59,165 nt of DNA, from the IMG/VR virus record IMGVR_UViG_3300028418_000005, positions 1-59,165 of that record; one strand, written 5' to 3'. Below the pieces are notes generated by a model, which was given only the letters and a program-made list of their open reading frames with translations, made no database searches and was not told where the DNA came from. This DNA comes from a virus. Its lineage: Duplodnaviria > Caudoviricetes. Positions 1 through 59,165 of the stretch are shown here, one piece after another. How positions within the stretch are numbered: position 1 is the stretch's first letter; each line of letters starts with the position of its first letter. A program made the position numbers and the translations under genes.

Positions 1-93
1 ATATTCTTCTCTATCTCTTTTCCACCAATCTGTATTATTTACATAATGATTAGTAATATATACTATTTTTTGTAATGCTTCTTTATCATTCAT
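1..93 (-). CDS. hypothetical protein, partial (runs off window start)
   Basis: ATG at 93, frame open to position 1 (MNDKEALQKIVYITNHY...); read manually. Confidence 0.45.
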   Translation of the reverse strand, partial: MNDKEALQKIVYITNHYVNNTDWWKRDREEY

Positions 94-94
94 A

Positions 95-316
95 TTATTT
101 TAAATCTTCATGAGTTTTTGGAGAGAACAGTTCACTTCTCATATACTTTACTATCTTTACAGTCATTTCATTGAACAAATCAAAGTAAGCATCGTTAGTT
201 TCTGGAAAGTTTTCGTGTTCTTGTAGTTCATATTCTAACTCATTAGCTAGTTTCTCATATAGTGAGTCAACTACTCTCCAAGTAATTTCGTCTTTTTCTT
301 CGTTAGTTATTTTCAT
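95..316 (-). CDS. hypothetical acidic early protein
   Basis: 73-aa ORF in tightly packed minus-strand run. Confidence 0.6.
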   Translation of the reverse strand: MKITNEEKDEITWRVVDSLYEKLANELEYELQEHENFPETNDAYFDLFNEMTVKIVKYMRSELFSPKTHEDLK

Positions 317-569
317 ATTTATTTATTTCATTTATTAGTAAGTCTTCAGTTTCATTAAGATATTCAAGATAATACTCACCTAAATCTGTAATTACATTAT
401 CTTTATCTATATCACTTCGCATCCACTCTTTCATATCTTGAATATTATTTAAAGCTTCACTTATTAGATATTTATCTCGTTCTACTGAGTTAACTATTGT
501 ACCATCTTTTTCTGCTGGTGAGATTAGTAAAGAACTAACCACACCGATTGTTAGTATTATTTTATTCAT
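303..569 (-). CDS. hypothetical protein with N-terminal hydrophobic/signal segment
   Basis: MNKIILTIGVVSSLLISPA; overlaps next ORF. Confidence 0.6.
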   Translation of the reverse strand: MNKIILTIGVVSSLLISPAEKDGTIVNSVERDKYLISEALNNIQDMKEWMRSDIDKDNVITDLGEYYLEYLNETEDLLINEINKYENN

Positions 570-571
570 AT

Positions 572-634
572 TTAGTTTTCTATTAATCCAATTATTAATG
601 ATATAGTTGTTAAGGTTATAATTAGTGTTATCAT
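572..634 (-). CDS. 20-aa hydrophobic microprotein
   Basis: MITLIITLTTISLIIGLIEN fills the gap between two ORFs almost exactly; read manually. Confidence 0.35.
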   Translation of the reverse strand: MITLIITLTTISLIIGLIEN

Positions 635-636
635 AT

Positions 637-849
637 TTATTTAGTTTTATAGTTTAAAATTCCTAGTTTTTCACATAGTTTGTCAGTTTCACTTTGATAA
701 CCTTCCTGTTTCCAAAATGGATTTAACCAGTCAGGGTTATTTACCATTTCATCATGACACCATTGTTTCTCGTTGTCACCGAGTTGATAGTAGTGCATAT
801 CAAATTCTGACATTGCTACTTTATCTATTGTAGTATTTAAATTACTCAT
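637..849 (-). CDS. hypothetical protein
   Basis: 70-aa ORF, ATGA overlap with upstream ORF. Confidence 0.65.
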   Translation of the reverse strand: MSNLNTTIDKVAMSEFDMHYYQLGDNEKQWCHDEMVNNPDWLNPFWKQEGYQSETDKLCEKLGILNYKTK

Positions 850-1046
850 AATATTTGATTTAGTATTTCATAAACATTATCTTGTTGTGGTTTACTTAAT
901 GTCATAAAGACACCGTTAGCTTCACCAGGATAATCGAGTACGTGATTTATACATTGTTGAGTCATTTCTGATTCATGAACACACTTGTTCATTTCATCGA
1001 AGGCTTTTGACCAAGACCAGTTTGAAGGATTATTTATATTATACAT
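846..1046 (-). CDS. hypothetical protein
   Basis: 66-aa ORF with AT-rich leader. Confidence 0.65.
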   Translation of the reverse strand: MYNINNPSNWSWSKAFDEMNKCVHESEMTQQCINHVLDYPGEANGVFMTLSKPQQDNVYEILNQIL

Positions 1047-1140
1047 AGTTATTTATTTTATTAGTTATTAATTAGTTTGGTGGAGTCAAGTGTTCGTTTT
1101 ATTTATAGACGCTAAAGTATGACTATCAACTACGTCTGTT

Positions 1141-1180
1141 GTTTATTATATTATCTTTATAGCTTTGTATTTAATTTGTA
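1141..1180 (-). promoter_or_regulatory. putative early promoter, copy A (ACAAAYTWAATAC-N10-AGATAATA)
   Basis: minus strand ACAAATTAAATAC AAAGCTATAA AGATAATA; one of three copies with identical spacing. Confidence 0.6.
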
Positions 1181-1329
1181 AAGCTACATGGATAACTCTC
1201 ATGACCTACCATTTTTAATTTAGTAACTTGTTGTGAAGTAGTACAAGAACTAGCGCATAATACTGTTAGTATTACTATTGAAATTACTATTGTTAAAGTA
1301 CCGATATGAGTTATGTTTAGTTTATTCAT
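1171..1329 (-). CDS. 52-aa putative small lipoprotein
   Basis: MNKLNITHIGTLTIVISIVILTVLCASSCTTS...: hydrophobic stretch then lipobox-like ASSC; read manually. Confidence 0.55.
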   Translation of the reverse strand: MNKLNITHIGTLTIVISIVILTVLCASSCTTSQQVTKLKMVGHESYPCSFTN

Positions 1330-1431
1330 TTTATTGTTTTAAAAGGTGTATATTTATTTATTAGTTATTATTAGTTGTTAGGTCTTACACTTGTTATCTC
1401 ATTAACTTACATAGTTAATATTATAAAAGTA

Positions 1432-1474
1432 TGACATTAGCCTATTAGATAAGTAGAGTAACTACCTATTGTCA
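1432..1474. promoter_or_regulatory. inverted-repeat operator-like site, copy 1 (TGACA-N33-TGTCA)
   Basis: TGACAttaGCCTATTA...TGTCAC; recurs at 2295 and 57470. Confidence 0.6.
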
Positions 1475-1481
1475 CAGTTTA

Positions 1482-1715
1482 TTAAGACTGAGTACTTAAT
1501 TCTCTACAGAATTTTGGAACAGTATTACTATTTGTATAAGATTTGTACTGTTGAAAGCAAGACATTGATTCAAACTTTTCTTGAAATGTTGAGTAAATCT
1601 CGTCATGGTCATAAGTGAAAGTAATATCTTTCTTGTTAGTAAATGTTACTACTGTATTAGTACCGAGTAAAGATTTTCTTATTACAAATCTTTTTGTTGT
1701 TATTTTATTATTCAT
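1482..1715 (-). CDS. hypothetical protein
   Basis: 77-aa ORF downstream of promoter motif copy B. Confidence 0.7.
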   Translation of the reverse strand: MNNKITTKRFVIRKSLLGTNTVVTFTNKKDITFTYDHDEIYSTFQEKFESMSCFQQYKSYTNSNTVPKFCRELSTQS

Positions 1716-1754
1716 AGTTTATATATTTATTTGTTATTAATTTAGTTTAGTTAT

Positions 1755-1790
1755 GTTATTATTATCTTTTATAGTTTGTATTTAGTTTGT
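1755..1790 (-). promoter_or_regulatory. putative early promoter, copy B
   Basis: minus strand ACAAACTAAATAC AAACTATAAA AGATAATA. Confidence 0.6.
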
Positions 1791-1791
1791 G

Positions 1792-2040
1792 TTATATTAT
1801 TATATATTGTAGTTCTAATTCGTCAGTATGAATAGAATAGTTAATATTGTTTTGTTTTAATAGTTGAATAGTTTCTGGTAAGTGAGATGTATATTCAAAT
1901 AGAATAAATTTATTATTGTTGAATTGAGAAGGATTAATATTATTTTCTGAAAAGAATTCTGATGAATCGATTATGTAATGGATTTCAGAGTTGTCATTTA
2001 GAATTGAATTAAGTTTATTATATTTTAAGTTAGTAATCAT
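1792..2040 (-). CDS. hypothetical Asn-rich protein
   Basis: 82-aa ORF downstream of promoter motif copy C. Confidence 0.55.
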   Translation of the reverse strand: MITNLKYNKLNSILNDNSEIHYIIDSSEFFSENNINPSQFNNNKFILFEYTSHLPETIQLLKQNNINYSIHTDELELQYIII

Positions 2041-2063
2041 ATTGTTATTGTTTTAATTATTAT

Positions 2064-2100
2064 ACTATTATTATCTAAGTGACATCGTATTAAATTTGTA
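2064..2100 (-). promoter_or_regulatory. putative early promoter, copy C
   Basis: minus strand ACAAATTTAATAC GATGTCACTT AGATAATA. Confidence 0.6.
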
Positions 2101-2120
2101 TTATAGTTAGTTATTTAAAT

Positions 2121-2290
2121 CGTTGAGGGCCTAATGGTATTGGAGGGCCCAGGGGTAAACGTCAAACGTATACGATAAGGGGAATAAAACGAAGGGGGCC
2201 CATGAAATGAAAACGTAAAAGGTTATAGGCCTTGGTGTTAGGGGGGAGGGGGCAATACAAATACTATATATATCTAAGGCCCGGGGTAAA
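2121..2290 (+). other. G-run-rich non-coding locus at the transcription divergence point (candidate pac/terminus/origin)
   Basis: eight runs of 3-6 G on the + strand, five GGCC, repeated GGCCC(A)GGGGTAAA; unlike the AT-rich background. Confidence 0.5.
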
Positions 2291-2294
2291 TATG

Positions 2295-2336
2295 TGACAC
2301 TAGCCACCTAATATATAGAATAACAGGCAACTGTCA
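2295..2336. promoter_or_regulatory. inverted-repeat operator-like site, copy 2 (TGACA-N32-TGTCA)
   Basis: GTGACActaGCC...GGCaacTGTCAC; its reverse half TGACAgttGCCTGTTA matches copy 3. Confidence 0.6.
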
Positions 2337-2434
2337 CACTATTAATATAGCTAGTTTATGTAAATTATTTAAAAAACATGTAAATAGCTATTAATATACG
2401 TATAAAAAGAATATTCATTTAAAAAAACATAATT

Positions 2435-2611
2435 ATGCCAAGTTATAATCCAGATAAAGGAGCAGTAAAAGGTCTAGCTGACCGAGGAAGAGCTAAGATA
2501 TTAGGCCATATGGGCGGAAGAGGAGTAGGAAAGAAGATTAATTTTGATTCTTCTACAAATAAAGGAATTAAAGGGTTAGGTAATCCTGATGCAGAGGGTA
2601 AATACATTTAG
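2435..2611 (+). CDS. 58-aa Gly/Lys-rich hypothetical protein
   Basis: MPSYNPDKGAVKGLADRGRAKILG...; stop 2 nt before next ATG; read manually. Confidence 0.6.
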   Translation: MPSYNPDKGAVKGLADRGRAKILGHMGGRGVGKKINFDSSTNKGIKGLGNPDAEGKYI

Positions 2612-2613
2612 AT

Positions 2614-2844
2614 ATGAAAAAAATGGACAAGTATGAGGATAAGAAAGCCTCAATGGACGATTACTCGCACGAAAGAAAACTAAGAATAGACGGTAGATAT
2701 GAAGCTGCACATGGAAAAATGGCTGCAGCTAAAAACGATTTTGATCATGCACATGCTTTAAAGAAAGATGCGCACTATGATGCAAAGAATAGAAGAGATA
2801 AGAATTATAGACACCCTATATTAAAACATAATCACTCTAAATAA
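2614..2844 (+). CDS. hypothetical His/Asp/Lys-rich protein
   Basis: 76-aa ORF in plus-strand run. Confidence 0.65.
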   Translation: MKKMDKYEDKKASMDDYSHERKLRIDGRYEAAHGKMAAAKNDFDHAHALKKDAHYDAKNRRDKNYRHPILKHNHSK

Positions 2845-2852
2845 TAAATAAA

Positions 2853-3632
2853 ATGGGTTTTTTAAAAAATTTATTAAGTAATGGACCTAGCGGTGGTGGA
2901 CCAGGCGGTGGAACTAGCGGTGGTGGACCAAGTGGTGGCTTACCAGTAGGTAACAAACCTACTAAAGGTAACAATTCTGGAATAACACTGGGTATCCCAA
3001 CAAAAACAGATCCTTTAGCAGGTCAAAAAGCAGCAAAGCCTGGTTATGGATTTCACCCAAATAAAGTTAATGTAGCTCAAAACATTATATATTCAAAAGG
3101 CACTAAACCAGGTAGTCAAGTTACTACAAATGTACCTTCTAAACAAAAAACAACAAACATAGGTACTAAAAAGTATTCCGGTAAAAAGAGTTATGTAGAC
3201 GTTTTAGGTGAATCAGGAAATTTTTCAAACCAGTCATTTGATCAGATGATGGTAGGTGCTGAAGGTAAACCTCACTTCGAAGATACTCCAGAAAATAGAG
3301 AAAAGTGGAAACAATATTACAAGCCTGTAACCGAAACAAAAGGTACTCCAGGAGGAAATGCAATTGTATCTGCACCAATAGACTTACCTGATGATCCAGC
3401 AGAAAAAACTACTAATGGTGAAACTACTGTAGAAACAGAAACAATTCCAGATGACAAAACAACTAAAGACAATAAGCTTGGTAACTTACCTATTGGCTCT
3501 GCAAATGTAACAAAAGGTGGCACTGGTAGAAAATCCAGTAACCCTATAAACCCTGTGTCTTTAGCAACTAGTGCTTCTCAAAGTAAAGACTTCAATCTGA
3601 AGCTTAACAATCAAGCTGTTAATAAAGCTTAA
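2853..3632 (+). CDS. low-complexity Gly/Pro/Thr-rich protein, possibly virion-associated
   Basis: 259 aa; GPSGG-type 15-bp repeats at about 2883-2938. Confidence 0.7.
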   Translation: MGFLKNLLSNGPSGGGPGGGTSGGGPSGGLPVGNKPTKGNNSGITLGIPTKTDPLAGQKAAKPGYGFHPNKVNVAQNIIYSKGTKPGSQVTTNVPSKQKTTNIGTKKYSGKKSYVDVLGESGNFSNQSFDQMMVGAEGKPHFEDTPENREKWKQYYKPVTETKGTPGGNAIVSAPIDLPDDPAEKTTNGETTVETETIPDDKTTKDNKLGNLPIGSANVTKGGTGRKSSNPINPVSLATSASQSKDFNLKLNNQAVNKA

Positions 3633-3643
3633 AAAAAATTTAA

Positions 3644-6634
3644 ATGGCAATAATATACACATATCCAAAACTGACTAATCCTCAAGGCAATGAATTAATA
3701 GTTGTATCGGATGTAAATAATAAAAATTCAACTAGATTAATCACAATACAGTCTATAGCTGATTTAGTTCCCGGAGGCGGAGGTGGTGGATGCGTGGATG
3801 CCATAACTGGTATACAAACACCAGTAGGAACATACAACGCTAACTTATGCACAACGACCTCTTTTACCTCTTCAGGTGGCAGTGTTTCAATAAGCAACAC
3901 TACTGATGGAGTTAATTTTGAAACTAACTGCATAAATAACTATGTTTTAAAACCTGTGATTTGTCAAGGACAACAATGCAACGCGTCTACAGCATCTGAA
4001 ACTTGGTTGTTTAGCTGTGATTCTTCATTAAGCCAATATGCTGGAATAAATACTCCTGTTATTTTAGAAAATAACGGATCAATAGTGCCACATTCGCAAA
4101 ATAATCACCCAAACAGCCCTACTAACTGCTTTTATGTAGAATTATGGAGTCCAACTGTTTCATTAACTAGCACTTGTCAGTCGTGTTGTGACGGAACTAC
4201 ACCAGAATTAAAATGTTTATATACTAAATGCTCTGGTTCAGATCCAGATATGCCATCTGATCTAACTTTTGATAAAGTTAACGATAATTGTACTACAGGC
4301 GTTATATATGTAACTGAAACTGCTACTAACAACTCTTGTTGTTACACTTTTACAAGCGAAGTTGATGCGCCAGTAGACACTGGTTACACCTTTGTACCAG
4401 CAAGTGATTGTACACAAGCTCCTTGTGTAGATACACCGCTAATAAAGACTTGGGACATATGTCCAGATGCTTGTGATACCGGCACACTTCCATCAGTAGT
4501 ATATGGTAATGACATAGAGGGAACTGGATTAGTAGTTCTTTCAAATGGTACTAGTGAAGCTTGTTATACATTGAGAATACCTGGTACTGATGCCGATCCA
4601 ACTACTGGAATAACTCAAGTATCACGCCACGACACTTTAGATTGTGACGCAGGCGTTACACAAAATAAATGTAAGAAACCTTTATTCCATTTTGTAAAAT
4701 GTGTTGATGCTAATTGTAGTGGCGATAGTGCTGGCGTTTTAAATATTTATTCAGAACTAAACTTTGAAGCCTCTACTGATGACGTTGTATTATTTGAATT
4801 TGATGATAGATCATCTTGTTGTTATGTATTACAATCAGAACAAATATGTGAAAAAGTTACTGAAGGTATAAATTTTGCCACTGCTACAAAGGTTGAAGGT
4901 TTAGATCCATGTGCAAGTGAAGCTTGTGGTGAGGATCCACCTCCAGCTGAAAAATGGATATATAATAGCTGTTCAGGAGGATGTGATCCAATAGTTTCAA
5001 CGAATGCATTACACACGCCAGGAATTGATTTATCTATGTGGTGGAACTGCTGTTATTATCAAATACCAGCAAATCCTGAAGCAACAGTTTTGGCAGATTC
5101 TGGAATATCTACTGAGGATATTATTAAAAGTGGTTTAAATTGTGAATCATTATTAGGTTTCAATCAAATAGAGTGGACAAAATGTGGTGACCCATCTACT
5201 AAAATATATACTGGTTGTTGTAATACTCAAGATACTTTACGTTTAGGTTTTGTTGCAAAAGGTTTTAGCGGACCAGCTGGTTGTTATGAAATAACAGGCT
5301 TAGATAAAGAACAAGACACTTCACCATGTGATAACATCATTGCAACAAATTGTGAAGATGAAGACTGTAACACTACTCCAGAACAGTTTAAATGGCAGCA
5401 AAGACTTTGCGGTGATACTCCATGGACAGATGTAAGTACAGATTACTCTAATGACGCACCTGACTTAAACACAATCTACACATTTGAAGGTTCAGAAAAT
5501 TGTTTTGAAATTCAAAAAGTAGTTGGAATTCCTAGTGGACCTGCTGGTCAATCTATCTTGTCCGGCCCATATAGTGGCACTAGAGATGAATCAGCTTGTC
5601 AGTGTTGTAATAATAAAGACAACCTTCAATATACTCAATGCTCAAGTTCTACTTTACCAGGCTGCGGAAATTTAGATCAAACTATCGTATTGAGTATTCC
5701 TCCTTCTCCTAGTGGCCCACCAAATACTTTACTTGTTCAACAAAATGAAACAGGCGACACTTGTTGTTATGAATTAGATGGCAGTACTTGTGCAGATATA
5801 ACAGCTGGTTATTCGATATCGAATGTACCTCAGGATTGTAATGACGAGCTATGTTTAGATGAACCACCAGTTAATAACTATGTTCTTAAAAAATGTACTG
5901 ACTCTACTTTACCTGGATGCGCGGAAATGCTTGGTGAATTAGTTACCTCTTCTTTTTCCACAGCTGGTACTGTAGTTTTAGTAACCAATACTATTACTGG
6001 TCGTACTTGTTGCTATGAATATCAAAGCGGTACTACTACAGCTAATCCAACAGCAAATCATACGATTGGAGCAGCTCTCGCCAGTGGATGTGGGGATGAA
6101 CAATGTTTAGATGATCCACCGGTTACTAACAGTGTTGTTAGGAAGTGTGGCACCTCTACTTTACCAGGGTGTGAAGATATGCAAGAAGAGATAGTTCTTT
6201 CTGGAGTTTCTGCTAATTCTACAGTACTAGTAAAAAATCAAGATGGATTATATTGCTGTTACTTTTGGACAAATTCTACTAATAATGCTCCTACGGTAGG
6301 TTATGCAGTTGAGCAAGTTCTCACAGATTGTGATGATGAAAACTGTCAGGGTTCGGGTTCTGGAACTAAATATGTATATGAAAAATGTCCGGCAGATCCA
6401 TCAGAACCATCTAGATCTTGTGACTCAATGCCACCATCAGTTATAATAGAAATTCCTAGTGGAGGGGCAGTACTACAAAACGTGGTGATTGAAAGCAACC
6501 TTGGAGATCAATGCTGTTATTCTACAAATCAAGAGCCAACAGTTGACCCTGTAAGTAATGGCTATTTCATAGTCTCACCTTTAACTGATTGCTCTAGTGA
6601 GTCATTATTGGGCGCTGGGTGTATTGGAGGTTAA
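3644..6634 (+). CDS. Cys-rich tandem-repeat protein, putative tail fibre or virion appendage
   Basis: N-terminal MAIIYTYP...IVVSD...TRLITIQSIADL anchor-like segment, then about 11 repeats of about 80 aa with KC..C..CCY..DC...C. Confidence 0.7.
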   Translation: MAIIYTYPKLTNPQGNELIVVSDVNNKNSTRLITIQSIADLVPGGGGGGCVDAITGIQTPVGTYNANLCTTTSFTSSGGSVSISNTTDGVNFETNCINNYVLKPVICQGQQCNASTASETWLFSCDSSLSQYAGINTPVILENNGSIVPHSQNNHPNSPTNCFYVELWSPTVSLTSTCQSCCDGTTPELKCLYTKCSGSDPDMPSDLTFDKVNDNCTTGVIYVTETATNNSCCYTFTSEVDAPVDTGYTFVPASDCTQAPCVDTPLIKTWDICPDACDTGTLPSVVYGNDIEGTGLVVLSNGTSEACYTLRIPGTDADPTTGITQVSRHDTLDCDAGVTQNKCKKPLFHFVKCVDANCSGDSAGVLNIYSELNFEASTDDVVLFEFDDRSSCCYVLQSEQICEKVTEGINFATATKVEGLDPCASEACGEDPPPAEKWIYNSCSGGCDPIVSTNALHTPGIDLSMWWNCCYYQIPANPEATVLADSGISTEDIIKSGLNCESLLGFNQIEWTKCGDPSTKIYTGCCNTQDTLRLGFVAKGFSGPAGCYEITGLDKEQDTSPCDNIIATNCEDEDCNTTPEQFKWQQRLCGDTPWTDVSTDYSNDAPDLNTIYTFEGSENCFEIQKVVGIPSGPAGQSILSGPYSGTRDESACQCCNNKDNLQYTQCSSSTLPGCGNLDQTIVLSIPPSPSGPPNTLLVQQNETGDTCCYELDGSTCADITAGYSISNVPQDCNDELCLDEPPVNNYVLKKCTDSTLPGCAEMLGELVTSSFSTAGTVVLVTNTITGRTCCYEYQSGTTTANPTANHTIGAALASGCGDEQCLDDPPVTNSVVRKCGTSTLPGCEDMQEEIVLSGVSANSTVLVKNQDGLYCCYFWTNSTNNAPTVGYAVEQVLTDCDDENCQGSGSGTKYVYEKCPADPSEPSRSCDSMPPSVIIEIPSGGAVLQNVVIESNLGDQCCYSTNQEPTVDPVSNGYFIVSPLTDCSSESLLGAGCIGG

Positions 6635-6662
6635 TAAATAATATTTAAATATTCTACAAACC

Positions 6663-6694
6663 GTAGAAAACCAAACTATCATGTGATAGTATAA
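6663..6694 (+). promoter_or_regulatory. putative phage sigma-dependent promoter (GTAGA-N15-GTGATAGTATAA)
   Basis: GTGATAGTATAA identical at 13920; upstream of the chaperonin operon. Confidence 0.55.
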
Positions 6695-6718
6695 TAATAA
6701 CCATATAAAAAATAAACC

Positions 6719-7003
6719 ATGACATTTTTATATACCAGCGGCTTTGCAGCTGCTACACGACCAGATCAGAGAGTGATTGACATTTGGAAGTACATAACCG
6801 AAAAGAAAAATTGGAGAATTGTGCAATTACCAAATGGGTTTTTTCAAACCGAATACTTGAATCCAGAAACTGAACAATGGACTGACGTAACTAGAAGAGA
6901 AACGATGGATGGAGCTGAAGCTGCTATTAACGGATCTATAGAGCATTACGCTAAGAAGTTAGAGTTTTTAAAAGGACCAAAAGTAGTTAAAACTTTCGAG
7001 TAA
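6719..7003 (+). CDS. hypothetical protein
   Basis: 94-aa ORF between promoter motif and groEL. Confidence 0.75.
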   Translation: MTFLYTSGFAAATRPDQRVIDIWKYITEKKNWRIVQLPNGFFQTEYLNPETEQWTDVTRRETMDGAEAAINGSIEHYAKKLEFLKGPKVVKTFE

Positions 7004-7029
7004 AAATAAATATAATTTAATTTAATAAA

Positions 7030-8586
7030 ATGAGTGAAACAATAGTTAAGCATTTAAACTTCGGTGATGATGCTAGAAATAAGATATTCTCAGGAATTGA
7101 AAAACTCACTAAAGCTGTTAGCTCCACATTAGGAGCTAGCGGCAAGTGTGTTATAATGGAGGATAACGCAGGTAAACCAATAATAACCAAAGATGGTGTA
7201 ACAGTTGCAGATACTATTACATTGTTAGATCCTGTTGAAAACATGGGTGCTAGACTTTTAAAAGAAGCAGCTCAAAGAACAGTTAAAGACGCAGGTGACG
7301 GAACAACAACAGCCACTATACTAGCTAAAGCTATATTAGATGAAGCTTACAAACACGACAAGGCAGATACATTAAGAAATATTAAAGAAGGTATAAATCA
7401 AGGTGTAGAAAATGTTGTCAACTACTTGCAGAAAAAAAGTAAAAAAGTTAGTGGTAAAAAAATTGATCAAGTTGCTACTATATCAGCTAATAACGATAGT
7501 ACACTTGGTAAAATAATAGGTGAAGCGTTTAGACTCGTAGATAGTACAGGTGTTGTTATGATGGAAACAAACGACGACACTACTACAGTGGTTGAAGTGG
7601 TAGATGGCGCTCAATATGAAAAAGGATTATTAAATACACATTTTGTAAATAATAAAGAGAAAAACTCATGTGAGCTAGATAACCCTTACGTATTATTAAT
7701 AGAGAATAGTATTGAAAATGTAAGGCAGATACAAAGTGTTTTAGAATTTATAATAAGAACCAATAAAAGCTTATTAATAATAGGAGACGCTGAGCCATCT
7801 GTAGTTTCTGCACTGGCTATGAACAGGGTAAAAGGTAATATAAAGGTTAACATAATAAGTGCGCCTACACACGGTGTAAACAAACAAGTAACATTAGAAG
7901 ACTTAGCTTTGATTACAGGCGCAACTTTAATAAACGAAGACCTAGGTGATGACATGGACATGCTCACTGAAGAGCATTTAGGTAGATGTAAAAAATCTAC
8001 AACTACTCAAAGTGAAACTATACTGCAGCTTGAAGATTTTAATGATGAAATTAAAAAAGTTATAGAAGTTATAAAAGACAAGTTGAAAAAGGAGAATAAT
8101 CCAAATAAAATAGTTGCTTTAGAAAAAAGATTAGCTAGATTATCAGGTAAGGTAGCAGTTGTGAAAGTAGGAGCTAACTCAGAAGTAGAATTAAAAGAAA
8201 AAAGAGATAGAGTTGAAGATGCTATTTGTGCTACAAAAGCCGCTATAAAAGAAGGTATAGTACCAGGAGGCGGGATTGCTTTGTTGAATGCAGCAAACAA
8301 GCTTGAACCTAATAATATAGGAGAGGAAGTTCTATATTGTGCTATTAAAAAACCTTTTTTAGTTATACTAGAAAATGCTGGTATAACTGATTATAGCGCT
8401 CCAGATAACGAAGGCGAAGGTTTAAACGTGGTTACAGGAAAAACGGTGGATATGGTAAAAGCCGGAATAATAGATCCTTTACTCGTAACAAAAAGTGCTT
8501 TACAAAACGCGGCTTCTGTGGCTACAACTATATTATCTACTGATTGTGTAATTAATAATTTAAGAGCAAATGAAAGCGGTAGGTAA
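7030..8586 (+). CDS. groEL: phage chaperonin GroEL (Cpn60)
   Basis: ITKDGVTVA, AGDGTTTATILA, RLARLSGKVAVVKVGA, GIVPGGG, GIIDP motifs; no C-terminal GGM tail. Confidence 0.97.
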   Translation: MSETIVKHLNFGDDARNKIFSGIEKLTKAVSSTLGASGKCVIMEDNAGKPIITKDGVTVADTITLLDPVENMGARLLKEAAQRTVKDAGDGTTTATILAKAILDEAYKHDKADTLRNIKEGINQGVENVVNYLQKKSKKVSGKKIDQVATISANNDSTLGKIIGEAFRLVDSTGVVMMETNDDTTTVVEVVDGAQYEKGLLNTHFVNNKEKNSCELDNPYVLLIENSIENVRQIQSVLEFIIRTNKSLLIIGDAEPSVVSALAMNRVKGNIKVNIISAPTHGVNKQVTLEDLALITGATLINEDLGDDMDMLTEEHLGRCKKSTTTQSETILQLEDFNDEIKKVIEVIKDKLKKENNPNKIVALEKRLARLSGKVAVVKVGANSEVELKEKRDRVEDAICATKAAIKEGIVPGGGIALLNAANKLEPNNIGEEVLYCAIKKPFLVILENAGITDYSAPDNEGEGLNVVTGKTVDMVKAGIIDPLLVTKSALQNAASVATTILSTDCVINNLRANESGR

Positions 8587-8830
8587 ATATATAGTTATAA
8601 CAGATGTTGAAGAAAAAACAAAAGAAACTAAAGGTGGTTTGCTTTTGTCGTCTAAACAAAGAGAAGACATTAGATACAGACAAGCTAGAGTACTTGAAAT
8701 AGGTACCGAAGTTGTAGGTGTTAAAAAAGATGATAAAATTTATTTTGATCGTCACGCTGGTTTTGACATAGAGATAGACAGTGATATATATAAGGTGATT
8801 AAAGATTCTGACGTTGTTATAGTAATATGA
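8570..8830 (+). CDS. groES: co-chaperonin GroES (Cpn10)
   Basis: KETKGGLLL mobile loop, VKKDDKIYF, 86 aa, overlaps groEL end. Confidence 0.9.
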   Translation: MKAVGKYIVITDVEEKTKETKGGLLLSSKQREDIRYRQARVLEIGTEVVGVKKDDKIYFDRHAGFDIEIDSDIYKVIKDSDVVIVI

Positions 8831-9252
8831 GGCTAACAGCATCTGATCTAAGAGATTTAAATATACTTAAACATTATAGAATAATACGCAAATGGGCTTG
8901 TAAAACAAACAAGTTAAATGATGCGGATCTGGAACTTTTAATTTATTTAGACTCGTTAAAGTTATTTACAAAACATGATTTTAAACAAGGTACGTACTCC
9001 TACAGTTGGGATAATAGGCGCTGGAACAGATTGTTAAAGAGTGGTTGGATAGTAGTTTGGAGAGAACGAAACAGAACAACACAGAAATACAATATTTATA
9101 AAGTATCCGTAAAGTGTAAACAGCTAATAAGTCGTATGTACCGTATTATGTTAGGCGAAGAAGATATGCCTATTAATAAATTAAAAAACAACTATATGGA
9201 TGTAGTTTTAAAAACTTCCATACTAAACGTAAACAAAGATAAAACAAGATAA
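8827..9252 (+). CDS. hypothetical basic protein, possibly winged-helix
   Basis: 141 aa; LNDADLELLIYL...RLLKSGWIVVWR...YNIYKVS pattern. Confidence 0.65.
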   Translation: MRLTASDLRDLNILKHYRIIRKWACKTNKLNDADLELLIYLDSLKLFTKHDFKQGTYSYSWDNRRWNRLLKSGWIVVWRERNRTTQKYNIYKVSVKCKQLISRMYRIMLGEEDMPINKLKNNYMDVVLKTSILNVNKDKTR

Positions 9253-9254
9253 TT

Positions 9255-9491
9255 ATGGCTATGATAACTCAAGTTAATGGTAAAACATTAAACACTATTG
9301 ATTCACAATACGCAACTGGCCAAGCCGCTGTACCAGCTGGACTTAGCTCTGCTGATAGTGCTCAAATATCTGGTATTGCTGGAAATATAAGCGCAGCACC
9401 AGGAGTTACGGGTGGAATTAATCCAAATACAAATGTTGTTGTACCTGGAAATACTCCAGTTGGACTAGGAGACATTAATCAACTAACTTAA
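9255..9491 (+). CDS. hypothetical protein
   Basis: 78-aa ORF, tightly packed. Confidence 0.6.
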   Translation: MAMITQVNGKTLNTIDSQYATGQAAVPAGLSSADSAQISGIAGNISAAPGVTGGINPNTNVVVPGNTPVGLGDINQLT

Positions 9492-9501
9492 TTAAAATAA
9501 G

Positions 9502-9681
9502 ATGCCAGAATACGGAAAAAAGCAAGTTCCAGCAGGAATGAAAAAAAATTGTAATCCTAATTACTTTAAACCAATGGGAGAAAGATCTATGGAGTCTAGA
9601 ATGACTACGGTTAAGACAGATTTAAAAATTGAAAACCTTGAATACAAGGGAAATGCTGTAATTAGAGCAAATAAAGGATAA
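9502..9681 (+). CDS. 59-aa hypothetical protein
   Basis: MPEYGKKQVPAG...RANKG; TAATG coupling to next ORF; read manually. Confidence 0.6.
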   Translation: MPEYGKKQVPAGMKKNCNPNYFKPMGERSMESRMTTVKTDLKIENLEYKGNAVIRANKG

Positions 9682-9836
9682 TGGAAGACATTAAATTATA
9701 CTTATTAAATGCAGGAGCTTTTGGCATAACAATGATGGATTGGTTAGAGCCTGCGTTAAAAATAATGTTGCTTATTTTAACAATTGGTTATACTGTTCAT
9801 AAATGGGCATTACTACATAAGAAAAACAACCCATGA
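9681..9836 (+). CDS. putative holin (51 aa)
   Basis: MEDIKLYLLNAGAFGITMMDWLEPALKIMLLILTIGYTVHKW...: hydrophobic, basic tail, ATGA-coupled to endolysin; read manually. Confidence 0.6.
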   Translation: MEDIKLYLLNAGAFGITMMDWLEPALKIMLLILTIGYTVHKWALLHKKNNP

Positions 9837-10246
9837 GAAGTATAAACGAAATTATAGTACATTGCTCTGCGACTAGAGAAGGTCAAGACATACCAGTTGA
9901 GACAATAAAAGAGTGGCACGTAGACGGTAGAGGATGGACAGACATAGGTTACCATTTTTACATAGAATTAGATGGTACTATTAAAAAAGGTAGAGATATA
10001 GATAAAACAGGAGCTCATTGCAAAGGGCACAATCGTAATTCTATAGGAATTTGTTATTGCGGTGGTGTAGAGAGCGATGGTAAGACACCAAAGGATACTA
10101 GAACAGAAACACAAAAAGAAAGCTTGTTACACGTCCTTAAAACATTAATGGCGATGTTCCCGCTTGCTACTATTTATTCACACAATGAGTTTGCTAATAA
10201 AGCATGCCCATCATTTGATGCGACGAAGGAATATGAAGATCTCTGA
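9833..10246 (+). CDS. endolysin, N-acetylmuramoyl-L-alanine amidase (T7 lysozyme/Amidase_2 type)
   Basis: IIVHCSAT, GWTDIGYHF, GAHCKGHN, H...KACPSFD zinc ligands. Confidence 0.93.
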   Translation: MRSINEIIVHCSATREGQDIPVETIKEWHVDGRGWTDIGYHFYIELDGTIKKGRDIDKTGAHCKGHNRNSIGICYCGGVESDGKTPKDTRTETQKESLLHVLKTLMAMFPLATIYSHNEFANKACPSFDATKEYEDL

Positions 10247-10634
10247 GAACACTGAGTTTAAGATTGATATAAAAACTGTAATTGGAATAATAATGTTTAC
10301 TACTACAATAGTAGGTATGTATTATACATTACAAGAGGATATAGCAGAAGCTAAAACTTTACCACCAGTTGAAGTATCTCGTTTAGAGTATGAACTAAAA
10401 GAAGAGTGGAATGAAAAAATGATTATAGATTTAAGTGAAAGAGTTAATATGCTTGAGCAAATTGACGATGTTGCTTTTGAAGAAATAAGTATTCTTTCAA
10501 CTTTAATAAAAGATGGTACTGAAAGTGATGGTAAGTTAGAGGAACTTAACAGACAACTAGAAGCTTTACAAAATAAAAAACCAAAAGTAATAGTTAAAGA
10601 AATTAAAGTAGATAAAAAAGGTAGAAAATTATAA
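10233..10634 (+). CDS. single-TM coiled-coil protein, spanin-like candidate
   Basis: likely start MKISENT at 10233 (track starts 10164); TM helix then coiled coil; follows endolysin. Confidence 0.55.
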   Translation: MKISENTEFKIDIKTVIGIIMFTTTIVGMYYTLQEDIAEAKTLPPVEVSRLEYELKEEWNEKMIIDLSERVNMLEQIDDVAFEEISILSTLIKDGTESDGKLEELNRQLEALQNKKPKVIVKEIKVDKKGRKL

Positions 10635-10637
10635 CTC

Positions 10638-10769
10638 ATGGCAAAAAAGAGAACAAAGAAAAACATGAAAAATCCTTGTTGGAAAGGTTATGAAGCTATA
10701 GGTATGAAGAAAAAAGGCGGTAAAAAAGTACCTAACTGTGTGCCTGTTAAAGGAAAAAAGAAAAAATAA
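10638..10769 (+). CDS. 43-aa basic protein with CWKGY...VPNCVP motif
   Basis: MAKKRTKKNMKNPCWKGYEAIGMKKKGGKKVPNCVPVKGKKKK; read manually. Confidence 0.7.
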   Translation: MAKKRTKKNMKNPCWKGYEAIGMKKKGGKKVPNCVPVKGKKKK

Positions 10770-11017
10770 TGGCAATAAGAAAAACTACAAAAGGTAAAGG
10801 TCGTAACTTTAGAAGCACAGAAGAAGGTGCTGGTATGACATCTAAAGGTGTTAAAGCCTATAGAAAAGCTAATCCTGGTAGTAAACTTAAAACCGCTGTA
10901 ACTGGAAAAGTTAAAAAAGGCAGTAAGGCTGCTAAACGTAGAAAAGCTTTTTGTGCTAGATCCAAAGGTTGGAAAGGCGAAAGAGGTTTAGCTGCTAGAA
11001 AAAGATGGAAATGTTAA
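10769..11017 (+). CDS. highly basic conserved phage protein
   Basis: RRKAFCARSKG...AARKRWKC motif typical of a widespread phage family. Confidence 0.75.
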   Translation: MAIRKTTKGKGRNFRSTEEGAGMTSKGVKAYRKANPGSKLKTAVTGKVKKGSKAAKRRKAFCARSKGWKGERGLAARKRWKC

Positions 11018-11029
11018 AATAAAATAAAG

Positions 11030-11113
11030 ATGGCGTACGGTAAGAAAAAAATGACTAAAAAAACTACTAAAAAAAAGGTTGTAAAATCAAAGTCTAAAAA
11101 AACTAAAAAATAA
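11030..11113 (+). CDS. 27-aa Lys-rich microprotein
   Basis: MAYGKKKMTKKTTKKKVVKSKSKKTKK (14 Lys); read manually. Confidence 0.5.
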   Translation: MAYGKKKMTKKTTKKKVVKSKSKKTKK

Positions 11114-11130
11114 AATAAAAACACAATTAA

Positions 11131-11304
11131 ATGGAATCAAATGAATCAAAGGGTTTAGGAGACTCAATAGAAAAATTCACAACAGCTACTGGTATAAAAA
11201 AATTAGCAGACAAAATACCAGGTGGCTGCGGTTGTAAAGCTAGAAAAGAAAAATTAAATCAAATGTTTCCTTATGGAAAAAAAGAAACAAAAAAAGAAGT
11301 TTAA
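11131..11304 (+). CDS. 57-aa protein with GLGD...CGC..RKEKLN motif
   Basis: MESNESKGLGDSIEKFTTATGIKK...GCGCKARKEKLNQMFPY; read manually. Confidence 0.7.
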   Translation: MESNESKGLGDSIEKFTTATGIKKLADKIPGGCGCKARKEKLNQMFPYGKKETKKEV

Positions 11305-11731
11305 TGAAACAAAGGTAGGTATTTTTTTAAAAGAAAAAGCTCCTAGCATTATAAATAAGTTAGGTGATTTTCTGCCAGATCAAGGTGGTCTTGGAATTGT
11401 AAAAAATATTATAACAAGTGATTCTAGTATAGAACCACAGGATAAAGAAATAGCTTTAAACCTGTTAGAACAGGACATAGCTGAAATGACCAATATTTCT
11501 AGTCGCTGGAAAAGTGACATGAGTTCAGATTCTTGGCTAAGTAAAAACACTCGTCCACTTACATTAATTTACCTTACTTTATCAATGACAATTTTAATGG
11601 TATTAGATTCAACTGTTATATTAGATATAAATAACGGTTGGGTATCATTACTTGAAGCTTTATTAATAACGGTATATGTAGCATACTTCGGAAGTCGTGG
11701 GGCTGAAAAAATAACAAAAATAAGAAAATAA
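11273..11731 (+). CDS. holin-like membrane protein (3TM/GTA-holin type)
   Basis: RWKSDMSSDSWLSKNTRP, two TM helices, AYFGSRGAEK. Confidence 0.7.
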   Translation: MEKKKQKKKFNETKVGIFLKEKAPSIINKLGDFLPDQGGLGIVKNIITSDSSIEPQDKEIALNLLEQDIAEMTNISSRWKSDMSSDSWLSKNTRPLTLIYLTLSMTILMVLDSTVILDINNGWVSLLEALLITVYVAYFGSRGAEKITKIRK

Positions 11732-11737
11732 AAAAAA

Positions 11738-12475
11738 ATGAGTGTAATAGGAACAACACATAAACAACCAAGAGTTTTTGCACACGATGCAGTATCTCTT
11801 AGGAATTTACCAGGATGTATCTACAGAGGTATAACAAACATAGATTTAGTTAGCCAAAACGGAGGTTCTGGTTTTATGGCAGATCAGGTTTATAATGCTT
11901 TAACCACTGGTGCAGCTGGAACAGTTATACAAGTACAAGTTACTGCAGTAGACGTAGATGGTAAAATAGAATCATTGGATGTTTTAAATTCTAATTGTCA
12001 AAGTACTAATTTATCTCTTCTTGATAGTCTAACTGTTTTATGGGCGCCAGATGCAGATGGTGTATATGAAGAAGGTGAAGATGCTGTAGATTTTATAATA
12101 ATTGATGGATTAGATAATACTAGTTGGGATTACGGGTGTCCTATATCACCAGCAGGAACTAGATTTCCACTAGAAGACCCAGTTCCAGCTTCTTATAGCC
12201 CAATGTTATCTTACAGACAAAAAGATTTAATAGATTTAAAATGTCTTGAATGTAGTTACAAAGCTTTAAGTCCTGGAGCTGCGTTATACATAGGATATGA
12301 TTTAGAAAGTATTACGGTTACTATGGAAAGCGGTAACCAGACTACGTTTTACAACGTTCCAGCTGGTAGTTTTTTACCTGTTGCTGTTTTAACAGTTTGT
12401 CAAGCTAAAGCTATTGATGGCGATGAGGCTCCTACTGCCGAAGATTTAAAAGAATATATTACGTGCTTGTTTTAG
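11738..12475 (+). CDS. putative virion structural protein
   Basis: 245 aa, beta-rich; C-terminal ALYIG...TTFYNVPAGSFLPVAV. Confidence 0.65.
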   Translation: MSVIGTTHKQPRVFAHDAVSLRNLPGCIYRGITNIDLVSQNGGSGFMADQVYNALTTGAAGTVIQVQVTAVDVDGKIESLDVLNSNCQSTNLSLLDSLTVLWAPDADGVYEEGEDAVDFIIIDGLDNTSWDYGCPISPAGTRFPLEDPVPASYSPMLSYRQKDLIDLKCLECSYKALSPGAALYIGYDLESITVTMESGNQTTFYNVPAGSFLPVAVLTVCQAKAIDGDEAPTAEDLKEYITCLF

Positions 12476-12597
12476 GTAATAAAAATACTATTAATAACAG
12501 GTTAATGACAACTAGACACAAAAGAAAAAGTATTGTATCTAAGCAAACTTTGTTTAGTGTTATTTTGTCTTTTTTTAAACGTAGTAACTAGATAAAT

Positions 12598-12777
12598 ATG
12601 CCTATATTAAGCACTAAAAACACTATTGCCTGTGTTCGCTTGTTGAAAGGTTTGAAATCTCCTACTCCACCGGCACCAAGACCTGGAGATGATAAAATAA
12701 TTCAAGAACTAGGAGAGGAACCTATTTATATATTGCTTGAAAACAGTTCTAGTACAGATTTTATAATACAAGAATAA
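12598..12777 (+). CDS. 59-aa hypothetical protein
   Basis: MPILSTKNTIAC...PTPPAPRPG...DFIIQE; TAATG-coupled to collagen gene; read manually. Confidence 0.6.
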   Translation: MPILSTKNTIACVRLLKGLKSPTPPAPRPGDDKIIQELGEEPIYILLENSSSTDFIIQE

Positions 12778-13898
12778 TGGCTAATAAAAAAATATCACAA
12801 TTTACACCTCAAACTGACATAACTCAAATACAAGGTTTAGCTGGTTATGACCGCAATGAAAACATTAAAATTAGTGGTTCAGAACTAATAAGTTCTTTGA
12901 TAAATAATGGACTTGGTGGCATACAAGGACCTCCTGGCGAGCAAGGTGAACAAGGTATACAAGGAGAAACAGGTATTCAAGGACCTCCAGGTGAACAAGG
13001 AGAAGATGGTGTGCGAGGTTCTCAAGGTCTGCGAGGTGAAAAAGGTGATCCAGGAGAACAAGGTGAACAAGGAGAAAGTGGCGCTAACGGAGCTCAGGGA
13101 ATACAAGGAGTAAATGGAACTAATGGGACTAACGGAGCTCAGGGAGAAAGAGGAGAACCTGGAACAAACGGTAGAGATGGAGCTCAAGGAATACAAGGAG
13201 AGCCAGGAGAACAAGGTATTCAAGGATTACCTGGAGTTACAGGGGCGCAAGGTGGTGTAGGACCTGGTATTACACTTAAAGGTAATGTTGCTAATGTAAG
13301 TGATTTACCTGCAAGTGGAAATGCACAAGGAGACGCTTATATAGTACAATCAAATGATTCGATATGGATTTGGGATGGAGACGAATGGATTGATGGTGGG
13401 TCTATTCAAGGTCCTCAAGGGGTTCAGGGATTACCTGGAACAAACGGAACTAATGGAGCTAGAGGTATTCAAGGGGAAACTGGTGAACAAGGAGAGCAAG
13501 GTGAACCTGGAGTCGCTGGAGCTAGAGGACCAGCAGGAACTAACGGGACTAATGGAGCACAAGGAATACCTGGGGTTAATGGAACTAACGGTAGAGATGG
13601 AGCTAACGGATCACAAGGTGCTCAAGGTGAGCAAGGTGAAGAAGGAGCACAAGGTGCTCAAGGTCCAGCAGGTAGTCAAGGGCCAGCGGGCGCACAAGGT
13701 CCACAAGGTTTACAAGGCGACCCAGCTAAAACAGTTGACGTTATTGTTGATTTTGCTATTAATGAAGGTCCAATTACAAATATAGATTTAAACTCAAGAA
13801 GTGGTTGTGTAACTTTCACAACGGCATCTGGCTTTCAATTTGCGTTGGCTCCAGGAGAATGTAGACCTGAACTAAATCCAGATGATGAAGGTAGATAG
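12777..13898 (+). CDS. collagen-like (Gly-X-Y) tail fibre protein
   Basis: MANKKISQF anchor; two long GXY tracts separated by a GDAYIV...WIWDGDEW domain. Confidence 0.9.
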   Translation: MANKKISQFTPQTDITQIQGLAGYDRNENIKISGSELISSLINNGLGGIQGPPGEQGEQGIQGETGIQGPPGEQGEDGVRGSQGLRGEKGDPGEQGEQGESGANGAQGIQGVNGTNGTNGAQGERGEPGTNGRDGAQGIQGEPGEQGIQGLPGVTGAQGGVGPGITLKGNVANVSDLPASGNAQGDAYIVQSNDSIWIWDGDEWIDGGSIQGPQGVQGLPGTNGTNGARGIQGETGEQGEQGEPGVAGARGPAGTNGTNGAQGIPGVNGTNGRDGANGSQGAQGEQGEEGAQGAQGPAGSQGPAGAQGPQGLQGDPAKTVDVIVDFAINEGPITNIDLNSRSGCVTFTTASGFQFALAPGECRPELNPDDEGR

Positions 13899-13899
13899 G

Positions 13900-13931
13900 G
13901 TTAATAAATTAATTATCAAGTGATAGTATAA
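13900..13931 (+). promoter_or_regulatory. putative phage sigma-dependent promoter
   Basis: GTGATAGTATAA at 13920-13931, upstream of the packaging operon. Confidence 0.55.
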
Positions 13932-13955
13932 GTAATAACAATTAAATAAAATAAA

Positions 13956-14213
13956 ATGAAAATAAAAGAAGAACACTTAAAAACAATTCAAGAACAACAA
14001 TCAAAGTTGAATAATCTATTAAATCAAATAGGTTATGTTTCCGCACAAAAACATTCTTTACTTCACGACTTTTCTAAAGTAAATAAAGAAACTGAAGATT
14101 TTAAATCTATATTAGAAGAAGAGTATGGCTCGATAAATATAGACGTTACTACAGGTGAATATACTATAGTTGAAAAAGAAGCCAAGCTAGAAGTAGTTAA
14201 GGAGGACAAATAA
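13956..14213 (+). CDS. hypothetical coiled-coil protein
   Basis: 85 aa; LEEEYGSINIDVTTGEY. Confidence 0.75.
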   Translation: MKIKEEHLKTIQEQQSKLNNLLNQIGYVSAQKHSLLHDFSKVNKETEDFKSILEEEYGSINIDVTTGEYTIVEKEAKLEVVKEDK

Positions 14214-14446
14214 TGTCTACTGTTATAAGAAAAATTAGTATAGGATCTGATTACAAAAATGATGCCATGCATTATTCAGTAGGTCAAGAAGTTTATGGTG
14301 GTCACACTATATGTGACATACTAAATGACGAAGCTAAAGGTGAATATTCTATTTATATTAAAAAAGAGGGAGAGGTTTTACCTTGGAAAAGGTTTAATTC
14401 TAACATGGCAATAGCTGTAGAATATAATTTACACTACGGTGAATAG
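14213..14446 (+). CDS. hypothetical protein
   Basis: 77 aa, TAATG-coupled. Confidence 0.75.
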   Translation: MSTVIRKISIGSDYKNDAMHYSVGQEVYGGHTICDILNDEAKGEYSIYIKKEGEVLPWKRFNSNMAIAVEYNLHYGE

Positions 14447-15143
14447 TATATATGACTATATAGTAAAACCAATAGGTGAAAGATACAACAATACTAAAAA
14501 AGTTGGTAATAAAAACTTAATTTTAAATACTAAAATAGAAACTTTTAAAGTTATCAACAAAAAAGCTATTGTAATTTCTACTCCATCTGGTTATAAACTA
14601 CCTATAAAAAAAGGCGATATTGTCTACATACATCATAATGTATTTAGAAAATATTACAACATGAAAGGCAAACAGCAGAATAGTAGATCTTATTTTAAAG
14701 ATGATATGTATTTTTGCTCACCAGATCAAATATATTTATATGAAAGAAATAAACAAAAATATTCTTTTATGGATAGGTGTTTTATTAAACCATTGGTTTC
14801 AAGTAAGATTGGTGAAAAGACTATTAAAAACATGGGCTTGCTTAAATATAGTAATAAAATATTAAGTAAGTTAGGTGTAAATGAAAACGATATAGTTAGC
14901 TTTCCTAATAAAAGAGAGTGGGAGTTTGTTATAGATGGTGAATTATTATATTGTATGAAATCTAAAGATATATTATTAAAACATGAACGTCAAGGAAACG
15001 AAGAAGAATATAATTCAAGCAGCACAACTTGCTGTCAAGGAGTTGATAAAAGTTGCAAAAGAGCCGATAGTGGATACGGGGGAAGATGTGACTGCGGATC
15101 GTTTGAAAAATGCCGCTGCAACAAAGAAGTTAGCTATATTTGA
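14439..15143 (+). CDS. GroES-like fold protein
   Basis: GTG start; two beta modules (IKKGDIVYIHHN; VNENDIVSF...FVIDGELLYCMKSKDI). Confidence 0.6.
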   Translation: MNSIYDYIVKPIGERYNNTKKVGNKNLILNTKIETFKVINKKAIVISTPSGYKLPIKKGDIVYIHHNVFRKYYNMKGKQQNSRSYFKDDMYFCSPDQIYLYERNKQKYSFMDRCFIKPLVSSKIGEKTIKNMGLLKYSNKILSKLGVNENDIVSFPNKREWEFVIDGELLYCMKSKDILLKHERQGNEEEYNSSSTTCCQGVDKSCKRADSGYGGRCDCGSFEKCRCNKEVSYI

Positions 15144-15258
15144 TGCGTTTGAAATATTAACAAGAATTCAAGAAGAAGAAGATAAGTTAAGTGTAAAACC
15201 AAAAGAAGAAAAAGAAGAAAGAAATTTTAGAGGTTTTGCGGAAGGGCGTAGTAAATGA
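14983..15258 (+). CDS. putative terminase small subunit
   Basis: 91-aa helical protein ATGA-coupled to terL. Confidence 0.55.
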   Translation: MNVKETKKNIIQAAQLAVKELIKVAKEPIVDTGEDVTADRLKNAAATKKLAIFDAFEILTRIQEEEDKLSVKPKEEKEERNFRGFAEGRSK

Positions 15259-17477
15259 CTTACATACAATCACTGTGGAAAAAAGTTGACAATGCTGTTA
15301 ATGATAAAATATTTTCTAAAAATAATAGGTTTAAAAAATGGGAGTATGGTTATAACTCTGATTATGATTTTATAGTAATAAGTAAAACTGGAAAAATTGG
15401 ACAAATCATTGAAATACAGAATCTCAGGATTGCTTTACCAGCAACAGATGAACCGTTTAAACGAAGTGAAGAAAAAGCGGAGCAATATTGGGAAAAACAA
15501 GAGTACCCAAAAGAACTAAGTAGAATTAAAAGTAGATTCGACTGGGAAGAATACCCAGCAGAATTTAAAGAAAAGTGGTACGATTACATAGATGCAGAGT
15601 TTAAAAGAAGAGAACAAGGTTACTGGTTCTATAATAATGGTACTCCTATTTATATTACTGGTACTCATTACATGTACTTACAATGGTCAAAGATCGACGT
15701 TGGCGCAGCCGATTACAGGGAAGCAAATAGATTATTCTTTATATTTTGGGAAGCATGTAAAGCAGATAACAGGTGTTACGGAATGTGCTACCTTAAAAAC
15801 AGAAGATCTGGGTTTTCATTTATGTCCTCAGCTGAACTTGTTAACCAAGCAACAATATCTTCAGATGCTAGGTTTGGTATACTTTCAAAAACTGGATCAG
15901 ATGCAAAGAAAATGTTTACAGATAAAGTTGTTCCAATATCCGTTAATTATCCATTTTTCTTCAAACCGATTCAAGATGGTATGGATAGGCCGAAGACTGA
16001 ATTGGCATATAGGGTTCCAGCTTCAAAACTTACTAGACGTAAACTAGATGATAATGTAAAGTTAAAAGAATTAAGAGGCTTAGATACAACTATTGACTGG
16101 AAAAATACTGGTGACAACTCTTACGATGGTGAAAAGCTAAAATTATTAGCTCATGATGAAAGTGGTAAATGGGAAAGACCTGATAATATATTAAACAACT
16201 GGAGAGTTACAAAAACTACATTAAGACTAGGTCGTAGAATCGTAGGTAAATGTATGATGGGTTCAACTTCAAATGCTTTAGAAAAAGGTGGAAACAATTT
16301 CAAAAAATTATACGACAGTTCAAGCGTTACAAGAAGAAATAAAAACGGACAAACAGCTTCTGGATTGTATTCTTTATTCATCCCTATGGAATGGAACTAC
16401 GAAGGATTCATGGATACTTTTGGATCACCTGTATTCGTTACGCCGAAAAATAAAACTTTCGGAGTTGACGGTATTGAAGTTACAACTGGAGTTATCGAAC
16501 ACTGGGAAAACGAAGTTGATGGATTAAAGGATGATCCTGATAGTTTAAATGAATATTACAGGCAATTTCCAAGAACTGAAAAACACGCTTTCAGAGATGA
16601 AATTAAATCTTCATTATTTAATTTAACTAAAATATACGAGCAAATAGATTTTAATGAAGAATTAAATAATACAGTGCAAACTACTATTGGTAATTTTCAA
16701 TGGTCAAAAGGTATTAAAGACACTAGCGTTGTTTTTTTACCTTCTAAAAATGGTAGGTTTAATGTAAGCTGGGTTCCGCCATTGGATTTACAAAATAATG
16801 TAATTAATAAAAATGGAGTTAAACAACCAGGTAACGAGCATATTGGAGCATTCGGTTGTGATTCTTATGATATTAGCGGTACTGTTGACGGTCGTGGTTC
16901 TAAAGGAGCGTTACATGGATTAACAAAGTTTTCTTTAGAAGATGCGCCTCCTAATCACTTTTTTTTAGAATACATAGCTAGACCTCAAACAGCTGAAATA
17001 TTTTTTGAAGACGTTTTAATGGCTTTGGTTTTTTATGGAATGCCTATACTAGCTGAAAATAACAAACCAAGACTATTGTACTATTTAAAAAGAAGAGGTT
17101 ACAGGCAGTTTAGTATTAACAGGCCAGACAAAGTTTGGAATAAACTTTCTATAGCGGAAAAAGAAATAGGTGGTATACCAAACTCTAGTGAAGATATTAA
17201 ACAAGTTCATGCTGCAGCTATTGAAGCCTATATAGAAGACTTTGTAGGCTTGAGAGAGTCTGGATACGGAGATATGTATCATCAGCGTACTTTAGAAGAT
17301 TGGTCACAATTTGATATAAACAAAAGAACCAAACACGATGCTTCTATTAGTTCTGGCTTAGCAATAATGGCTTGTAATAAAAATAAATACAAACCAAACT
17401 TAAAAAGACAAGTTAAGAGCATTGATTTAGGTTTTAAAAGATATGACAACGACGGAGTAACTTCAAAAATAACATAA
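15255..17477 (+). CDS. terL: terminase large subunit
   Basis: Walker A-like KNRRSGFS, Walker B LLAHDESGK, MMGSTSN coupling motif, nuclease FGCDSYD...HDASISS. Confidence 0.9.
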   Translation: MTYIQSLWKKVDNAVNDKIFSKNNRFKKWEYGYNSDYDFIVISKTGKIGQIIEIQNLRIALPATDEPFKRSEEKAEQYWEKQEYPKELSRIKSRFDWEEYPAEFKEKWYDYIDAEFKRREQGYWFYNNGTPIYITGTHYMYLQWSKIDVGAADYREANRLFFIFWEACKADNRCYGMCYLKNRRSGFSFMSSAELVNQATISSDARFGILSKTGSDAKKMFTDKVVPISVNYPFFFKPIQDGMDRPKTELAYRVPASKLTRRKLDDNVKLKELRGLDTTIDWKNTGDNSYDGEKLKLLAHDESGKWERPDNILNNWRVTKTTLRLGRRIVGKCMMGSTSNALEKGGNNFKKLYDSSSVTRRNKNGQTASGLYSLFIPMEWNYEGFMDTFGSPVFVTPKNKTFGVDGIEVTTGVIEHWENEVDGLKDDPDSLNEYYRQFPRTEKHAFRDEIKSSLFNLTKIYEQIDFNEELNNTVQTTIGNFQWSKGIKDTSVVFLPSKNGRFNVSWVPPLDLQNNVINKNGVKQPGNEHIGAFGCDSYDISGTVDGRGSKGALHGLTKFSLEDAPPNHFFLEYIARPQTAEIFFEDVLMALVFYGMPILAENNKPRLLYYLKRRGYRQFSINRPDKVWNKLSIAEKEIGGIPNSSEDIKQVHAAAIEAYIEDFVGLRESGYGDMYHQRTLEDWSQFDINKRTKHDASISSGLAIMACNKNKYKPNLKRQVKSIDLGFKRYDNDGVTSKIT

Positions 17478-17480
17478 TAA

Positions 17481-19889
17481 ATGATTTACACTAATACACA
17501 AAGTTCCTTTCCTGATCAGGTAGTTCCCCAAGAAGAGAAAATGACACTTGACTATGGTTTGCAAGTAGGCAGAGCCATTGAGGGAGAGTGGTGGGCTGCT
17601 GGAGTTGGCGGAGCTAGATATACAAATAATTACAATGTGTTTCATAGAAGAAGGCTATATGCTAGAGCAGAGCAGTCTATACAAAAATACAAAGATGAAA
17701 TGGCTATTGATGGTGATTTGTCTTACTTAAACTTAGATTGGACACCTGTAGCAATTATACCTAAGTTTGTAGATATAGTAGTTAACGGTATGTCAGAAAA
17801 AATATATGACATAAAAGCTTATGCTCAGGATCCAGCTTCTCAAAGAAAGAGAACAGCTTATGCTGAAAAACTTCATAAAAATATAGTTACTAGAGATTTT
17901 ATAGAAGAGGTTAAAGCTCAAATGGGAGTTGATATATCTGAAGTTAAAAACATGAGTAACCCTCCTGAAAATGAAGAAGAACTTGAAATACACTTACAAC
18001 TAGATTATAAACAATCTGTAGAAATAGCTGAAGAAGAAGTTATTAATAACACACTAGATAGAAATAAATATGAATTAACTAAACGAAGGCTTTACAGAGA
18101 TTTAGTTGAACTTGGTATCGGTGTTGTTAAAACCTCTTGGAACAAATCAGAAGGTGTTGTTGTTGACTATGTAGATCCAGTTAACGTTGTTTATTCATAT
18201 ACTGATGATCCTAATTTTGAAGATATATATTATGTAGGTGAGGTGAAAAACATTTCACTACCAGAACTTAAAAAGCAGTTTCCGAACATAACAAATGAAG
18301 AATTAGAAACAATTCAGAAAATGCCTGGTAATACTAACTACAGAAGAAGTTACAGGGGAAATAGAGATAGTGATACAATACAGGTTTTATATTTTGAATA
18401 CAAAACATATAGTGACCAAGTATTTAAAATAAAGAAAACAGCTAATGGATTAGAGAAGGCTTTGGAAAAACCAGATACTTTTGCTCCACCACCAAATGAT
18501 GGTTTTGAAAGAGTAAGTAGGTCTATAGAGGTTCTTTACCATGGTGCAAAAATACTAGGACATCCAATAATGTTAGATTGGAAAGTTGCTGAAAATATGA
18601 CTAGACCTAATTCTAATCTTTGCAAGGTTAATATGAATTATACTCTATGTGCACCTTCAATGTATAAAGGTAGAATAACATCTTTAGTTGAGCGTATGAT
18701 AACCTTCGGTGACATGATACAGTTAACATCGTTAAAGTTACAGCAGGTATTAGCTAGGATGGTTCCTGATGGTGTTTATTTAGACGTAGACGGTTTAGCA
18801 GAGGTTGATTTAGGTAATGGAACTAGTTACAACCCTCGTGAAGCTTTAAACATGTATTTCCAAACTGGTAGCATTGTTGGTAGATCAATGACACAGGATG
18901 GTGATATGAACCCTGGCAGAGTGCCAATACAGGAATTACAAACTTCAGCTCACCAAGCTAAAATACAAAGTTTGATACAAACTTATCAGTATTATTTACA
19001 AATGATAAGAGATGTAACCGGGCTTAACGAAGCTAGAGATGGTAGTAACCCAGATAAAGATGCTTTATTAGGATTACAAAAACTAGCTGTTGCTCAATCA
19101 AACGTTGCAACTAGACATATATTAGATGCAGGTTTGTATGTCACATTAAAAACTTGTGAAAATGTAGCTTTAAGAGTTGCTGATTCTTTAGAGTTTGAAC
19201 TAACTAACGAGTCACTAGTAAATAGTATAAGTTTATACAACGTTGCTACTTTAGAAGAAATAAAAGATTTACATCTTTATGATTTTGGTATTTTTCTAGA
19301 CTTAGAGCCAGATGAAGAAGATAAACAAATATTAGAACAAAATATTGAAATAGCTTTAAAAGGTAATCAAATAAATCTTGAAGATGCTATTGACATACGA
19401 AACATACATAATCTTAGATTAGCTAATCAATTATTAAAGCTTAAAAGAAGACAAAAAGCTAAACAAGATCAAGAAGCTCAACAAAGAATGATTCAGTCGC
19501 AGGCTCAAGCAAACGCTGAGTCAGCTGAAAAAGCTGCTATGTATGAAGTACAAAAGAGAGAAGCTATAGCTCAAACAGAGTTACAATTAGAGAAAGGTAA
19601 GTCTGATTTTAAGATACAACAAATGGGTGCTGAACTACAAAATCAACTAACTTTAGCTCAGCAAAAATTCGAGTTTGATAAACAACTAGCTCAAATAAAT
19701 TTACAAAAAGACGTTAATAGAGAGCAAATGATTGAAGATCGTAAAGATCAAAGATCAAAAATGGAAGCTACTCAACAAAGCGCTATGATACAGCAAAGAC
19801 AAGACGGTTTATTACCAACTGACTTTGCTACTCAAAACCAAGGACCACCGTTAACGGAAGAACTAGGAGGTCAAATTCCACAAATGTAG
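17481..19889 (+). CDS. portal protein
   Basis: 802 aa after terL; IIPKFVDIVVNG, IRDVTGLNEARDGS, Gln-rich coiled-coil tail. Confidence 0.85.
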   Translation: MIYTNTQSSFPDQVVPQEEKMTLDYGLQVGRAIEGEWWAAGVGGARYTNNYNVFHRRRLYARAEQSIQKYKDEMAIDGDLSYLNLDWTPVAIIPKFVDIVVNGMSEKIYDIKAYAQDPASQRKRTAYAEKLHKNIVTRDFIEEVKAQMGVDISEVKNMSNPPENEEELEIHLQLDYKQSVEIAEEEVINNTLDRNKYELTKRRLYRDLVELGIGVVKTSWNKSEGVVVDYVDPVNVVYSYTDDPNFEDIYYVGEVKNISLPELKKQFPNITNEELETIQKMPGNTNYRRSYRGNRDSDTIQVLYFEYKTYSDQVFKIKKTANGLEKALEKPDTFAPPPNDGFERVSRSIEVLYHGAKILGHPIMLDWKVAENMTRPNSNLCKVNMNYTLCAPSMYKGRITSLVERMITFGDMIQLTSLKLQQVLARMVPDGVYLDVDGLAEVDLGNGTSYNPREALNMYFQTGSIVGRSMTQDGDMNPGRVPIQELQTSAHQAKIQSLIQTYQYYLQMIRDVTGLNEARDGSNPDKDALLGLQKLAVAQSNVATRHILDAGLYVTLKTCENVALRVADSLEFELTNESLVNSISLYNVATLEEIKDLHLYDFGIFLDLEPDEEDKQILEQNIEIALKGNQINLEDAIDIRNIHNLRLANQLLKLKRRQKAKQDQEAQQRMIQSQAQANAESAEKAAMYEVQKREAIAQTELQLEKGKSDFKIQQMGAELQNQLTLAQQKFEFDKQLAQINLQKDVNREQMIEDRKDQRSKMEATQQSAMIQQRQDGLLPTDFATQNQGPPLTEELGGQIPQM

Positions 19890-19927
19890 TAAACGGTAAC
19901 AATACAATAATTATATAATATCATATC

Positions 19928-21088
19928 ATGGAAAATAACAAAATAGAAAACACACCTCAAGAAGGTGAGTTTAAAATGAAAAAGAAAAAAGGTAGACCTA
20001 AAAAACTAGCTAACAACTCAAAAGCTACAGCTAGAATAGATCTAAGTAATAAAGAAACAAAAACTGAAGAAAATGCCGTTCAAGCACAAGAAGCAAGCAA
20101 TAGCGATGTTGTTGTCGAAGAAAAGAAAGACGAGACAAGTGGCAAAGAAGTGGTTGAAGAAGTACGGAATGCCGAAGAACTAGTTGAGGAAAATTCAAAA
20201 CCTGTAATAGAAGAAATATCAAGCGAAGAAGATATTAAAGAACCTGAGGTGGTTGTTGAAGAAAAACAAAAATTACCAGAAGGTGTAAATAAGCTGGTAC
20301 AGTTTATGGAAGAAACAGGTGGTAACATGCAGGATTATATTAGATTAAATGCTGATTACAGTAATGTTGATGATGATACACTGTTAAAAGAATATTATAA
20401 AAATACTAAACCACACTTAGAACCTGATGAAATTGACTTTATAATGGAAGAGAATTTTAAGGTGGAAGAAGATTACGACGAAGAGCGAGAGATACGTCGA
20501 AAAAAACTCGCAAAAAAGGAAGAGGTTGCAAAAGCGAAAACGTTTTTAGATAGTTTAAAAGATAAGTATTACGAAGAAATCAAGTTGAGGCCTACAGTAA
20601 ACAACGAACTTACAAAAGCGAGAGAGTTTTTCAACAAATTTTCCAAAGACAAAGAGGTAGCGCAAAAGCGACATGAGATGTTTAAAAACGATACCAAAAC
20701 ATATTTCTCTGATTTCAAAGGTTTTGAATTTAGTTTAGGAGAAAAAAAGTTTAGGTATGGTATTAATAATCCAGAAGATGTTGCCAATGCTCAATCTGAC
20801 ATTTCAAATGTAGTTAAGAAGTTCTTAAATGATAAAGGAGAGGTTACTGATGTTAAAGGCTATCATAAAGCTATATATGCCGCTAGAAATGCTGATAATA
20901 TAGCACAACATTTTTATGAGCAAGGTAAAGCCGACGCTGTTAAAGATGTAGTTGCTAAATCTAAAAATATAAATAAAGATGCACGACAAAGTGCACCTGA
21001 AGATATTCATATAAAAGGATTTAAATTAAAAGCAATCAATGGTATAAATAGTAATAAACTAAAAATAAAAACGATAAACAAAACTTAA
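19928..21088 (+). CDS. putative capsid scaffolding protein
   Basis: acidic disordered N-terminus, HFYEQGKADA; lies between portal and capsid. Confidence 0.65.
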   Translation: MENNKIENTPQEGEFKMKKKKGRPKKLANNSKATARIDLSNKETKTEENAVQAQEASNSDVVVEEKKDETSGKEVVEEVRNAEELVEENSKPVIEEISSEEDIKEPEVVVEEKQKLPEGVNKLVQFMEETGGNMQDYIRLNADYSNVDDDTLLKEYYKNTKPHLEPDEIDFIMEENFKVEEDYDEEREIRRKKLAKKEEVAKAKTFLDSLKDKYYEEIKLRPTVNNELTKAREFFNKFSKDKEVAQKRHEMFKNDTKTYFSDFKGFEFSLGEKKFRYGINNPEDVANAQSDISNVVKKFLNDKGEVTDVKGYHKAIYAARNADNIAQHFYEQGKADAVKDVVAKSKNINKDARQSAPEDIHIKGFKLKAINGINSNKLKIKTINKT

Positions 21089-21099
21089 AATAATAAATT

Positions 21100-22557
21100 A
21101 TGGCTTTAGGAAATTTCACAAAGCAAAATGCTGGACTTACACCTACTCAAGATCAGTCGGTTCTCTCTTCAAACTACTTACAGTGGAATGAAAAAGGTGG
21201 AGAAAACTTTGCTGATTTTGCACAACAATATCTACCTGAGCTCTACGAGCAAGAGGTAGAAAGATTTGGTAACAGAACGTTATCAGGTTTTTTAAGAATG
21301 GTTGGCGCTGAAATGCCAATGACATCGGATCAAGTAATTTGGTCTGAACAAAATAGACTACACTTAGGTTATGATAACGTAACACGTTCTGGTAATACAT
21401 TCACTGTAACACTACCAACTGGTGAGGGCGAATTAGTTATTAGAAAGAATCAAACTTTCGTAGTTCACAACCCAGTTGATGGCGTAACTTTAAAAGGTTT
21501 AGTTACCAGTGCTCCAAACCCAGGTAATGCAACAACATATACTTTTGATGGAGCTTGTTATACTGCTGCAAACTTTAATGCTGTAGGAACAGGAAGTGAA
21601 AATCCACTTAAACTATTTGTTTATGGTTCTGATTTCGCAAAAGGAACACTCGGTATGGAAGGATCTGTAACTCCAACATTAACTCAGTTCAGTAACAGAC
21701 CTATCATTATAAAAGATAAGTATTTAGTTAATGGTTCTGACACTGCTCAAATTGGTTGGGTTGAAGTTGCAACTGAAGACGGAACATCTGGATTTTTGTG
21801 GTATATGAAAGCTGAATCAGAGACTAGATTAAGATATGAAGATTATCTTGAAATGTCAATGGTTGAAGGTGAACTTGCTGCTACTGGATCTGCTGTTGCT
21901 GGCTTGGCTGCATCAACTGATGCTGGTAAAGGTACACAAGGTTTATTCTCTGCTATAGAAGAAAGAGGTAATGTGTATCAAGGATTTGCTGGAGCTGCTA
22001 ACCCTGGAACAGGTGCTTTAGGTGATTTTGATGAGATCTTACAGCAATTAGATCTACAAGGAGCTATTGAGGAAAACATGTTATTTTTAGATAGAGCTAC
22101 TGCTCTTGATTTTGACGACATGATTGCTTCTATGGCGGGTGGAAGTTTTGCTTCTACTGCTGCTGCTTCTTTCGGTTTATTCGATAACGAAGCTGAAATG
22201 GCACTTAACTTTGGTTTTTCAGGTTTTAGAAGAGGTTCTTATGACTTTTACAAAACTGACTGGAAATACTTAAATGATGCTTCTACTAGAGGTATGGTTG
22301 ATAACGTTAAAGGTGTGTTAATACCAGCTGGAACATCTACAGTATATGATCAAATGTTAGGATCAAATATCAGACGACCTTTCTTACATGTAAGATATAG
22401 AGCTTCTGAAACTGATGATCGTAGAATGAAGTCATGGATTACTGGTTCTGTTGGTGGTGCTTACACATCATCTTTAGATGCTATGGAGGTTCATTACTTA
22501 TCTGAAAGATGTCTATGTGTTCAAGCTGCTAATAACTTCGTGTTATTTACAGCATAA
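21100..22557 (+). CDS. major capsid protein
   Basis: 485 aa after scaffold, followed by terminator; IWSEQNRLH, HYLSERCLCVQAANNF. Confidence 0.85.
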   Translation: MALGNFTKQNAGLTPTQDQSVLSSNYLQWNEKGGENFADFAQQYLPELYEQEVERFGNRTLSGFLRMVGAEMPMTSDQVIWSEQNRLHLGYDNVTRSGNTFTVTLPTGEGELVIRKNQTFVVHNPVDGVTLKGLVTSAPNPGNATTYTFDGACYTAANFNAVGTGSENPLKLFVYGSDFAKGTLGMEGSVTPTLTQFSNRPIIIKDKYLVNGSDTAQIGWVEVATEDGTSGFLWYMKAESETRLRYEDYLEMSMVEGELAATGSAVAGLAASTDAGKGTQGLFSAIEERGNVYQGFAGAANPGTGALGDFDEILQQLDLQGAIEENMLFLDRATALDFDDMIASMAGGSFASTAAASFGLFDNEAEMALNFGFSGFRRGSYDFYKTDWKYLNDASTRGMVDNVKGVLIPAGTSTVYDQMLGSNIRRPFLHVRYRASETDDRRMKSWITGSVGGAYTSSLDAMEVHYLSERCLCVQAANNFVLFTA

Positions 22558-22578
22558 TATACATTTTACAAAATAAAT

Positions 22579-22606
22579 GTGGAGGGTTAACGCTCTCCAC
22601 TTTATT
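22579..22606 (+). terminator. intrinsic terminator after major capsid gene
   Basis: GTGGAG...CTCCAC stem then TTTATT. Confidence 0.65.
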
Positions 22607-22627
22607 AACATTTAAAAAAATTAGAAA

Positions 22628-22942
22628 ATGGAAAACCCGATTTTAAACATTGAATGGGAAGCTGGAGGAAAACTTCCAATAAATGCTAAATTAGCTTACA
22701 GGTGTGATCAAGGTAATAGTTCTAGTAGAATAAAAATTTATTATTCAAATACTTATAACCTATGGAGATTAGAACTTGATTTTGACAAAGACATAACTGA
22801 GCACGATAAATTAACTTTAGAAACAGCTTTAATAAACGCACAACAAGAGCCTGGCTCTTTGGTAGATTTTAAAATGCCTAGTGGAGCGGTTTTAAAGTCT
22901 GACATTCCTTTTACTCAATTCCAAACATACAACAATAACTAA
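22628..22942 (+). CDS. hypothetical structural protein
   Basis: 104 aa after capsid gene. Confidence 0.7.
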   Translation: MENPILNIEWEAGGKLPINAKLAYRCDQGNSSSRIKIYYSNTYNLWRLELDFDKDITEHDKLTLETALINAQQEPGSLVDFKMPSGAVLKSDIPFTQFQTYNNN

Positions 22943-22943
22943 A

Positions 22944-23645
22944 ATGGGAAACATAATAAAAATACCAACAACTAACACTGGGTTAAACACAAGTCAAAGC
23001 AGCCCTTTATGGAATGAAGATAATTGGGTAGCAGTAGACGGGTCCGTTAATGGGCAGCAATACAGCGGGCTATACAACGGAGTACCAATAGATACAGATG
23101 GAGATGGATCTGGACTATCAGTTGAATTTCAACTCTTGCTCCCGCCTGAATTTAGGCTTAGCCTCTATTACGAATCTGAACCAACAGGTTATAAAGTTGG
23201 AGATAGATTATTTTTTACAGTACCAGCGGGCTCTAACTTGGGTAACGAATATGAGTTTACTATGCAAACTACAATAACAGAAGATATGCTGACTTATGAG
23301 AGTGATAAGATGCAATATTTACCAGTTTTTGATTCTTTAAATGGATTAGTATTAACTGTTGTACCACCACCTATTGGTATTAATAATTACTGGCAAATCC
23401 CAAAAGCATGGGGAAATAATGAAGGTTGTTGGAAAATAAATATTACTGGTGGTAATGACGATAATAGAGTATTAATAACTAAGGCTATTAATGAAGTTTT
23501 TATAAAAGCTGCTCAATCACCAAATTCACACCCCACTTTAGAATTACCAATAGGTGTAACTTGCGATAGTGTTGATCAAGCAGAATTTCAATTTCAAAGC
23601 CCAGTGCCAGGGCCAGGTGATAATGGTAATGGTAACGAAGCCTAG
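22944..23645 (+). CDS. hypothetical structural protein
   Basis: 233 aa; C-terminal part resembles the 104-aa neighbour. Confidence 0.7.
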   Translation: MGNIIKIPTTNTGLNTSQSSPLWNEDNWVAVDGSVNGQQYSGLYNGVPIDTDGDGSGLSVEFQLLLPPEFRLSLYYESEPTGYKVGDRLFFTVPAGSNLGNEYEFTMQTTITEDMLTYESDKMQYLPVFDSLNGLVLTVVPPPIGINNYWQIPKAWGNNEGCWKINITGGNDDNRVLITKAINEVFIKAAQSPNSHPTLELPIGVTCDSVDQAEFQFQSPVPGPGDNGNGNEA

Positions 23646-23669
23646 AAATAGAAAGTAAAAACACAATAA

Positions 23670-23692
23670 TCCCGCACAAGCGGGAATTTTTT
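23670..23692 (+). terminator. intrinsic terminator
   Basis: TCCCGC-ACAA-GCGGGA then T-run. Confidence 0.75.
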
Positions 23693-23713
23693 AAAACAAT
23701 TATATTATATATT

Positions 23714-24463
23714 ATGAAAAACGAAGAAACATGGGAGATTAAAGATAGAAATTATTACTTAAGTAATGATTTGTCTCCATTAACTTATACATTAGCATCT
23801 AAACACTCGAGAAGGTTTCCACTTATTTATTTTGATAAAGAAACAGGAGAACAAAGAGAGTTAAGATACGCTACTAATCAAAACAGTCCATTTGTAGACG
23901 AACAAAACGGAATGGTTACATTAGAACATGTAGTGTTTAGAAATGGAACGTTATCAGTTCCAAAAGAAAAACAATCTCTACAAAAACTTTTATCTATGTA
24001 CCATCCTTATAGAAATAAAAAATATAAGGAGTTAGATACTGTGGTTGAAGCAACTAACGAAATTGAAGATATAGAGATTGAGTTTGCTGCATTGTCAGCT
24101 GCTAGAGATTTAGATATTGATCATTGTGAAGCTATACTAAGAGTTGAGATAGGTTCTAGAGTGTCAGATATGAGTTCTAGTGAAGTAAAAAGAGATTTAC
24201 TTATATTTGCTAAAAGAAACCCTAATTTATTCTTAGAGTTAGTAAACGATGAAAATGTAGAACTTAGAAATTTCGCTATAAAAGCTGCAGAGGCTAACAT
24301 AATTAAATTATCTCAAGATCAAAGAACATTTAGTTGGGTTAGCAATGGTAAGAAATTAATGCAAGTACCTTTTGATGAGCATCCATACTCAGCGTTTGCT
24401 GTTTATTTAAAAACAGATGAGGGTATTGAAATTTATAAATCTATACAGAAAAAACTCAAATAA
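23714..24463 (+). CDS. conserved morphogenesis-region protein
   Basis: 249 aa; RELRYATNQNSPFVDEQ. Confidence 0.75.
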   Translation: MKNEETWEIKDRNYYLSNDLSPLTYTLASKHSRRFPLIYFDKETGEQRELRYATNQNSPFVDEQNGMVTLEHVVFRNGTLSVPKEKQSLQKLLSMYHPYRNKKYKELDTVVEATNEIEDIEIEFAALSAARDLDIDHCEAILRVEIGSRVSDMSSSEVKRDLLIFAKRNPNLFLELVNDENVELRNFAIKAAEANIIKLSQDQRTFSWVSNGKKLMQVPFDEHPYSAFAVYLKTDEGIEIYKSIQKKLK

Positions 24464-24478
24464 CAAGTGATTATAATT

Positions 24479-24504
24479 AAGGCGGCTATGCGGCCGCCTT
24501 TTTT
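24479..24504 (+). terminator. intrinsic terminator
   Basis: AAGGCGGC-TATGCG-GCCGCCTT then TTTT. Confidence 0.75.
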
Positions 24505-24521
24505 ATTACAAAAATATTAAA

Positions 24522-25325
24522 ATGGCTATAAACGTAAACACAGTATATCAAACAGTCTTATTATTACTTAATAAAGAACAAAGAGGCTACATTACTCCTA
24601 ACGAGTTTAACAAAATAGCCACACAAGTACAATTAGAAATATTCGAACAATACTTTGAAGATTTAAACCAACAATTAAGAGGTCCTGGTCTTCAAGATGA
24701 ATATGCAGACAGAGTAGATAATATAGAAGAAAAAATATCTATATTTAAAACATTTGGACAAGCATTTTACTACGGTGCAGATGTAAACGGACCCATAGCT
24801 AGTCCTTATTTTTATTTACCAGCAAACGTGCATCGTATTGGCACTATAATGTATAAAGACGAACAACACTTGCAAATGACTAACAGGGGTGAGTATTTAC
24901 ATTTAAATATGTCTAAGTTAACTCGTCCAAGTAAAAAATACCCATTATATATACAAGAAGGTAACGTTAGCCCTGTTGATCCACTTAATAGTTCTGTTAT
25001 ATTATGTCCAGAATGTATAAGAATATATGTTTACCCTAGAGAAATAACAGAAGAAATAAGTATTTCCTACATTAGAAAACCTTTGGATGTTGTATGGGCT
25101 TATAGCGTAGGTAATCTTGGACAATATATATGGGATGGAACACCTAATTCTTCTGGTGTAGTAGTTCCAAATACAGGTTCTCAAAACTTTGAAATAGATA
25201 GCACTGAACAAACAGAGGTAATAATAAGAATATTAATGTACTCTGGCGTTGTTATAAGAGATCCACAAATAATTCAAGCTGCTGCAGCTCAAGCTCAAGC
25301 CACTGAAGTTAATCAAAAAAGTTAA
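24522..25325 (+). CDS. head-tail adaptor / tail ring protein
   Basis: 267 aa; LNKEQRGYITPNEFN...ISYIRKP; position after head genes. Confidence 0.65.
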   Translation: MAINVNTVYQTVLLLLNKEQRGYITPNEFNKIATQVQLEIFEQYFEDLNQQLRGPGLQDEYADRVDNIEEKISIFKTFGQAFYYGADVNGPIASPYFYLPANVHRIGTIMYKDEQHLQMTNRGEYLHLNMSKLTRPSKKYPLYIQEGNVSPVDPLNSSVILCPECIRIYVYPREITEEISISYIRKPLDVVWAYSVGNLGQYIWDGTPNSSGVVVPNTGSQNFEIDSTEQTEVIIRILMYSGVVIRDPQIIQAAAAQAQATEVNQKS

Positions 25326-25331
25326 TAATAT

Positions 25332-26660
25332 ATGTCATTTTTAAATAACACTCCAAATGGTGGCTCAATAACAGAGACCAATCAACAGTATTACGTTGGC
25401 ACGCAAAGTAATATAGCTAGTTATACTAACTTAGTGTTGGATTCTATGGTATATACATTCAATGAAATATTAGAAATGGGTTCTTTAGATTCTTGGGATC
25501 CTAGTAATTATGAATACCATTTAAACAATTTTTACGTAGAGGTTAGTCCTGATGGTCTTTCTCCTTATGAATTATGGGATGGAACTGGAGGTGTTAACTC
25601 ACCAGCTGGGCCAAATGGAACTGGTGGAGGTTTTACTATATCTCAATTTTCAAATACACAATCTTTCAGCGTTTTAAAATTCAATAATCCCGATGCAGTT
25701 ACAGACGGGTACTATGTTAGGGTAAAATTAAAATCTCAATTAGTTGATGGAGCACCTAACTATGGTGATTATCAATACTTGTCTATATTTGAACTAGTAA
25801 ATAACTTTATGATAGGTTATGTTGGTAATGATAAGTTAATAAGTAAAGTTAAGAGGTCTGATGTGTTGTTTTATGCTAAAAGAGGTTTGCAGGAATTTTC
25901 ATATGATACATTAAGAAGTGTTAAATCAATGGAGTTGACTATACCACCTAGTCTATCTGTTATAATTCCTCAAGATTATGTTAATTATGTAGGTATCGCT
26001 TGGATAGATAAGTCAGGTATAAAACATCCAATATATCCAACTAACTTAACTGGTAATCCTACAGAATCACCTATACAAGATACTAATACAACTAATAATC
26101 CTTTTGGTTTTAACTTCCCTAGCTCTGGACATGGCATACCTGTTCAAGATCAATTTGGTGAAAACTTAGAAGGAGCATCAATAACTGAAGGTCAATGGCA
26201 AGGTAATAACCCAAACGATCAACCTACTGAAGGAACTATATTTAGAGACGGTATTGGAGATAGTATATACGCAACCAGAGAAATTGCTTTACTAGGTCAA
26301 AGATTTGGATTAGAGCCTGAGTTAGCTAACTATAATGGTTGGTTTACTATGAACACGCGTGAAGGTAAAATATCTTTTAGCAGTAACTTAAGTGGTAGGC
26401 TAATAATATTAGACTATATATCTGATGGTTTAGCTTATGATCAAGATACTAAAATACCTAAATTAGCAGAAGAAGCTTTATATATGCACATAGCCTACAG
26501 CATATTAGCAAGCAGAAAAAATGTTCCAGAGTATCTAGTTGCTAGATTTAAAAAAGACAGAAGAGCTCAATTGCGTAATGCAAAAATAAGATTATCAAAT
26601 ATAAAACCCCAAGAGTTTGTCCAAGTTATGAGAGGCAAAGCTAAGTGGATTAAATACTAA
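25332..26660 (+). CDS. tail structural (ring/tube) protein
   Basis: 442 aa; AKRGLQEFSYD, IPQDYVNYV, LDYISDGL. Confidence 0.65.
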   Translation: MSFLNNTPNGGSITETNQQYYVGTQSNIASYTNLVLDSMVYTFNEILEMGSLDSWDPSNYEYHLNNFYVEVSPDGLSPYELWDGTGGVNSPAGPNGTGGGFTISQFSNTQSFSVLKFNNPDAVTDGYYVRVKLKSQLVDGAPNYGDYQYLSIFELVNNFMIGYVGNDKLISKVKRSDVLFYAKRGLQEFSYDTLRSVKSMELTIPPSLSVIIPQDYVNYVGIAWIDKSGIKHPIYPTNLTGNPTESPIQDTNTTNNPFGFNFPSSGHGIPVQDQFGENLEGASITEGQWQGNNPNDQPTEGTIFRDGIGDSIYATREIALLGQRFGLEPELANYNGWFTMNTREGKISFSSNLSGRLIILDYISDGLAYDQDTKIPKLAEEALYMHIAYSILASRKNVPEYLVARFKKDRRAQLRNAKIRLSNIKPQEFVQVMRGKAKWIKY

Positions 26661-26664
26661 TTAA

Positions 26665-29600
26665 ATGCCAGAAGCTAAAAATACATTTATCCAGTCCAAA
26701 ATGAATAAGGACATGGATGGTAGAATACTACCTAATGGTCAATATAGAGACGGTGAAAACGTTCAAATAAGTAGATCAGAAGGAGACGATGTTGGAGCAT
26801 TAGAAACAGTTTTAGGTAATGTAAAACTTACAGACTTTGGTTTAAGTGGTGAAAATTTAAAAACAATTGGAAGTTACTTTGACGATAATAGTAATCGTGT
26901 GTTTTTATTTTTAACTAATTACACAGACTCTTCACCAAATCAACTAGATAATGAAGCTATAAATGTTACAGGAGTTTTTTGTTATATAGTATCTTACAAT
27001 GTTCAAACTAAAGTATCTTCAATATTAGTAGAAGGTAGTTTTTTAAATTTTTCTCAAACTCATCATATTGTTGGGGTTAATTTACTAGAAAATCTATTGT
27101 TTTTTACAGATAATAGAAACCAACCTAGAAAAATTGATATTAACTTAGCAGGCTCTAATTACTACTATACAGAAGATCAAATATCTGTTGCTAAATACTA
27201 TCCCTATAAAGCTCCATTACTAATGAAATTTATACCAGGTAGTGGACCTGATGCTATTAAATGGGAGTCAACAATGACTGATACAACTAGTGAGTACTTG
27301 CCAATACATACAGCGGCTCAGGTAAAAAACTTTGATAGCACTGATTCCAGCGTGGTTTACCTTACTGGTTGTTACACTAATATAATGCCTAAAACACCTG
27401 GTTACGTAGGTCAACCAAATGGTTGTTTAATAACCGGGCAAGGTGTTGCAGCTGGTACTACTTTAGAAGAAGTATTAAGTATTGACACTGCAAATAATGT
27501 AACTACTATAAAAACAAGTCTACCAATAAGCGGAGGTAGTATTAAACCTATACTTTATTTTCAATTCAAAAATCCAGAATACTCCATAATATGGCCAGGT
27601 GATCCTGAGTATTTAAAAGAAAAATTTGTTAGATTTAGCTATAGATTCAAATTTGACAACAATGAATATTCTTTAATAGCTCCATTCACACAAACTGCTT
27701 TCATACCTCAACAAGATGGTTATTTCATAGGTGATAAATATAAACTTGATTCAACAGTTTTAGTAAGCAACGAACCTTCACCTCCTTCTATTTTTGGTCA
27801 AGAAGCAGAAACATTTGATTCTACTGTTGTTCCTTTTATGCAAAACAAAGTGACTAATATAGAAATATGTTTAATATCACCAACCAATGGTAATGATGAA
27901 ACTTATATAAATTGGTCTCAATTAAATGATGTTTTAAAAGTTATAGAGGTTGATATACTAATAAAAGACTCTTCTAGCAATAACGTTTATGTTGTTGAAA
28001 CACTTGGCTTATCAGAATTAAAAAACGTAAATAGCAAATATTTATTATACGATTATCAAAGTAAAAAACCATGGAGAGTTTTACCAACAGATCAAGTAAC
28101 TAGAGTAAGCGATGTTATCCCACTTAGAGCATTGGCCCAGGAAATATCTGGGAACAGAGTAATATATGCAAACTTTGTTGAAAAAAATGCATCACCAGAA
28201 AGACTAGACTATTATTTATCTGTTGGGCAAAAACCTTTTATACCTGATTATACTGACGGAGCAACAGTGGTTGATCAAGAGTTTCAGTACGTTAGAAAAG
28301 AATATCAAAACCATACTTTAAAACAAAATAGAACATATCAAGTTGGTGTAGTATTATCTGATAGGTATGGTAGAAGATCAAATGTAATTCTTTCTGAATT
28401 AGTAGACTTTCAAGAAAATCCTAGTGCAAAAAAGAACTCAACTATATTTCATAATTATGCAGATTCTAATAATTTAATAATATATGACAAGAATCAAATA
28501 CCTAACGAAGCCGCCAATACTTGGCCAGGTGATAATTTAAGTATTGTTTGGAATAACGTAATACCAGAAGAAAAAACTAATGATGGTTATCCAGGAGTAT
28601 ACTCTATTAATGATGGAACTTTAGTTAACATTTTAGTAAACCCAGGTCTTACGGCAACTTTTCCTGCTAACAGTAGTTGCACGTTTGATGTTACAAATAG
28701 TCTTTTTAGCCCCACAGCTAACGCTCAAATTAAAGCATTTAGTGATGCTGATGGTAATGTATCTGAAATTGAAATTAAATCAAGTGATAATAATTGGGTG
28801 GATGGTATGGAAGTGGTTGCTCCTTGGCAGGGTTCTGTTTTCCCGTGCCCAGGTTGGGTAGGTGAATCGTTTAGAGGTAATGCAGTTTGCCCAGCTGACA
28901 GGCCTTTAGGTTGGTATAGTTATAATATAGTAGTAAAACAAACAGAGCAAGAATATTACAATGTATATATGCCTAGCGCTTTAGCTGGCTACCCATGTAA
29001 TCAAAACATTGATGGAAAAGTTGATGATACTTTTGGCGAAACTCCTAAAATGATTTATCCTCTAGGTCAACAAAACGCAACATCACATTTAACCTTAATT
29101 GGAGACAATATAAACAAAGTGCCTAGAGATTTAAACGAAGTAGGCCCTGAGCAGAAGTCTTTTAGAAGTTCAGAAAGATTGTTTCATAGAGTAGAGGGTA
29201 TTTTACTTCAGGACAACAACGACGATATTCAATACTCTAGTCAGTCTTATTCACCTTCTTTAAAAGGAGATAAAGTTGTTACTATATCAAATATGTCAAA
29301 ATTAGATTTAGGTAATTTAATAACTAATCCTGCTTATCCTATATTACCTAATTCAATATATAAAGCAGAAACTGATCCTTTTATAGCTAGAATAAGTACG
29401 GACAAAAAGTTTGGTATAGTAGCAAATAGCAGTATTAATGGTTGTATAACAATAGAGAAAAAGGTAGATCCTGATGATGATACTAAAAATCTTATAGAAG
29501 TTAACAACACTGAGTTTGCTATTGGACCTACATTAAGCGTAAGTGAAACTAAACCAGTAGAAAGTTTATTAGATATATTTTGGGAAACATCTAGTAGTGG

Positions 29601-31926
29601 CTTGATAAGTGATTTAAATGAAAAAATTAAAAGTGTAGATAATACAGCGCCATCTGGATTTTCTCCAGTTTCTATAAGTTGGAGCGAAGGTGATCCCTAT
29701 GGTAGTTCTATATCTGGACAGTTTTCAGCAGTTGGACCAACTGGTTTAACATTAGTAGGTTCTTCAGAAATATCTTTAATTGAAGTTACTAGAGGTGACA
29801 ATGTACCCTGTATTGATCAATTTGAGTTGGTTCAATTAGGCTTTGGTGAAGTTGAACTAAAGATAGCTGCAGCTAGCCAAACTAATCCAGGTTTCTTACA
29901 TTGGCAAGATCAACTGAAAAATCAATATACATTTAAGTTTGAACTAACAAACACTACAACTAACTCTTCGAGTTTTACTTCTTTAACAGGTTATCTAAGT
30001 AACAAACCGCCAGTTGAAAGATTAGAAGCTGTTAATAGTAATGGTAATAATGTTGAAATAAACTGGGTGGACGTTAAAGAATCTATATGTGTAAGAGGTG
30101 ACCTAGATACTCAGTCTAAAAGAGAAGATGCACAAACCATGTCTTTAAAAGCTGTTCAAGGTAGTCAAAAATTTGGTATCAGATGGGATGATAACCCTTT
30201 GCTTAGCAAATCGTGGAGAAGTTATGTTGATCCTGAATCTTCTTTTTCAAATACTACTGTTAACTTTGGAGTTATAGAACCAACTACAGTTAAATATATC
30301 AATGCTGCACCATATTTTAATGAATCATCTCCATGTTGCGTAGACACAAATGAAGATAGTGGCGATATTAGACAATCAGGAATGTATGACTTTGGGTGGT
30401 TTGGTGGACCCACATTACCTGGTACTCAAGATAGTAAAAACGGTGATGGTAGATTTAGACCAACTACTTACCAACCGGGTGATAGTAGTTTAAATAGCTG
30501 CACGTATTCTCAAAAAATATATGCTCCAGATCCTTCACTATACCCTATTAATAATGATAATTACCCAGTTTCAGGTAATAGTGGCGAGTATTTGGAAATG
30601 CCTAAATATTTTAGAGGAGCTACAGGTTGGAGTTCTCAACCAGATATAAAGTTTAATAGTTCTATACTTGAAGAAACTGCATTTACCAAAGACGTACAAA
30701 CAAACACAGGTACCGCTGAGTGGGATGGTTCTTTTGCTGTTATGAACGGGGAATTTGGCAGTGAAATACTTGAAAGTTGGCCAAATATAAATGGATCACC
30801 ATCTGGTATAGGAACCGCATTAGAGATACAATGGTCTATTCCTAGAATGTACCAGGTTAGCATGATGATTCCACATGGTAATGAAATACCATTTGGAAAT
30901 ACATCAGACTTCTTTTTTGGAACAAATATCCTAGCGGACGTTATGGATTGTTATGGTGATAAAAATTTTTTAACAAAATTTCCTTTTGATCAACCTTATT
31001 ACTGGGAAATGCCTTCAAGAACATCCGCACCTCTAGTTATTCCTAAATCAACAGGTGCTAAATATTTTGATGTTCAACCAGCTGGTGAAGTTGTATTTGG
31101 TTTAATACCTGAAACTGTTATCAACTCCTTAAGTAACAGCGATAGAAATGCTATATTAAAATACATACCAAGGGGTCCAATATACTGGGATAACAGTTCT
31201 AATTCTACTAGAGCTGGTTTTCAAGGAGAAAGCCAACTAGATCCAGAAAACAAACTTGGAGAACAAGTAGTAGGTTTTAAACAAAACGCATATCAAACTA
31301 GTGATTCAGCAAATGAATATCCTCATCATTATTGGCCAGATATAAATGGTTTACTCCAGAACGATCCAGAAGGTCTTTATAGTGCTTTTAAAAGCACGCC
31401 TAGCTATGCAAACGCTCCAGACTTTATGAAAATAAGAAATGGTGCAAATACTTTTTATCAGTTTAATCTTGAACACACTGGTTATATTAGTAAGGTTGTT
31501 TGCGGTGACTCTGATCAATATGATTTTTTTCCATACTATTCTAATGCTGCAAAAACTATTGGTAACTGGGCACCTAATGCGTCTCAAGTAGCTAATGCTA
31601 TGGGTCATTTGTTTTATCTAGGTGGTATTAATAACTCTGGATACGGTAGTTCTACAAATGGTCAAGCGTTCTTTATACAACCAGAGCAAACGCAACCTGG
31701 CTATCAAAAAGCAAAAGCAAAGATACATGCTGGAACTCCAGGTGCCACTTCGCAATCATGGAATGGTCCTAATGCGTTTGGTGTTGGGTTACCAGGTGGT
31801 AGATATGTTGTTACAGTAAGAGCAACTGATGTAGGTGGTGATGGCGCTTTTGTAGAGTGGGATGTACCTGTATACTTGCCATGGTGGAGTACTAGAACAA
31901 ATACACCTCTGAGGTTGAACCCGTAA
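26665..31926 (+). CDS. tail stabilisation/nozzle-like protein, N-terminal part with long variable insertion
   Basis: KMNKDMDGRILPNGQYRDGENV, LFFTDNRNQPRKI, FVRFSYRFKF, YQVGVVLSDRYGR. Confidence 0.7.
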   Translation: MPEAKNTFIQSKMNKDMDGRILPNGQYRDGENVQISRSEGDDVGALETVLGNVKLTDFGLSGENLKTIGSYFDDNSNRVFLFLTNYTDSSPNQLDNEAINVTGVFCYIVSYNVQTKVSSILVEGSFLNFSQTHHIVGVNLLENLLFFTDNRNQPRKIDINLAGSNYYYTEDQISVAKYYPYKAPLLMKFIPGSGPDAIKWESTMTDTTSEYLPIHTAAQVKNFDSTDSSVVYLTGCYTNIMPKTPGYVGQPNGCLITGQGVAAGTTLEEVLSIDTANNVTTIKTSLPISGGSIKPILYFQFKNPEYSIIWPGDPEYLKEKFVRFSYRFKFDNNEYSLIAPFTQTAFIPQQDGYFIGDKYKLDSTVLVSNEPSPPSIFGQEAETFDSTVVPFMQNKVTNIEICLISPTNGNDETYINWSQLNDVLKVIEVDILIKDSSSNNVYVVETLGLSELKNVNSKYLLYDYQSKKPWRVLPTDQVTRVSDVIPLRALAQEISGNRVIYANFVEKNASPERLDYYLSVGQKPFIPDYTDGATVVDQEFQYVRKEYQNHTLKQNRTYQVGVVLSDRYGRRSNVILSELVDFQENPSAKKNSTIFHNYADSNNLIIYDKNQIPNEAANTWPGDNLSIVWNNVIPEEKTNDGYPGVYSINDGTLVNILVNPGLTATFPANSSCTFDVTNSLFSPTANAQIKAFSDADGNVSEIEIKSSDNNWVDGMEVVAPWQGSVFPCPGWVGESFRGNAVCPADRPLGWYSYNIVVKQTEQEYYNVYMPSALAGYPCNQNIDGKVDDTFGETPKMIYPLGQQNATSHLTLIGDNINKVPRDLNEVGPEQKSFRSSERLFHRVEGILLQDNNDDIQYSSQSYSPSLKGDKVVTISNMSKLDLGNLITNPAYPILPNSIYKAETDPFIARISTDKKFGIVANSSINGCITIEKKVDPDDDTKNLIEVNNTEFAIGPTLSVSETKPVESLLDIFWETSSSGLISDLNEKIKSVDNTAPSGFSPVSISWSEGDPYGSSISGQFSAVGPTGLTLVGSSEISLIEVTRGDNVPCIDQFELVQLGFGEVELKIAAASQTNPGFLHWQDQLKNQYTFKFELTNTTTNSSSFTSLTGYLSNKPPVERLEAVNSNGNNVEINWVDVKESICVRGDLDTQSKREDAQTMSLKAVQGSQKFGIRWDDNPLLSKSWRSYVDPESSFSNTTVNFGVIEPTTVKYINAAPYFNESSPCCVDTNEDSGDIRQSGMYDFGWFGGPTLPGTQDSKNGDGRFRPTTYQPGDSSLNSCTYSQKIYAPDPSLYPINNDNYPVSGNSGEYLEMPKYFRGATGWSSQPDIKFNSSILEETAFTKDVQTNTGTAEWDGSFAVMNGEFGSEILESWPNINGSPSGIGTALEIQWSIPRMYQVSMMIPHGNEIPFGNTSDFFFGTNILADVMDCYGDKNFLTKFPFDQPYYWEMPSRTSAPLVIPKSTGAKYFDVQPAGEVVFGLIPETVINSLSNSDRNAILKYIPRGPIYWDNSSNSTRAGFQGESQLDPENKLGEQVVGFKQNAYQTSDSANEYPHHYWPDINGLLQNDPEGLYSAFKSTPSYANAPDFMKIRNGANTFYQFNLEHTGYISKVVCGDSDQYDFFPYYSNAAKTIGNWAPNASQVANAMGHLFYLGGINNSGYGSSTNGQAFFIQPEQTQPGYQKAKAKIHAGTPGATSQSWNGPNAFGVGLPGGRYVVTVRATDVGGDGAFVEWDVPVYLPWWSTRTNTPLRLNP

Positions 31927-31952
31927 AAAATTAAAAAACAAAGTGATTATAT
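31923..31952 (+). promoter_or_regulatory. putative phage sigma-dependent promoter
   Basis: GTAAA-N15-GTGATTATAT. Confidence 0.45.
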
Positions 31953-31955
31953 ATT

Positions 31956-33962
31956 ATGGCTTATCAATTACCAATTAAATATTACAACGCTTTTTGGTTA
32001 AAAAAAGTAGTAGGAAGTTCTATAAAATCAACTCAAAGTGATAATGCTTCAACAGTAACAACAGAGGTTGAAGTTGGAGGAAATGAAAATTCAACTGGAA
32101 CACTCAAAGGTGGTTACATAATACCTACATGGCCTGGTTTACCTTGGGGTGATAAACTATCAAAACCTGATGTTACAAATCCAGATGTGCTAATTCCATA
32201 CCCTTGTTTTCCTTGGGGAGGAAGAGATTGGAATTCTTATAATCCTATAGGTGGATCTGGGTCTCAATTAGATTTACCCGAATGCGGCGGCAGCTTAGTT
32301 AGTGTAAACCCTACTGAAGAACAAGGTAAAGAAAGACAGTGGGCTATTGAGGAAGCTAGAATATTTGGTGGTTACAATAACACCACTGTAGATTTTGGCG
32401 TTAAAGCTTACACTGTTGAAGAAGATAATCAACAAACAATTAGAAGCTCTTCGTTAATTTATTCCGGTATATTTAATTCATTAACTGGTGTAAATAATAC
32501 AAATGTTTTTTCAACAGCAAATCCTATAACTAAAAGTGTAGATCCAGAAAATGGATCTATTCAGAAGCTTTATTCCTATGATACTAACTTAACTATATTT
32601 CAAGAAAATAAAGTTAGCAAAGCATTGATAGACAAAGACGCAATATATTCTGCTGAAGGCGTTGGAACACCTGTTTCTTCTACTAAAACGGTTATAGGAC
32701 AGATTGTTCCTTACGTTGGTGAATTTGGTATAAGCAAAAATCCCGAGTCATGGGCTCAATTTGGTTTTAGACAGTATTTTACAGATAAATATAGAAACGC
32801 TGTAATGAGATTATCTAGAGATGGTTTAACTGAAATATCCTCATATGGTATGACTGATTATTTTAGAGATAGGTTTTCCACAATAACTGACCAACCTTTA
32901 AGAAGATCTTTATCATTTAGATATTTTGACGAAGGTTTAGTTGCTGAACAATATATAAATACCATTGAAATTTTTGATAGCTCTTGTAGTGCTGATAATA
33001 TAATAATAGGTTCTTCTATTCAAATAAATAACATACAAGTACCAGGTCTTTTTGTTACTAATGTATCGACAGGTAGTGGCTCTGGCATAAGGGTTGTTTC
33101 GGTTTCACTGCCATGGAGACCAGATACATTTGGATTAACATCATACAGTGAAATAGCAAGTGATTATCCAATATCTTTTGTTACATACGTTTATGATGAG
33201 CTTTTAGGTGCTTTTGATAACCATAACAATAATTACGTGTTATCTATAAAAGATGGTGTTACGCAACCATGTTCTAGAGTTTCAGAAGGTAGAGAAGTTG
33301 GAGACAACTTCGACTATACAAATCAATTTAGAACTTACAACACGTTTAATACAGTTAACTTTGACGAAAGCATAAATGGTTGGGTTAGTTTTTACAGCTA
33401 CAATCCTACAACGATGGGTAGTTTAAAAAATGAGTTTTATACTGTTAATAATTTCGACTTATATCAACATTATCAAGGAGGCCAACTAAATCATGGTAAT
33501 TTTTATGGTACACAATATAAATCTTCAATAGAATTTATATTTAATCCTAAGCCATCTATATCTAAAAACTTCCAAACAATAGGATATGAAGGTAGTAATG
33601 GTTGGCAAGTAGAATACTTTGTGTCAGATAGTACCGCAGCGTTGTTTAATACTTTTTCAAATACTTACTACCCAGCTCAAGACAAGATAAATAGTATTCC
33701 AAGTCTTCAAGAAGGTGAATATATAGATGAAAACACCCAAATGAAGCAATACGCTGGATTTTATTTAAAAGAAAACAAATATGTAGCTAATTTAGTTAAT
33801 GCTTCACAACCATTCGATGGTGAAGTTGTATTTGGAAATTCAATGAGTGGTATAAAAGGTTTTTACACAACAGTTAAATTAAGTACAGATGATTCTACTC
33901 AGCTAGGTGGAGTTAAAGAACTATATTGCGTGTCAAGTAAATTTGTGGTGTCATCACAATAA
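31956..33962 (+). CDS. tail stabilisation/nozzle-like protein, C-terminal beta-propeller part
   Basis: GSIQKL...IFQENKVS, GEFGISKNPES, YFTDKYRNAVMRLS, GWVSFYSY. Confidence 0.7.
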   Translation: MAYQLPIKYYNAFWLKKVVGSSIKSTQSDNASTVTTEVEVGGNENSTGTLKGGYIIPTWPGLPWGDKLSKPDVTNPDVLIPYPCFPWGGRDWNSYNPIGGSGSQLDLPECGGSLVSVNPTEEQGKERQWAIEEARIFGGYNNTTVDFGVKAYTVEEDNQQTIRSSSLIYSGIFNSLTGVNNTNVFSTANPITKSVDPENGSIQKLYSYDTNLTIFQENKVSKALIDKDAIYSAEGVGTPVSSTKTVIGQIVPYVGEFGISKNPESWAQFGFRQYFTDKYRNAVMRLSRDGLTEISSYGMTDYFRDRFSTITDQPLRRSLSFRYFDEGLVAEQYINTIEIFDSSCSADNIIIGSSIQINNIQVPGLFVTNVSTGSGSGIRVVSVSLPWRPDTFGLTSYSEIASDYPISFVTYVYDELLGAFDNHNNNYVLSIKDGVTQPCSRVSEGREVGDNFDYTNQFRTYNTFNTVNFDESINGWVSFYSYNPTTMGSLKNEFYTVNNFDLYQHYQGGQLNHGNFYGTQYKSSIEFIFNPKPSISKNFQTIGYEGSNGWQVEYFVSDSTAALFNTFSNTYYPAQDKINSIPSLQEGEYIDENTQMKQYAGFYLKENKYVANLVNASQPFDGEVVFGNSMSGIKGFYTTVKLSTDDSTQLGGVKELYCVSSKFVVSSQ

Positions 33963-33968
33963 TATTAT

Positions 33969-34370
33969 ATGAAATTAAATACAAGACAATTACAACAAAA
34001 AGATTTAGATACAATAAGAAAATGGTGGGAAGCTTGGCCTGATTGGGTTGATCCTGGTGAAGGGTTTTTACCTAAAACAGGTTTAGTTGTAACATCAAAT
34101 GACAAGTTAATAATGGCTTCTTTTGTTTATTTAACCAATGCAGATGTAGCTTTATATGAATGGATTATATCAGACCCAGATTATAGAGAGGACGATAGAC
34201 AAGAAGCTGTAGAGTTAATGACTAATGAAGCTGAGAAAATGGTTAAAAGCTTAGGATATAAGTTTTTATTTTCTATTTGCAGACATAAGAAACTCGGAGA
34301 AACGTATAAAAAATTAGGATGGCACAAAGATGAAGAGCCATCGTTTGAATTTGTAAAACTTATAAAATAA
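33969..34370 (+). CDS. GNAT-like acetyltransferase-fold protein
   Basis: EWIISDPDYRE...YKKLGW; precedes ejection genes as T7 gp13 does. Confidence 0.6.
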   Translation: MKLNTRQLQQKDLDTIRKWWEAWPDWVDPGEGFLPKTGLVVTSNDKLIMASFVYLTNADVALYEWIISDPDYREDDRQEAVELMTNEAEKMVKSLGYKFLFSICRHKKLGETYKKLGWHKDEEPSFEFVKLIK

Positions 34371-34376
34371 ATAAAT

Positions 34377-35096
34377 ATGGCATTAGTAACAGCAGCCGTA
34401 GTTGGAACAGTAGTAGGAGCGGGTATGGGTATAGCATCCGCTGTAAAAGCTGGTAACGATCAACGTGAGGCAGAGAAAAAACTAAGAGAGCAAGAAGCAA
34501 TGATAAAAACTCTTGAAGACTCTAGACAAGATGTAATAAACCCTATGGCTGGGTTGACCAATGAAGCTGAGAAAGTAGGTGTTGCTACACAAGCTGCTAA
34601 GTTTCAAGCTGAAGAAGCAGATCAAGCTTTAGCAAACACTTTAGACACTATCTTACAAACTGGTGGTGGTGCTGCTGGCGCTACAGCGTTAGCTCAAATG
34701 GCTCTTAAGTCTAAACAAGGTATATCAGCTGATATTCAAAAACAAGAAAGACAAAACGCTGTAAACGTAGCTAACTCACAACAAGTGATAAATCAACAAA
34801 TAGCTGAAGGTGAAAAGTTTGCTTGGCAATATCAAGAAACTAGAGAATTACAAAAACTTAATAGAGCACAAAATTTAGCAGATAAATTTGAAGCTCAAGG
34901 TTTTGCTGCTGAACAAGCTAAATGGGCAGCTTACGGTAATATTGCTAGTAGTATAACTGGTGGAGCGGGTAACATTGCTGGTGCTGTTAATACAAATCAA
35001 TTGCAAGGTCAGTATGATCAATATTTGGCTCAAGCAAACGCGGGTCAAAATGTGTCACCACCAGTAGCAGTTGGTCAAGGTTCAATAGGAGGTTAA
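34377..35096 (+). CDS. internal virion / ejection protein
   Basis: hydrophobic Gly/Ala N-terminus, Ala/Gln-rich helices. Confidence 0.65.
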   Translation: MALVTAAVVGTVVGAGMGIASAVKAGNDQREAEKKLREQEAMIKTLEDSRQDVINPMAGLTNEAEKVGVATQAAKFQAEEADQALANTLDTILQTGGGAAGATALAQMALKSKQGISADIQKQERQNAVNVANSQQVINQQIAEGEKFAWQYQETRELQKLNRAQNLADKFEAQGFAAEQAKWAAYGNIASSITGGAGNIAGAVNTNQLQGQYDQYLAQANAGQNVSPPVAVGQGSIGG

Positions 35097-35109
35097 AAAA
35101 AATAAAATT

Positions 35110-37626
35110 ATGGGCTACGAAAATCCAAGAATACAGATAAACCAAACCAACGCTGAGATTAATAAGCAGGTAAGAAGATTTAACGAAGACTTTAATGAAG
35201 AGTTCGATGCTATCAATGCTCAACAAGCTGCTAACATAGAAGCTAATATGGAAATATTGGAAGAACAGCAGAAGAAAAGAGCTATGGGTGACGAAATGTG
35301 GTATCAGCAAGTAGAGAAATACAAGCCAAAAGGTGACTACGCTAAAGATACTAAAGCTTTTTTACATAATATGCATAATAAGTATTATGAACTTTTAGGT
35401 TGTGAAACTAGTGAATGTAGAGAAGAGTTAGAAAACTTAAAAAATGTGCCTAGACAACTATCTGAAGTTGGTGGAGCTTGGACAAGTATGAATGAAAAAT
35501 ACAATGAAGCTGGCGGTAAAAAACTATTTGCACCTGGGTCATTAAATGCTAGAACACCAAACTATATCATGCAGGTAATGGAAAACGGTGGTACAACTAA
35601 AAAAGTTTATAACGAAAAAACTGGTCATGTAGAGTTTGAAGTTTACGACGCTAAAGGTGGTCGTGTAATGGAATTAGACAAAGATGGTAAAAAAACAAGT
35701 AACCCATTAATGGTGGATGCTGTTGATTTCACTAAAGGTGCTTTAAGTGGTAATGTAACTGTAAACACCTATGGTGATCCTGCGGGATTAAGAAGAGAGT
35801 TTCAGGCTGGTATAGCTAAAGACATGGATTATAATGATTATGTTCAAAAAATTACTGATAACACTGATCAATACAATAAAAAAGGTTATCAAGACTACAC
35901 AGAGGCTAATAGTTTATATAAGCAAAACCTAGAAGGATCAAATGCTGGGGCTTTAATGGATGATAAAAAACTAATGACTGATAACTATCCCGTTATAATA
36001 AATGGTTTATTTGAGCAAGCTAAAGGTGGAGATCAAGCTGCTTTAGCTTCTTTAGAGAAATTAGATCAACAAACAGGAGGTAAGATATTAGGTGGTGATG
36101 GCTTAGGTGGTACTAATGATTTAGATTTATCAAGTGGTTTAGCTGTTCAGTCAGCTATAGGTATGTGGGATAACTCTGATATTCAAAGAGAAGCTGCTGA
36201 TGCTTATTTCAAGCATTATGATGAATCTTCAAACTTGTTAAAACCAGATAGAATAGACAAAACAAATGTTAAGAGTTCAATAACTAATGCCGAGAGAAGA
36301 GCTCAAGCAAATTTCAATAAAACTCAAACAAAAGATATAGCTAATCTTAAAGCTGCAAATAATGAAAAAGAGTTTGTTACTAATTTTGATAACATGTTTG
36401 CTAATGCTAAATCATCCGACGATATTTACAAAATATTACAAAATGATCTTGGAAATTTCGCAATGAAGAATAGTAACGCTGGTAGTGGTAGTATTCTTGA
36501 GTTTACAGGTGATGAACCAAAAGATCGACAATTTGACATAGATGATAATGGGGATGGTACTTTTTCTATAAAATTAAATAAAATTTCTAAAGATCCTAAA
36601 ACAAATGAAGTTACTACAGGAGATGCAGTAAGAATTTATAATACTGGAAATGCTAATGATATGAGCTCTCTTAGAAGAGACTTTGGTATAAACAATAAAA
36701 CTTACAAATTACAAGGTGAAGCTCCTAGTGAGCAAGAAGAACAAGCTACTTCCGCTACCCAACAAAACAATCCACTAAATGCTGCTAGTTTTAATAAAAA
36801 TAATCAACCTAAACCTAAACCAGAGGCTAAAAGTGACTTTATTCCAGATCCAAATGTAAACTACGAAAGTTTACCAATGATGGATAAAAGAAGAGTAGAA
36901 TATGAAAATTGGAAACAATCACAAGTTCCTGAAGAGCTGCAAGATCCTGTTTCTAAAGTTAAACCTGCTCCTGAAGTTAAACCTGCTCCTGAAGTAAAAC
37001 CTGAACAAGTAAAAAGTAAGGCACCACAAACAAGTAGGGATTTAAAAGCTGAAAATAAAAAGCAAGAAGATTTAATGAGAAACTCTGAGGTTACTTACGG
37101 TGGTAAATCAGGTGATGACACTATTGGTTTAACAGATTATGAAGATTATGATTTTAAATATTACTTAAATAGTGAAAAACAAGTACAAGAAGGAGTTGAT
37201 AGAAATGGTGAAATGGCTACATATTGGGGAGGTGATCAACCTAAGAAAGGTTTGAAAAAAGATTTAGGTGAAAAAGTTTATGATGGATTATCTGATGGAC
37301 AACAAGCTATGATGCGAATGCAGCATGTTAATATAGGCTGGGATCCTAGAGTTACTATGCTACTAGCATCTGGAGCAATCAAGCCTAGTGAAAGAGGAGA
37401 ATATCTTAGAAACTACAAGAAAACAACTACTAAATATAATGATAATAAAGCTAAGTTTAAAAATATAGATGATCAAGCAATGTTTGATCAATGGGTAGAT
37501 TTATATGCAAATAGTGAACCAAATACAAAAGGATTACAAAAGCAATATAAAAGAAGAGTAGAAGATATGGCTAAAAGTTATGGATTTAAGTTAACAAAAG
37601 AACAGCTTGATTTGTTTAAAGTATAA
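35110..37626 (+). CDS. internal virion / ejection protein, possible C-terminal lysozyme-like domain
   Basis: 838 aa; Pro-rich linker then LSDGQQAMMRMQHVNIGW. Confidence 0.6.
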   Translation: MGYENPRIQINQTNAEINKQVRRFNEDFNEEFDAINAQQAANIEANMEILEEQQKKRAMGDEMWYQQVEKYKPKGDYAKDTKAFLHNMHNKYYELLGCETSECREELENLKNVPRQLSEVGGAWTSMNEKYNEAGGKKLFAPGSLNARTPNYIMQVMENGGTTKKVYNEKTGHVEFEVYDAKGGRVMELDKDGKKTSNPLMVDAVDFTKGALSGNVTVNTYGDPAGLRREFQAGIAKDMDYNDYVQKITDNTDQYNKKGYQDYTEANSLYKQNLEGSNAGALMDDKKLMTDNYPVIINGLFEQAKGGDQAALASLEKLDQQTGGKILGGDGLGGTNDLDLSSGLAVQSAIGMWDNSDIQREAADAYFKHYDESSNLLKPDRIDKTNVKSSITNAERRAQANFNKTQTKDIANLKAANNEKEFVTNFDNMFANAKSSDDIYKILQNDLGNFAMKNSNAGSGSILEFTGDEPKDRQFDIDDNGDGTFSIKLNKISKDPKTNEVTTGDAVRIYNTGNANDMSSLRRDFGINNKTYKLQGEAPSEQEEQATSATQQNNPLNAASFNKNNQPKPKPEAKSDFIPDPNVNYESLPMMDKRRVEYENWKQSQVPEELQDPVSKVKPAPEVKPAPEVKPEQVKSKAPQTSRDLKAENKKQEDLMRNSEVTYGGKSGDDTIGLTDYEDYDFKYYLNSEKQVQEGVDRNGEMATYWGGDQPKKGLKKDLGEKVYDGLSDGQQAMMRMQHVNIGWDPRVTMLLASGAIKPSERGEYLRNYKKTTTKYNDNKAKFKNIDDQAMFDQWVDLYANSEPNTKGLQKQYKRRVEDMAKSYGFKLTKEQLDLFKV
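36958..37005 (+). repeat. 18-bp tandem repeat encoding VKPAPE
   Basis: GTTAAACCTGCTCCTGAA x2 plus partial third copy. Confidence 0.9.
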
Positions 37627-37632
37627 AATAAT

Positions 37633-40600
37633 ATGAACGAAGAGTATTTAGAGTTATTATTTTCCGCCTACGGAAACGAAGTAGGTGACGACTACGACGC
37701 ATTTAAAACTGCTATGAGTAATGAAGACTACTCAAGAATGCTATTTGAAACTCACTCTGAAGAATTAGGTGATGATTATGCGGAGTTTAATAAAGCTGTA
37801 GGTATAAATATTGAACCTTATGTTGAACCAGAGGAAGAAGTTTCTATGTCTGGAGAGTATGGGGTAAAAGAGCAAGATGTATTTGGCAGTTCTGAGCCAA
37901 TAAAACCAGTTATTAGTAAAGATATATCTTACGATGACTTTAATATGAAAGGACAAAATTCAGCTTTTGATAATGCTGAAGAGGATTTAGAAGATAAACT
38001 TTCTGCATTATATCCTAATTTAACCTTTGATACTCCTATAATGAACGGTGGTGTGTCTAGTGACATGCTAGATGTAACTAACGAAGACGGGGAAGTTTTT
38101 AGTTGGAAAATGAACACTGATTACAACGCTGGTAAAAGAGACTCAGATGGTGAGTATACAGTTGTAGATCCAGAAGATAGAGAGCAAGAAAGTAGAGATA
38201 ACTATATAAATTTTTTAGAGTTTGCCAATAAGTCTAAATATAAAGATGGTAAGTATAAAAATCCTAATGATATAAGAACTTTAGGCCCAGATTATATGGT
38301 TAAAAACGACCAAGGTCAAGATATAGAGATGCAAGTTACCCCTGGTTTGACTCAAAAAGCAATATCTATAATGAAATCAAACCCAGATGTAACATCATTA
38401 GATGAAGCTATAGATATAGCTGTTGACACTGAGTTTGGACAAATGAATATAGCTTGGCAAGGGTCTGTTCAAAATAAAAAAGCTAAAGAAAACTTTGAGT
38501 TTAAAAACAAAGTTAAATCATTAGCTTCTGATAATAATTTTAATCCTAACATAAGTGGTAGCGCAACTGGACTAGAAGCTAGTTCTGAATTAAATAATAC
38601 TATTGAAGTATTAGAAGAATTAGGTATGCCTAAAGAAGTTGTTGCTTCTGCTAGAGCTGATGCTGAGAATAATATAGGTTTTTTAGATTACCTAGCTAGT
38701 GGAGGATCTTCTAACCCTATGTCTTTTAACGCTGGAGACCCTACATTTACTAGACCTGCTTCTGTAGCTGCTAGAGGAGTTGTTAATTCAAACCAAGAAA
38801 TAAGAAACAACGTTAGAGCCTGGTTAGATGGTTCACAAACATGGGGAGAAAACACTAATGGACCGCTCGTTTTAAAAGCTTATAATGAGTTTGTTGATCA
38901 AAAAAGCAAAGAAGAAGCAGATAACAATATCAAACAAAAAGTAATTGAAGATGGTATAAACCAGGAACAGGTAATAAAAAGACAAGAACAATTATTAAAT
39001 GCCGAAGGTAATACGTTAAGTAAAGAGCAAGCTCTAGTACAAGCAGAGAAAGATGTAATAGCTTTAACTGTTCAAGATATTAAAACAAAAAAAGCTAAAG
39101 AAGATGGTGATAGAGTTTTAAAAGCTGAACTACCTTATTATGAGGGTAAGAGTAAAAGCAAAATAGAAGCATTACAATCTGAATTAGCTGAAATAAACAA
39201 ATTAGAAGAAGGGCAAGAAAAAGCAATAAAATATAAAGAATATTTAAATAAAGTTAGAGATTTCTTAGATGATGATGAGGTTAATTTATTAAAGCAGGGT
39301 GATAAGTTTGTAAGAAAAGACAGACAAGAACAAGCAGATAATTTAAATTCAATTGTTAAAAGTGGTGTTAAAGATTTACTTTTAGAAGCTCCGGACAAGC
39401 TAGATGAAAAGTTGTTAGATACAGACACTGAATTGTTAAACCTAGCTAAAGAAATAAAAAGAAAAGGTTTAAGTGAGACTTTAAATGAGGGCAGTGCTTT
39501 ACAACTAGTAGGAGCTTTAGGTCAAGAGCTTGTAGGAGCTGAAGGTAGTGCCTTTGAAGATTTTAGAAAAATAGAAAAATGGGTTGAAACTGGTGAAATG
39601 CCGGATTTATTAACACCATTGCCGGTATCAACTACAGATAGTTATTTAACTAGCCCTTATGGTGATGCTAGTGGTTCAGATCCTTTGGTAAAAAAATATA
39701 ATGATTTACTTCAATATAGATCTACATTACTTTTAGCTCAAAGTTTAAACGCGGATCCAACTTCTTTTGGTAAAACAGAAAGTGGTGTTGGTAGGTTTTT
39801 AGAAGGCGTAGTAGAAGCTACTCCTGAAGCAGTAGGCATGAATAGTGGTTTAACTAATGATAAACAGCGTGAATTAGGTTTTGACATCTTAGAAGACGTC
39901 TATGGTATTAAAAAGACGGATAAAGACAAGGCTAATCTATATCAAGTAGAGCACGATCTTTGGAAAAGTTCTGGTAAAATGATACCTGGCTTAATGAGAA
40001 TGGGAGCTGAGATATACTTAACAACTGTAGCAACTGGTGGCATGGGATTTGGTCCTGCTGTTTTAAGATCTGCTACATTTAGAACTCTACTAAGAGGTGG
40101 AGTATCAAGAGGTATGGCTGATAAAATTGCTGCTTACGGAACTGCTGTTATGACAGAATATGTAGGTTTACAAGGTAGTAATGCAATGGAAAGAAGTTTA
40201 GATTTTGGACCAGGTATAGAAAATCCAGGATTGTTTGCTCTAACAGCTAGTGCTATAAGATTAACAGGTGCACAAGCTTCTAGCAAGTTTAATGATGCCA
40301 TTATAGATACTTACAGAACAGGTTCTAATGCACAGAGAAATGCTTTAGAATATTTTTATGCTTTTCCTACTACGGCGTCTACAGAAGCTGGAGCTTTAAA
40401 ATATACTAATAGTTTAGTTGATAGATCAGTCAAGTCTTTAAGTAGAACTACAATGGCTGCTGGTGGTAAGATAACAGGAGCTGCTGGTGGTGCTTTAACC
40501 ATAAGCACAGCTGATAATGTTGGTGCAGTATTAGCAGGTGATAAAACTGTTGCTCAAGCCTTGAACGATGTTACCAATCCTGATCATTTAATGGAGTTAG

Positions 40601-43600
40601 GCGGAGCTTTATTGTTTTTAGGTATGTCTAGACCAGACAAGTATAGTAAACAGACTATAGAAAGATTTAGAACAGAGGTAGATTTAATAAGAGGGAACAA
40701 TCCACAGTGGAATAAACTTAGAAGATCTCTAGGTATGAAAACTGTTTCTGATAAAAGCGAAGAGTACGAACAAGGTGAAGAAGCTTTTTCTGAAAGAGTT
40801 GATTCAGCTTTAGAACTTAAAAAAGAGGAAATAAATAATAGTAACAAATCTGATGCTCAGAAAAATCAAGAAATATCTGCATTAGAATTTAACGCTAATA
40901 GATTAAAATTAAAAATACCTTTAGATGTTTTAGCTAAAGATTTGGCAAACCCAGCAGTCATGGGTAGCTATAAAGAATTAGAGCAAGCTGCTTATGCTAT
41001 ATCTACAGGAGGTTTTAATGCTAAGAACTTGTCTGTTATAGAAGCTGCATCTTTTACTAGTGACGGAACGTCTGGTGTTAAAATGTTAGAGTTTTATGGA
41101 TTAGATGCTGCTCAAGCCCAACAAGTTGTAGATTTTAGTTACTCAATGAGAGATGTAGCTAAAAGACATTTTCAAGGAGATTTAACTAATGCTAATTTTC
41201 AAAAATACATAGACGAATCTATAACAGAAAGTAGATTAGAATCTTCTAAGGAAAAAATAAAGAAAAATTATGAAGCTAAACGCATAGATAAAGCTGATTA
41301 TGAATCTCAAACAGAAGAAATAGATGCTCAACTAGATATTAACTTGAAATCTAAAAAGCGATTACTTGAAGCTGCTAAAGTAGAAAGAGCAGGCAAAGAG
41401 TTAGAAAAAATTGAAGAATACAAGAAAGCTGGTTTTGAAATTAAAGAAATGAACGATGCTGAAATGAAGAAATTCATGGAAGATAATGGTGGTAATTTTA
41501 GTTCAACTGGTTTTGGTTATCAAGGTGTTGTTAATGGTAAGTCTATAGCTTTAATTAACACGGATGCTACTGCTAGAGAAAATGTTGGTGGAACAGAGGT
41601 ACATGAAATATGGCATCATCCATTTGAAAGAAGACTAGGTGACGAAGCTATGGCTAAGAAAATAGAGTCTTTAATGAAAGATGAAAATCTAACAGAAGAG
41701 CAAGCATCAGCCAAAGTGGACAGCGAAGCTAGGGAATACTTAGATGGTTTTCAAAATGCTTTAGAAAACAGAGGTATATTAGACTTAGTTGACAAAGAAG
41801 TATTTTCAAGACCAGGAATACTAAAAGAGCTTGTAGAAATAGACAAAGACGGTAACGTAAGCCTTAAAGATATGTCTAATGTTTCTATACGTGAAATGAA
41901 AGAGTTTGTTAATGAGTTTATACAGTTAAATGAAAATGGTGCTTTTAATAATTTAAAATCTGAAGGACAAAGAAAAGCTGCTGAAAAACAAAACACTAAA
42001 GATCTTACAGAAAAAGAGTACAACGACGCGTTAAATGATCCTATTAAATTTGTAGACTTTGTCTTGAGTGGTAAGTATAATAGTAAAAATATTAATGATT
42101 TTTTAAAGCGTGAAGCAGATGCTTTAGGTATGGAAACTGAAACAACGGGTTTACAAGCATCGGAAAAAATAATATCTAAAGGTAGTAAAGACGCTTCTGA
42201 AGTAAACAAAAAAATTGAAACTAAAATTATTGATCAAGGTAGTGGTGGTGTAAGAGTTAGGGATATAAAAGATTCTAAGTTTAAAAAACAAATTACAGAT
42301 GAATTAACTAAAGCTAATAACACCATGATAGAGGTTAGAGCTAGAAGAGCAGCTAATAATCCTAGAATACAAGCTTTAGAACCTTCTAAAAGAGTTTCTG
42401 AAAAAGAATTTCAATCTGCTTTTAATGCTGAGTTTGTTGAAGCTTTAGGTCAGTACAAGCCAGTTGTTGATGGTAAAAGAATACCATTTGGAGCATATAT
42501 GAATCAACGTTTGACTCAACGATTTAAACAAGCTTTAGACAAAGCTAAGCAAGGTCAATTTGAAGGTCCTGAAGTTAGATTAGAACAACCCACGAAAGAA
42601 GGTGAAAGAGGTTTTGATACTGAATCAAAAGATCTTAACCCTGAAGAAGCTATGATAGCTAAAGAGTCAGGTAAAACTGAAACTACTAAAGAAACTAAAA
42701 CAATAAATCCATTAGAAGCTCCAAATGTAAAACCTAAAGCAAAAGAAATTGAAGATGCTATAGACTTTACAGAGGCAGATGCTGTAGGTATGCGTACAGG
42801 TGGTTTTAAAGGAGTAGGTGAAACTTACGGAGGTAAAGCTGCTTCAATAGCTTTTGGAGTTCCTGAAGCTAAAATAATGGATCCAAAGAAAAATCTTACT
42901 TATGCTAAGAAGATTAAAGATGGTATTCCAGAACCATCTGAAGCTGGTAATATTCAACAAGCTTTTACTAATAAAAGTAAAGTAGAAACATTTATTAAAA
43001 ACCTACCTGAGACAAATGTTAGTGACATGCAGACTAATATTGGTTTAGAAAAACTAAATGTATCAAGAGATGTATATGGTTATGGAACTGGTATTAATAA
43101 TAGAGTATTAAAAACTTTTTATAATAAAACTGGTAAAAGATCTAAAGGTTTGACTAGTCAACCTGCTATATGGGAATTAAAACCAGAGTTTAAAGGTAAA
43201 ATATCTAATGAGACTATAGCTAAAGTACAAAAAGAATTAGGTATTACAGAAGCTGGTCAATTAAATAAGTATGATAGAAACATTGGTCAATTACTTAAAG
43301 GAGTTGCTAAGCTAGAAGGTTATCAAATAGCTAATACAGTTGTAAGAAAAAAGATAGAGGGTATGGATATTAAGTCCGCAACCCCTACAAAACAATTATT
43401 AGCAGATTTAAAGGCTGGAGCAAATAGATTTCAGGCGTCAGCAAAAAAGAAAAGCATTCAAGAAAAAAGTGATGAAAGACTAGATAAAAAAGCTCCAGGC
43501 ACAAAATCAATTCAAAGTCAAATTGGTCAAAAAACAGTTGTTCAAAGAGTTACTAAAGCTATGCTTGGGGACGTGGCTGATGCAGGAGGAAACTTTTTCC

Positions 43601-46600
43601 TTAAACAAGGAGGTTTCATGGGTTCGTCAGTGTGGAACAATTCTGGTGCATTGTTTGAAGCTGCTTTAAGAAAAGGTTTTCCTTTTGTAGGAAATTATTT
43701 AAATAAAATAGAGTCGCTCACTAAAGACTTCATTGTTAAAGAAGAAATGACAGAAGCTAAAGCTAGAAAAAAAGCTGAAGAGGTAATGTCTTTAACTAAA
43801 GAAGCTTTAGATTTAGGTTTAACTTTAGAAACTTCTTCATTGCAGAAAGCGATGAAAGAACAAATAAAAAGTAATCCAGAAAAATACAACAAGTATAGTG
43901 ACAAACAATTAAAGCAATTAGATAAAGCTATTAATGCTCAAGACTATAAAAAGTTAGAGAAAAACTTAACAGAATTATCTGATATAAAAGCAGGTAAAGA
44001 CTTGTTAATAGATATGTTTAAAGAAATATATGATAAAGATTCTAAAAACTTAGATGTATTATCTTACATGATGTATCATGCTAATTCTAACTCACATCCT
44101 ATGAGAAACTTTGCTACTGTATTAGGCAAGGAGTTAGGTTTAAAAGGTAGAGGACATGAAGAACACACTCTTCCTTTTGGTGAATTTAGTCAACTAATGT
44201 TAGATGCTATAACAGGGAAAAATGTAGATCTACCTGGTTTTAAAAAATGGATTAATGAAAATTACTTTCAAGAAGTAACTAGTAAAGGAGATCCTAATAA
44301 TGGAATATTTAAAACTAAAGAAATATTAGATCACCCTAGAAGATCAACTGATAAATTAGGCAATGATCTAGAATCTTGGGACTCCGCTAATCAACTTCAT
44401 CCCGAACTTAAAATACAACTTGCTGAAGCATTAGCTGGTAAAAGAAAATTTAAAGATGTAATATCGGCAGATATAAGAAAATATAATGAGTATTCGTCAG
44501 AAAGAGGTTATGTAAATCCTAATAAAATGAATAGACTAGGTGTTACTGACGCTAAAAGATACAACGTTGAGGTTCCTAAAAAGTTACAAAACAATTCTAA
44601 CATAATAGAAATACAAAATCATTTAATACACCAGCAGCTTATAGGCAAGATGAGTGCTAAAGAAGCTAGAGAAATGATGGATTTAGCTATTAAAGATGCA
44701 CCTGCTAGGTTAAAAGCTACAAGAGCTGATTATAAAATGTTAAAACAATCTCCTGTACTTAACTTAAGTGAAAAAATGTCTACTAATGATTTGGTTAGAA
44801 AAGCTAGAATTATAGACAAGGCACTGGCTAATGCTAGAAAAACGAACAAAAAACCTAAAAAAATTAGAGTATTTGATTTTGATGATACTGTTGGTGTTAG
44901 CAAAAATAAAGTATTTGCATTAAGAGAAGGTGTAAAAAAAGTATTAAATGCGGAGGAGTTTGCTAAAGAAGGTTTAGATCTTATAGATGAGGGTTGGGAA
45001 ATGGACTTTTCTGATTTCAATAAAGTAACTGAAGGTGGTAAAGGTCCATTATTTGACTTGATGAAGACAATGAAAGAAGCTAAAGGTGAAAGAGATATGT
45101 TCATACTAACTGCTAGAGCTCCTGAAGCTGCACCTGCAATACACATGTTTTTAAAGGAAATGGGTATTGATATACCTATAGAAAACGTTGTTGGACTAGG
45201 TAAATCTACAGGCGAAGCTAAAGCTAATTGGCTAGTTGGTAAAGCTGCAGAAGGATATAATGATTTTTATTTTGCTGACGATGCACCTCAAAATGTTAAA
45301 GCAGTTCGTGACGCTTTAGAAGTTCTTGATATTAAATCTCAAGTTCAACAAGCTAGAATGAATGCTAGTGAAAAGCTAAGTGAGGACTTTAATAAAATAC
45401 TAGAAGAAAAAACAGGTATAGGTGCGGAGAAAGTGTTTTCTGATATTAAAGCTGAAATAAGAGGTAATAAAGCTAGAAAGCAAAAATTCTTTATACCACC
45501 ATCTGCCGAGGATTTCTTAGGTTTATTATACGCTACATTACCAAAAGGTAAAAAAGGTGAAGCTGCATTAGACTTTTATCAAAAGAATTTATTTGATCCT
45601 TACACTAGAGCTACAGATAATTTATCAAGAGATAGAGTGAATTTAATGGATGATTTTAAAGCTCTTAAAAAAGAATTAGATGTTCCAGCAGATCTTAGAA
45701 AAGAAACTAAATCAGGTTTTACTAATGAACAAGCTGTAAGAGTTTATATGTGGGGAAAAGAAGGTAAGGATGTTCCTGGATTATCTAAGTCTGATTTTAA
45801 AGAACTAAATGACATTATTGAAGGTGATGCTAAATTAAAATCTTTTGCTGATCAAATATTTGAAATAACAAAAGGAGATGGATACAATACCCCGGGTAAG
45901 GACTGGGCTGTAGGTACTATAACAACAGATCTTATAGAGGTTCTTAACAAAACTAAAAGAGCTAAGTATCTAGAACCTTGGAAACAGAATGCTGACATTA
46001 TATTTAGTAAGGAGAACTTAAATAAGCTTGAGGCAGCTTATGGCAAAAAATATAGAGAAGCTATGGAAAACACGCTTTCTCGTATGAAATCTGGTAGTAA
46101 TAGAACATCAGGTGGTAATAGATTAAGTAATCAAGTTTTGGATTATATAAATAACTCAACTGGTGTCACCATGTTCCTTAACACTAGATCTGCGCTACTA
46201 CAAACAATATCAGCTGCCAACTTTGTAAACTGGAGTTTTAATAATCCGCTAATGGCTGGTAAAGCTTTTGCTAATCAACCTCAATACTGGAAAGACTTTG
46301 TTAAGCTAATGAACTCTGATTATTTAAAAGACAGGCGTAATGGTCTTAAACTTAATATAAATGAATCTGAAATAGCTGATGCTGCTAAAACGTCAAAGAA
46401 TAAAGCTAAAGCTGCTTTAAATTATATATTAGAAAAAGGTTACTTACCTACTAAATATGCAGATAGTTTTGCTATAGCATCTGGTGGAGCTATGTTTTAT
46501 AGAAATAGAATAAATGATCTTGTTAAAAAAGGTTTTACTATTAGTGAAGCAGAAACTCAAGCAATGAAAGAGTTTAGACAAGTGTCAGAAAAATCTCAAC

Positions 46601-47496
46601 AGTCTTCTGATCCTAGTAAAATATCTTCTCAACAGTCTGGTGATTTAGGTAGGATAATACTACAGTATGCTAATACACCTATGCAGTATGCTCGTATACA
46701 AAAAAGAGCTGTACAAGATATAGTGAACGGAAGAGGAGATATGAAAGCTAATGTTAGTAAAATAATATACTATGGATTTTTACAAAACTTAATATTCAAT
46801 GCTTTACAACAAGGAGCATTTGCTTTAGGATTTGGAGATGACTTTAGTGATAAAGATAAAGATGATAAGTTAGTTAATACTGTTAACGGTATGTTAGATT
46901 CTTCTCTTAGAGGTTTAGGATTAGGCGGTGTATCTCTTCAAGTTCTTAAAAATTTAGGTTTAGATGTTTATAAAAGATCAAAAAGAGATAGACCAGAATA
47001 TGTAGATTCTTACTATAAGCTGCTTGAATTTTCACCTGCTATAAAAAGTAAGCTATCAAGGTTTAAGTCTGCAGCCTACCCGTTTGATAGTAAAAAACGT
47101 AGAGCAGAAGTTTTTGATAAAGGTTTTAGCTTGGACAATCCTGCTTATGAATCGATGGCTAAGGTTGTAACAGCAGTTACTAATGTGCCTTTAGATAGAA
47201 TGTATTTGAAAATTGATAATTTGAAAAATGCTACAGCAGATGAGACTGAAACTTGGATGGGAGTTGCTAACTTTCTAGGTTGGCCAACATGGCAGCTAGA
47301 ACCTAAAGAATATAATAAAGCTAATAATGTTAGTGTTAAATCAACAGTTCCAAAAGTTAAAACAAAAAAGGAAAAAATTGATAAATTAAAATCTATGACC
47401 TATATACAGCTAAGGAATAAAGCTAAAAAAGAAGGTAAAGAGTATTCAGGTAAGAATAAAAAAGAATTGATAGATATACTAAAGAAAAATATGTAA
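37633..47496 (+). CDS. giant polyvalent virion/ejection protein (zincin HExxH, sigma-like segment, HAD domain, C-terminal Rho-N/HeH-like motif)
   Basis: 3287 aa; HEIWH at 41602; IPFGAYMNQRL at 42481; VFDFDDT/LTAR/FADDAPQN HAD motifs at about 44870-45295; MTYIQLRNKAK...KNKKELIDIL at the end. Confidence 0.75.
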   Translation: MNEEYLELLFSAYGNEVGDDYDAFKTAMSNEDYSRMLFETHSEELGDDYAEFNKAVGINIEPYVEPEEEVSMSGEYGVKEQDVFGSSEPIKPVISKDISYDDFNMKGQNSAFDNAEEDLEDKLSALYPNLTFDTPIMNGGVSSDMLDVTNEDGEVFSWKMNTDYNAGKRDSDGEYTVVDPEDREQESRDNYINFLEFANKSKYKDGKYKNPNDIRTLGPDYMVKNDQGQDIEMQVTPGLTQKAISIMKSNPDVTSLDEAIDIAVDTEFGQMNIAWQGSVQNKKAKENFEFKNKVKSLASDNNFNPNISGSATGLEASSELNNTIEVLEELGMPKEVVASARADAENNIGFLDYLASGGSSNPMSFNAGDPTFTRPASVAARGVVNSNQEIRNNVRAWLDGSQTWGENTNGPLVLKAYNEFVDQKSKEEADNNIKQKVIEDGINQEQVIKRQEQLLNAEGNTLSKEQALVQAEKDVIALTVQDIKTKKAKEDGDRVLKAELPYYEGKSKSKIEALQSELAEINKLEEGQEKAIKYKEYLNKVRDFLDDDEVNLLKQGDKFVRKDRQEQADNLNSIVKSGVKDLLLEAPDKLDEKLLDTDTELLNLAKEIKRKGLSETLNEGSALQLVGALGQELVGAEGSAFEDFRKIEKWVETGEMPDLLTPLPVSTTDSYLTSPYGDASGSDPLVKKYNDLLQYRSTLLLAQSLNADPTSFGKTESGVGRFLEGVVEATPEAVGMNSGLTNDKQRELGFDILEDVYGIKKTDKDKANLYQVEHDLWKSSGKMIPGLMRMGAEIYLTTVATGGMGFGPAVLRSATFRTLLRGGVSRGMADKIAAYGTAVMTEYVGLQGSNAMERSLDFGPGIENPGLFALTASAIRLTGAQASSKFNDAIIDTYRTGSNAQRNALEYFYAFPTTASTEAGALKYTNSLVDRSVKSLSRTTMAAGGKITGAAGGALTISTADNVGAVLAGDKTVAQALNDVTNPDHLMELGGALLFLGMSRPDKYSKQTIERFRTEVDLIRGNNPQWNKLRRSLGMKTVSDKSEEYEQGEEAFSERVDSALELKKEEINNSNKSDAQKNQEISALEFNANRLKLKIPLDVLAKDLANPAVMGSYKELEQAAYAISTGGFNAKNLSVIEAASFTSDGTSGVKMLEFYGLDAAQAQQVVDFSYSMRDVAKRHFQGDLTNANFQKYIDESITESRLESSKEKIKKNYEAKRIDKADYESQTEEIDAQLDINLKSKKRLLEAAKVERAGKELEKIEEYKKAGFEIKEMNDAEMKKFMEDNGGNFSSTGFGYQGVVNGKSIALINTDATARENVGGTEVHEIWHHPFERRLGDEAMAKKIESLMKDENLTEEQASAKVDSEAREYLDGFQNALENRGILDLVDKEVFSRPGILKELVEIDKDGNVSLKDMSNVSIREMKEFVNEFIQLNENGAFNNLKSEGQRKAAEKQNTKDLTEKEYNDALNDPIKFVDFVLSGKYNSKNINDFLKREADALGMETETTGLQASEKIISKGSKDASEVNKKIETKIIDQGSGGVRVRDIKDSKFKKQITDELTKANNTMIEVRARRAANNPRIQALEPSKRVSEKEFQSAFNAEFVEALGQYKPVVDGKRIPFGAYMNQRLTQRFKQALDKAKQGQFEGPEVRLEQPTKEGERGFDTESKDLNPEEAMIAKESGKTETTKETKTINPLEAPNVKPKAKEIEDAIDFTEADAVGMRTGGFKGVGETYGGKAASIAFGVPEAKIMDPKKNLTYAKKIKDGIPEPSEAGNIQQAFTNKSKVETFIKNLPETNVSDMQTNIGLEKLNVSRDVYGYGTGINNRVLKTFYNKTGKRSKGLTSQPAIWELKPEFKGKISNETIAKVQKELGITEAGQLNKYDRNIGQLLKGVAKLEGYQIANTVVRKKIEGMDIKSATPTKQLLADLKAGANRFQASAKKKSIQEKSDERLDKKAPGTKSIQSQIGQKTVVQRVTKAMLGDVADAGGNFFLKQGGFMGSSVWNNSGALFEAALRKGFPFVGNYLNKIESLTKDFIVKEEMTEAKARKKAEEVMSLTKEALDLGLTLETSSLQKAMKEQIKSNPEKYNKYSDKQLKQLDKAINAQDYKKLEKNLTELSDIKAGKDLLIDMFKEIYDKDSKNLDVLSYMMYHANSNSHPMRNFATVLGKELGLKGRGHEEHTLPFGEFSQLMLDAITGKNVDLPGFKKWINENYFQEVTSKGDPNNGIFKTKEILDHPRRSTDKLGNDLESWDSANQLHPELKIQLAEALAGKRKFKDVISADIRKYNEYSSERGYVNPNKMNRLGVTDAKRYNVEVPKKLQNNSNIIEIQNHLIHQQLIGKMSAKEAREMMDLAIKDAPARLKATRADYKMLKQSPVLNLSEKMSTNDLVRKARIIDKALANARKTNKKPKKIRVFDFDDTVGVSKNKVFALREGVKKVLNAEEFAKEGLDLIDEGWEMDFSDFNKVTEGGKGPLFDLMKTMKEAKGERDMFILTARAPEAAPAIHMFLKEMGIDIPIENVVGLGKSTGEAKANWLVGKAAEGYNDFYFADDAPQNVKAVRDALEVLDIKSQVQQARMNASEKLSEDFNKILEEKTGIGAEKVFSDIKAEIRGNKARKQKFFIPPSAEDFLGLLYATLPKGKKGEAALDFYQKNLFDPYTRATDNLSRDRVNLMDDFKALKKELDVPADLRKETKSGFTNEQAVRVYMWGKEGKDVPGLSKSDFKELNDIIEGDAKLKSFADQIFEITKGDGYNTPGKDWAVGTITTDLIEVLNKTKRAKYLEPWKQNADIIFSKENLNKLEAAYGKKYREAMENTLSRMKSGSNRTSGGNRLSNQVLDYINNSTGVTMFLNTRSALLQTISAANFVNWSFNNPLMAGKAFANQPQYWKDFVKLMNSDYLKDRRNGLKLNINESEIADAAKTSKNKAKAALNYILEKGYLPTKYADSFAIASGGAMFYRNRINDLVKKGFTISEAETQAMKEFRQVSEKSQQSSDPSKISSQQSGDLGRIILQYANTPMQYARIQKRAVQDIVNGRGDMKANVSKIIYYGFLQNLIFNALQQGAFALGFGDDFSDKDKDDKLVNTVNGMLDSSLRGLGLGGVSLQVLKNLGLDVYKRSKRDRPEYVDSYYKLLEFSPAIKSKLSRFKSAAYPFDSKKRRAEVFDKGFSLDNPAYESMAKVVTAVTNVPLDRMYLKIDNLKNATADETETWMGVANFLGWPTWQLEPKEYNKANNVSVKSTVPKVKTKKEKIDKLKSMTYIQLRNKAKKEGKEYSGKNKKELIDILKKNM

Positions 47497-47546
47497 AATA
47501 AGGAACAATAAAATACTGGGCACCATACCCAAAAGTTCCTGTAACC

Positions 47547-47580
47547 AAAAAAGGGGAGGTCATTACGACTTCCCCTTTTT
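47547..47580. terminator. bidirectional intrinsic terminator between the convergent arms
   Basis: A-run GGGGAGGTC-ATTAC-GACTTCCCC T-run. Confidence 0.85.
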
Positions 47581-47584
47581 ATAT

Positions 47585-47626
47585 TTAACACCATGGGCAA
47601 AATCCGCCCGGACATCCGTCACACAT
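47585..47626 (-). CDS. candidate 13-aa Cys-rich micropeptide MCDGCPGGFCPWC
   Basis: ATG 3 nt after upstream stop, TAA just before terminator; read manually. Confidence 0.4.
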   Translation of the reverse strand: MCDGCPGGFCPWC

Positions 47627-47629
47627 AAT

Positions 47630-47785
47630 TCATATTTTAAAAGTTATACCTATTGACACTATAAAAGCGCCACTTGCTATTGCAAGAGTGTTTGGGTTAC
47701 TGCCAAAACCTTGGCCATGCCACATCATGTTTGCACCTGACATTGTCATCATGCCAATACCGCTTATAATTGCTAGTTTTTTCAT
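47630..47785 (-). CDS. 51-aa membrane microprotein
   Basis: MKKLAIISGIGMMTMSGANMMWHGQG...AIASGAFIVSIGITFKI; ATGA-coupled; read manually. Confidence 0.6.
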   Translation of the reverse strand: MKKLAIISGIGMMTMSGANMMWHGQGFGSNPNTLAIASGAFIVSIGITFKI

Positions 47786-48042
47786 TTTTTTATTTTTATT
47801 ATAAGATAAACGTTAGAGAACATTATACTTATTAAAATAATAGTTGCATATATTATAGCATCACCTAAATAAGGTTTAACTGCTAAAGTAAACGCAGATA
47901 AAGTTACCATTTTAATAAATAAACTTCCGTACATAATACCATAGCCGGCTTTTGCAAACCGACTAGTTAGTATTATTACCATAAATGTTATTACAAGAAC
48001 CAGTATTGCAGCAACAAATCCGTAAACAGCTGATGCTATCAT
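47782..48042 (-). CDS. 3-TM membrane protein
   Basis: 86 aa, almost entirely hydrophobic; ATAA overlap with RNR stop. Confidence 0.65.
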   Translation of the reverse strand: MIASAVYGFVAAILVLVITFMVIILTSRFAKAGYGIMYGSLFIKMVTLSAFTLAVKPYLGDAIIYATIILISIMFSNVYLIIKIKK

Positions 48043-49901
48043 TTTATTTCACATCCATCTGCACCACAAGCAATTTCTCCAGCAAGATCTGTTTCATCTT
48101 CTGTTTCTACAATTTTACTAAGATCAATGTCTTTAAGATGTTTCATTGCCATATCATACTGAACCTTGCTTATATCTTCAAATGGTGCTTGAGTATAAGT
48201 TCCGCCATCGTATGGTAATACAGATAATCCATTATAATGATCTCTGTTTTCCCACATCCATTCACCTGCTTTATCCCATTCTTTTTGTTTTAAACTAACA
48301 GTAGCAGAAACATTATGAGTATTAGATCCTTTTCTGTGTCCAGGCTTAACCCATTCAGTAGCTACCTTTTTTATACGTTCAAGTAGATCAAATGGTGATT
48401 CATGTCTTAGTATAGAATCTTCAGGTGCCTTTTGTGGTATACTAATTACAGCAGTGTCATGAGGTCTAAAAAACTCATCTTCAATTAACTCAGGATGATT
48501 AGTAGATAAATACTTATACATAGATTCGTTTTTACCAACTCTAATCCTACGTGTATAATAATCATTATGCCACGCATGAATACCAGATGAAGTTCCTAAT
48601 GCCAGAGATGTTGTCCCAGCAGGCTTCACGGTCGTGCATCTAGCTGCTGGATTAATACCAATTGCTTTAGCTGTCTTTGTATTCTCTCTTTTTACTATAT
48701 TTGCAGCGGCCTTCATATCCAACGGCAGCACAGCGGCACTCGCGATTCCTGTCATTGATACACCGATAAGGGCGTCCTTCTCTGTCGTATCTCTCCATAC
48801 ATCTCTTAAATAATGAAAGTCAGTGTAACCAGCTTGTAATGTACCTATAAAGCTTGCTTTTCTAACTCTATCGTTAAAATCTTCTTGTGATTCAATATCA
48901 CTAGCATTTACTTCACATAGGTTGCAAAACTGAAAAGGTCTTAATGCTATTTCACAACAAGGGTTTGTACCCCAGTCTTTATCATTGTTAAGGTATATAC
49001 CAGGTTCACCTGATCCTGATAGCTCTACACGTTTCCATAGATCCATAAAAAAGCCTTTAGTTACTTTATGTCTCATAAGAACAGCTGAATTATTAGCTCT
49101 ACCTCTTTGTGGGTTTGTTTCCCACCAGTTACCTGATTTACAACTAATCATTTCATTGTCTTCAGCAGAGAATAAACTAATTAAAGCAGCTCTACGAATA
49201 CCACCAGCTAAAACTGAATCAGCTATGTGACAAACAATATCATGAGCCTCAACAGTAGTTAATTTTGTACCGTCATCTTTAGCATCTAATATACCTTTAA
49301 TCTTTAGTATACACTCTTTTAATGGCTGAGGACCTGGTGCTTTACCACCTGATGTAACTAACTGTGCGCCTTTAGCTCTAATATCTGAGTAGTCAAAGTC
49401 TACAGTAGAGCTTCTTTTATCACCCATATAAGACTTCATAAGCACCTTAATTGCGTCAGCCCAACCTTCGATACTATCACCAATTAAAAACCTTCTAGTT
49501 CTTTTAGCATAAGGTTGATTAACTGGTTGCATTTTACTTACGTGATGATTTTGTACAGAATATCCAACACCGGTTCCTCCAAGTAGCAAGAACATTGTTT
49601 CGTGAAAACTATCAATGTGATCAATTGGTAAATAAGCGCAATTATACACGCGATTAGGGCTAATTTCAATCGGTTTTCCTCCGAATTGAAGTGATCGCAT
49701 AGAAGGTAGTATCTTTTTGCTATATACGCTTTTATAAGCTTCATCAATTTCATTATGTAATTTAGGGTATTTTTTAATATGCATATTTTTGTTACGAGTA
49801 ACTAACTCTTCCCAAGTTTCTCTACGATTCAACTCAGGAATAAATTTAGCATACTTCATATACACAGTTATATCACTTAGTATTTTGTTTGATAGCTCCA
49901 T
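48039..49901 (-). CDS. nrdJ: class II adenosylcobalamin-dependent ribonucleotide reductase
   Basis: ILPSMRSL, YNCAY, GGIRRAALI, TNPCCEI, TTVKPAGT, C-terminal ACGADGCEI; no beta subunit adjacent. Confidence 0.9.
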   Translation of the reverse strand: MELSNKILSDITVYMKYAKFIPELNRRETWEELVTRNKNMHIKKYPKLHNEIDEAYKSVYSKKILPSMRSLQFGGKPIEISPNRVYNCAYLPIDHIDSFHETMFLLLGGTGVGYSVQNHHVSKMQPVNQPYAKRTRRFLIGDSIEGWADAIKVLMKSYMGDKRSSTVDFDYSDIRAKGAQLVTSGGKAPGPQPLKECILKIKGILDAKDDGTKLTTVEAHDIVCHIADSVLAGGIRRAALISLFSAEDNEMISCKSGNWWETNPQRGRANNSAVLMRHKVTKGFFMDLWKRVELSGSGEPGIYLNNDKDWGTNPCCEIALRPFQFCNLCEVNASDIESQEDFNDRVRKASFIGTLQAGYTDFHYLRDVWRDTTEKDALIGVSMTGIASAAVLPLDMKAAANIVKRENTKTAKAIGINPAARCTTVKPAGTTSLALGTSSGIHAWHNDYYTRRIRVGKNESMYKYLSTNHPELIEDEFFRPHDTAVISIPQKAPEDSILRHESPFDLLERIKKVATEWVKPGHRKGSNTHNVSATVSLKQKEWDKAGEWMWENRDHYNGLSVLPYDGGTYTQAPFEDISKVQYDMAMKHLKDIDLSKIVETEDETDLAGEIACGADGCEIK

Positions 49902-50094
49902 CTTCTTTTTCTTTTTTAGTTACTTCTTTTTTTAGAAACTCTATCGCTTTTTCATAACCTGGCATAAGCTTTAAAGTTTCTAATGTACCTACAGATAAAT
50001 CTCTTAGCTGTGTATTTTCATTTATTAATTGCTGTAACACGTTTGTTATAGCTTTTATTTTATTCTGCATCTCTAGCAAAGTACTTTCTTTCAT
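49873..50094 (-). CDS. hypothetical coiled-coil protein
   Basis: 73 aa, overlaps nrdJ start. Confidence 0.7.
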   Translation of the reverse strand: MKESTLLEMQNKIKAITNVLQQLINENTQLRDLSVGTLETLKLMPGYEKAIEFLKKEVTKKEKEDGAIKQNTK

Positions 50095-50233
50095 ATTTTA
50101 TAAGTTCTTTATATTTTAAATATCCTTTTTGTTCTATACTCCAATCAATAAACTTTTGTAATTGACGTTCGGCATATTTTCTTCTAGCTAAGTCTTTCTT
50201 TTCCCAAGAATTAAGCTCACGGTTTCGTCGCAT
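50060..50233 (-). CDS. 57-aa hypothetical protein
   Basis: MRRNRELNSWEKKDLARRKYAERQLQKFIDW...; bridges the gap between neighbours; read manually. Confidence 0.45.
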   Translation of the reverse strand: MRRNRELNSWEKKDLARRKYAERQLQKFIDWSIEQKGYLKYKELIKYERKYFARDAE

Positions 50234-50631
50234 TCTTTTTGATTTTGTGGTTTATATAGAGTAACGCTATTAAGTCGTTCGCTGACATACTTCTTAAATA
50301 GTTTCCAGCGTATAGGAAAAGATTCGTTTGCCCTTCCTTTACACTCAATGATAAATCCCCTTCCTGTAAAATCAGGTGTGTAAGAGATTTTAAGTATTTT
50401 TTTGCTTCCACGATCTTTGTACTCGCCTTTTCCGTTTGATTGTCTTTCATAACATTTATTTTTAAAGTCAAATGAAGGGGCAATTTCATACTTAACCCCT
50501 TCATATTCAGCCTGTATATCTGCTTCTTTCAAAGCTTTGTACATATACGCTTCTAAACCTGACTTAAATTCTATTCCATCTACAATTTTCTTTTTAGCTT
50601 GTACAGGACCTCTCTTTTTACGACGCAACAT
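50188..50631 (-). CDS. PD-(D/E)XK endonuclease, T7 endonuclease I / resolvase-like
   Basis: FKSGLE, YTPDF, IIECKG motifs. Confidence 0.8.
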   Translation of the reverse strand: MLRRKKRGPVQAKKKIVDGIEFKSGLEAYMYKALKEADIQAEYEGVKYEIAPSFDFKNKCYERQSNGKGEYKDRGSKKILKISYTPDFTGRGFIIECKGRANESFPIRWKLFKKYVSERLNSVTLYKPQNQKECDETVSLILGKRKT

Positions 50632-50959
50632 CTGTTACGTAATAAGGTATACCTTTAGCGTCACTAGGATGTGGTGGTCTAAAAGAATCAGATAAAGGTT
50701 TGTTAACACCTAATATATTTTCTTTATCATCTTCTGCTAACTCTTCTTTAGCCGCTTGAATATAAAGAATAGCATCCATAAGCTCTTCTTGCACATCATT
50801 AAGATAACCAGCTAAATCTTTATGTTTACCAGTTCTTTCATCGTGTAATGTTCTACCATATTTAGCATAGCCAACATCTGATCTTGTAACGAACTTGTCG
50901 CAGACTCTTTCTACAACAGGATCTCTGAATAATATAGTCTTACTTTTCATCTTTAACAA
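50618..50959 (-). CDS. putative all-alpha NTP pyrophosphohydrolase-like protein
   Basis: GYAKYG...DVQEELMDAILY; true start may be 50950. Confidence 0.55.
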   Translation of the reverse strand: MLKMKSKTILFRDPVVERVCDKFVTRSDVGYAKYGRTLHDERTGKHKDLAGYLNDVQEELMDAILYIQAAKEELAEDDKENILGVNKPLSDSFRPPHPSDAKGIPYYVTDVAS

Positions 50960-51788
50960 ATGTTCCGTTAACCATTTTACCAGTACGTTTAGATATTACT
51001 TTGTATGCCGCGTCGATACAGTCCTCAATAGTTGTACCACCGAGATGTGCCATATTAGTTAATACTACAACCATATCGCCTATGGCATCTACAAATTCAG
51101 GTTGATCGTCTTTAAGTACAGCGCGACCTAGTTCACCAGCTTCTTCCATTAGCTTACAGAACTGAGTCTTCTTATCGCCTTTAGTATATAAACCTCTTTC
51201 ACCAGCCCAGTCTCTTATTAATTGAAACCTATTATCTGTTTTCATGTATTCTATTGAACCGTTCAGCTTAGCTCTTTTACCTAAAGTATCATAGTAAGCT
51301 TGATATACGTTATTTTTATTAGAATCTGTAAATTTAGCTAAAGCTTTATTGTATACATAAGATCTTTCTGTAGTATACATAGAAGTTTTAACGTTATCCA
51401 TTATCCATTTAATAGTATCAAGATTTATTTCAAACTCTCCGTGAGATGTTATCCATTTTTTACCTAGTTGATCCATTAGTCTTCCCTTTAATTTAGATAC
51501 CGGCACTGGAAATGTGCTAGTCTGCTCTGTCGCGTTTATGTGCATTGTATTTGATTTAATTTTATTAATATATAGATCTTTATATTTTTGTCTGTCAACT
51601 CTATAGCCATGAGACAATTGAAGTTCTAACTCGCGGTCAGATATATAATCAATATCTGTACTTTGTTCTAGAACTTCTACTTCGTCTAAGCTGTAACCTT
51701 GTTGGTCTACGACTCTAGATATAAGATCACGTGTAACACCTATTTTTTTACCCGGTATATGGTATAAATAATAATTAATTTTATCCAT
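50940..51788 (-). CDS. GIY-YIG-like N-terminal domain fused to MazG-like NTP pyrophosphohydrolase
   Basis: YYLYH...KIGVTRDL..RV...E at N-terminus; KLMEEAGEL...DAIGDMVVVL...GTFVK at C-terminus. Confidence 0.7.
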   Translation of the reverse strand: MDKINYYLYHIPGKKIGVTRDLISRVVDQQGYSLDEVEVLEQSTDIDYISDRELELQLSHGYRVDRQKYKDLYINKIKSNTMHINATEQTSTFPVPVSKLKGRLMDQLGKKWITSHGEFEINLDTIKWIMDNVKTSMYTTERSYVYNKALAKFTDSNKNNVYQAYYDTLGKRAKLNGSIEYMKTDNRFQLIRDWAGERGLYTKGDKKTQFCKLMEEAGELGRAVLKDDQPEFVDAIGDMVVVLTNMAHLGGTTIEDCIDAAYKVISKRTGKMVNGTFVKDEK

Positions 51789-52467
51789 ATTGTCTAGCTC
51801 TTGATGTTAATGTGTTTCTCTCTGGTATTTGATCATCGTATAAATGTAAGTTGTGTGCAAAATGGTAGTATGTACCTATCTCATATCCTGTTCTCTCTGA
51901 TACTAGTTCTTGTAGTTTACTGAAACAATATTGATCAATACAGAAACCAAACCATAGATCATTAGATCGCATCGTAACGCACATATTTAATTTGTTATTA
52001 ACAACTGTAAACTGTATTGCGTATGTACAAGGCGTATCATATTTATAATTAGATATTTCTTTACCATCATAAATAGATATTGCAGCTTGTCTAGTGTTAG
52101 GATTATTTTTTAACATAGCTACAACCTTATCTAGTTGCCAACCTCGCTCCCATTGAGCACCGTAATTAGAATTAACCTTACCATTTTCATCAGCCATCTT
52201 TTGCCATATCTTAGGTATCTTACCATATATACTACCAAGAGTATCTATTGTAGGTTCACCAGATAAATACCATTGCCATTCAGCTTCAGCATATTTTAAA
52301 TTAAACTCTCTAGTTTCGTTTGTTATAACGCGGTCTGTAGGGTTTAATATAGTAAAGCCTTGGTTAAACATAGCTATTGTGTTGTCAAACTTTTGACCGT
52401 CATATGGTATTGTACCATAATAAAAGCTAAAAGCTTCGTCTGCATTTTTAAATTTATAATCTATCAT
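51781..52467 (-). CDS. thymidylate-synthase family enzyme with dCMP (hydroxy)methylase signature
   Basis: NSNYG, catalytic PCT, RSNDLWFGFCID (Asp at the substrate-specificity position), HNLHLY. Confidence 0.8.
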   Translation of the reverse strand: MIDYKFKNADEAFSFYYGTIPYDGQKFDNTIAMFNQGFTILNPTDRVITNETREFNLKYAEAEWQWYLSGEPTIDTLGSIYGKIPKIWQKMADENGKVNSNYGAQWERGWQLDKVVAMLKNNPNTRQAAISIYDGKEISNYKYDTPCTYAIQFTVVNNKLNMCVTMRSNDLWFGFCIDQYCFSKLQELVSERTGYEIGTYYHFAHNLHLYDDQIPERNTLTSRARQYG

Positions 52468-52474
52468 ATGTTTA

Positions 52475-52744
52475 TTATCCCTTACCTTTCGTATTTAATT
52501 TGTAATAATATCTATACATTTCAAATAGCTTAGGTAGTATTTCATGTTTTTTATATTCGCCTGGGCTAATCATTTCCTTGTTATTAGCTACAATCCTTAT
52601 TTTCCATTGTTGATTTTTAAAACCTTCAACAGCTGCTAGCATGCCTATTTTTATTCCGTGGTTTATACACCAGCTATATGCAGCATCATCTTCTTTAGTT
52701 CTCTTATATGGATCAGGTTGTATACACTTATCAACTAGTCCCAA
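52475..52744 (-). CDS. hypothetical protein
   Basis: 89 aa, overlaps primase-helicase stop. Confidence 0.65.
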   Translation of the reverse strand: MGLVDKCIQPDPYKRTKEDDAAYSWCINHGIKIGMLAAVEGFKNQQWKIRIVANNKEMISPGEYKKHEILPKLFEMYRYYYKLNTKGKG

Positions 52745-54447
52745 GGCATTTTCTCATCTAAGTCAGGCATTTCATGCGGAACAAAGCAACCAGACTTTGG
52801 TTCCCAAGTAAAATGGGCTTCAGCTCCGTTCTCACCTAAGTTTTGAAACTTGCATTTCAATACCTTAACTTTTGTGGTTTTGTTTTCGTAGTTTCTATGA
52901 ACTAACAAGCCGTGGTAACTAGCATCATACCATTCACCACCACCTTTTATATTATACATCGTTGGCTCTTCAATCTTACCATCTTGTGTCTTATACATTT
53001 TAGTAGGATGTGCAACTATAAATACTAACACATCATACTTCTTAGCAAACGTTTCGATCTTAGTTAGATATTCCATTGTGTAACGATTAATGTCCTCTGT
53101 CTTACAATCAATGTCTCTAACCTTATTAAATGGATCTATAACTAGACATTTAATACCTTTACGTTTAACTAGCTCAGCTCCTTTACGCAGTACAGATTCT
53201 AAAGTATAACGTTCCATATCAATAAAGAAAAAGTTATCATTAACATGATTAGCTACTTGATTCCATTTGTCTCCACCAATATGGCCTTTATTAGGCATGT
53301 CACCCCATACTTTACGCATAAGCTTATGTGCATGTAAGAACGTAGGAGCATTTTCAGGAGATGCAAACGCAGTCTTCCATTTATATTCTCTATTGTAGCC
53401 TACAACCATTTGATCTACAAAATCTGATTTACCTGAACTAGGTATACCTGTTACAGTTATAAACTGTTTAGTGTACGTAGAAAAGATGTTGTCAAAATTA
53501 GGTAAACCAACTTGAAAACCACGTTTAAAACCATTACGAACAAAGTCTGTAACTTCATCTTCAATATCTTTAAACGTTGTAACGTTTTCTAATGGAACAG
53601 GTCTTGCATCTAAGACCCTAGACTTGAGCTCTGATGCATTATATTTAATTAGATATTCATTTGCATCTTTGCAATCATCAAATGATGCTAGATAACAAAC
53701 CTCAGCACCAAGACGTCTTACAAGCTCTGATTGTAATGCTAAACCTGGTGGATCATTATCTACTGCAATGATTATCTTTTCTTTGTCTGTAAAGTAATCA
53801 ATACAATTATCTAAGTAATCTAAGTTATTGCTATTTAATGTAGCACCATTTGGAACTGATATAGCATTTGTTACACCTGCTTCATGTAAAGCTAACACAT
53901 CCATTTCGCCTTCAACTATAATACATGTATCATGTCCTACAGTATTATCTATATTGTAAAATACTTTTTCAGCTCCTTTATATAGCTTAAAGTTCTTACG
54001 TCCATCTCTATATTTAACATTTGTAAGTATTCCACCTACAAAATAATTAAATTGAATAGTATTCTCGGGTTTACCGGTCTGTGGCATAAACTCTTTTCCA
54101 ACACTTACTTCAACATCTTTTAATGTTTGTTCAGATATACCTCTTGTTTTAAACCACTCTACAATCTTATTGTCTAAGTTTCCAACAGTAGTTTTTTCAG
54201 GTACTACATAATCACGTTCAGCTTTGCCTTTACGTTTAAATGTATGTAGTTGAAAAGTTTTATCACAGTTATGGCAAGTACCGATACCACGACCCCAGTC
54301 ATAAGAAGAGCATTTAGCTTTCTTGTTCTCAGGTTTCCTAGAAGATGAACACAGGGGACAAATCCCCTGCGTTTTACCTACTTCTAAGCCGTGCTGATTA
54401 AAAGTTTCAATTAAGAAACCATTTATTTCTTTATCTTCGACTTGCAT
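52735..54447 (-). CDS. primase-helicase (T7 gp4/Twinkle type)
   Basis: CPLC...CHNC zinc finger, TOPRIM IVEGEMD/DND, SF4 GIPSSGKS, VIDP, VAHP. Confidence 0.93.
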   Translation of the reverse strand: MQVEDKEINGFLIETFNQHGLEVGKTQGICPLCSSSRKPENKKAKCSSYDWGRGIGTCHNCDKTFQLHTFKRKGKAERDYVVPEKTTVGNLDNKIVEWFKTRGISEQTLKDVEVSVGKEFMPQTGKPENTIQFNYFVGGILTNVKYRDGRKNFKLYKGAEKVFYNIDNTVGHDTCIIVEGEMDVLALHEAGVTNAISVPNGATLNSNNLDYLDNCIDYFTDKEKIIIAVDNDPPGLALQSELVRRLGAEVCYLASFDDCKDANEYLIKYNASELKSRVLDARPVPLENVTTFKDIEDEVTDFVRNGFKRGFQVGLPNFDNIFSTYTKQFITVTGIPSSGKSDFVDQMVVGYNREYKWKTAFASPENAPTFLHAHKLMRKVWGDMPNKGHIGGDKWNQVANHVNDNFFFIDMERYTLESVLRKGAELVKRKGIKCLVIDPFNKVRDIDCKTEDINRYTMEYLTKIETFAKKYDVLVFIVAHPTKMYKTQDGKIEEPTMYNIKGGGEWYDASYHGLLVHRNYENKTTKVKVLKCKFQNLGENGAEAHFTWEPKSGCFVPHEMPDLDEKMPWD

Positions 54448-54460
54448 TTATTTTATTTAA

Positions 54461-54787
54461 TTAAAATGGTAGATCTGGATCAGCAGCTACTGCTTGTGGT
54501 TTATTGTTCTGTGGCTGTTGCTGTTGACCTCCGCCTTCGTAAGGTATTTTTTCAGGAAATGTTCCGTTAGTCCATAAGACTTTTACATTGCCTAAATATG
54601 TCTTAGCTACCTTAGCTTCTCTTTCTTCTTTCGATTGCTCTACACATACAGGGCCTTGATTTCCAAACTGATCTGGTTCATCATTTACTGTAATCGTAAT
54701 AGGTAGGTATTTACCTTTCTTGCCTTCGATTATTTTTGATTTATCAATTGCATTTAAATTGATACTTGCTTTTATTATTCCTGCCAT
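54461..54787 (-). CDS. putative single-stranded DNA-binding protein
   Basis: GKKGKYL...DQFGN...YLGN core, Gln-rich linker, acidic DPDLPF tail. Confidence 0.7.
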   Translation of the reverse strand: MAGIIKASINLNAIDKSKIIEGKKGKYLPITITVNDEPDQFGNQGPVCVEQSKEEREAKVAKTYLGNVKVLWTNGTFPEKIPYEGGGQQQQPQNNKPQAVAADPDLPF

Positions 54788-54788
54788 A

Positions 54789-55523
54789 TTATAGGGTTTT
54801 ATTTATAAAATAATTGTTAGGATCGAAATCCTTGTTATTAAAGAACAGATCGTATATTTCAGATGCTTTTTCAACCTTTTCAAAACCTGTTTTGTAAAAG
54901 TTATCTGAGCAATCATATATACCAATTTGTCCTGTGTTCTTATCTATAGCCATAAATAACATATCATAGCCAAATAAGTTCTTATATACATAAGCTTGTG
55001 AATCGTAATTATATTTTTTAGCCGACCAATGGAACTTTTCCAAGTCTGCAGTAGTCTTTAAATCAATAACTAATTTTTCACTGTGGTTAACAATATCAGC
55101 TTTACCTTTCCACCAATTACCTGCTAATTCACAGACACCGGGAACTTCAAACTCATTACCTTCAGCATGTATAAAATCACGACAAACCTTATTGTTCATC
55201 ATTTTTTCTACTAACGCTTCAACTTTGTCAACCTCATGTTGTAATAAACAAACTTCTCCGTTTGTTATTTCTTTGTAAGCTTTAGTATTACGCGAGGTAG
55301 CTTCCACAATCTTAAAATTCTTGATTTTGTCTGGTTCAAGAATAGCAGTATGGAAGTAACCTCCTATAAGAAAGTGAGGAGCTGATTCAGATGGCTTTTT
55401 AAAATCAAGTGGACTTGTCATCAGTGTTCTTATATCTGAGTTAGATATAAACTGCCTTCCAAACTCACCGTAATAATCATCATCGTTCTTCAGCCTCTCT
55501 AGTATTTCTTTTTTATTTTTCAT
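54789..55523 (-). CDS. RecE/ExoVIII-like PD-(D/E)XK exonuclease
   Basis: ISNSDI, FHTAILEP, KGKAD, IDLKTT, YDSQAYVY. Confidence 0.85.
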   Translation of the reverse strand: MKNKKEILERLKNDDDYYGEFGRQFISNSDIRTLMTSPLDFKKPSESAPHFLIGGYFHTAILEPDKIKNFKIVEATSRNTKAYKEITNGEVCLLQHEVDKVEALVEKMMNNKVCRDFIHAEGNEFEVPGVCELAGNWWKGKADIVNHSEKLVIDLKTTADLEKFHWSAKKYNYDSQAYVYKNLFGYDMLFMAIDKNTGQIGIYDCSDNFYKTGFEKVEKASEIYDLFFNNKDFDPNNYFINKTL

Positions 55524-56065
55524 AATGTAGCTAATTCTTTCTCTTGATCTTTTGTTAATTTATATTTAGATTTAATAGCATCTAACTTACCACCACTTTT
55601 AACATACTCTTTAGCTTTAATTAGCTGAGCTGTTGATATAGCTTTTTGTGTGATAGTTTCTTTATTATGTGTATTCGTAGCATCTGAATCTTGAGTGTCA
55701 TCTATCAAGAACAAATTGCCAAGTGCATATTTTTTACCGTATGAACTTGCAGAACCGTATCTTTGAGGCATTTGCATTCCTTTTTGATCAGTATCAACTC
55801 CTACAATAGCTGTAGCTTTTATAGTGTCCTTACCGTCTGATATAGTTGCTACTGTTTTAATAACAGGTAAATCACAACTACCAGGTTTCATTGTAAGTAA
55901 CTCTTCATCTATAGTTATTGTAACTTTTAACTCTTTCAAAAAAGGTTTTGTTGCTTCTAGGATGTCTTCGGCAGATCGGAAATAATACTTACCGAATGAG
56001 TTAAATCTACTTTTCTTTGATTTAAACTCAGATTGAATTTTAGATAATTTTTCGTTAATTGTCAT
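55520..56065 (-). CDS. ERF-family single-strand annealing protein
   Basis: FNSFGKYYFRSAEDIL, GSASSYGKKYALGNLFLIDD.QDSD. Confidence 0.88.
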   Translation of the reverse strand: MTINEKLSKIQSEFKSKKSRFNSFGKYYFRSAEDILEATKPFLKELKVTITIDEELLTMKPGSCDLPVIKTVATISDGKDTIKATAIVGVDTDQKGMQMPQRYGSASSYGKKYALGNLFLIDDTQDSDATNTHNKETITQKAISTAQLIKAKEYVKSGGKLDAIKSKYKLTKDQEKELATL

Positions 56066-56067
56066 AT

Positions 56068-56099
56068 TTATATAATTACATATTTATTTATTGTTTTAC
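56068..56099 (-). promoter_or_regulatory. putative phage sigma-dependent promoter for the recombination/replication operon
   Basis: minus strand GTAAA-N15-GTAATTATATA. Confidence 0.5.
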
Positions 56100-56108
56100 A
56101 TGAGTAAC

Positions 56109-56867
56109 TTACAGGAAGTCAACCACTTGCGAGTGATCTACATTCTCTATAAGTTTGTCTACAGCTTGCTTTTTTAACTCTGAAACCCGCACATAAGAGG
56201 ATATACCTTTTATATCTAGTTTTTCTGCTATTTGTTTAGCTGACCACTTAGGACCATCAAGTCCATAACTTTTACTAAGAGTAAAAACTTCGTTCCACTC
56301 TAGGTGTTTTGTTAATAAACTCATAATATAGGTGTTTAACATTTCTTCGTTATAAGGATCTGACTGATCAGGTATTTGATAAATCATATCTTCGTCGTCA
56401 TATGGTTTTTTGTCTATACTTAAAAACATAGAATTAAAAAACATAGCAACCATTTTTTTATCTTTACCTCCATCTTTGCGTATTTCATTTAGCTTGTGTT
56501 CTGGTATCCTCATTTGAGCTCTGTTTTTGTCTATTTCTCTTCTTATACCTCCACGTATGCGTTTAGCAAAAAAAGATTTTAATGATTTCAACTTGTCTTC
56601 TGATTCTAATAACTTATCTCTATCAAGCTTACCTACAGCTTTACAAAGTTGCATGCTACCTTCTTGTAATAAATCCATGATAGACATAACACCTGAAGCT
56701 TCTTGAGCTGTTGAAAATTTTCTAGCTACATTTTCCACTAAAGGTAAAAATATTAATTTAAGCTCTTCATCAGTGTAATCTACATAGTCTCTTACAGGTA
56801 TTATAGCTAAAGCTCTTTTAATATCTTCTTTATACCTTATATAGTTTTTTACATTATATTTTTTCAT
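56109..56867 (-). CDS. sigma-70 family RNA polymerase sigma factor
   Basis: LVENVARKF, MDLLQEG..LCKAV.K.D, KRIRGGIRREI, MRIPEH, region-4-like AKQIAEKL...VRVSELKKQAVDKL. Confidence 0.85.
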   Translation of the reverse strand: MKKYNVKNYIRYKEDIKRALAIIPVRDYVDYTDEELKLIFLPLVENVARKFSTAQEASGVMSIMDLLQEGSMQLCKAVGKLDRDKLLESEDKLKSLKSFFAKRIRGGIRREIDKNRAQMRIPEHKLNEIRKDGGKDKKMVAMFFNSMFLSIDKKPYDDEDMIYQIPDQSDPYNEEMLNTYIMSLLTKHLEWNEVFTLSKSYGLDGPKWSAKQIAEKLDIKGISSYVRVSELKKQAVDKLIENVDHSQVVDFL

Positions 56868-57475
56868 AAGCTTTTATTTAATAAATCTTTTTCATTTTTT
56901 AATTCTGAACTCATATTTCTATGTATTGTTCTACTTGAACAGTTTAATAAACCGGCTATGCGGCCTATAGTTATTTTTTTACCCGTGTCGTTTAATTCTA
57001 ACATACATTGATAAATTTTTTCTTCATCCATACTTTTTCTACCTATTAATTGGCCTACAATACTTAGTTTTTGTTTTTTATCTAGTCCTGTACCATCTTT
57101 AAAAACCACTTTACGTAATTTATTTTTAGGTGGTTGTTCTAGATCTTGCATATAAACATCTTTTACAACTTTATGTAATAGTTTTTTAGGTACTTTAAAA
57201 GTAACAAAACCATTTTTTTTATAACAAATAACCTCAGACAGTTGTTTGAATCTTTTTAAATCCATATCAGGATTCAAATACCAAAGAGTTAATAAATGCC
57301 ATTTTAAAGATCTTAAAGTGTTTATTTTAGCATCACTATTAAATAGACTATAATACCCGTGAGTACCATCAGCATAATACCAACCCCACTCATATTCTTG
57401 AGTAGGTAAGTCTTCTGAATACTTCCTATACACGATACGGTTATCATTTAAATATTTCATAGCTCTATATGACAT
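56864..57475 (-). CDS. DNA-binding protein with C-terminal helix-turn-helix (possible initiator/regulator)
   Basis: KITIGRIAGLLNCSSRTIHRNM; true start may be the second ATG at 57460. Confidence 0.7.
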   Translation of the reverse strand: MSYRAMKYLNDNRIVYRKYSEDLPTQEYEWGWYYADGTHGYYSLFNSDAKINTLRSLKWHLLTLWYLNPDMDLKRFKQLSEVICYKKNGFVTFKVPKKLLHKVVKDVYMQDLEQPPKNKLRKVVFKDGTGLDKKQKLSIVGQLIGRKSMDEEKIYQCMLELNDTGKKITIGRIAGLLNCSSRTIHRNMSSELKNEKDLLNKSL

Positions 57476-57510
57476 TAGCCTGTTACTATTAATCTTTATA
57501 TCTTATGTCA
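57470..57510. promoter_or_regulatory. inverted-repeat operator-like site, copy 3 (TGACA-N31-TGTCA), over the HTH gene start
   Basis: TATGACATTAGCCT is identical to copy 1; ends TGTCAC. Confidence 0.6.
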
Positions 57511-57623
57511 CACAATGTTTCGTAAAACATTTGCTCATTTGCATCTAAGTTGTATTTTTCTATAATATCCTCTAATGTAGCATGATCATAATACTGCATA
57601 TAAGTTCTTTTACTTCCTCCCAT
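57489..57623 (-). CDS. 44-aa hypothetical protein
   Basis: MGGSKRTYMQYYDHATLEDIIEKYNLD...; read manually. Confidence 0.5.
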   Translation of the reverse strand: MGGSKRTYMQYYDHATLEDIIEKYNLDANEQMFYETLCDIRYKD

Positions 57624-57795
57624 TTTTCATTAATTGTATTTTGTTTTTATATTTTAATAATTGTTTTCTTTTTTCTAAATTAACAAGACCAGTGTCCATT
57701 GCTTCTTGAAATATTTCGTTTTGTAATTCTGCCATACGTTGTGAAACATATCTTTTATGAGACAAACACCGGCGCTTTTTTATAAACTCTTTCAT
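57610..57795 (-). CDS. hypothetical basic protein
   Basis: 61-aa ORF in packed run. Confidence 0.5.
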   Translation of the reverse strand: MKEFIKKRRCLSHKRYVSQRMAELQNEIFQEAMDTGLVNLEKRKQLLKYKNKIQLMKNGRK

Positions 57796-58234
57796 TTTTA
57801 TTTGCTATATTATGTTTTTCTCCTATATAATAATTCCAATAAGCTTTTACGCTACATTCGTCTTTATATTCATCAGGCATACACTGAGGTGGTTGTTCAA
57901 ATACACCATCAGGCATACCTACAGGGTATCTGTATAATGGTAAGAAACATTTACTTATTGATAAATGTATTTTACCATACCTAGCTGTATATTCATCACC
58001 CAACGCTATCATATGATTAAATAACCATCTGTAATGATTTTTATTTTGTCTAGTCCATATTGTAGACGGGTGATTGTAATGAGCTTTTTTATATGGTACA
58101 TCTGTGTTTTCATCATAATGATGATGTGCCGTACAAAGCATTTGAGCTGATTCTAAGATCATTTTTACAACATGTTTGTTATATTGTACCTCAGCAGCTT
58201 TATAAGGGTCTTTATGTAAATAAAATATATTCAT
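57755..58234 (-). CDS. pyrimidine-dimer DNA glycosylase / DenV-like protein
   Basis: MNIFYL...KHVVKMILESAQMLCTAH, HYNHPSTIW, PPQCMPDEYK; likely start 58234 (track starts 58285). Confidence 0.75.
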   Translation of the reverse strand: MNIFYLHKDPYKAAEVQYNKHVVKMILESAQMLCTAHHHYDENTDVPYKKAHYNHPSTIWTRQNKNHYRWLFNHMIALGDEYTARYGKIHLSISKCFLPLYRYPVGMPDGVFEQPPQCMPDEYKDECSVKAYWNYYIGEKHNIANKNERVYKKAPVFVS

Positions 58235-58240
58235 ACCTAC

Positions 58241-58268
58241 AAAAGCCCGCACCTTGTGAGTGCGAGCT
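58241..58268 (-). terminator. hairpin with U-tract just upstream of the DenV-like start
   Basis: minus strand AGCTCGCAC-TCACAAG-GTGCGGGCT TTT. Confidence 0.5.
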
Positions 58269-58272
58269 AGTA

Positions 58273-58392
58273 TTATTTTTCCCAACTATATTTAGTTTTA
58301 TCTCTTATTTTATTTAGCTTATCAATTAGTTTGTAAGCCACGTCTTCGCTGATCTCATCAGCATAGAACATATCGTATATTAATCTTCTCAT
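58273..58392 (-). CDS. 39-aa hypothetical protein
   Basis: MRRLIYDMFYADEISEDVAYKLIDKL...; ATGA-coupled; read manually. Confidence 0.55.
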   Translation of the reverse strand: MRRLIYDMFYADEISEDVAYKLIDKLNKIRDKTKYSWEK

Positions 58393-58532
58393 AAATCTTC
58401 TTCTAAACAATCACCGCATATATCGCAGAAATCGTAGTCTTCTTGGTTCATAATTTTACTACACATCTCACACGTAGGCTTGCCCCACGATTCAGTAGAG
58501 GCAAGACCTGAATAGTTGCAGTTATTATTCAT
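58389..58532 (-). CDS. 47-aa zinc-finger-like microprotein
   Basis: CEMC...CDICGDC; read manually. Confidence 0.6.
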   Translation of the reverse strand: MNNNCNYSGLASTESWGKPTCEMCSKIMNQEDYDFCDICGDCLEEDL

Positions 58533-58623
58533 AATATTGTGCATTTTCTTCCCAGCAATCACTACAGCAAGAGTCGTGACCGCTAGTTGTTAATGATTTG
58601 TTACACATATCGCATTTATTCAT
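58525..58623 (-). CDS. 32-aa zinc-finger-like microprotein
   Basis: MNKCDMCNKSLTTSGHDSCCSDCWEENAQYYE; read manually. Confidence 0.55.
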   Translation of the reverse strand: MNKCDMCNKSLTTSGHDSCCSDCWEENAQYYE

Positions 58624-59164
58624 AATTTCTTATCGCTTTATAGTGTGGGTGTCTGTAACTACCTGCTTTAGTTCGTTCGAAGTATGTAAATGTAGCATAC
58701 TGACCGATGTAGTCGTGTATATTTTCTAGCATATTAGCTAAGTCTTTGTAATTGTAGCCTTTACCTGGAGGACAGCCAAACTCATTACCTTCATAATCTT
58801 GCATAATAAATTTACCAAGTGTACCTTCACGTTTACCTTTACCTATTTCATAGCCAATAATTGTAGCTTCTGCATCGTGAAAGTCTTTAAACTTCATAAG
58901 ATCCCATGATCTTGTACCTTTGTACTTGCCTTCAAACGATCTGTATATAGAGCCTTCGTAACCTAGTTTAAGGTTTTTAGCATGTATTTTTTGTGCGTCG
59001 TCAAAATCTAGAGCTACTTGAGTATCACTTATACATAAACAACTGCTAGTTCTAAACATAGCTGAATTTTTAAGTGAGTTTACAAAATTCATACGCCAAG
59101 TGTAAGTAGCATGAGGAAAGCTAGCTACATCATATATATGATATTGTACTAGTTCTGCAGCTTC
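58616..59164 (-). CDS. lig: ATP-dependent DNA ligase, 5'-truncated by window end
   Basis: frame open to the edge (QYHIYDV motif), GYEGSIYR, RSWDLMKFKDF, OB domain, YRHP. Confidence 0.88.
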   Translation of the reverse strand, partial: EAAELVQYHIYDVASFPHATYTWRMNFVNSLKNSAMFRTSSCLCISDTQVALDFDDAQKIHAKNLKLGYEGSIYRSFEGKYKGTRSWDLMKFKDFHDAEATIIGYEIGKGKREGTLGKFIMQDYEGNEFGCPPGKGYNYKDLANMLENIHDYIGQYATFTYFERTKAGSYRHPHYKAIRNYE

Positions 59165-59165
59165 T

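Follow-up and report, generated by a model that had tools for sequence, protein, structure and literature searches.

A giant podophage protein with recurring junction motifs, a candidate self-processing polyvalent virion protein

Polyvalent proteins, known from phages and conjugative elements, are giant multidomain proteins in which zincin-like metallopeptidase (MPTase) domains are predicted to carry out autoprocessing (Iyer, Burroughs, Anand, de Souza and Aravind 2017; PMC5512222). As described there, an HExxH...E metallopeptidase hub is combined with enzymatic and DNA- or RNA polymerase-related modules, and HExxxH variants of the protease occur. Processing is proposed without a cleavage motif; in the main text of that paper, 'cleavage site' appears in the references only and 'linker' is absent. 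Among the large virion proteins with a zincin-like protease that it discusses, DdrB of phage P1 is processed before packaging and the virion RNA polymerase of phage N4 (vRNAP; gp50) is reportedly packaged unprocessed (PMC5512222). Phage phi24B carries a 2811-aa virion protein, gp47, with LPD5, LPD1 and LPD38 domains and a MuF-C metallopeptidase; mass spectrometry detected it in virions, it is not visible in the cryo-EM map, and it has been proposed as an ejection protein (10.64898/2026.04.10.717836). The portions of that report drawn on here propose that the protease attacks peptidoglycan, and report neither processing nor a junction motif. In crassviruses, cargo proteins encoded past the tail and muzzle genes are kept inside the capsid and tail and ejected ahead of the DNA; they are the products of several distinct genes, RNA polymerase subunits among them, and 'cleav' does not occur in the main text of the paper describing them (Bayfield et al. 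2023; PMC10172136).

The window analysed here, a 59,165-nt stretch of viral DNA (IMG/VR record IMGVR_UViG_3300028418_000005), derives from an uncultured marine podophage that probably infects Bacteroidota. On its plus strand, to which all features of the giant ORF described below belong, an ORF at 37633..47496 encodes 3287 aa plus stop and closes the structural block as its final gene. The genes 5' of it encode terminase, portal and structural proteins and one with a crAss-muzzle C domain, with replication genes on the reverse strand 3' of it; the Pfam crAss_MUZ_C domain is carried by a 668-aa neighbour. This is the same genomic place as that of the crassvirus cargo genes, though here a single polypeptide would be split after synthesis (PMC10172136). 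Packaging in, and ejection from, the virion are suggested by just two properties of the gene, its position and its size. The product of about 370 kDa can be read as a polyvalent virion (ejection or cargo) polyprotein that processes itself, with the junction motifs as cut sites, a reading that we hold with moderate confidence.

The 3287-aa protein shares with polyvalent proteins its giant multidomain build, the HExxH...E hub, the enzymatic and DNA- or RNA polymerase-related modules and, in its relatives, the HExxxH protease variants, whereas its domain set (a sigma-2-like and a HAD domain, and a C-terminal domain that is conserved) differs from those described (PMC5512222). Unlike polyvalent proteins, it has no match to the Pfam MPTase-PolyVal and LPD models, with weak Atlas leads to LPD clusters only. 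Large size and a zincin-like protease are common to it, N4 gp50 and P1 DdrB, the latter two being virion proteins (PMC5512222); in contrast to N4 vRNAP, it contains a sigma-region-2-like domain, and no RNA polymerase domain was detected in it. The gp47 of phi24B is likewise a podophage protein of giant size that contains a metallopeptidase, with no sequence relation established (10.64898/2026.04.10.717836).

The sequence-only reading had placed a HEIWH zincin motif and four similar hexapeptides in this protein; all five lie within the single ORF, at the positions it gave. The hexapeptides are LQASEK (junction motif 1; aa 1507-1512, 42151..42168), FQASAK (junction motif 2; aa 1933-1938, 43429..43446), LNLSEK (junction motif 3; aa 2376-2381, 44758..44775) and MNASEK (junction motif 4; aa 2576-2581, 45358..45375). 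AlphaFold2 (AF2) models place them where domains meet or in linkers of low confidence, consistent with that reading, for which they should not fall inside folded domains. Motif 1 coincides with residues of pLDDT <50 (aa 1502-1516 and aa 1498-1510 in two models), motifs 2 and 4 fall within stretches of pLDDT <50 (aa 1927-1959 and aa 2568-2583, respectively) and motif 3 occupies a 12-residue inter-helix loop with pLDDT of ~72-76; sites 1, 2 and 4 appear as low-confidence helix starts. A strict regular expression written post hoc, [LIMFV][NQS][ATLMSK]S[EA][KR], matches the giant ORF four times (0.10 expected from shuffles) and none of the other 37 translated window ORFs of >=100 aa, capsid and portal proteins included. 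With matches so far in excess of expectation and confined to one of 38 ORFs, a chance origin is unlikely. The motif is also conserved in homologues, as that reading likewise requires, with 183 matches in 120 proteins against 11.6 expected and with concerted change by lineage. Nearly all motif matches (188/190) are C-terminal to HExxH, and the first junction site follows it at a median of 163 aa (range 127-196; n = 64). Junction 2 reads LQASEK, FQASEK or LSMSEK in relatives, and S2579 of junction motif 4 is invariant in 32 full-length relatives. Looser matches elsewhere in the protein were rejected as junction sites: EQASAK at 1356 and SE[KR] at 1053, 1589 and 2289 are unconserved, and RQVSEK at 2982 lies inside the universally conserved core.

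The module preceding junction 1 (aa ~1262-1500, 41416..42132) is a genuine zincin-type, gluzincin-like metallopeptidase module. Across 74 homologous sequences that have drifted to ~15% identity, its sole invariant columns are H1324, E1325 and H1328 of the metal-binding and catalytic motif HEIWH (aa 1324-1328, 41602..41616) and E1424 (41902..41904), a candidate third zinc ligand situated 100 residues past HExxH in a later helix (169-184 of the AF2 model). Such invariance of HExxH...E amid this drift argues for a working protease. The confident AF2 model (pLDDT 82.8, pTM 0.79) has zincins in all its best VIA rows, namely the LF catalytic domain, LF-N-like domains, PPEP-2/3, PprI and YbeY, at Z scores of 4-5.2 that are weak and below the trust level of the tool itself; Foldseek returned no match in PDB or BFVD. 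Exactly one HExxH is present in 184/195 relatives and HExxxH occurs at the same place in seven; 191/194 full-length relatives carry either form at the homologous place. In three relatives (L005, P0096, P0110), EELFH replaces HExxH and KFSKS sites are nonetheless retained.

Motifs 1 and 2 had been thought to bracket a sigma-like segment, and motifs 3 and 4 a HAD domain of 200 aa. The latter pair indeed flanks the HAD domain, whereas the former flanks a 420-aa module (module A) that is sigma-like in its first ~130 aa only. This first third is a helical domain resembling sigma-70 region 1.2/2 (aa ~1513-1640, 42169..42552): VIA matches model residues 61-200 to region 2 of sigma-A, sigma-S and sigma-B (Z 7.9-8.9; among them an RpoS fragment with 95/96 residues aligned at rmsd 3.0), a PDB profile search ranks a sigma factor first (E 0.012), and Pfam Sigma70_r2 is matched at sub-threshold level only, in 2/63 relatives. 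A long linker of pLDDT <50 that carries no junction motif (aa 1646-1701, 42568..42735) leads to an alpha/beta domain with unassigned function (aa 1702-1926, 42736..43410), for which a PDB profile search was empty and Rad52-like Pfam matches are below threshold and in relatives only. Between motifs 2 and 3 lies module B (437 aa; aa 1939-2375, 43447..44757), largely helical with a small beta part and also unassigned in function. The HAD-superfamily phosphatase module (aa 2382-2575, 44776..45357) contains DFDDT (aa 2415-2419, 44875-44889), matches phrog_415 (E 1.7e-5) and, over aa 2405-2563, HAD phosphatase folds in VIA (Z 8-9.3); D2415, D2417, T2419, T2493, K2530 and D2549/D2550 are invariant. 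The 706-aa C-terminal domain (aa 2582-3287, 45376..47493), with a SAP/HeH-like tail at its end, is the family's core, conserved universally. It is covered by 117/118 relatives at about 60-90% identity; its eIF-5a OB, HeH and SAP matches in Pfam are all sub-threshold, and its nearest Atlas clusters are viral and unnamed. The N-terminal region (aa 1-1250, 37633..41382) is variable among relatives, with low homology coverage upstream of aa ~640. It carries no junction motif and its fold is unassigned; Pfam finds no domain in it, and weak Atlas leads point to LPD22, LPD14 and P22 gp16 clusters. Overall, the earlier interpretation gains from the zincin, the linker placement, conservation and concerted change of the motifs and the cassette borders, and has to be narrowed for its 'sigma-like segment', which covers one third only of the region assigned to it.

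Junctions are also sites of exchange between relatives. Internal BLAST segment boundaries fall <=10 aa from the four sites in 64/215 cases (30%, against 3.2% expected); within that distance, 22 homology segments start at junction motif 3 and 19 end at junction motif 4. Breakpoints cluster in the module A linker (aa 1646-1701) as well. A mobile cassette of ~170 aa occurs at junction 4 or junction 3 with motif copies on both flanks; that inserted cassettes bring their own flanking copies fits the need for a release site.

The same junctions carry different flavours of the motif in different lineages, including NxSEK, ASKDL, QAKDI/FAKNI, KFSKS/KFSKG and SxxNRS, and these flavours recur at several junctions of one protein. 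Among 195 distinct relatives, 49 have at least three NxSEK-type and 35 at least three ASKDL-type motifs, and none has at least two of both. For each of the six junction-window pairs, likeness within a protein exceeds that across proteins (0/2000 permutations each; 0/5000 for sites 3 and 4 in 97 representatives), whereas in ten non-junction control comparisons the observed value was attained by between 35 and 987 of 1000 permutations. Exceptions occur: P0040 and P0059 are mosaics in which HEFTH occurs together with ASKDL at site 4 and a site 3 that is degenerate or NxSE(R/K)-like, and junction 3 of many lineages has the sequence VLNVxxNMS, unlike site 4 or the motif of the same lineage. The general form is hydrophobic-x(1-2)-small(S/A)-x-x-hydrophobic, here taking the shape hydrophobic-N/Q-x-S-E/A-K. 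The likeness resides in amino acids rather than bases, with selection at the protein level: in the window and four relatives (L013, L014, L024, L006), the motif Ser has TCN codons at the first two sites but an AGY codon at site 3, and usually at site 4 too, and further codons differ as well between sites. Differing Ser codon families indicate that selection acts on the protein and argue against gene conversion.

The flavour at site 4 is associated with the class of the zincin. HExx[WFY]H pairs with NxSE/NK at site 4 in 52/61 proteins and HExx[TAS]H with ASKDL in 41/50, with zero cross cases. In independent pairs from a C-terminal-domain tree that differ in site-4 class, zincin class shifts in the same direction in 10.8 and in the opposite direction in 0 of 14 pairs (median p 0.001); a second comparison on that tree gave 6.4 against 0.1 (9 pairs, median p 0.03), and a HAD-domain tree gave an association in the right direction that is underpowered (5-6 pairs, p 0.06-0.13). 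This association can stem from physical linkage between zincin and sites inside recombination blocks.

From N- to C-terminus, the layout comprises the variable region, the gluzincin, junction 1, the sigma-2-like domain with linker and alpha/beta domain, junction 2, the 437-aa module, junction 3, the HAD phosphatase, junction 4 and the 706-aa C-terminal domain. The junction motif would be a processing site read by one co-evolving factor, most likely the in-cis zincin. This would cut first at its own C-terminal border, fixed ~163-183 aa past HExxH, and then at the remaining junctions, yielding four or five separate products that would be released after the whole chain had been packaged via a single targeting region. 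We infer the cleavage at junctions, the bond that would be cut, the zincin's action in cis and the timing, whether in the capsid or after ejection. RNA-virus polyproteins likewise contain an in-cis protease and a short consensus motif at each product border, with protease and sites co-changing between lineages; they resemble the proposed scheme, though here the virus is a dsDNA phage, the enzyme a metalloprotease and the product delivered cargo rather than replication machinery. The prohead proteases gp21 of T4 and gp175 of phiKZ process internal head proteins, cutting after Glu in short motifs. The likeness lies in short motifs as the cut sites of head proteins that are internal or ejected, and S-E-K would suit a cut after Glu. 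However, the window has no recognised prohead protease, its capsid and portal proteins lack the motif and the Glu is not retained in the ASKDL, KFSKS and QAKDI lineages.

In an unlikely, though not negligible, alternative, the protein stays intact and the motifs serve as docking sites for a common partner (a chaperone, for instance GroEL of the phage, or else the portal or the inside of the capsid) or as hinges or unfolding signals that set the order in which packaging or ejection proceeds. N4 vRNAP, bearing such a protease, is packaged unprocessed (PMC5512222), the general pattern of a small residue flanked by two hydrophobic anchors could just as well be a short linear binding motif, the GroEL-like chaperonin encoded by this phage is a possible common partner, and the low-confidence helix starts at sites 1, 2 and 4 also count in its favour. 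Yet the invariant HExxH...E speaks against an intact protein, as do motifs placed exactly at the borders of exchangeable cassettes, each insert with its own flanking copies. Nor is the motif a generic linker feature, since the disordered linker at aa 1646-1701 lacks it. It is very improbable that the motifs are DNA-level recombination linkers, homogenised by gene conversion, that aid cassette shuffling and have no protein role. Clustered breakpoints, cassette insertion at the motifs and the Erf-type and exonuclease recombination genes of this phage would suit such linkers, but the TCN and AGY codons show copies that are unhomogenised and no more alike in DNA than their amino acids require, and direct DNA repeats within an essential gene would favour deletions.

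Should the motifs be cleavage sites, the cutter might be another protease, either unrecognised and phage-encoded or of the host, with the zincin directed at host proteins or the cell envelope; we judge this doubtful, slightly more so than the intact-protein alternative. Motif copies persist in the three relatives with EELFH for HExxH, and mosaics of mixed motif type exist. Effector roles for such proteases were also considered by Iyer et al. (2017; PMC5512222), and a cell-wall role is suggested for the metallopeptidase of the 2811-aa phi24B protein (10.64898/2026.04.10.717836). Against this, neither Pfam nor PHROGs recognises a further protease in the window, where the 386-aa gene that separates portal from capsid has no match, and strict motifs, which a protease for head maturation in general should leave in capsid, portal or other window ORFs, are absent there. 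A host protease would not account for lineage motif switches that track zincin class, and the constant spacing between HExxH and site 1 fits cleavage in cis.

Self-processing by the in-cis zincin would thus make this protein an instance of a kind of system that appears to be already known from polyvalent proteins. What would be new, judging from the sequences, is an explicit motif at the junctions with concerted change between lineages, which sets this giant-protein family apart from polyvalent proteins as described (PMC5512222). If this is true, the long-proposed self-processing of injected phage proteins becomes directly testable.

The window is a linear IMG/VR record of 59,165 bases from an uncultured phage (CheckV completeness 92%; GC content about 33%). 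Its plus strand encodes, in order, a GroEL-like chaperonin (7030-8586; phrog_5725, E 8e-133), a collagen-like tail fibre protein (12777-13898; matching 49 PHROG families, mostly tail or tail-fibre), the large terminase and portal, structural proteins, and proteins of 1753 aa (26665-31926), 668 aa (31956-33962), 838 aa and 3287 aa (37633-47496); replication genes follow on the opposite strand. The 668-aa protein carries the Pfam crassvirus muzzle C-terminal domain (E 2.9e-9), and a single PHROG family, phrog_14478, is divided between it and the 1753-aa protein directly upstream, so the tail of this phage has parts in common with those of crassviruses. The nearest terminases are that of the uncultured podovirus MW202828, at 64% identity, and those of Flavobacterium, Cellulophaga, Tenacibaculum and Maribacter phages, on which basis the host is likely a member of the Bacteroidota. 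The position of the 3287-aa ORF at the end of the structural block, together with its size, suggests that its product is delivered with the DNA into the host. No 19-mer of this giant protein exceeds 1.3 in a hydropathy scan, and it thus has no classical membrane helix. Folding of the giant protein is one conceivable use of the chaperonin.

The giant protein belongs to an abundant family. A word-indexed search retrieves at least 1152 related proteins of about 1800-5750 aa, and of 593 IMG/VR stretches matched with an alignment of 32 family members, 533 encode a relative. Among 79 loci kept, 78 contain a single giant ORF of 2331-3864 aa, with no split-gene form seen among them; the remaining locus is a fragment. 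Mapped onto the query, 118 relatives define a universal core at aa ~2380-3200 (HAD and C-terminal domains), with variability rising towards the N terminus. Neither blastn nor tblastn matches aa 1201-2956 to any of 50,697 phage records, and no record of a cultured phage matches this stretch. Pfam assigns no family to the whole protein or to ten segments of it, phrog_415 is the sole PHROG match, and a whole-protein profile retrieves nothing significant from the PDB. The Pfam models for polyvalent proteins (MPTase-PolyVal and LPD) match neither the whole protein nor, at E up to 1, the ten segments; weak leads in the Atlas include LPD39, on 28% of the members of one cluster, as well as LPD38, LPD22 and LPD14. 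At the same genome position, MW202828 encodes a 3859-aa protein (locus L001, 741-12320, minus strand) with no detectable similarity to the giant protein of the window. It contains two HExxH motifs (aa 1615 and 2500) and no obvious repeated motif by simple word counts. The design of the giant protein may recur without sequence homology.

The sequence-only reading had proposed that this protein is a self-processing polyprotein, with a zincin motif followed by four similar hexapeptides that would act as cleavage sites. All five motifs are indeed present in the ORF: HEIWH at 41602 (aa 1324-1328), LQASEK at 42151 (site 1, aa 1507), FQASAK at 43429 (site 2, aa 1933), LNLSEK at 44758 (site 3, aa 2376) and MNASEK at 45358 (site 4, aa 2576). 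Among 74 aligned segments, with ~15% identity to that of the window, the only invariant columns are H1324, E1325, H1328 and E1424. An AlphaFold2 model built from this alignment (pLDDT 82.8, pTM 0.79) places HEIWH in helices 71-76 and 78-85, preceded by three short strands (20-23, 48-50 and 56-59), and E1424, a candidate third metal ligand, on a later helix (169-184). In an exhaustive VIA-align comparison, lethal factor-type and other zincins fill most of the first ten rows with Z-scores of 4-5.2, which the tool calls inconclusive; these include the N-domains of Certhrax and lethal factor, the lethal factor catalytic domain, PPEP-2, PPEP-3 and PprI, with YbeY at ranks 9 and 14. Foldseek of the model against the PDB and BFVD finds nothing at E < 0.5, and neither snapalysin (E 0.29) nor IrrE (E 1.8) is significant in a profile search of the PDB. 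As a whole, the fold evidence from the model is weak and points one way. In a census of 195 distinct relatives, 184 have exactly one HExxH, seven have HExxxH in the same place, one is a fragment and three have EELFH at the homologous position. The HExxxH variant is also recorded for polyvalent-protein proteases in the main text of Iyer et al. (2017, PMC5512222). We read the module as a predicted gluzincin-type peptidase that would be working in nearly all members.

Downstream of the protease, the four sites delimit further modules. Between sites 3 and 4, aa 2405-2563 (model residues 965-1123) align with many HAD phosphatases at Z 8-9.3 (VIA-align of Foldseek candidates), and the residues of the DxDxT, T, K and DD motifs (D2415, D2417, T2419, T2493, K2530, D2549 and D2550) do not vary among 32 full-length relatives. 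The module matches phrog_415 (E 1.7e-5) and no Pfam HAD model. By both motifs and predicted fold, it is assigned to the HAD-superfamily phosphatases. Around and after site 1, aa 1501-1640 (model residues 61-200) align with region 1.2/2 of ~20 sigma-A, sigma-S and sigma-B chains at Z 7.9-8.9, in a range (below ~13) where scores of helical domains can reflect a common arrangement; 95 of 96 residues of an RpoS fragment are aligned at an rmsd of 3.0. A profile of 60 relatives against the PDB returns sigma factors first at a borderline E 0.012 and again at E 0.058, and Pfam Sigma70_r2 is found below threshold in two of 63 relatives and is absent from the segment of the window itself. The separate sigma-like gene of this phage (56109-56867, minus strand; phrog_351; Sigma70_r2 E 9e-5, below threshold) shows no relation by hhalign to the profile of this module. 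Pfam and profile searches give no assignment to the second half of module A (sites 1-2), for which nothing significant was found in the PDB, nor to module B (sites 2-3), the N-terminal 1250 aa or the C-terminal 706 aa. Two weaker resemblances occur in the C-terminal domain: a SAP/HeH-like tail at aa ~3250-3287 (47380-47493, plus strand; SAP E 0.11; YqbF_HeH below threshold in 6 of 63 relatives), and an eIF-5a-type OB-fold model at aa ~2666-2713 (45620-45780, plus strand), below threshold in the same stretch in 18 of 63 relatives. The giant protein hence combines several unrelated domains in one phage polypeptide (zincin, sigma-2-like, HAD phosphatase and at least three further modules without assignment), as polyvalent proteins do.

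Structure prediction bears out the claim that the hexapeptides lie at domain borders. In the zincin model, site 1 falls within the last 15 residues (aa 1502-1516), which have pLDDT below 50. A second model, covering aa 1441-2640 and built from 63 sequences (mean pLDDT 68), has pLDDT below 50 at aa 1498-1510 (site 1), 1927-1959 (site 2) and 2568-2583 (site 4), and places site 3 in a 12-residue loop joining a long helix to the helix that opens the HAD module. Stretches of low confidence elsewhere, aa 1646-1701 in particular, are free of the motif; all motifs thus lie in linkers, and not all linkers have a motif.

Conservation in homologues, a check proposed with the sequence-only reading, is pronounced. 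The strict pattern [LIMFV][NQS][ATLMSK]S[EA][KR] is found 183 times across 120 proteins, whereas shuffled sequences give an expectation of 11.6; a protein typically has three to four copies at fixed spacing. The first copy lies a median of 163 aa after HExxH and 188 of 190 strict copies are downstream of it; with only two of 190 matches upstream of the protease, no junction site is proposed there. Relatives without the strict pattern have another short motif at equivalent junctions: ASKDL occurs three to six times per protein, and further versions include QAKDI/FAKNI, KFSKS/KFSKG, SxxNRS, NRSS and others. Among 195 proteins, 49 have at least three NxSEK-type copies, 35 have at least three ASKDL-type copies, and no protein combines two or more copies of each. 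The constant elements comprise a small residue (S, replaced by A in some lineages), preceded by a hydrophobic residue two or three places away and followed by another at a distance of three.

Within a protein, the sites change in concert. Junction windows were taken from alignment columns, with the motif playing no part in their definition, and for all six junction pairs likeness within proteins exceeds that across proteins (0 of 2000 permutations each; 45-50 representatives). Sites 3 and 4 were also tested separately with an anchor-based procedure in 97 representatives (0 of 5000 permutations). Sequence relatedness inflates such counts, yet ten non-junction control comparisons, which carry an equal bias, show no effect, the observed value being reached in 35 to 987 of 1000 permutations. 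These window-based tests were used instead of a self-similarity scan, which at a very strict threshold yielded additional sites for just 85 of 189 proteins. Homogenization of the copies by gene conversion could produce similar likeness; the serine codons argue otherwise. Those of sites 1-4 in the window are TCG, TCA, AGT and AGT, and four relatives of two motif classes have TCN at sites 1 and 2 and AGY at site 3 and often site 4. Since different serine codon families are used among sites, the copies are not homogenized by gene conversion, and their likeness is selected at the level of the protein.

Functions other than cleavage were considered for the motifs. Phosphorylation of the motif serine by or for the HAD domain is rejected, given that whole lineages carry alanine at this position (QAKDI, FAKNI), and a role as internal translation starts is rejected as the motif frequently opens with F, Y or K. 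Head-protein processing of the T4 or phiKZ type would call for a prohead protease gene and for copies of the motif in further head proteins. The window differs on both counts: Pfam and PHROGs recognize no other protease in it, and the strict motif is absent from its other 37 ORFs. Cleavage at the junctions by the protein's own zincin is the reading that we prefer, and a short conserved motif is found at each predicted product border, as seen in conservation, permutation tests, model placement and BLAST boundaries alike.

The junctions also mark where modules are exchanged. In comparisons of the query with 118 relatives, 64 of 215 internal BLAST segment boundaries fall no more than 10 aa from one of the four motifs, where 3.2% is expected; sites 1 and 3 are where downstream modules begin, and sites 2 and 4 are where upstream ones stop. 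A mobile cassette of ~170 aa, without a match in Pfam, follows the HAD domain in some relatives and precedes it in others, at junction 4 or 3 respectively, with a copy of the motif on either side each time (L024 10607-11098; also in loci L037, L039, L008, L067 and L069). The C-terminal ~25 aa of this cassette repeat the end of the HAD module. In two relatives, a P-loop kinase (AAA_33/Zeta_toxin models) interrupts the HAD domain between sites 3 and 4 (P0057 aa 2190-2330; P0051 aa 2191-2331), and kinase and HAD domain together are a predicted Pnkp-like kinase-phosphatase unit.

Site type is associated with protease type, classified by the residue before the second histidine of HExxH. A NxSE/NK version of site 4 occurs with an aromatic residue there in 52 of 61 proteins, and ASKDL with T, A or S in 41 of 50, with zero cross cases between the two pairings. 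On a tree of the C-terminal domain (FastTree, 187 rows), site and zincin changes are 10.8 in the same direction and 0 in the opposite for ASKDL (14 independent pairs, median p 0.001), and 6.4 and 0.1 for NxSEK (nine independent pairs, median p 0.03). A HAD tree (155 rows) points in the same direction, but with five to six pairs only (p 0.06-0.13). In recombination, site 4 moves together with the block upstream of it, so part of the association can be put down to linkage. Several observations count against self-processing. Three mosaic proteins (P0040, P0059 and P0102) have mixed site types, and in many lineages junction 3 is VLNVxxNMS, unlike their other sites. The EELFH relatives (L005 aa ~940-955; P0096; P0110) have replaced the first histidine ligand by glutamate and kept KFSKS-type sites. 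In the main text of Iyer et al. (2017, PMC5512222), the virion RNA polymerase of N4 is reported to stay whole. Further points against are the weak structural link to zincins and the lack of a match to the polyvalent-protein models of Pfam.

If self-processing does occur, the giant chain would be made whole and, as the packaging step is envisaged, packaged whole, with the universally conserved C-terminal domain, by analogy, a candidate for directing incorporation. The zincin would cut at its own C-terminal border and then, or also, at the remaining junctions, either inside the capsid or once in the host. Five products are predicted: an N-terminal piece of ~1506 aa with the protease, a ~426-aa sigma-like piece, a ~443-aa unassigned piece, a ~200-aa HAD phosphatase and a ~706-aa C-terminal domain.

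Phage polyvalent proteins built around a zincin, with autoprocessing predicted for them, are an already known kind, and their self-processing has been a prediction since 2017, with cleavage sites left undefined in the main text of that work (Iyer et al. 2017, PMC5512222). What appears new is a large, previously undescribed uncultured family; an explicit putative junction motif with lineage-specific versions; evidence pointing to protein-level selection of this motif and to its marking of exchangeable cassettes; and a candidate cargo module resembling sigma region 2. A literature search of main texts recognized no paper describing such junction motifs; related architectures may be among those in the FTP supplement of Iyer et al. 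For the self-processing idea, the family offers putative cleavage sites and a protease that may cut them, along with natural variants of specificity (NxSEK, ASKDL, KFSKS and others), which make it directly testable with wild-type and E-to-A constructs and with peptide assays. Should self-processing hold, one packaging signal could load several effectors in a fixed ratio, there would be a reason why cassettes swap at junctions, and an injected sigma-like factor would be suggested as a route to early transcription takeover without a virion RNA polymerase.

Read jointly, and as a tentative proposal that we consider rather unlikely to hold in full, this marine family (>1000 proteins) would constitute a plug-in effector array. 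One packaging-competent chain would contain a protease and cassettes bounded by a cleavage 'grammar' co-evolving with it, such that any junction could accept new cargo without preventing its release. The pieces would include an injected sigma-like factor, which would turn host RNA polymerase towards phage DNA as soon as infection begins, and a Pnkp-like phosphatase (coupled with a kinase in some relatives) with a role in repairing or blocking RNA-based defence of the host.

What the first reader, a model, noticed from the sequence alone, without database searches (positions are those of the whole stretch)
42240..42660. Sigma-region-2-like segment inside the virion protein: an injected transcription factor?
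Seen: DELTKANNTMIEVRARR...EFQSAFNAEFVEALGQYKP....IPFGAYMNQRLTQRFKQAL follows the sigma-70 region 2 pattern (L...A.+...D....L.+A+..Y.P....F..Y....+). I found no RNA-polymerase DxDGD-type motif in this protein, whereas crAss-like phages inject an RNAP. Inference: this phage may instead inject a sigma-like factor that steers host RNAP to the early promoters, with the free-standing sigma taking over later. The resemblance is by eye only.
Basis: inference. Interest (0 to 1): 0.72.

Follow-up and report, generated by a model that had tools for sequence, protein, structure and literature searches.

The report
Sigma-like domain inside giant phage protein
A 100-residue stretch in the middle of a 3,287-residue, probably virion-carried phage protein looks like a distant relative of the RNA-polymerase-binding core (region 2) of bacterial sigma factors, so this phage may deliver a polymerase-docking module with its DNA, though no binding or injection has been shown.

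Summary
The quoted peptides lie at aa 1556-1635 of one ORF (37633-47496, +, 3287 aa), and the protein has no DxDGD motif.

The resemblance to sigma is more than chance:
- **Conserved module.** The segment (aa 1549-1648) was found in 88 of 119 homologous giant proteins, then in 155 of 186.
- **Profile comparison.** Against an alignment of 14 true sigmas, its family profile scores hhalign probability 88.9%, P 2.4e-6, in register with regions 2.1-2.3. None of 100 column shuffles and none of 19 other windows of the family came close.
- **Fold.** An AlphaFold model (pLDDT 86) finds sigma domain-2 structures as its best PDB matches (TM 0.50-0.75, rmsd 2.5-3.2 Å). All Foldseek E-values are above 0.8.

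Pfam and HMMER searches do not reach significance. No sigma region 3 or 4 was detected.

The host protein is a multi-domain giant: HExxH, sigma2-like, a domain of unknown fold, HAD phosphatase, helical C-terminus. It sits after a crAss-type muzzle gene.

"Injected transcription factor" remains inference. My best reading is a sigma2-only module that docks host core polymerase. Interest 0.7; a new variant of a known kind.

The parts
37633..47496 (+). Giant ORF, 3287 aa (P0001), last gene of the + strand structural block; putative virion cargo / polyvalent-type protein
   Evidence: At least 208 homologues of 1807-5753 aa in metagenomes. It follows a crAss-muzzle-domain gene. The syntenic giant gene in Elemovirus is annotated 'structural protein'.
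41602..41616 (+). HEIWH (HExxH zincin-type motif), aa 1324-1328
   Evidence: An HExxH lies within 500 aa upstream of the sigma-like module in 114 of 121 giant homologues, median 186 aa upstream. H, E and H are nearly invariant columns in A4. No Pfam peptidase hit.
42277..42576 (+). Sigma region-2 (sigma2-domain)-like helical module, aa 1549-1648; this is the finding
   Evidence: hhalign against 14 sigmas: Prob 88.9%, P 2.4e-6, 67 columns, matching RpoD about 370-436, with controls. AF2 pLDDT 76-91 over this part. Foldseek sigma2 matches have TMt 0.50-0.75. Pfam Sigma70_r2 is sub-threshold in 3 of 43 family members.
42577..42699 (+). Acidic, low-confidence linker, aa 1649-1689
   Evidence: AF2 pLDDT 44-69 for model residues 110-150. 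pI 4.8. The gap between the two modules is 30-51 aa in 84 of 85 homologues.
42700..43467 (+). Conserved alpha/beta 'domain 2', aa 1690-1945; basic, fold without PDB match
   Evidence: Found in 116 of 119 homologues. AF2 pLDDT mostly 93-98. No non-sigma PDB or BFVD match with E<=0.001. pI 9.6.
44830..45372 (+). HAD-type phosphatase domain (DFDDT motif at aa 2415-2419), polynucleotide-kinase/phosphatase-like
   Evidence: PHROG 415 'polynucleotide kinase', E 1.7e-5, aa 2400-2576. FDFDDT at aa 2414. Some homologues add a P-loop kinase (PF06414/PF13671) just after the motif.
45370..47352 (+). Conserved all-helical C-terminal domain, aa 2580-3240
   Evidence: 38-86% identical in 148 of 186 family proteins, always at the C-terminal end. 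AF2 pLDDT 76, all alpha. No meaningful PDB match, prob <=0.2. Atlas leads to LPD38/LPD39 at 0.90-0.92.
31956..33962 (+). Muzzle-like tail protein (context)
   Evidence: Pfam PF25729 crAss_MUZ_C, E 2.9e-9, 37.7 bits against a cut-off of 27. PHROG 14478, virion structural protein.
56109..56867 (-). Free-standing phage sigma factor (context)
   Evidence: Pfam Sigma70_r2 E 9e-5. The six-frame PF04542 search of the record hits only this place. PHROG 351.

Best explanation
Residues about 1549-1648 of the giant protein are a real, conserved and very divergent homologue of the sigma-70-family sigma2 domain (regions 2.1-2.3). The protein carries no detectable sigma3 or sigma4.

The module is one bead in a multi-domain protein: variable N-terminus, HExxH zincin motif, sigma2-like module, unknown alpha/beta domain, HAD phosphatase, helical C-terminal domain. 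By gene order this protein is a virion cargo protein.

Most likely mechanism (inferred, not shown): after ejection with the DNA, the sigma2-like module docks on the beta-prime clamp helices of host core RNA polymerase, the surface that sigma region 2 uses. Cargo proteins are few per virion, so it would act locally. It would bring a polymerase to the entering genome, or bring the neighbouring domains to the polymerase, rather than titrate the cellular polymerase pool. The phage encodes no polymerase of its own, and its free-standing sigma would act later.

Shown here: conservation, profile homology and fold resemblance. Inferred: packaging, ejection, polymerase binding and any promoter specificity.
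For: **Conserved module**
- An iterated HMM finds the module in 88 of 119 homologues and in 155 of 186 after adding cluster representatives.
- It sits 30-51 aa upstream of domain 2 in 84 of the 85 homologues that have both.

**Profile-profile comparison**
- The query was a 105-sequence family alignment. The template was 14 true sigmas: 5 from E. coli, the window's own sigma, and 8 from phages.
- Result: Prob 88.9%, P 2.4e-6, score 40.7, 67 columns, with family columns 1-80 aligned to RpoD about 370-436.
- With only 6 sigmas as template it was 52%, P 1.4e-4, in the same register.
- The two subfamilies score 84% and 50% separately.
- Controls: reversed profile 0.1%. 0 of 200 and 0 of 100 column shuffles reached the real score (maxima 21.8 and 17.9). 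19 other family windows scored at most 15.0.
- In a blind scan of aa 1250-2450, only the window starting at 1550 scored (74.7%); 17 windows were at or below 0.5%, and the overlapping window at 1500 gave 8.5%.

**Fold**
- The AF2 model of aa 1540-1950 has pLDDT 86.1.
- In Foldseek against the PDB, about 33 of the 48 listed rows are sigma chains or sigma fragments. That chain F is sigma is my reading of the entry titles.
- Matches to sigma2-only structures:

| Entry | Description | TMt | rmsd | columns | prob |
|---|---|---|---|---|---|
| 8b3z_B | SigE N-terminal domain | 0.75 | 2.5 Å | 86 | 0.84 |
| 5h6x_B | RpoS regions 1.2-2 | 0.62 | 3.2 Å | 89 | 0.57 |
| 4x8k_A | SigA domain 2 | 0.50 | 2.8 Å | 87 | 0.85 |

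- In BFVD, of the four rows with prob >=0.69, two are named sigma factors (0.92 and 0.72) and two are unnamed (0.96 and 0.69).
- The all-helical C-terminal model of the same protein gave no sigma hit.

**Weaker signals**
- Pfam Sigma70_r2 is the only family hit by more than one of 43 family members: 3 of 43, best E 0.023.
- An Atlas neighbour cluster is 100% PF04542, at score 0.87. This is a lead only.

**Context**
- The muzzle domain lies upstream.
- No PF00623 or PF00940 match in the record.
- A free sigma is present here and in 2 of 5 related contigs, the two most complete ones.
- In crAss001, cargo proteins number about 6-12 copies per virion (PMC10172136, passages read).
Against: **No sequence-to-profile search reaches significance**
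- The window segment does not hit Sigma70_r2 at E<=10.
- 0 of 43 family members reach Pfam's 24-bit cut-off.
- Family profiles against PDB sequences found no sigma at E<=10. Hits were enoyl-CoA hydratases at E about 0.8-1 and D-Tyr-tRNA deacylase at E 0.002 on the FGAYM motif.
- A profile search of 1.84 billion representatives gave 70 hits and no recognisable sigma. 10 of the 26 hits under 1200 aa were scanned, and 0 of 10 showed a sigma Pfam domain.

**Other negatives**
- All Foldseek E-values are above 0.8 for sigma chains, with 0 hits at E<=0.001 in the PDB or BFVD.
- hhalign against a narrow alignment of the phage's own sigma family gave 0.2%; that template had Neff 1.5.
- By the alignment, the F427 and Y430 equivalents are kept. 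W433/W434 and region 2.4 are not, and there is no sigma4, so ordinary promoter recognition is not expected (residue roles recalled).
- Packaging and ejection rest on synteny alone.
- The syntenic giant protein of the cultured relative Elemovirus lacks the module. No cultured phage in the 50,697-record collection matches this part of the protein.
Confidence: 0.55

Rival explanations
1. Full first-reader model: the module is a true initiation factor. Delivered with the DNA, and perhaps freed by the HExxH domain, it gives host core RNAP specificity for early promoters until the free sigma takes over.
For: - Everything that supports the sigma2 homology.
- The two most conserved positions of the family, F80 and Y83 of alignment A3, align with sigma70 F427 and Y430. 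Their role in -10 melting is recalled.
- A sigma2-only protein can act as a sigma (T4 gp55; recalled, not tested here).
- The record has an AT-rich, gene-poor 2.8 kb at one end, carrying a three-copy 31-nt repeat at 1149, 1760 and 2069.
- The module is basic, pI 9.9.
Against: - No sigma4 or sigma3 was detected in aa 1250-3200.
- The W433/W434 and region 2.4 equivalents are not conserved.
- Nothing links the repeats to this protein.
- Host sigma-A could transcribe the early genes without help.
Confidence: 0.2
2. The domain descends from sigma2 but has been exapted for something other than polymerase binding. Candidates are DNA-end or pilot binding, a packing or assembly module of the cargo protein, or a helper subdomain of the upstream HExxH enzyme.
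For: - The module always travels with the HExxH motif (114 of 121), and mostly with domain 2.
- The sigma residues recalled as contacting beta-prime (Q406, E407) are not kept in the alignment.
- Both the module and domain 2 are basic.
Against: - No peptidase or other non-sigma fold ranks with it in Foldseek.
- The known job of the sigma2 scaffold is to bind the clamp helices.
Confidence: 0.25
3. Chance resemblance: a family-specific helical bundle unrelated to sigma.
For: - No HMMER-level hit to any sigma.
- Foldseek E-values are above 0.8.
- Small helical bundles often superpose by chance.
- Sigma chains are very numerous in the PDB, so many rows are effectively one observation.
Against: - hhalign P 2.4e-6 in the expected register. 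The score rose as the sigma template was made more diverse (31.1 to 40.7), while decoys fell.
- Two subfamilies score independently.
- Sigma70_r2 is the only recurrent Pfam family.
- The helical C-terminal model gives no sigma hits.
Confidence: 0.12
4. Sigma mimic for host shut-off: the module occupies the clamp helices and blocks host sigma binding throughout the cell.
For: It uses the same docking surface as the best explanation. Phages commonly inhibit host transcription (general knowledge).
Against: - Cargo proteins are present at roughly 6-12 copies per virion in the one crassvirus measured (PMC10172136). That is far fewer than the cell's polymerases.
- The phage itself needs host RNAP, since no polymerase was found.
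Confidence: 0.07

Closest known systems
Sigma-70 family, domain sigma2 (Pfam Sigma70_r2; for example E. coli RpoD residues about 370-436)
   Same: The helix pattern and register of regions 2.1, 2.2 and the start of 2.3 agree. The conserved positions match: N-L at the helix break, an acidic residue opening helix 2.2, (Y/F)-x-P, then G/K, then F-x-x-Y. The predicted fold superposes on sigma2-only structures at 2.5-3.2 Å.
   Different: It is below every Pfam and HMMER threshold. It has a 10-residue insert between 2.1 and 2.2, no W433/W434 or region 2.4 signature, and no sigma3 or sigma4. It is embedded at residue about 1550 of a 3287-aa protein rather than being a free 20-70 kDa subunit.
Phage T4 gp55 (late sigma made essentially of a sigma2-like domain); recalled, not tested here
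   Same: A very divergent, region-2-only sigma relative encoded by a phage.
   Different: gp55 is a small free protein made after infection. It works with gp33 and the sliding clamp. No comparison was run.
Giant ejected virion RNA polymerases: N4 gp50 and crAss-like phi14:2 gp66 / crAss001 gp47-49-50
   Same: A protein of 2000-3500 aa encoded at the end of the structural block, downstream of the muzzle and cargo genes in crassviruses (PMC10172136). Its presumed role is in the first minutes of infection.
   Different: No polymerase domain: no DFDxD or DxDGD motif, no PF00940 or PF00623 match, and no similarity by tblastn to any of 50,697 phage records.
Polyvalent proteins of phages and conjugative elements (Iyer et al. 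2017, PMC5512222)
   Same: Many unrelated domains in one giant polypeptide, with a zincin-type HExxH motif and RNA or nucleotide-repair-type enzymes. It is presumably delivered with the DNA. There are Atlas leads to LPD38 and LPD39.
   Different: No Pfam LPD or MPTase family is matched. The word 'sigma' occurs 0 times in that paper's main text (its supplements were not seen).
T4 Alt (a virion-packaged enzyme that modifies host RNAP on entry)
   Same: The same concept: a packaged protein that reprograms host polymerase at the moment of DNA entry (described in PMC5512222).
   Different: Alt is an ADP-ribosyltransferase. No such domain was found here.

Membership tests
Sigma-70 family (sigma2 domain) | Sequence match to Pfam Sigma70_r2 above the gathering score (24 bits) | tested here: not met
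   The window segment gives no hit at E<=10. The six-frame PF04542 search of the record hits only the free sigma. 3 of 43 family members hit below threshold, best E 0.023.
Sigma-70 family (sigma2 domain) | Remote homology to region 2 by profile-profile comparison, in the right register | tested here: met
   hhalign Prob 88.9%, P 2.4e-6, 67 columns matching RpoD about 370-436. Shuffles, the reversed profile and 36 other windows all score far lower.
Sigma-70 family (sigma2 domain) | Sigma2 fold | tested here: inconclusive
   AF2 pLDDT is 76-91 over the module. The best PDB matches are sigma2, with TMt 0.50-0.75 and rmsd 2.5-3.2 Å. However, Foldseek E-values are 0.86-7 and there are 0 hits at E<=0.001.
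Sigma-70 family | Region 4 (sigma4, -35 / beta-flap binding), usually with region 3 | tested here: not met
   hhalign of 100-aa family windows over aa 1250-1750 and 1900-3200 against the 14-sigma alignment: all at or below 0.5%, except the sigma2-like window and its overlapping neighbour.
Sigma-70 family | -10 recognition and melting residues of regions 2.3-2.4 (sigma70 Y430, W433, W434, Q437, T440; roles recalled) | tested here: not met
   In the alignment, the F427 and Y430 equivalents are the family's most conserved residues. W433/W434 align with variable polar residues, and region 2.4 lies outside the confident alignment.
Sigma-70 family | Binding to the beta-prime clamp helices of core RNAP | not testable with these tools
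   This needs a binding assay or a structure.
crAss-like / multisubunit-type virion RNAP | DFDxD (or NADFDGD) catalytic motif in a double-psi beta-barrel | tested here: not met
   The regex finds no D.DGD, and the only D.D.D is DKDKD at aa 3073. The DFDDT at 2415 belongs to a HAD domain. No PF00623 match in the record, while the controls rang in 14 of 14 genomes.
N4-like virion RNAP | T7-like single-subunit polymerase domain (PF00940) | tested here: not met
   No match at E<=1. The control genomes also gave none, as expected for cellular genomes, so this negative is weak. Pfam on the whole protein found no polymerase family.
Polyvalent proteins (Iyer et al. 2017) | Giant multi-domain protein of a phage combining a processing metallopeptidase with several effector domains or LPDs | tested here: inconclusive
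   HExxH is conserved in 114 of 121 homologues. There is a HAD/PNK-like domain, and kinase domains occur in homologues. No Pfam MPTase or LPD hit. LPD38/LPD39 appear only as Atlas leads at 0.90-0.92.

The most novel reading that the evidence does not exclude
This would be a virion-delivered sigma. The sigma2-only module of the giant cargo protein, possibly released by the adjacent HExxH peptidase, captures host core RNA polymerase at the cell entry site. It starts transcription at the repeated AT-rich elements of the incoming genome end, coupling DNA entry to early gene expression. That would be a third strategy, beside injecting a whole polymerase (N4, crAss-like phages) and injecting a polymerase-modifying enzyme (T4 Alt).
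Probability: 0.2. Interest if true: 0.88.

Novelty: new variant of a known kind. Interest (0 to 1): 0.7.

Why it matters
**What would be new**
- Phages that lack their own polymerase must take over the host enzyme within seconds of DNA entry.
- The known packaged solutions are a whole virion RNAP (N4, crAss-like phages) or a modifying enzyme (T4 Alt).
- A sigma-type docking domain built into an ejected giant protein would be a new solution.
- It would also give a first functional handle on a large family of uncharacterised giant proteins in marine Bacteroidota-type phages. At least 208 homologues were found at 90% clustering, and 70 representatives at 50% clustering carry the module.
- It extends the known range of the sigma2 fold to a fused, region-2-only form.

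**Searches for prior description**
- Full-text searches found no description of such a domain in a virion or polyvalent protein (listings only).
- A term search in PMC5512222 also found none. That paper's supplements were not visible and could list it.

Tried and rejected
**Searches that found nothing relevant**
- Pfam on the whole protein found only noise (COX5A, MpsC). On the segment it gave a sub-threshold AIP3 coiled-coil hit, 22.6 bits against a cut-off of 31.6. I take this as compositional.
- phmmer of the whole protein against PDB sequences: 0 hits.
- megablast and tblastn of three parts of the protein against 50,697 phage records: no match. The phage's own sigma gave no match either.
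- BLASTP of the segment against the phage's own sigma was not significant, best E 0.79.
- hhalign against the narrow alignment of that sigma family gave 0.2%. The template had Neff 1.5, so this is uninformative.

**Hits judged to be chance**
- The A3 profile hit human D-Tyr-tRNA deacylase (2okv) at E 0.002 over the 'TY.P..GK.FGAYM' motif. I judge it a chance motif match: that part of the model is helix, hairpin, helix, and no other line of evidence points there.
- Weak hits of windows 1790 and 1840 to a sigma region-3 helix (E 0.01) vanished with the better template.

**No verdict or unavailable**
- Complex prediction paired RPOC_FLAJ1 residues 200-380 with alignment A2 of the module. The score was 0.10 against a mark of 0.32, and the controls were not run. 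This counts neither for nor against binding.
- The HMMs for the sigma-like module, domain 2 and the C-terminal domain were run on the syntenic Elemovirus giant protein and found nothing. No cultured model was identified.

**Rejected reading**
- Reading DFDDT at aa 2415 as a polymerase DFDxD motif is rejected. It is the DxDxT motif of a HAD fold, and PHROG 415 covers aa 2400-2576.
Full report
**1. Where we are**

The window is a whole IMG/VR virus record of 59,165 bp, estimated 92% complete. It has 26-39% G+C.

Its large terminase is 45% identical to that of Flavobacterium phages of the genus Elemovirus. It is 64% identical to that of an uncultured 60.8-kb podovirus, MW202828. All 87 matching records are phages of Flavobacterium, Cellulophaga, Tenacibaculum or Maribacter, or that one uncultured virus.

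The + strand block from 2853 to 47496 carries:
- a GroEL-like chaperonin;
- a collagen-like fibre;
- terminase, portal and virion proteins;
- two large tail proteins. The second (31956-33962) has the C-terminal domain of the crassvirus muzzle protein: PF25729, E 2.9e-9, above its cut-off.

Three ORFs without family follow (133, 239 and 838 aa). The block ends with one ORF of 3287 aa, 37633-47496.

The - strand block encodes ribonucleotide reductase, MazG, thymidylate synthase, primase-helicase and a 252-aa sigma factor at 56109-56867.

In crAss001 the genes after the muzzle encode cargo proteins and giant RNA-polymerase-associated proteins. [quoted passage not shown]

**2. The observation**

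The protein has no D.DGD motif, and its only D.D.D is DKDKD in a lysine-rich tail. No PF00623 or PF00940 match exists anywhere in the record. For PF00940 the control genomes did not ring either, so that negative is weak.

**3. The segment is a conserved module**

A search with aa 1480-1940 found 208 proteins at E<=0.001 among the 7,998 scored, of which 120 were listed. All were 1,897-3,527 aa and came from metagenomes.

By BLAST, the parts conserved in most of the 119 listed homologues are aa about 1700-1940 and 2400-3230. The finding's segment is covered in only 17-46 of them.

An iterated HMM recovers the segment in 88 of 119. In the 85 homologues that also have the downstream domain, the gap between the two is 30-51 aa. 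The one exception has 109 aa.

A profile of 12 segments was searched against 1.84 billion cluster representatives and gave 70 hits at E<=0.001. Of these, 44 are 1,373-3,716 aa and 26 are shorter. I scanned 10 of the 26 short ones against Pfam, and none showed a sigma domain. With these added, 155 of 186 family proteins carry the module.

Two subfamilies exist. One has '...NN..v..LAkkAA...SGy..eL..L..tY.P...GK.vPFGAYMN..LP.RYg.IL'. The other has '...qY..la..AlGy..KGDI..edA..Fv..ef.sI...f.P.....FsTYv...'. They are homologous to each other: hhalign 97.6%, E 3.4e-12.

**4. Is it sigma-like? Tests that failed to show it**

- The window segment has no Sigma70_r2 hit at E<=10.
- The Pfam model searched in six frames hits only the free sigma, both in this record and in two related records.
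- Family profiles against all PDB sequences found no sigma at E<=10.
- The 1.84-billion-protein search reached no recognisable sigma.
- BLASTP against the phage's own sigma found nothing. hhalign against an alignment of that sigma's close relatives also found nothing.

**5. Tests that do show it**

I built a template alignment of real sigmas from annotated records. It holds E. coli RpoD (C-terminal 254 aa), RpoS, RpoH, FliA and RpoE, plus the window's sigma.

*First template (6 sigmas).* hhalign of the 105-sequence family alignment against it gave Prob 52%, P 1.4e-4, score 31.1. Family columns 7-80 aligned to regions 2.1-2.3.
- 0 of 200 column shuffles reached that score: mean 10.4, sd 2.0, maximum 21.8. 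The reversed profile scored 12.3.
- 19 other 100-aa windows of the same family scored 9.8-21.7.

*Second template (14 sigmas).* I added eight phage sigmas found with RpoD.
- The result rose to Prob 88.9%, P 2.4e-6, score 40.7 over 67 columns, in the same register.
- The subfamilies alone scored 84% and 50%. The reversed profile scored 0.1%.
- The controls fell: 100 shuffles reached at most 17.9, and the 19 windows reached at most 15.0 with prob <=0.5%.
- A blind scan of aa 1250-1750 and 1900-2450 picked out only the window starting at 1550 (74.7%) and its overlapping neighbour (8.5%). The other 17 windows were at or below 0.5%.

A signal that grows as the template becomes more diverse, while decoys shrink, is what true remote homology looks like.

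*Weaker, concordant signals.*
- Scanning 43 family members against Pfam one by one, Sigma70_r2 is the only one of 23 families hit by more than one member: 3 of 43, best E 0.023. In the smaller set it was 1 of 12.
- The protein-language-model Atlas lists a cluster that is 100% PF04542 among the neighbours, at 0.87. This is a lead only.

**6. Fold**

AlphaFold2 was run on aa 1540-1950 with a 43-row alignment. Mean pLDDT was 86.1 and pTM 0.65. The module scored 76-91, the linker about 44-69, and domain 2 mostly 93-98.

The module consists of helices 9-22, 24-35, 51-68 and 80-100 of the model. There is a break at the conserved Asn-Asn and a short hairpin before the last helix.

*Foldseek against the PDB.* There was no hit at E<=0.001; the best was 0.86. 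About 33 of the 48 listed rows are sigma chains of holoenzyme or initiation complexes, or isolated sigma fragments. That chain F is sigma is my reading of the entry titles. The sigma2-only entries superpose well:

| Entry | Description | TMt | rmsd | columns |
|---|---|---|---|---|
| 8b3z_B | SigE N-terminal domain | 0.75 | 2.5 Å | 86 |
| 5h6x_B | RpoS regions 1.2-2 | 0.62 | 3.2 Å | 89 |
| 4x8k_A | SigA domain 2 | 0.50 | 2.8 Å | 87 |

*Foldseek against viral models.* Again nothing was significant. Of the four rows with prob >=0.69, two are named sigma factors (0.92 and 0.72). The other two are Bacillus phage G Gp3 (0.96), whose function is not named, and the unnamed E4WM78 (0.69).

*Contrast.* The all-helical C-terminal domain of the same protein (pLDDT 76) returned only transporters, armadillo repeats and the like at prob <=0.2, and no sigma.

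The many sigma rows are one fold seen many times, not independent votes. I therefore rate the fold test as supportive but inconclusive on its own.

**7. What kind of sigma relative**

Only sigma2 is present. No window elsewhere in the protein resembles regions 3 or 4.

By the alignment:
- The conserved Asn-Leu of 'EANLRLV' matches the family's 'NN(L/M)'.
- The acidic residue opening helix 2.2 is kept.
- '(Y/F)-x-P ... G/K ... F-x-x-Y' matches 'F-E/D-x ... G ... F-S-T-Y'.
- The family's invariant Phe and near-invariant Tyr fall on sigma70 F427 and Y430.
- The positions of W433/W434 are variable and polar.
- Region 2.4 is outside the confident alignment.
- A 10-residue insert separates 2.1 from 2.2.

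The functional roles of those sigma70 residues are recalled from the literature, not tested. It is therefore a sigma2-fold relative, not a member of the sigma-70 family as Pfam defines it.

**8. The carrier protein**

| Part | Residues | Evidence |
|---|---|---|
| Variable N-terminus | 1 to about 1300 | Covered by BLAST in 0-8 of 119 homologues |
| HExxH motif (HEIWH) | 1324-1328 | Present upstream of the module in 114 of 121 giant homologues, median 186 aa; nearly invariant in the full-length alignment; no Pfam peptidase hit |
| Sigma2-like module | 1549-1648 | Sections 3-7; pI 9.9 |
| Acidic linker | 1649-1689 | Low pLDDT; pI 4.8 |
| Domain 2, alpha/beta | 1690-1945 | In 116 of 119 homologues; no structural match; pI 9.6 |
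| Variable stretch | 1946-2399 | Covered by BLAST in 14-38 of 119 homologues |
| HAD phosphatase, DxDxT = DFDDT | about 2400-2580 | PHROG 415 'polynucleotide kinase', E 1.7e-5; many homologues add a P-loop kinase (PF06414/PF13671) about 35 aa after the motif, but the window protein has no P-loop |
| All-helical C-terminal domain | 2580-3240 | 38-86% identical in 148 of 186 proteins, always at the C-terminal end; many invariant polar residues |
| Lys-rich tail | 3241-3287 | pI 10.1 |

This architecture fits the 'polyvalent protein' concept: many effector domains plus a processing metallopeptidase, delivered with the DNA (PMC5512222, passages read). However, no Pfam LPD or MPTase model is matched, and LPD38/LPD39 appear only as Atlas leads.

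That the protein is packaged and ejected is inferred from three things:
- its place after the muzzle-like gene;
- the parallel with crassviruses;
- the 'structural protein' annotation of the giant gene at the same position in Elemovirus (3,694 aa) and of other genes of that block in MW202828.

Those syntenic giants are not detectably homologous in the module, domain 2 or the C-terminus. The slot is conserved but its content is not.

**9. Mechanism**

*Shown.* A conserved sigma2-type module sits in a giant multi-domain protein at the cargo position. The record has no polymerase gene. A separate sigma is present, here and in the two most complete of five related contigs.

*Inferred.* The module docks on the beta-prime clamp helices of host core RNAP after ejection. 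Cargo proteins are few per virion, so a stoichiometric block of host transcription is unlikely. A local role is more plausible. It could recruit a polymerase to the entering DNA. It could also place the neighbouring enzymatic domains on the polymerase, or help transcription-driven genome entry as in T7 and N4 (recalled).

Whether it confers promoter specificity is open. Region 2.4 and sigma4 are missing, which argues against ordinary promoter reading. Sigma2-only factors do exist, though (T4 gp55, recalled).

The one complex-prediction job gave no verdict and is not used as evidence.

**10. Verdict**

My probabilities are:
- about 0.85 for sigma2 homology or fold;
- about 0.5 for polymerase docking;
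- 0.55 for the combined best explanation as stated.

It is a new variant of a known kind: a known domain in an undescribed, fused, region-2-only and probably virion-borne form.

Literature checks:
- Searches for sigma factors packaged or co-injected with virions returned only jumbo-phage and N4 polymerase papers (listings and abstract starts seen).
- The polyvalent-protein paper does not mention sigma in its main text. Supplements are closed and could hold domain lists that bear on this.

Noticed in passing
window 1-2850 (repeats at 1149-1179, 1760-1790, 2069-2099): An AT-rich (26% G+C), gene-poor end of the record carries a three-copy 31-nt direct repeat, TATTATCTTT.TAG.TTTGTATTTA.TTTGT, at 74-100% identity, plus several two-copy AT-rich repeats. 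These could be early promoters or another regulatory array. Nothing here links them to the giant protein.
   Followed up: partly
window 42700-43467 (aa 1690-1945 of the giant protein): 'Domain 2' is an alpha/beta domain present in 116 of 119 homologues. It is predicted with pLDDT mostly 93-98, is basic (pI 9.6), and has strongly conserved polar motifs (NLTYAKKI.DG.PE.SEAG.IQ; RSKG..SQ; GITP.G.LN.Y.R.IGQ.LKG.AK). It has no PDB or BFVD match, so it may be a new fold or enzyme.
   Followed up: partly
window 44830-45372; homologues P0010, P0027, P0037, P0060: This is a HAD-type phosphatase (DFDDT), like the phosphatase half of polynucleotide kinase. Many homologues insert a P-loop kinase (Pfam Zeta_toxin/AAA_33 labels) about 35 aa after the motif, making a full kinase-phosphatase. 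The window's protein has no P-loop. That would fit an RNA or DNA end-repair activity delivered against host nucleases.
   Followed up: partly
window 7030-8586 (+), and 8570-8830: A phage-encoded GroEL-like chaperonin (PHROG 5725, E 8e-133). Relatives annotate a GroES next to it (MW202828, Elemovirus).
   Followed up: no
L027 (NC_055854.1 48851-59935) and L013 (MW202828.1 741-12320): The nearest cultured or named relatives carry giant genes (3,694 and about 3,860 aa) in the same slot after the tail genes. These share no detectable similarity with the sigma-like module, domain 2 or the C-terminal domain. The cargo slot is conserved while its content is replaced.
   Followed up: partly
window 42406-42540 (aa about 1592-1636): The family motif 'L..tY.Pe..GK.FGAYM' matches human D-Tyr-tRNA deacylase 1 (2okv) at E 0.002 in a profile search of PDB sequences. 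I take this as a chance motif match.
   Followed up: partly
window 12777-13898 (+): A collagen-like repeat tail-fibre protein, matching 49 PHROG tail and fibre families (best E 8.7e-47).
   Followed up: no
window 56109-56867 (-): The free-standing sigma belongs to a very abundant family: 8,000 of 8,000 scored candidates had E<=0.001, and the top 120 are 77-100% identical. It has no tblastn match in 50,697 deposited phage genomes.
   Followed up: partly
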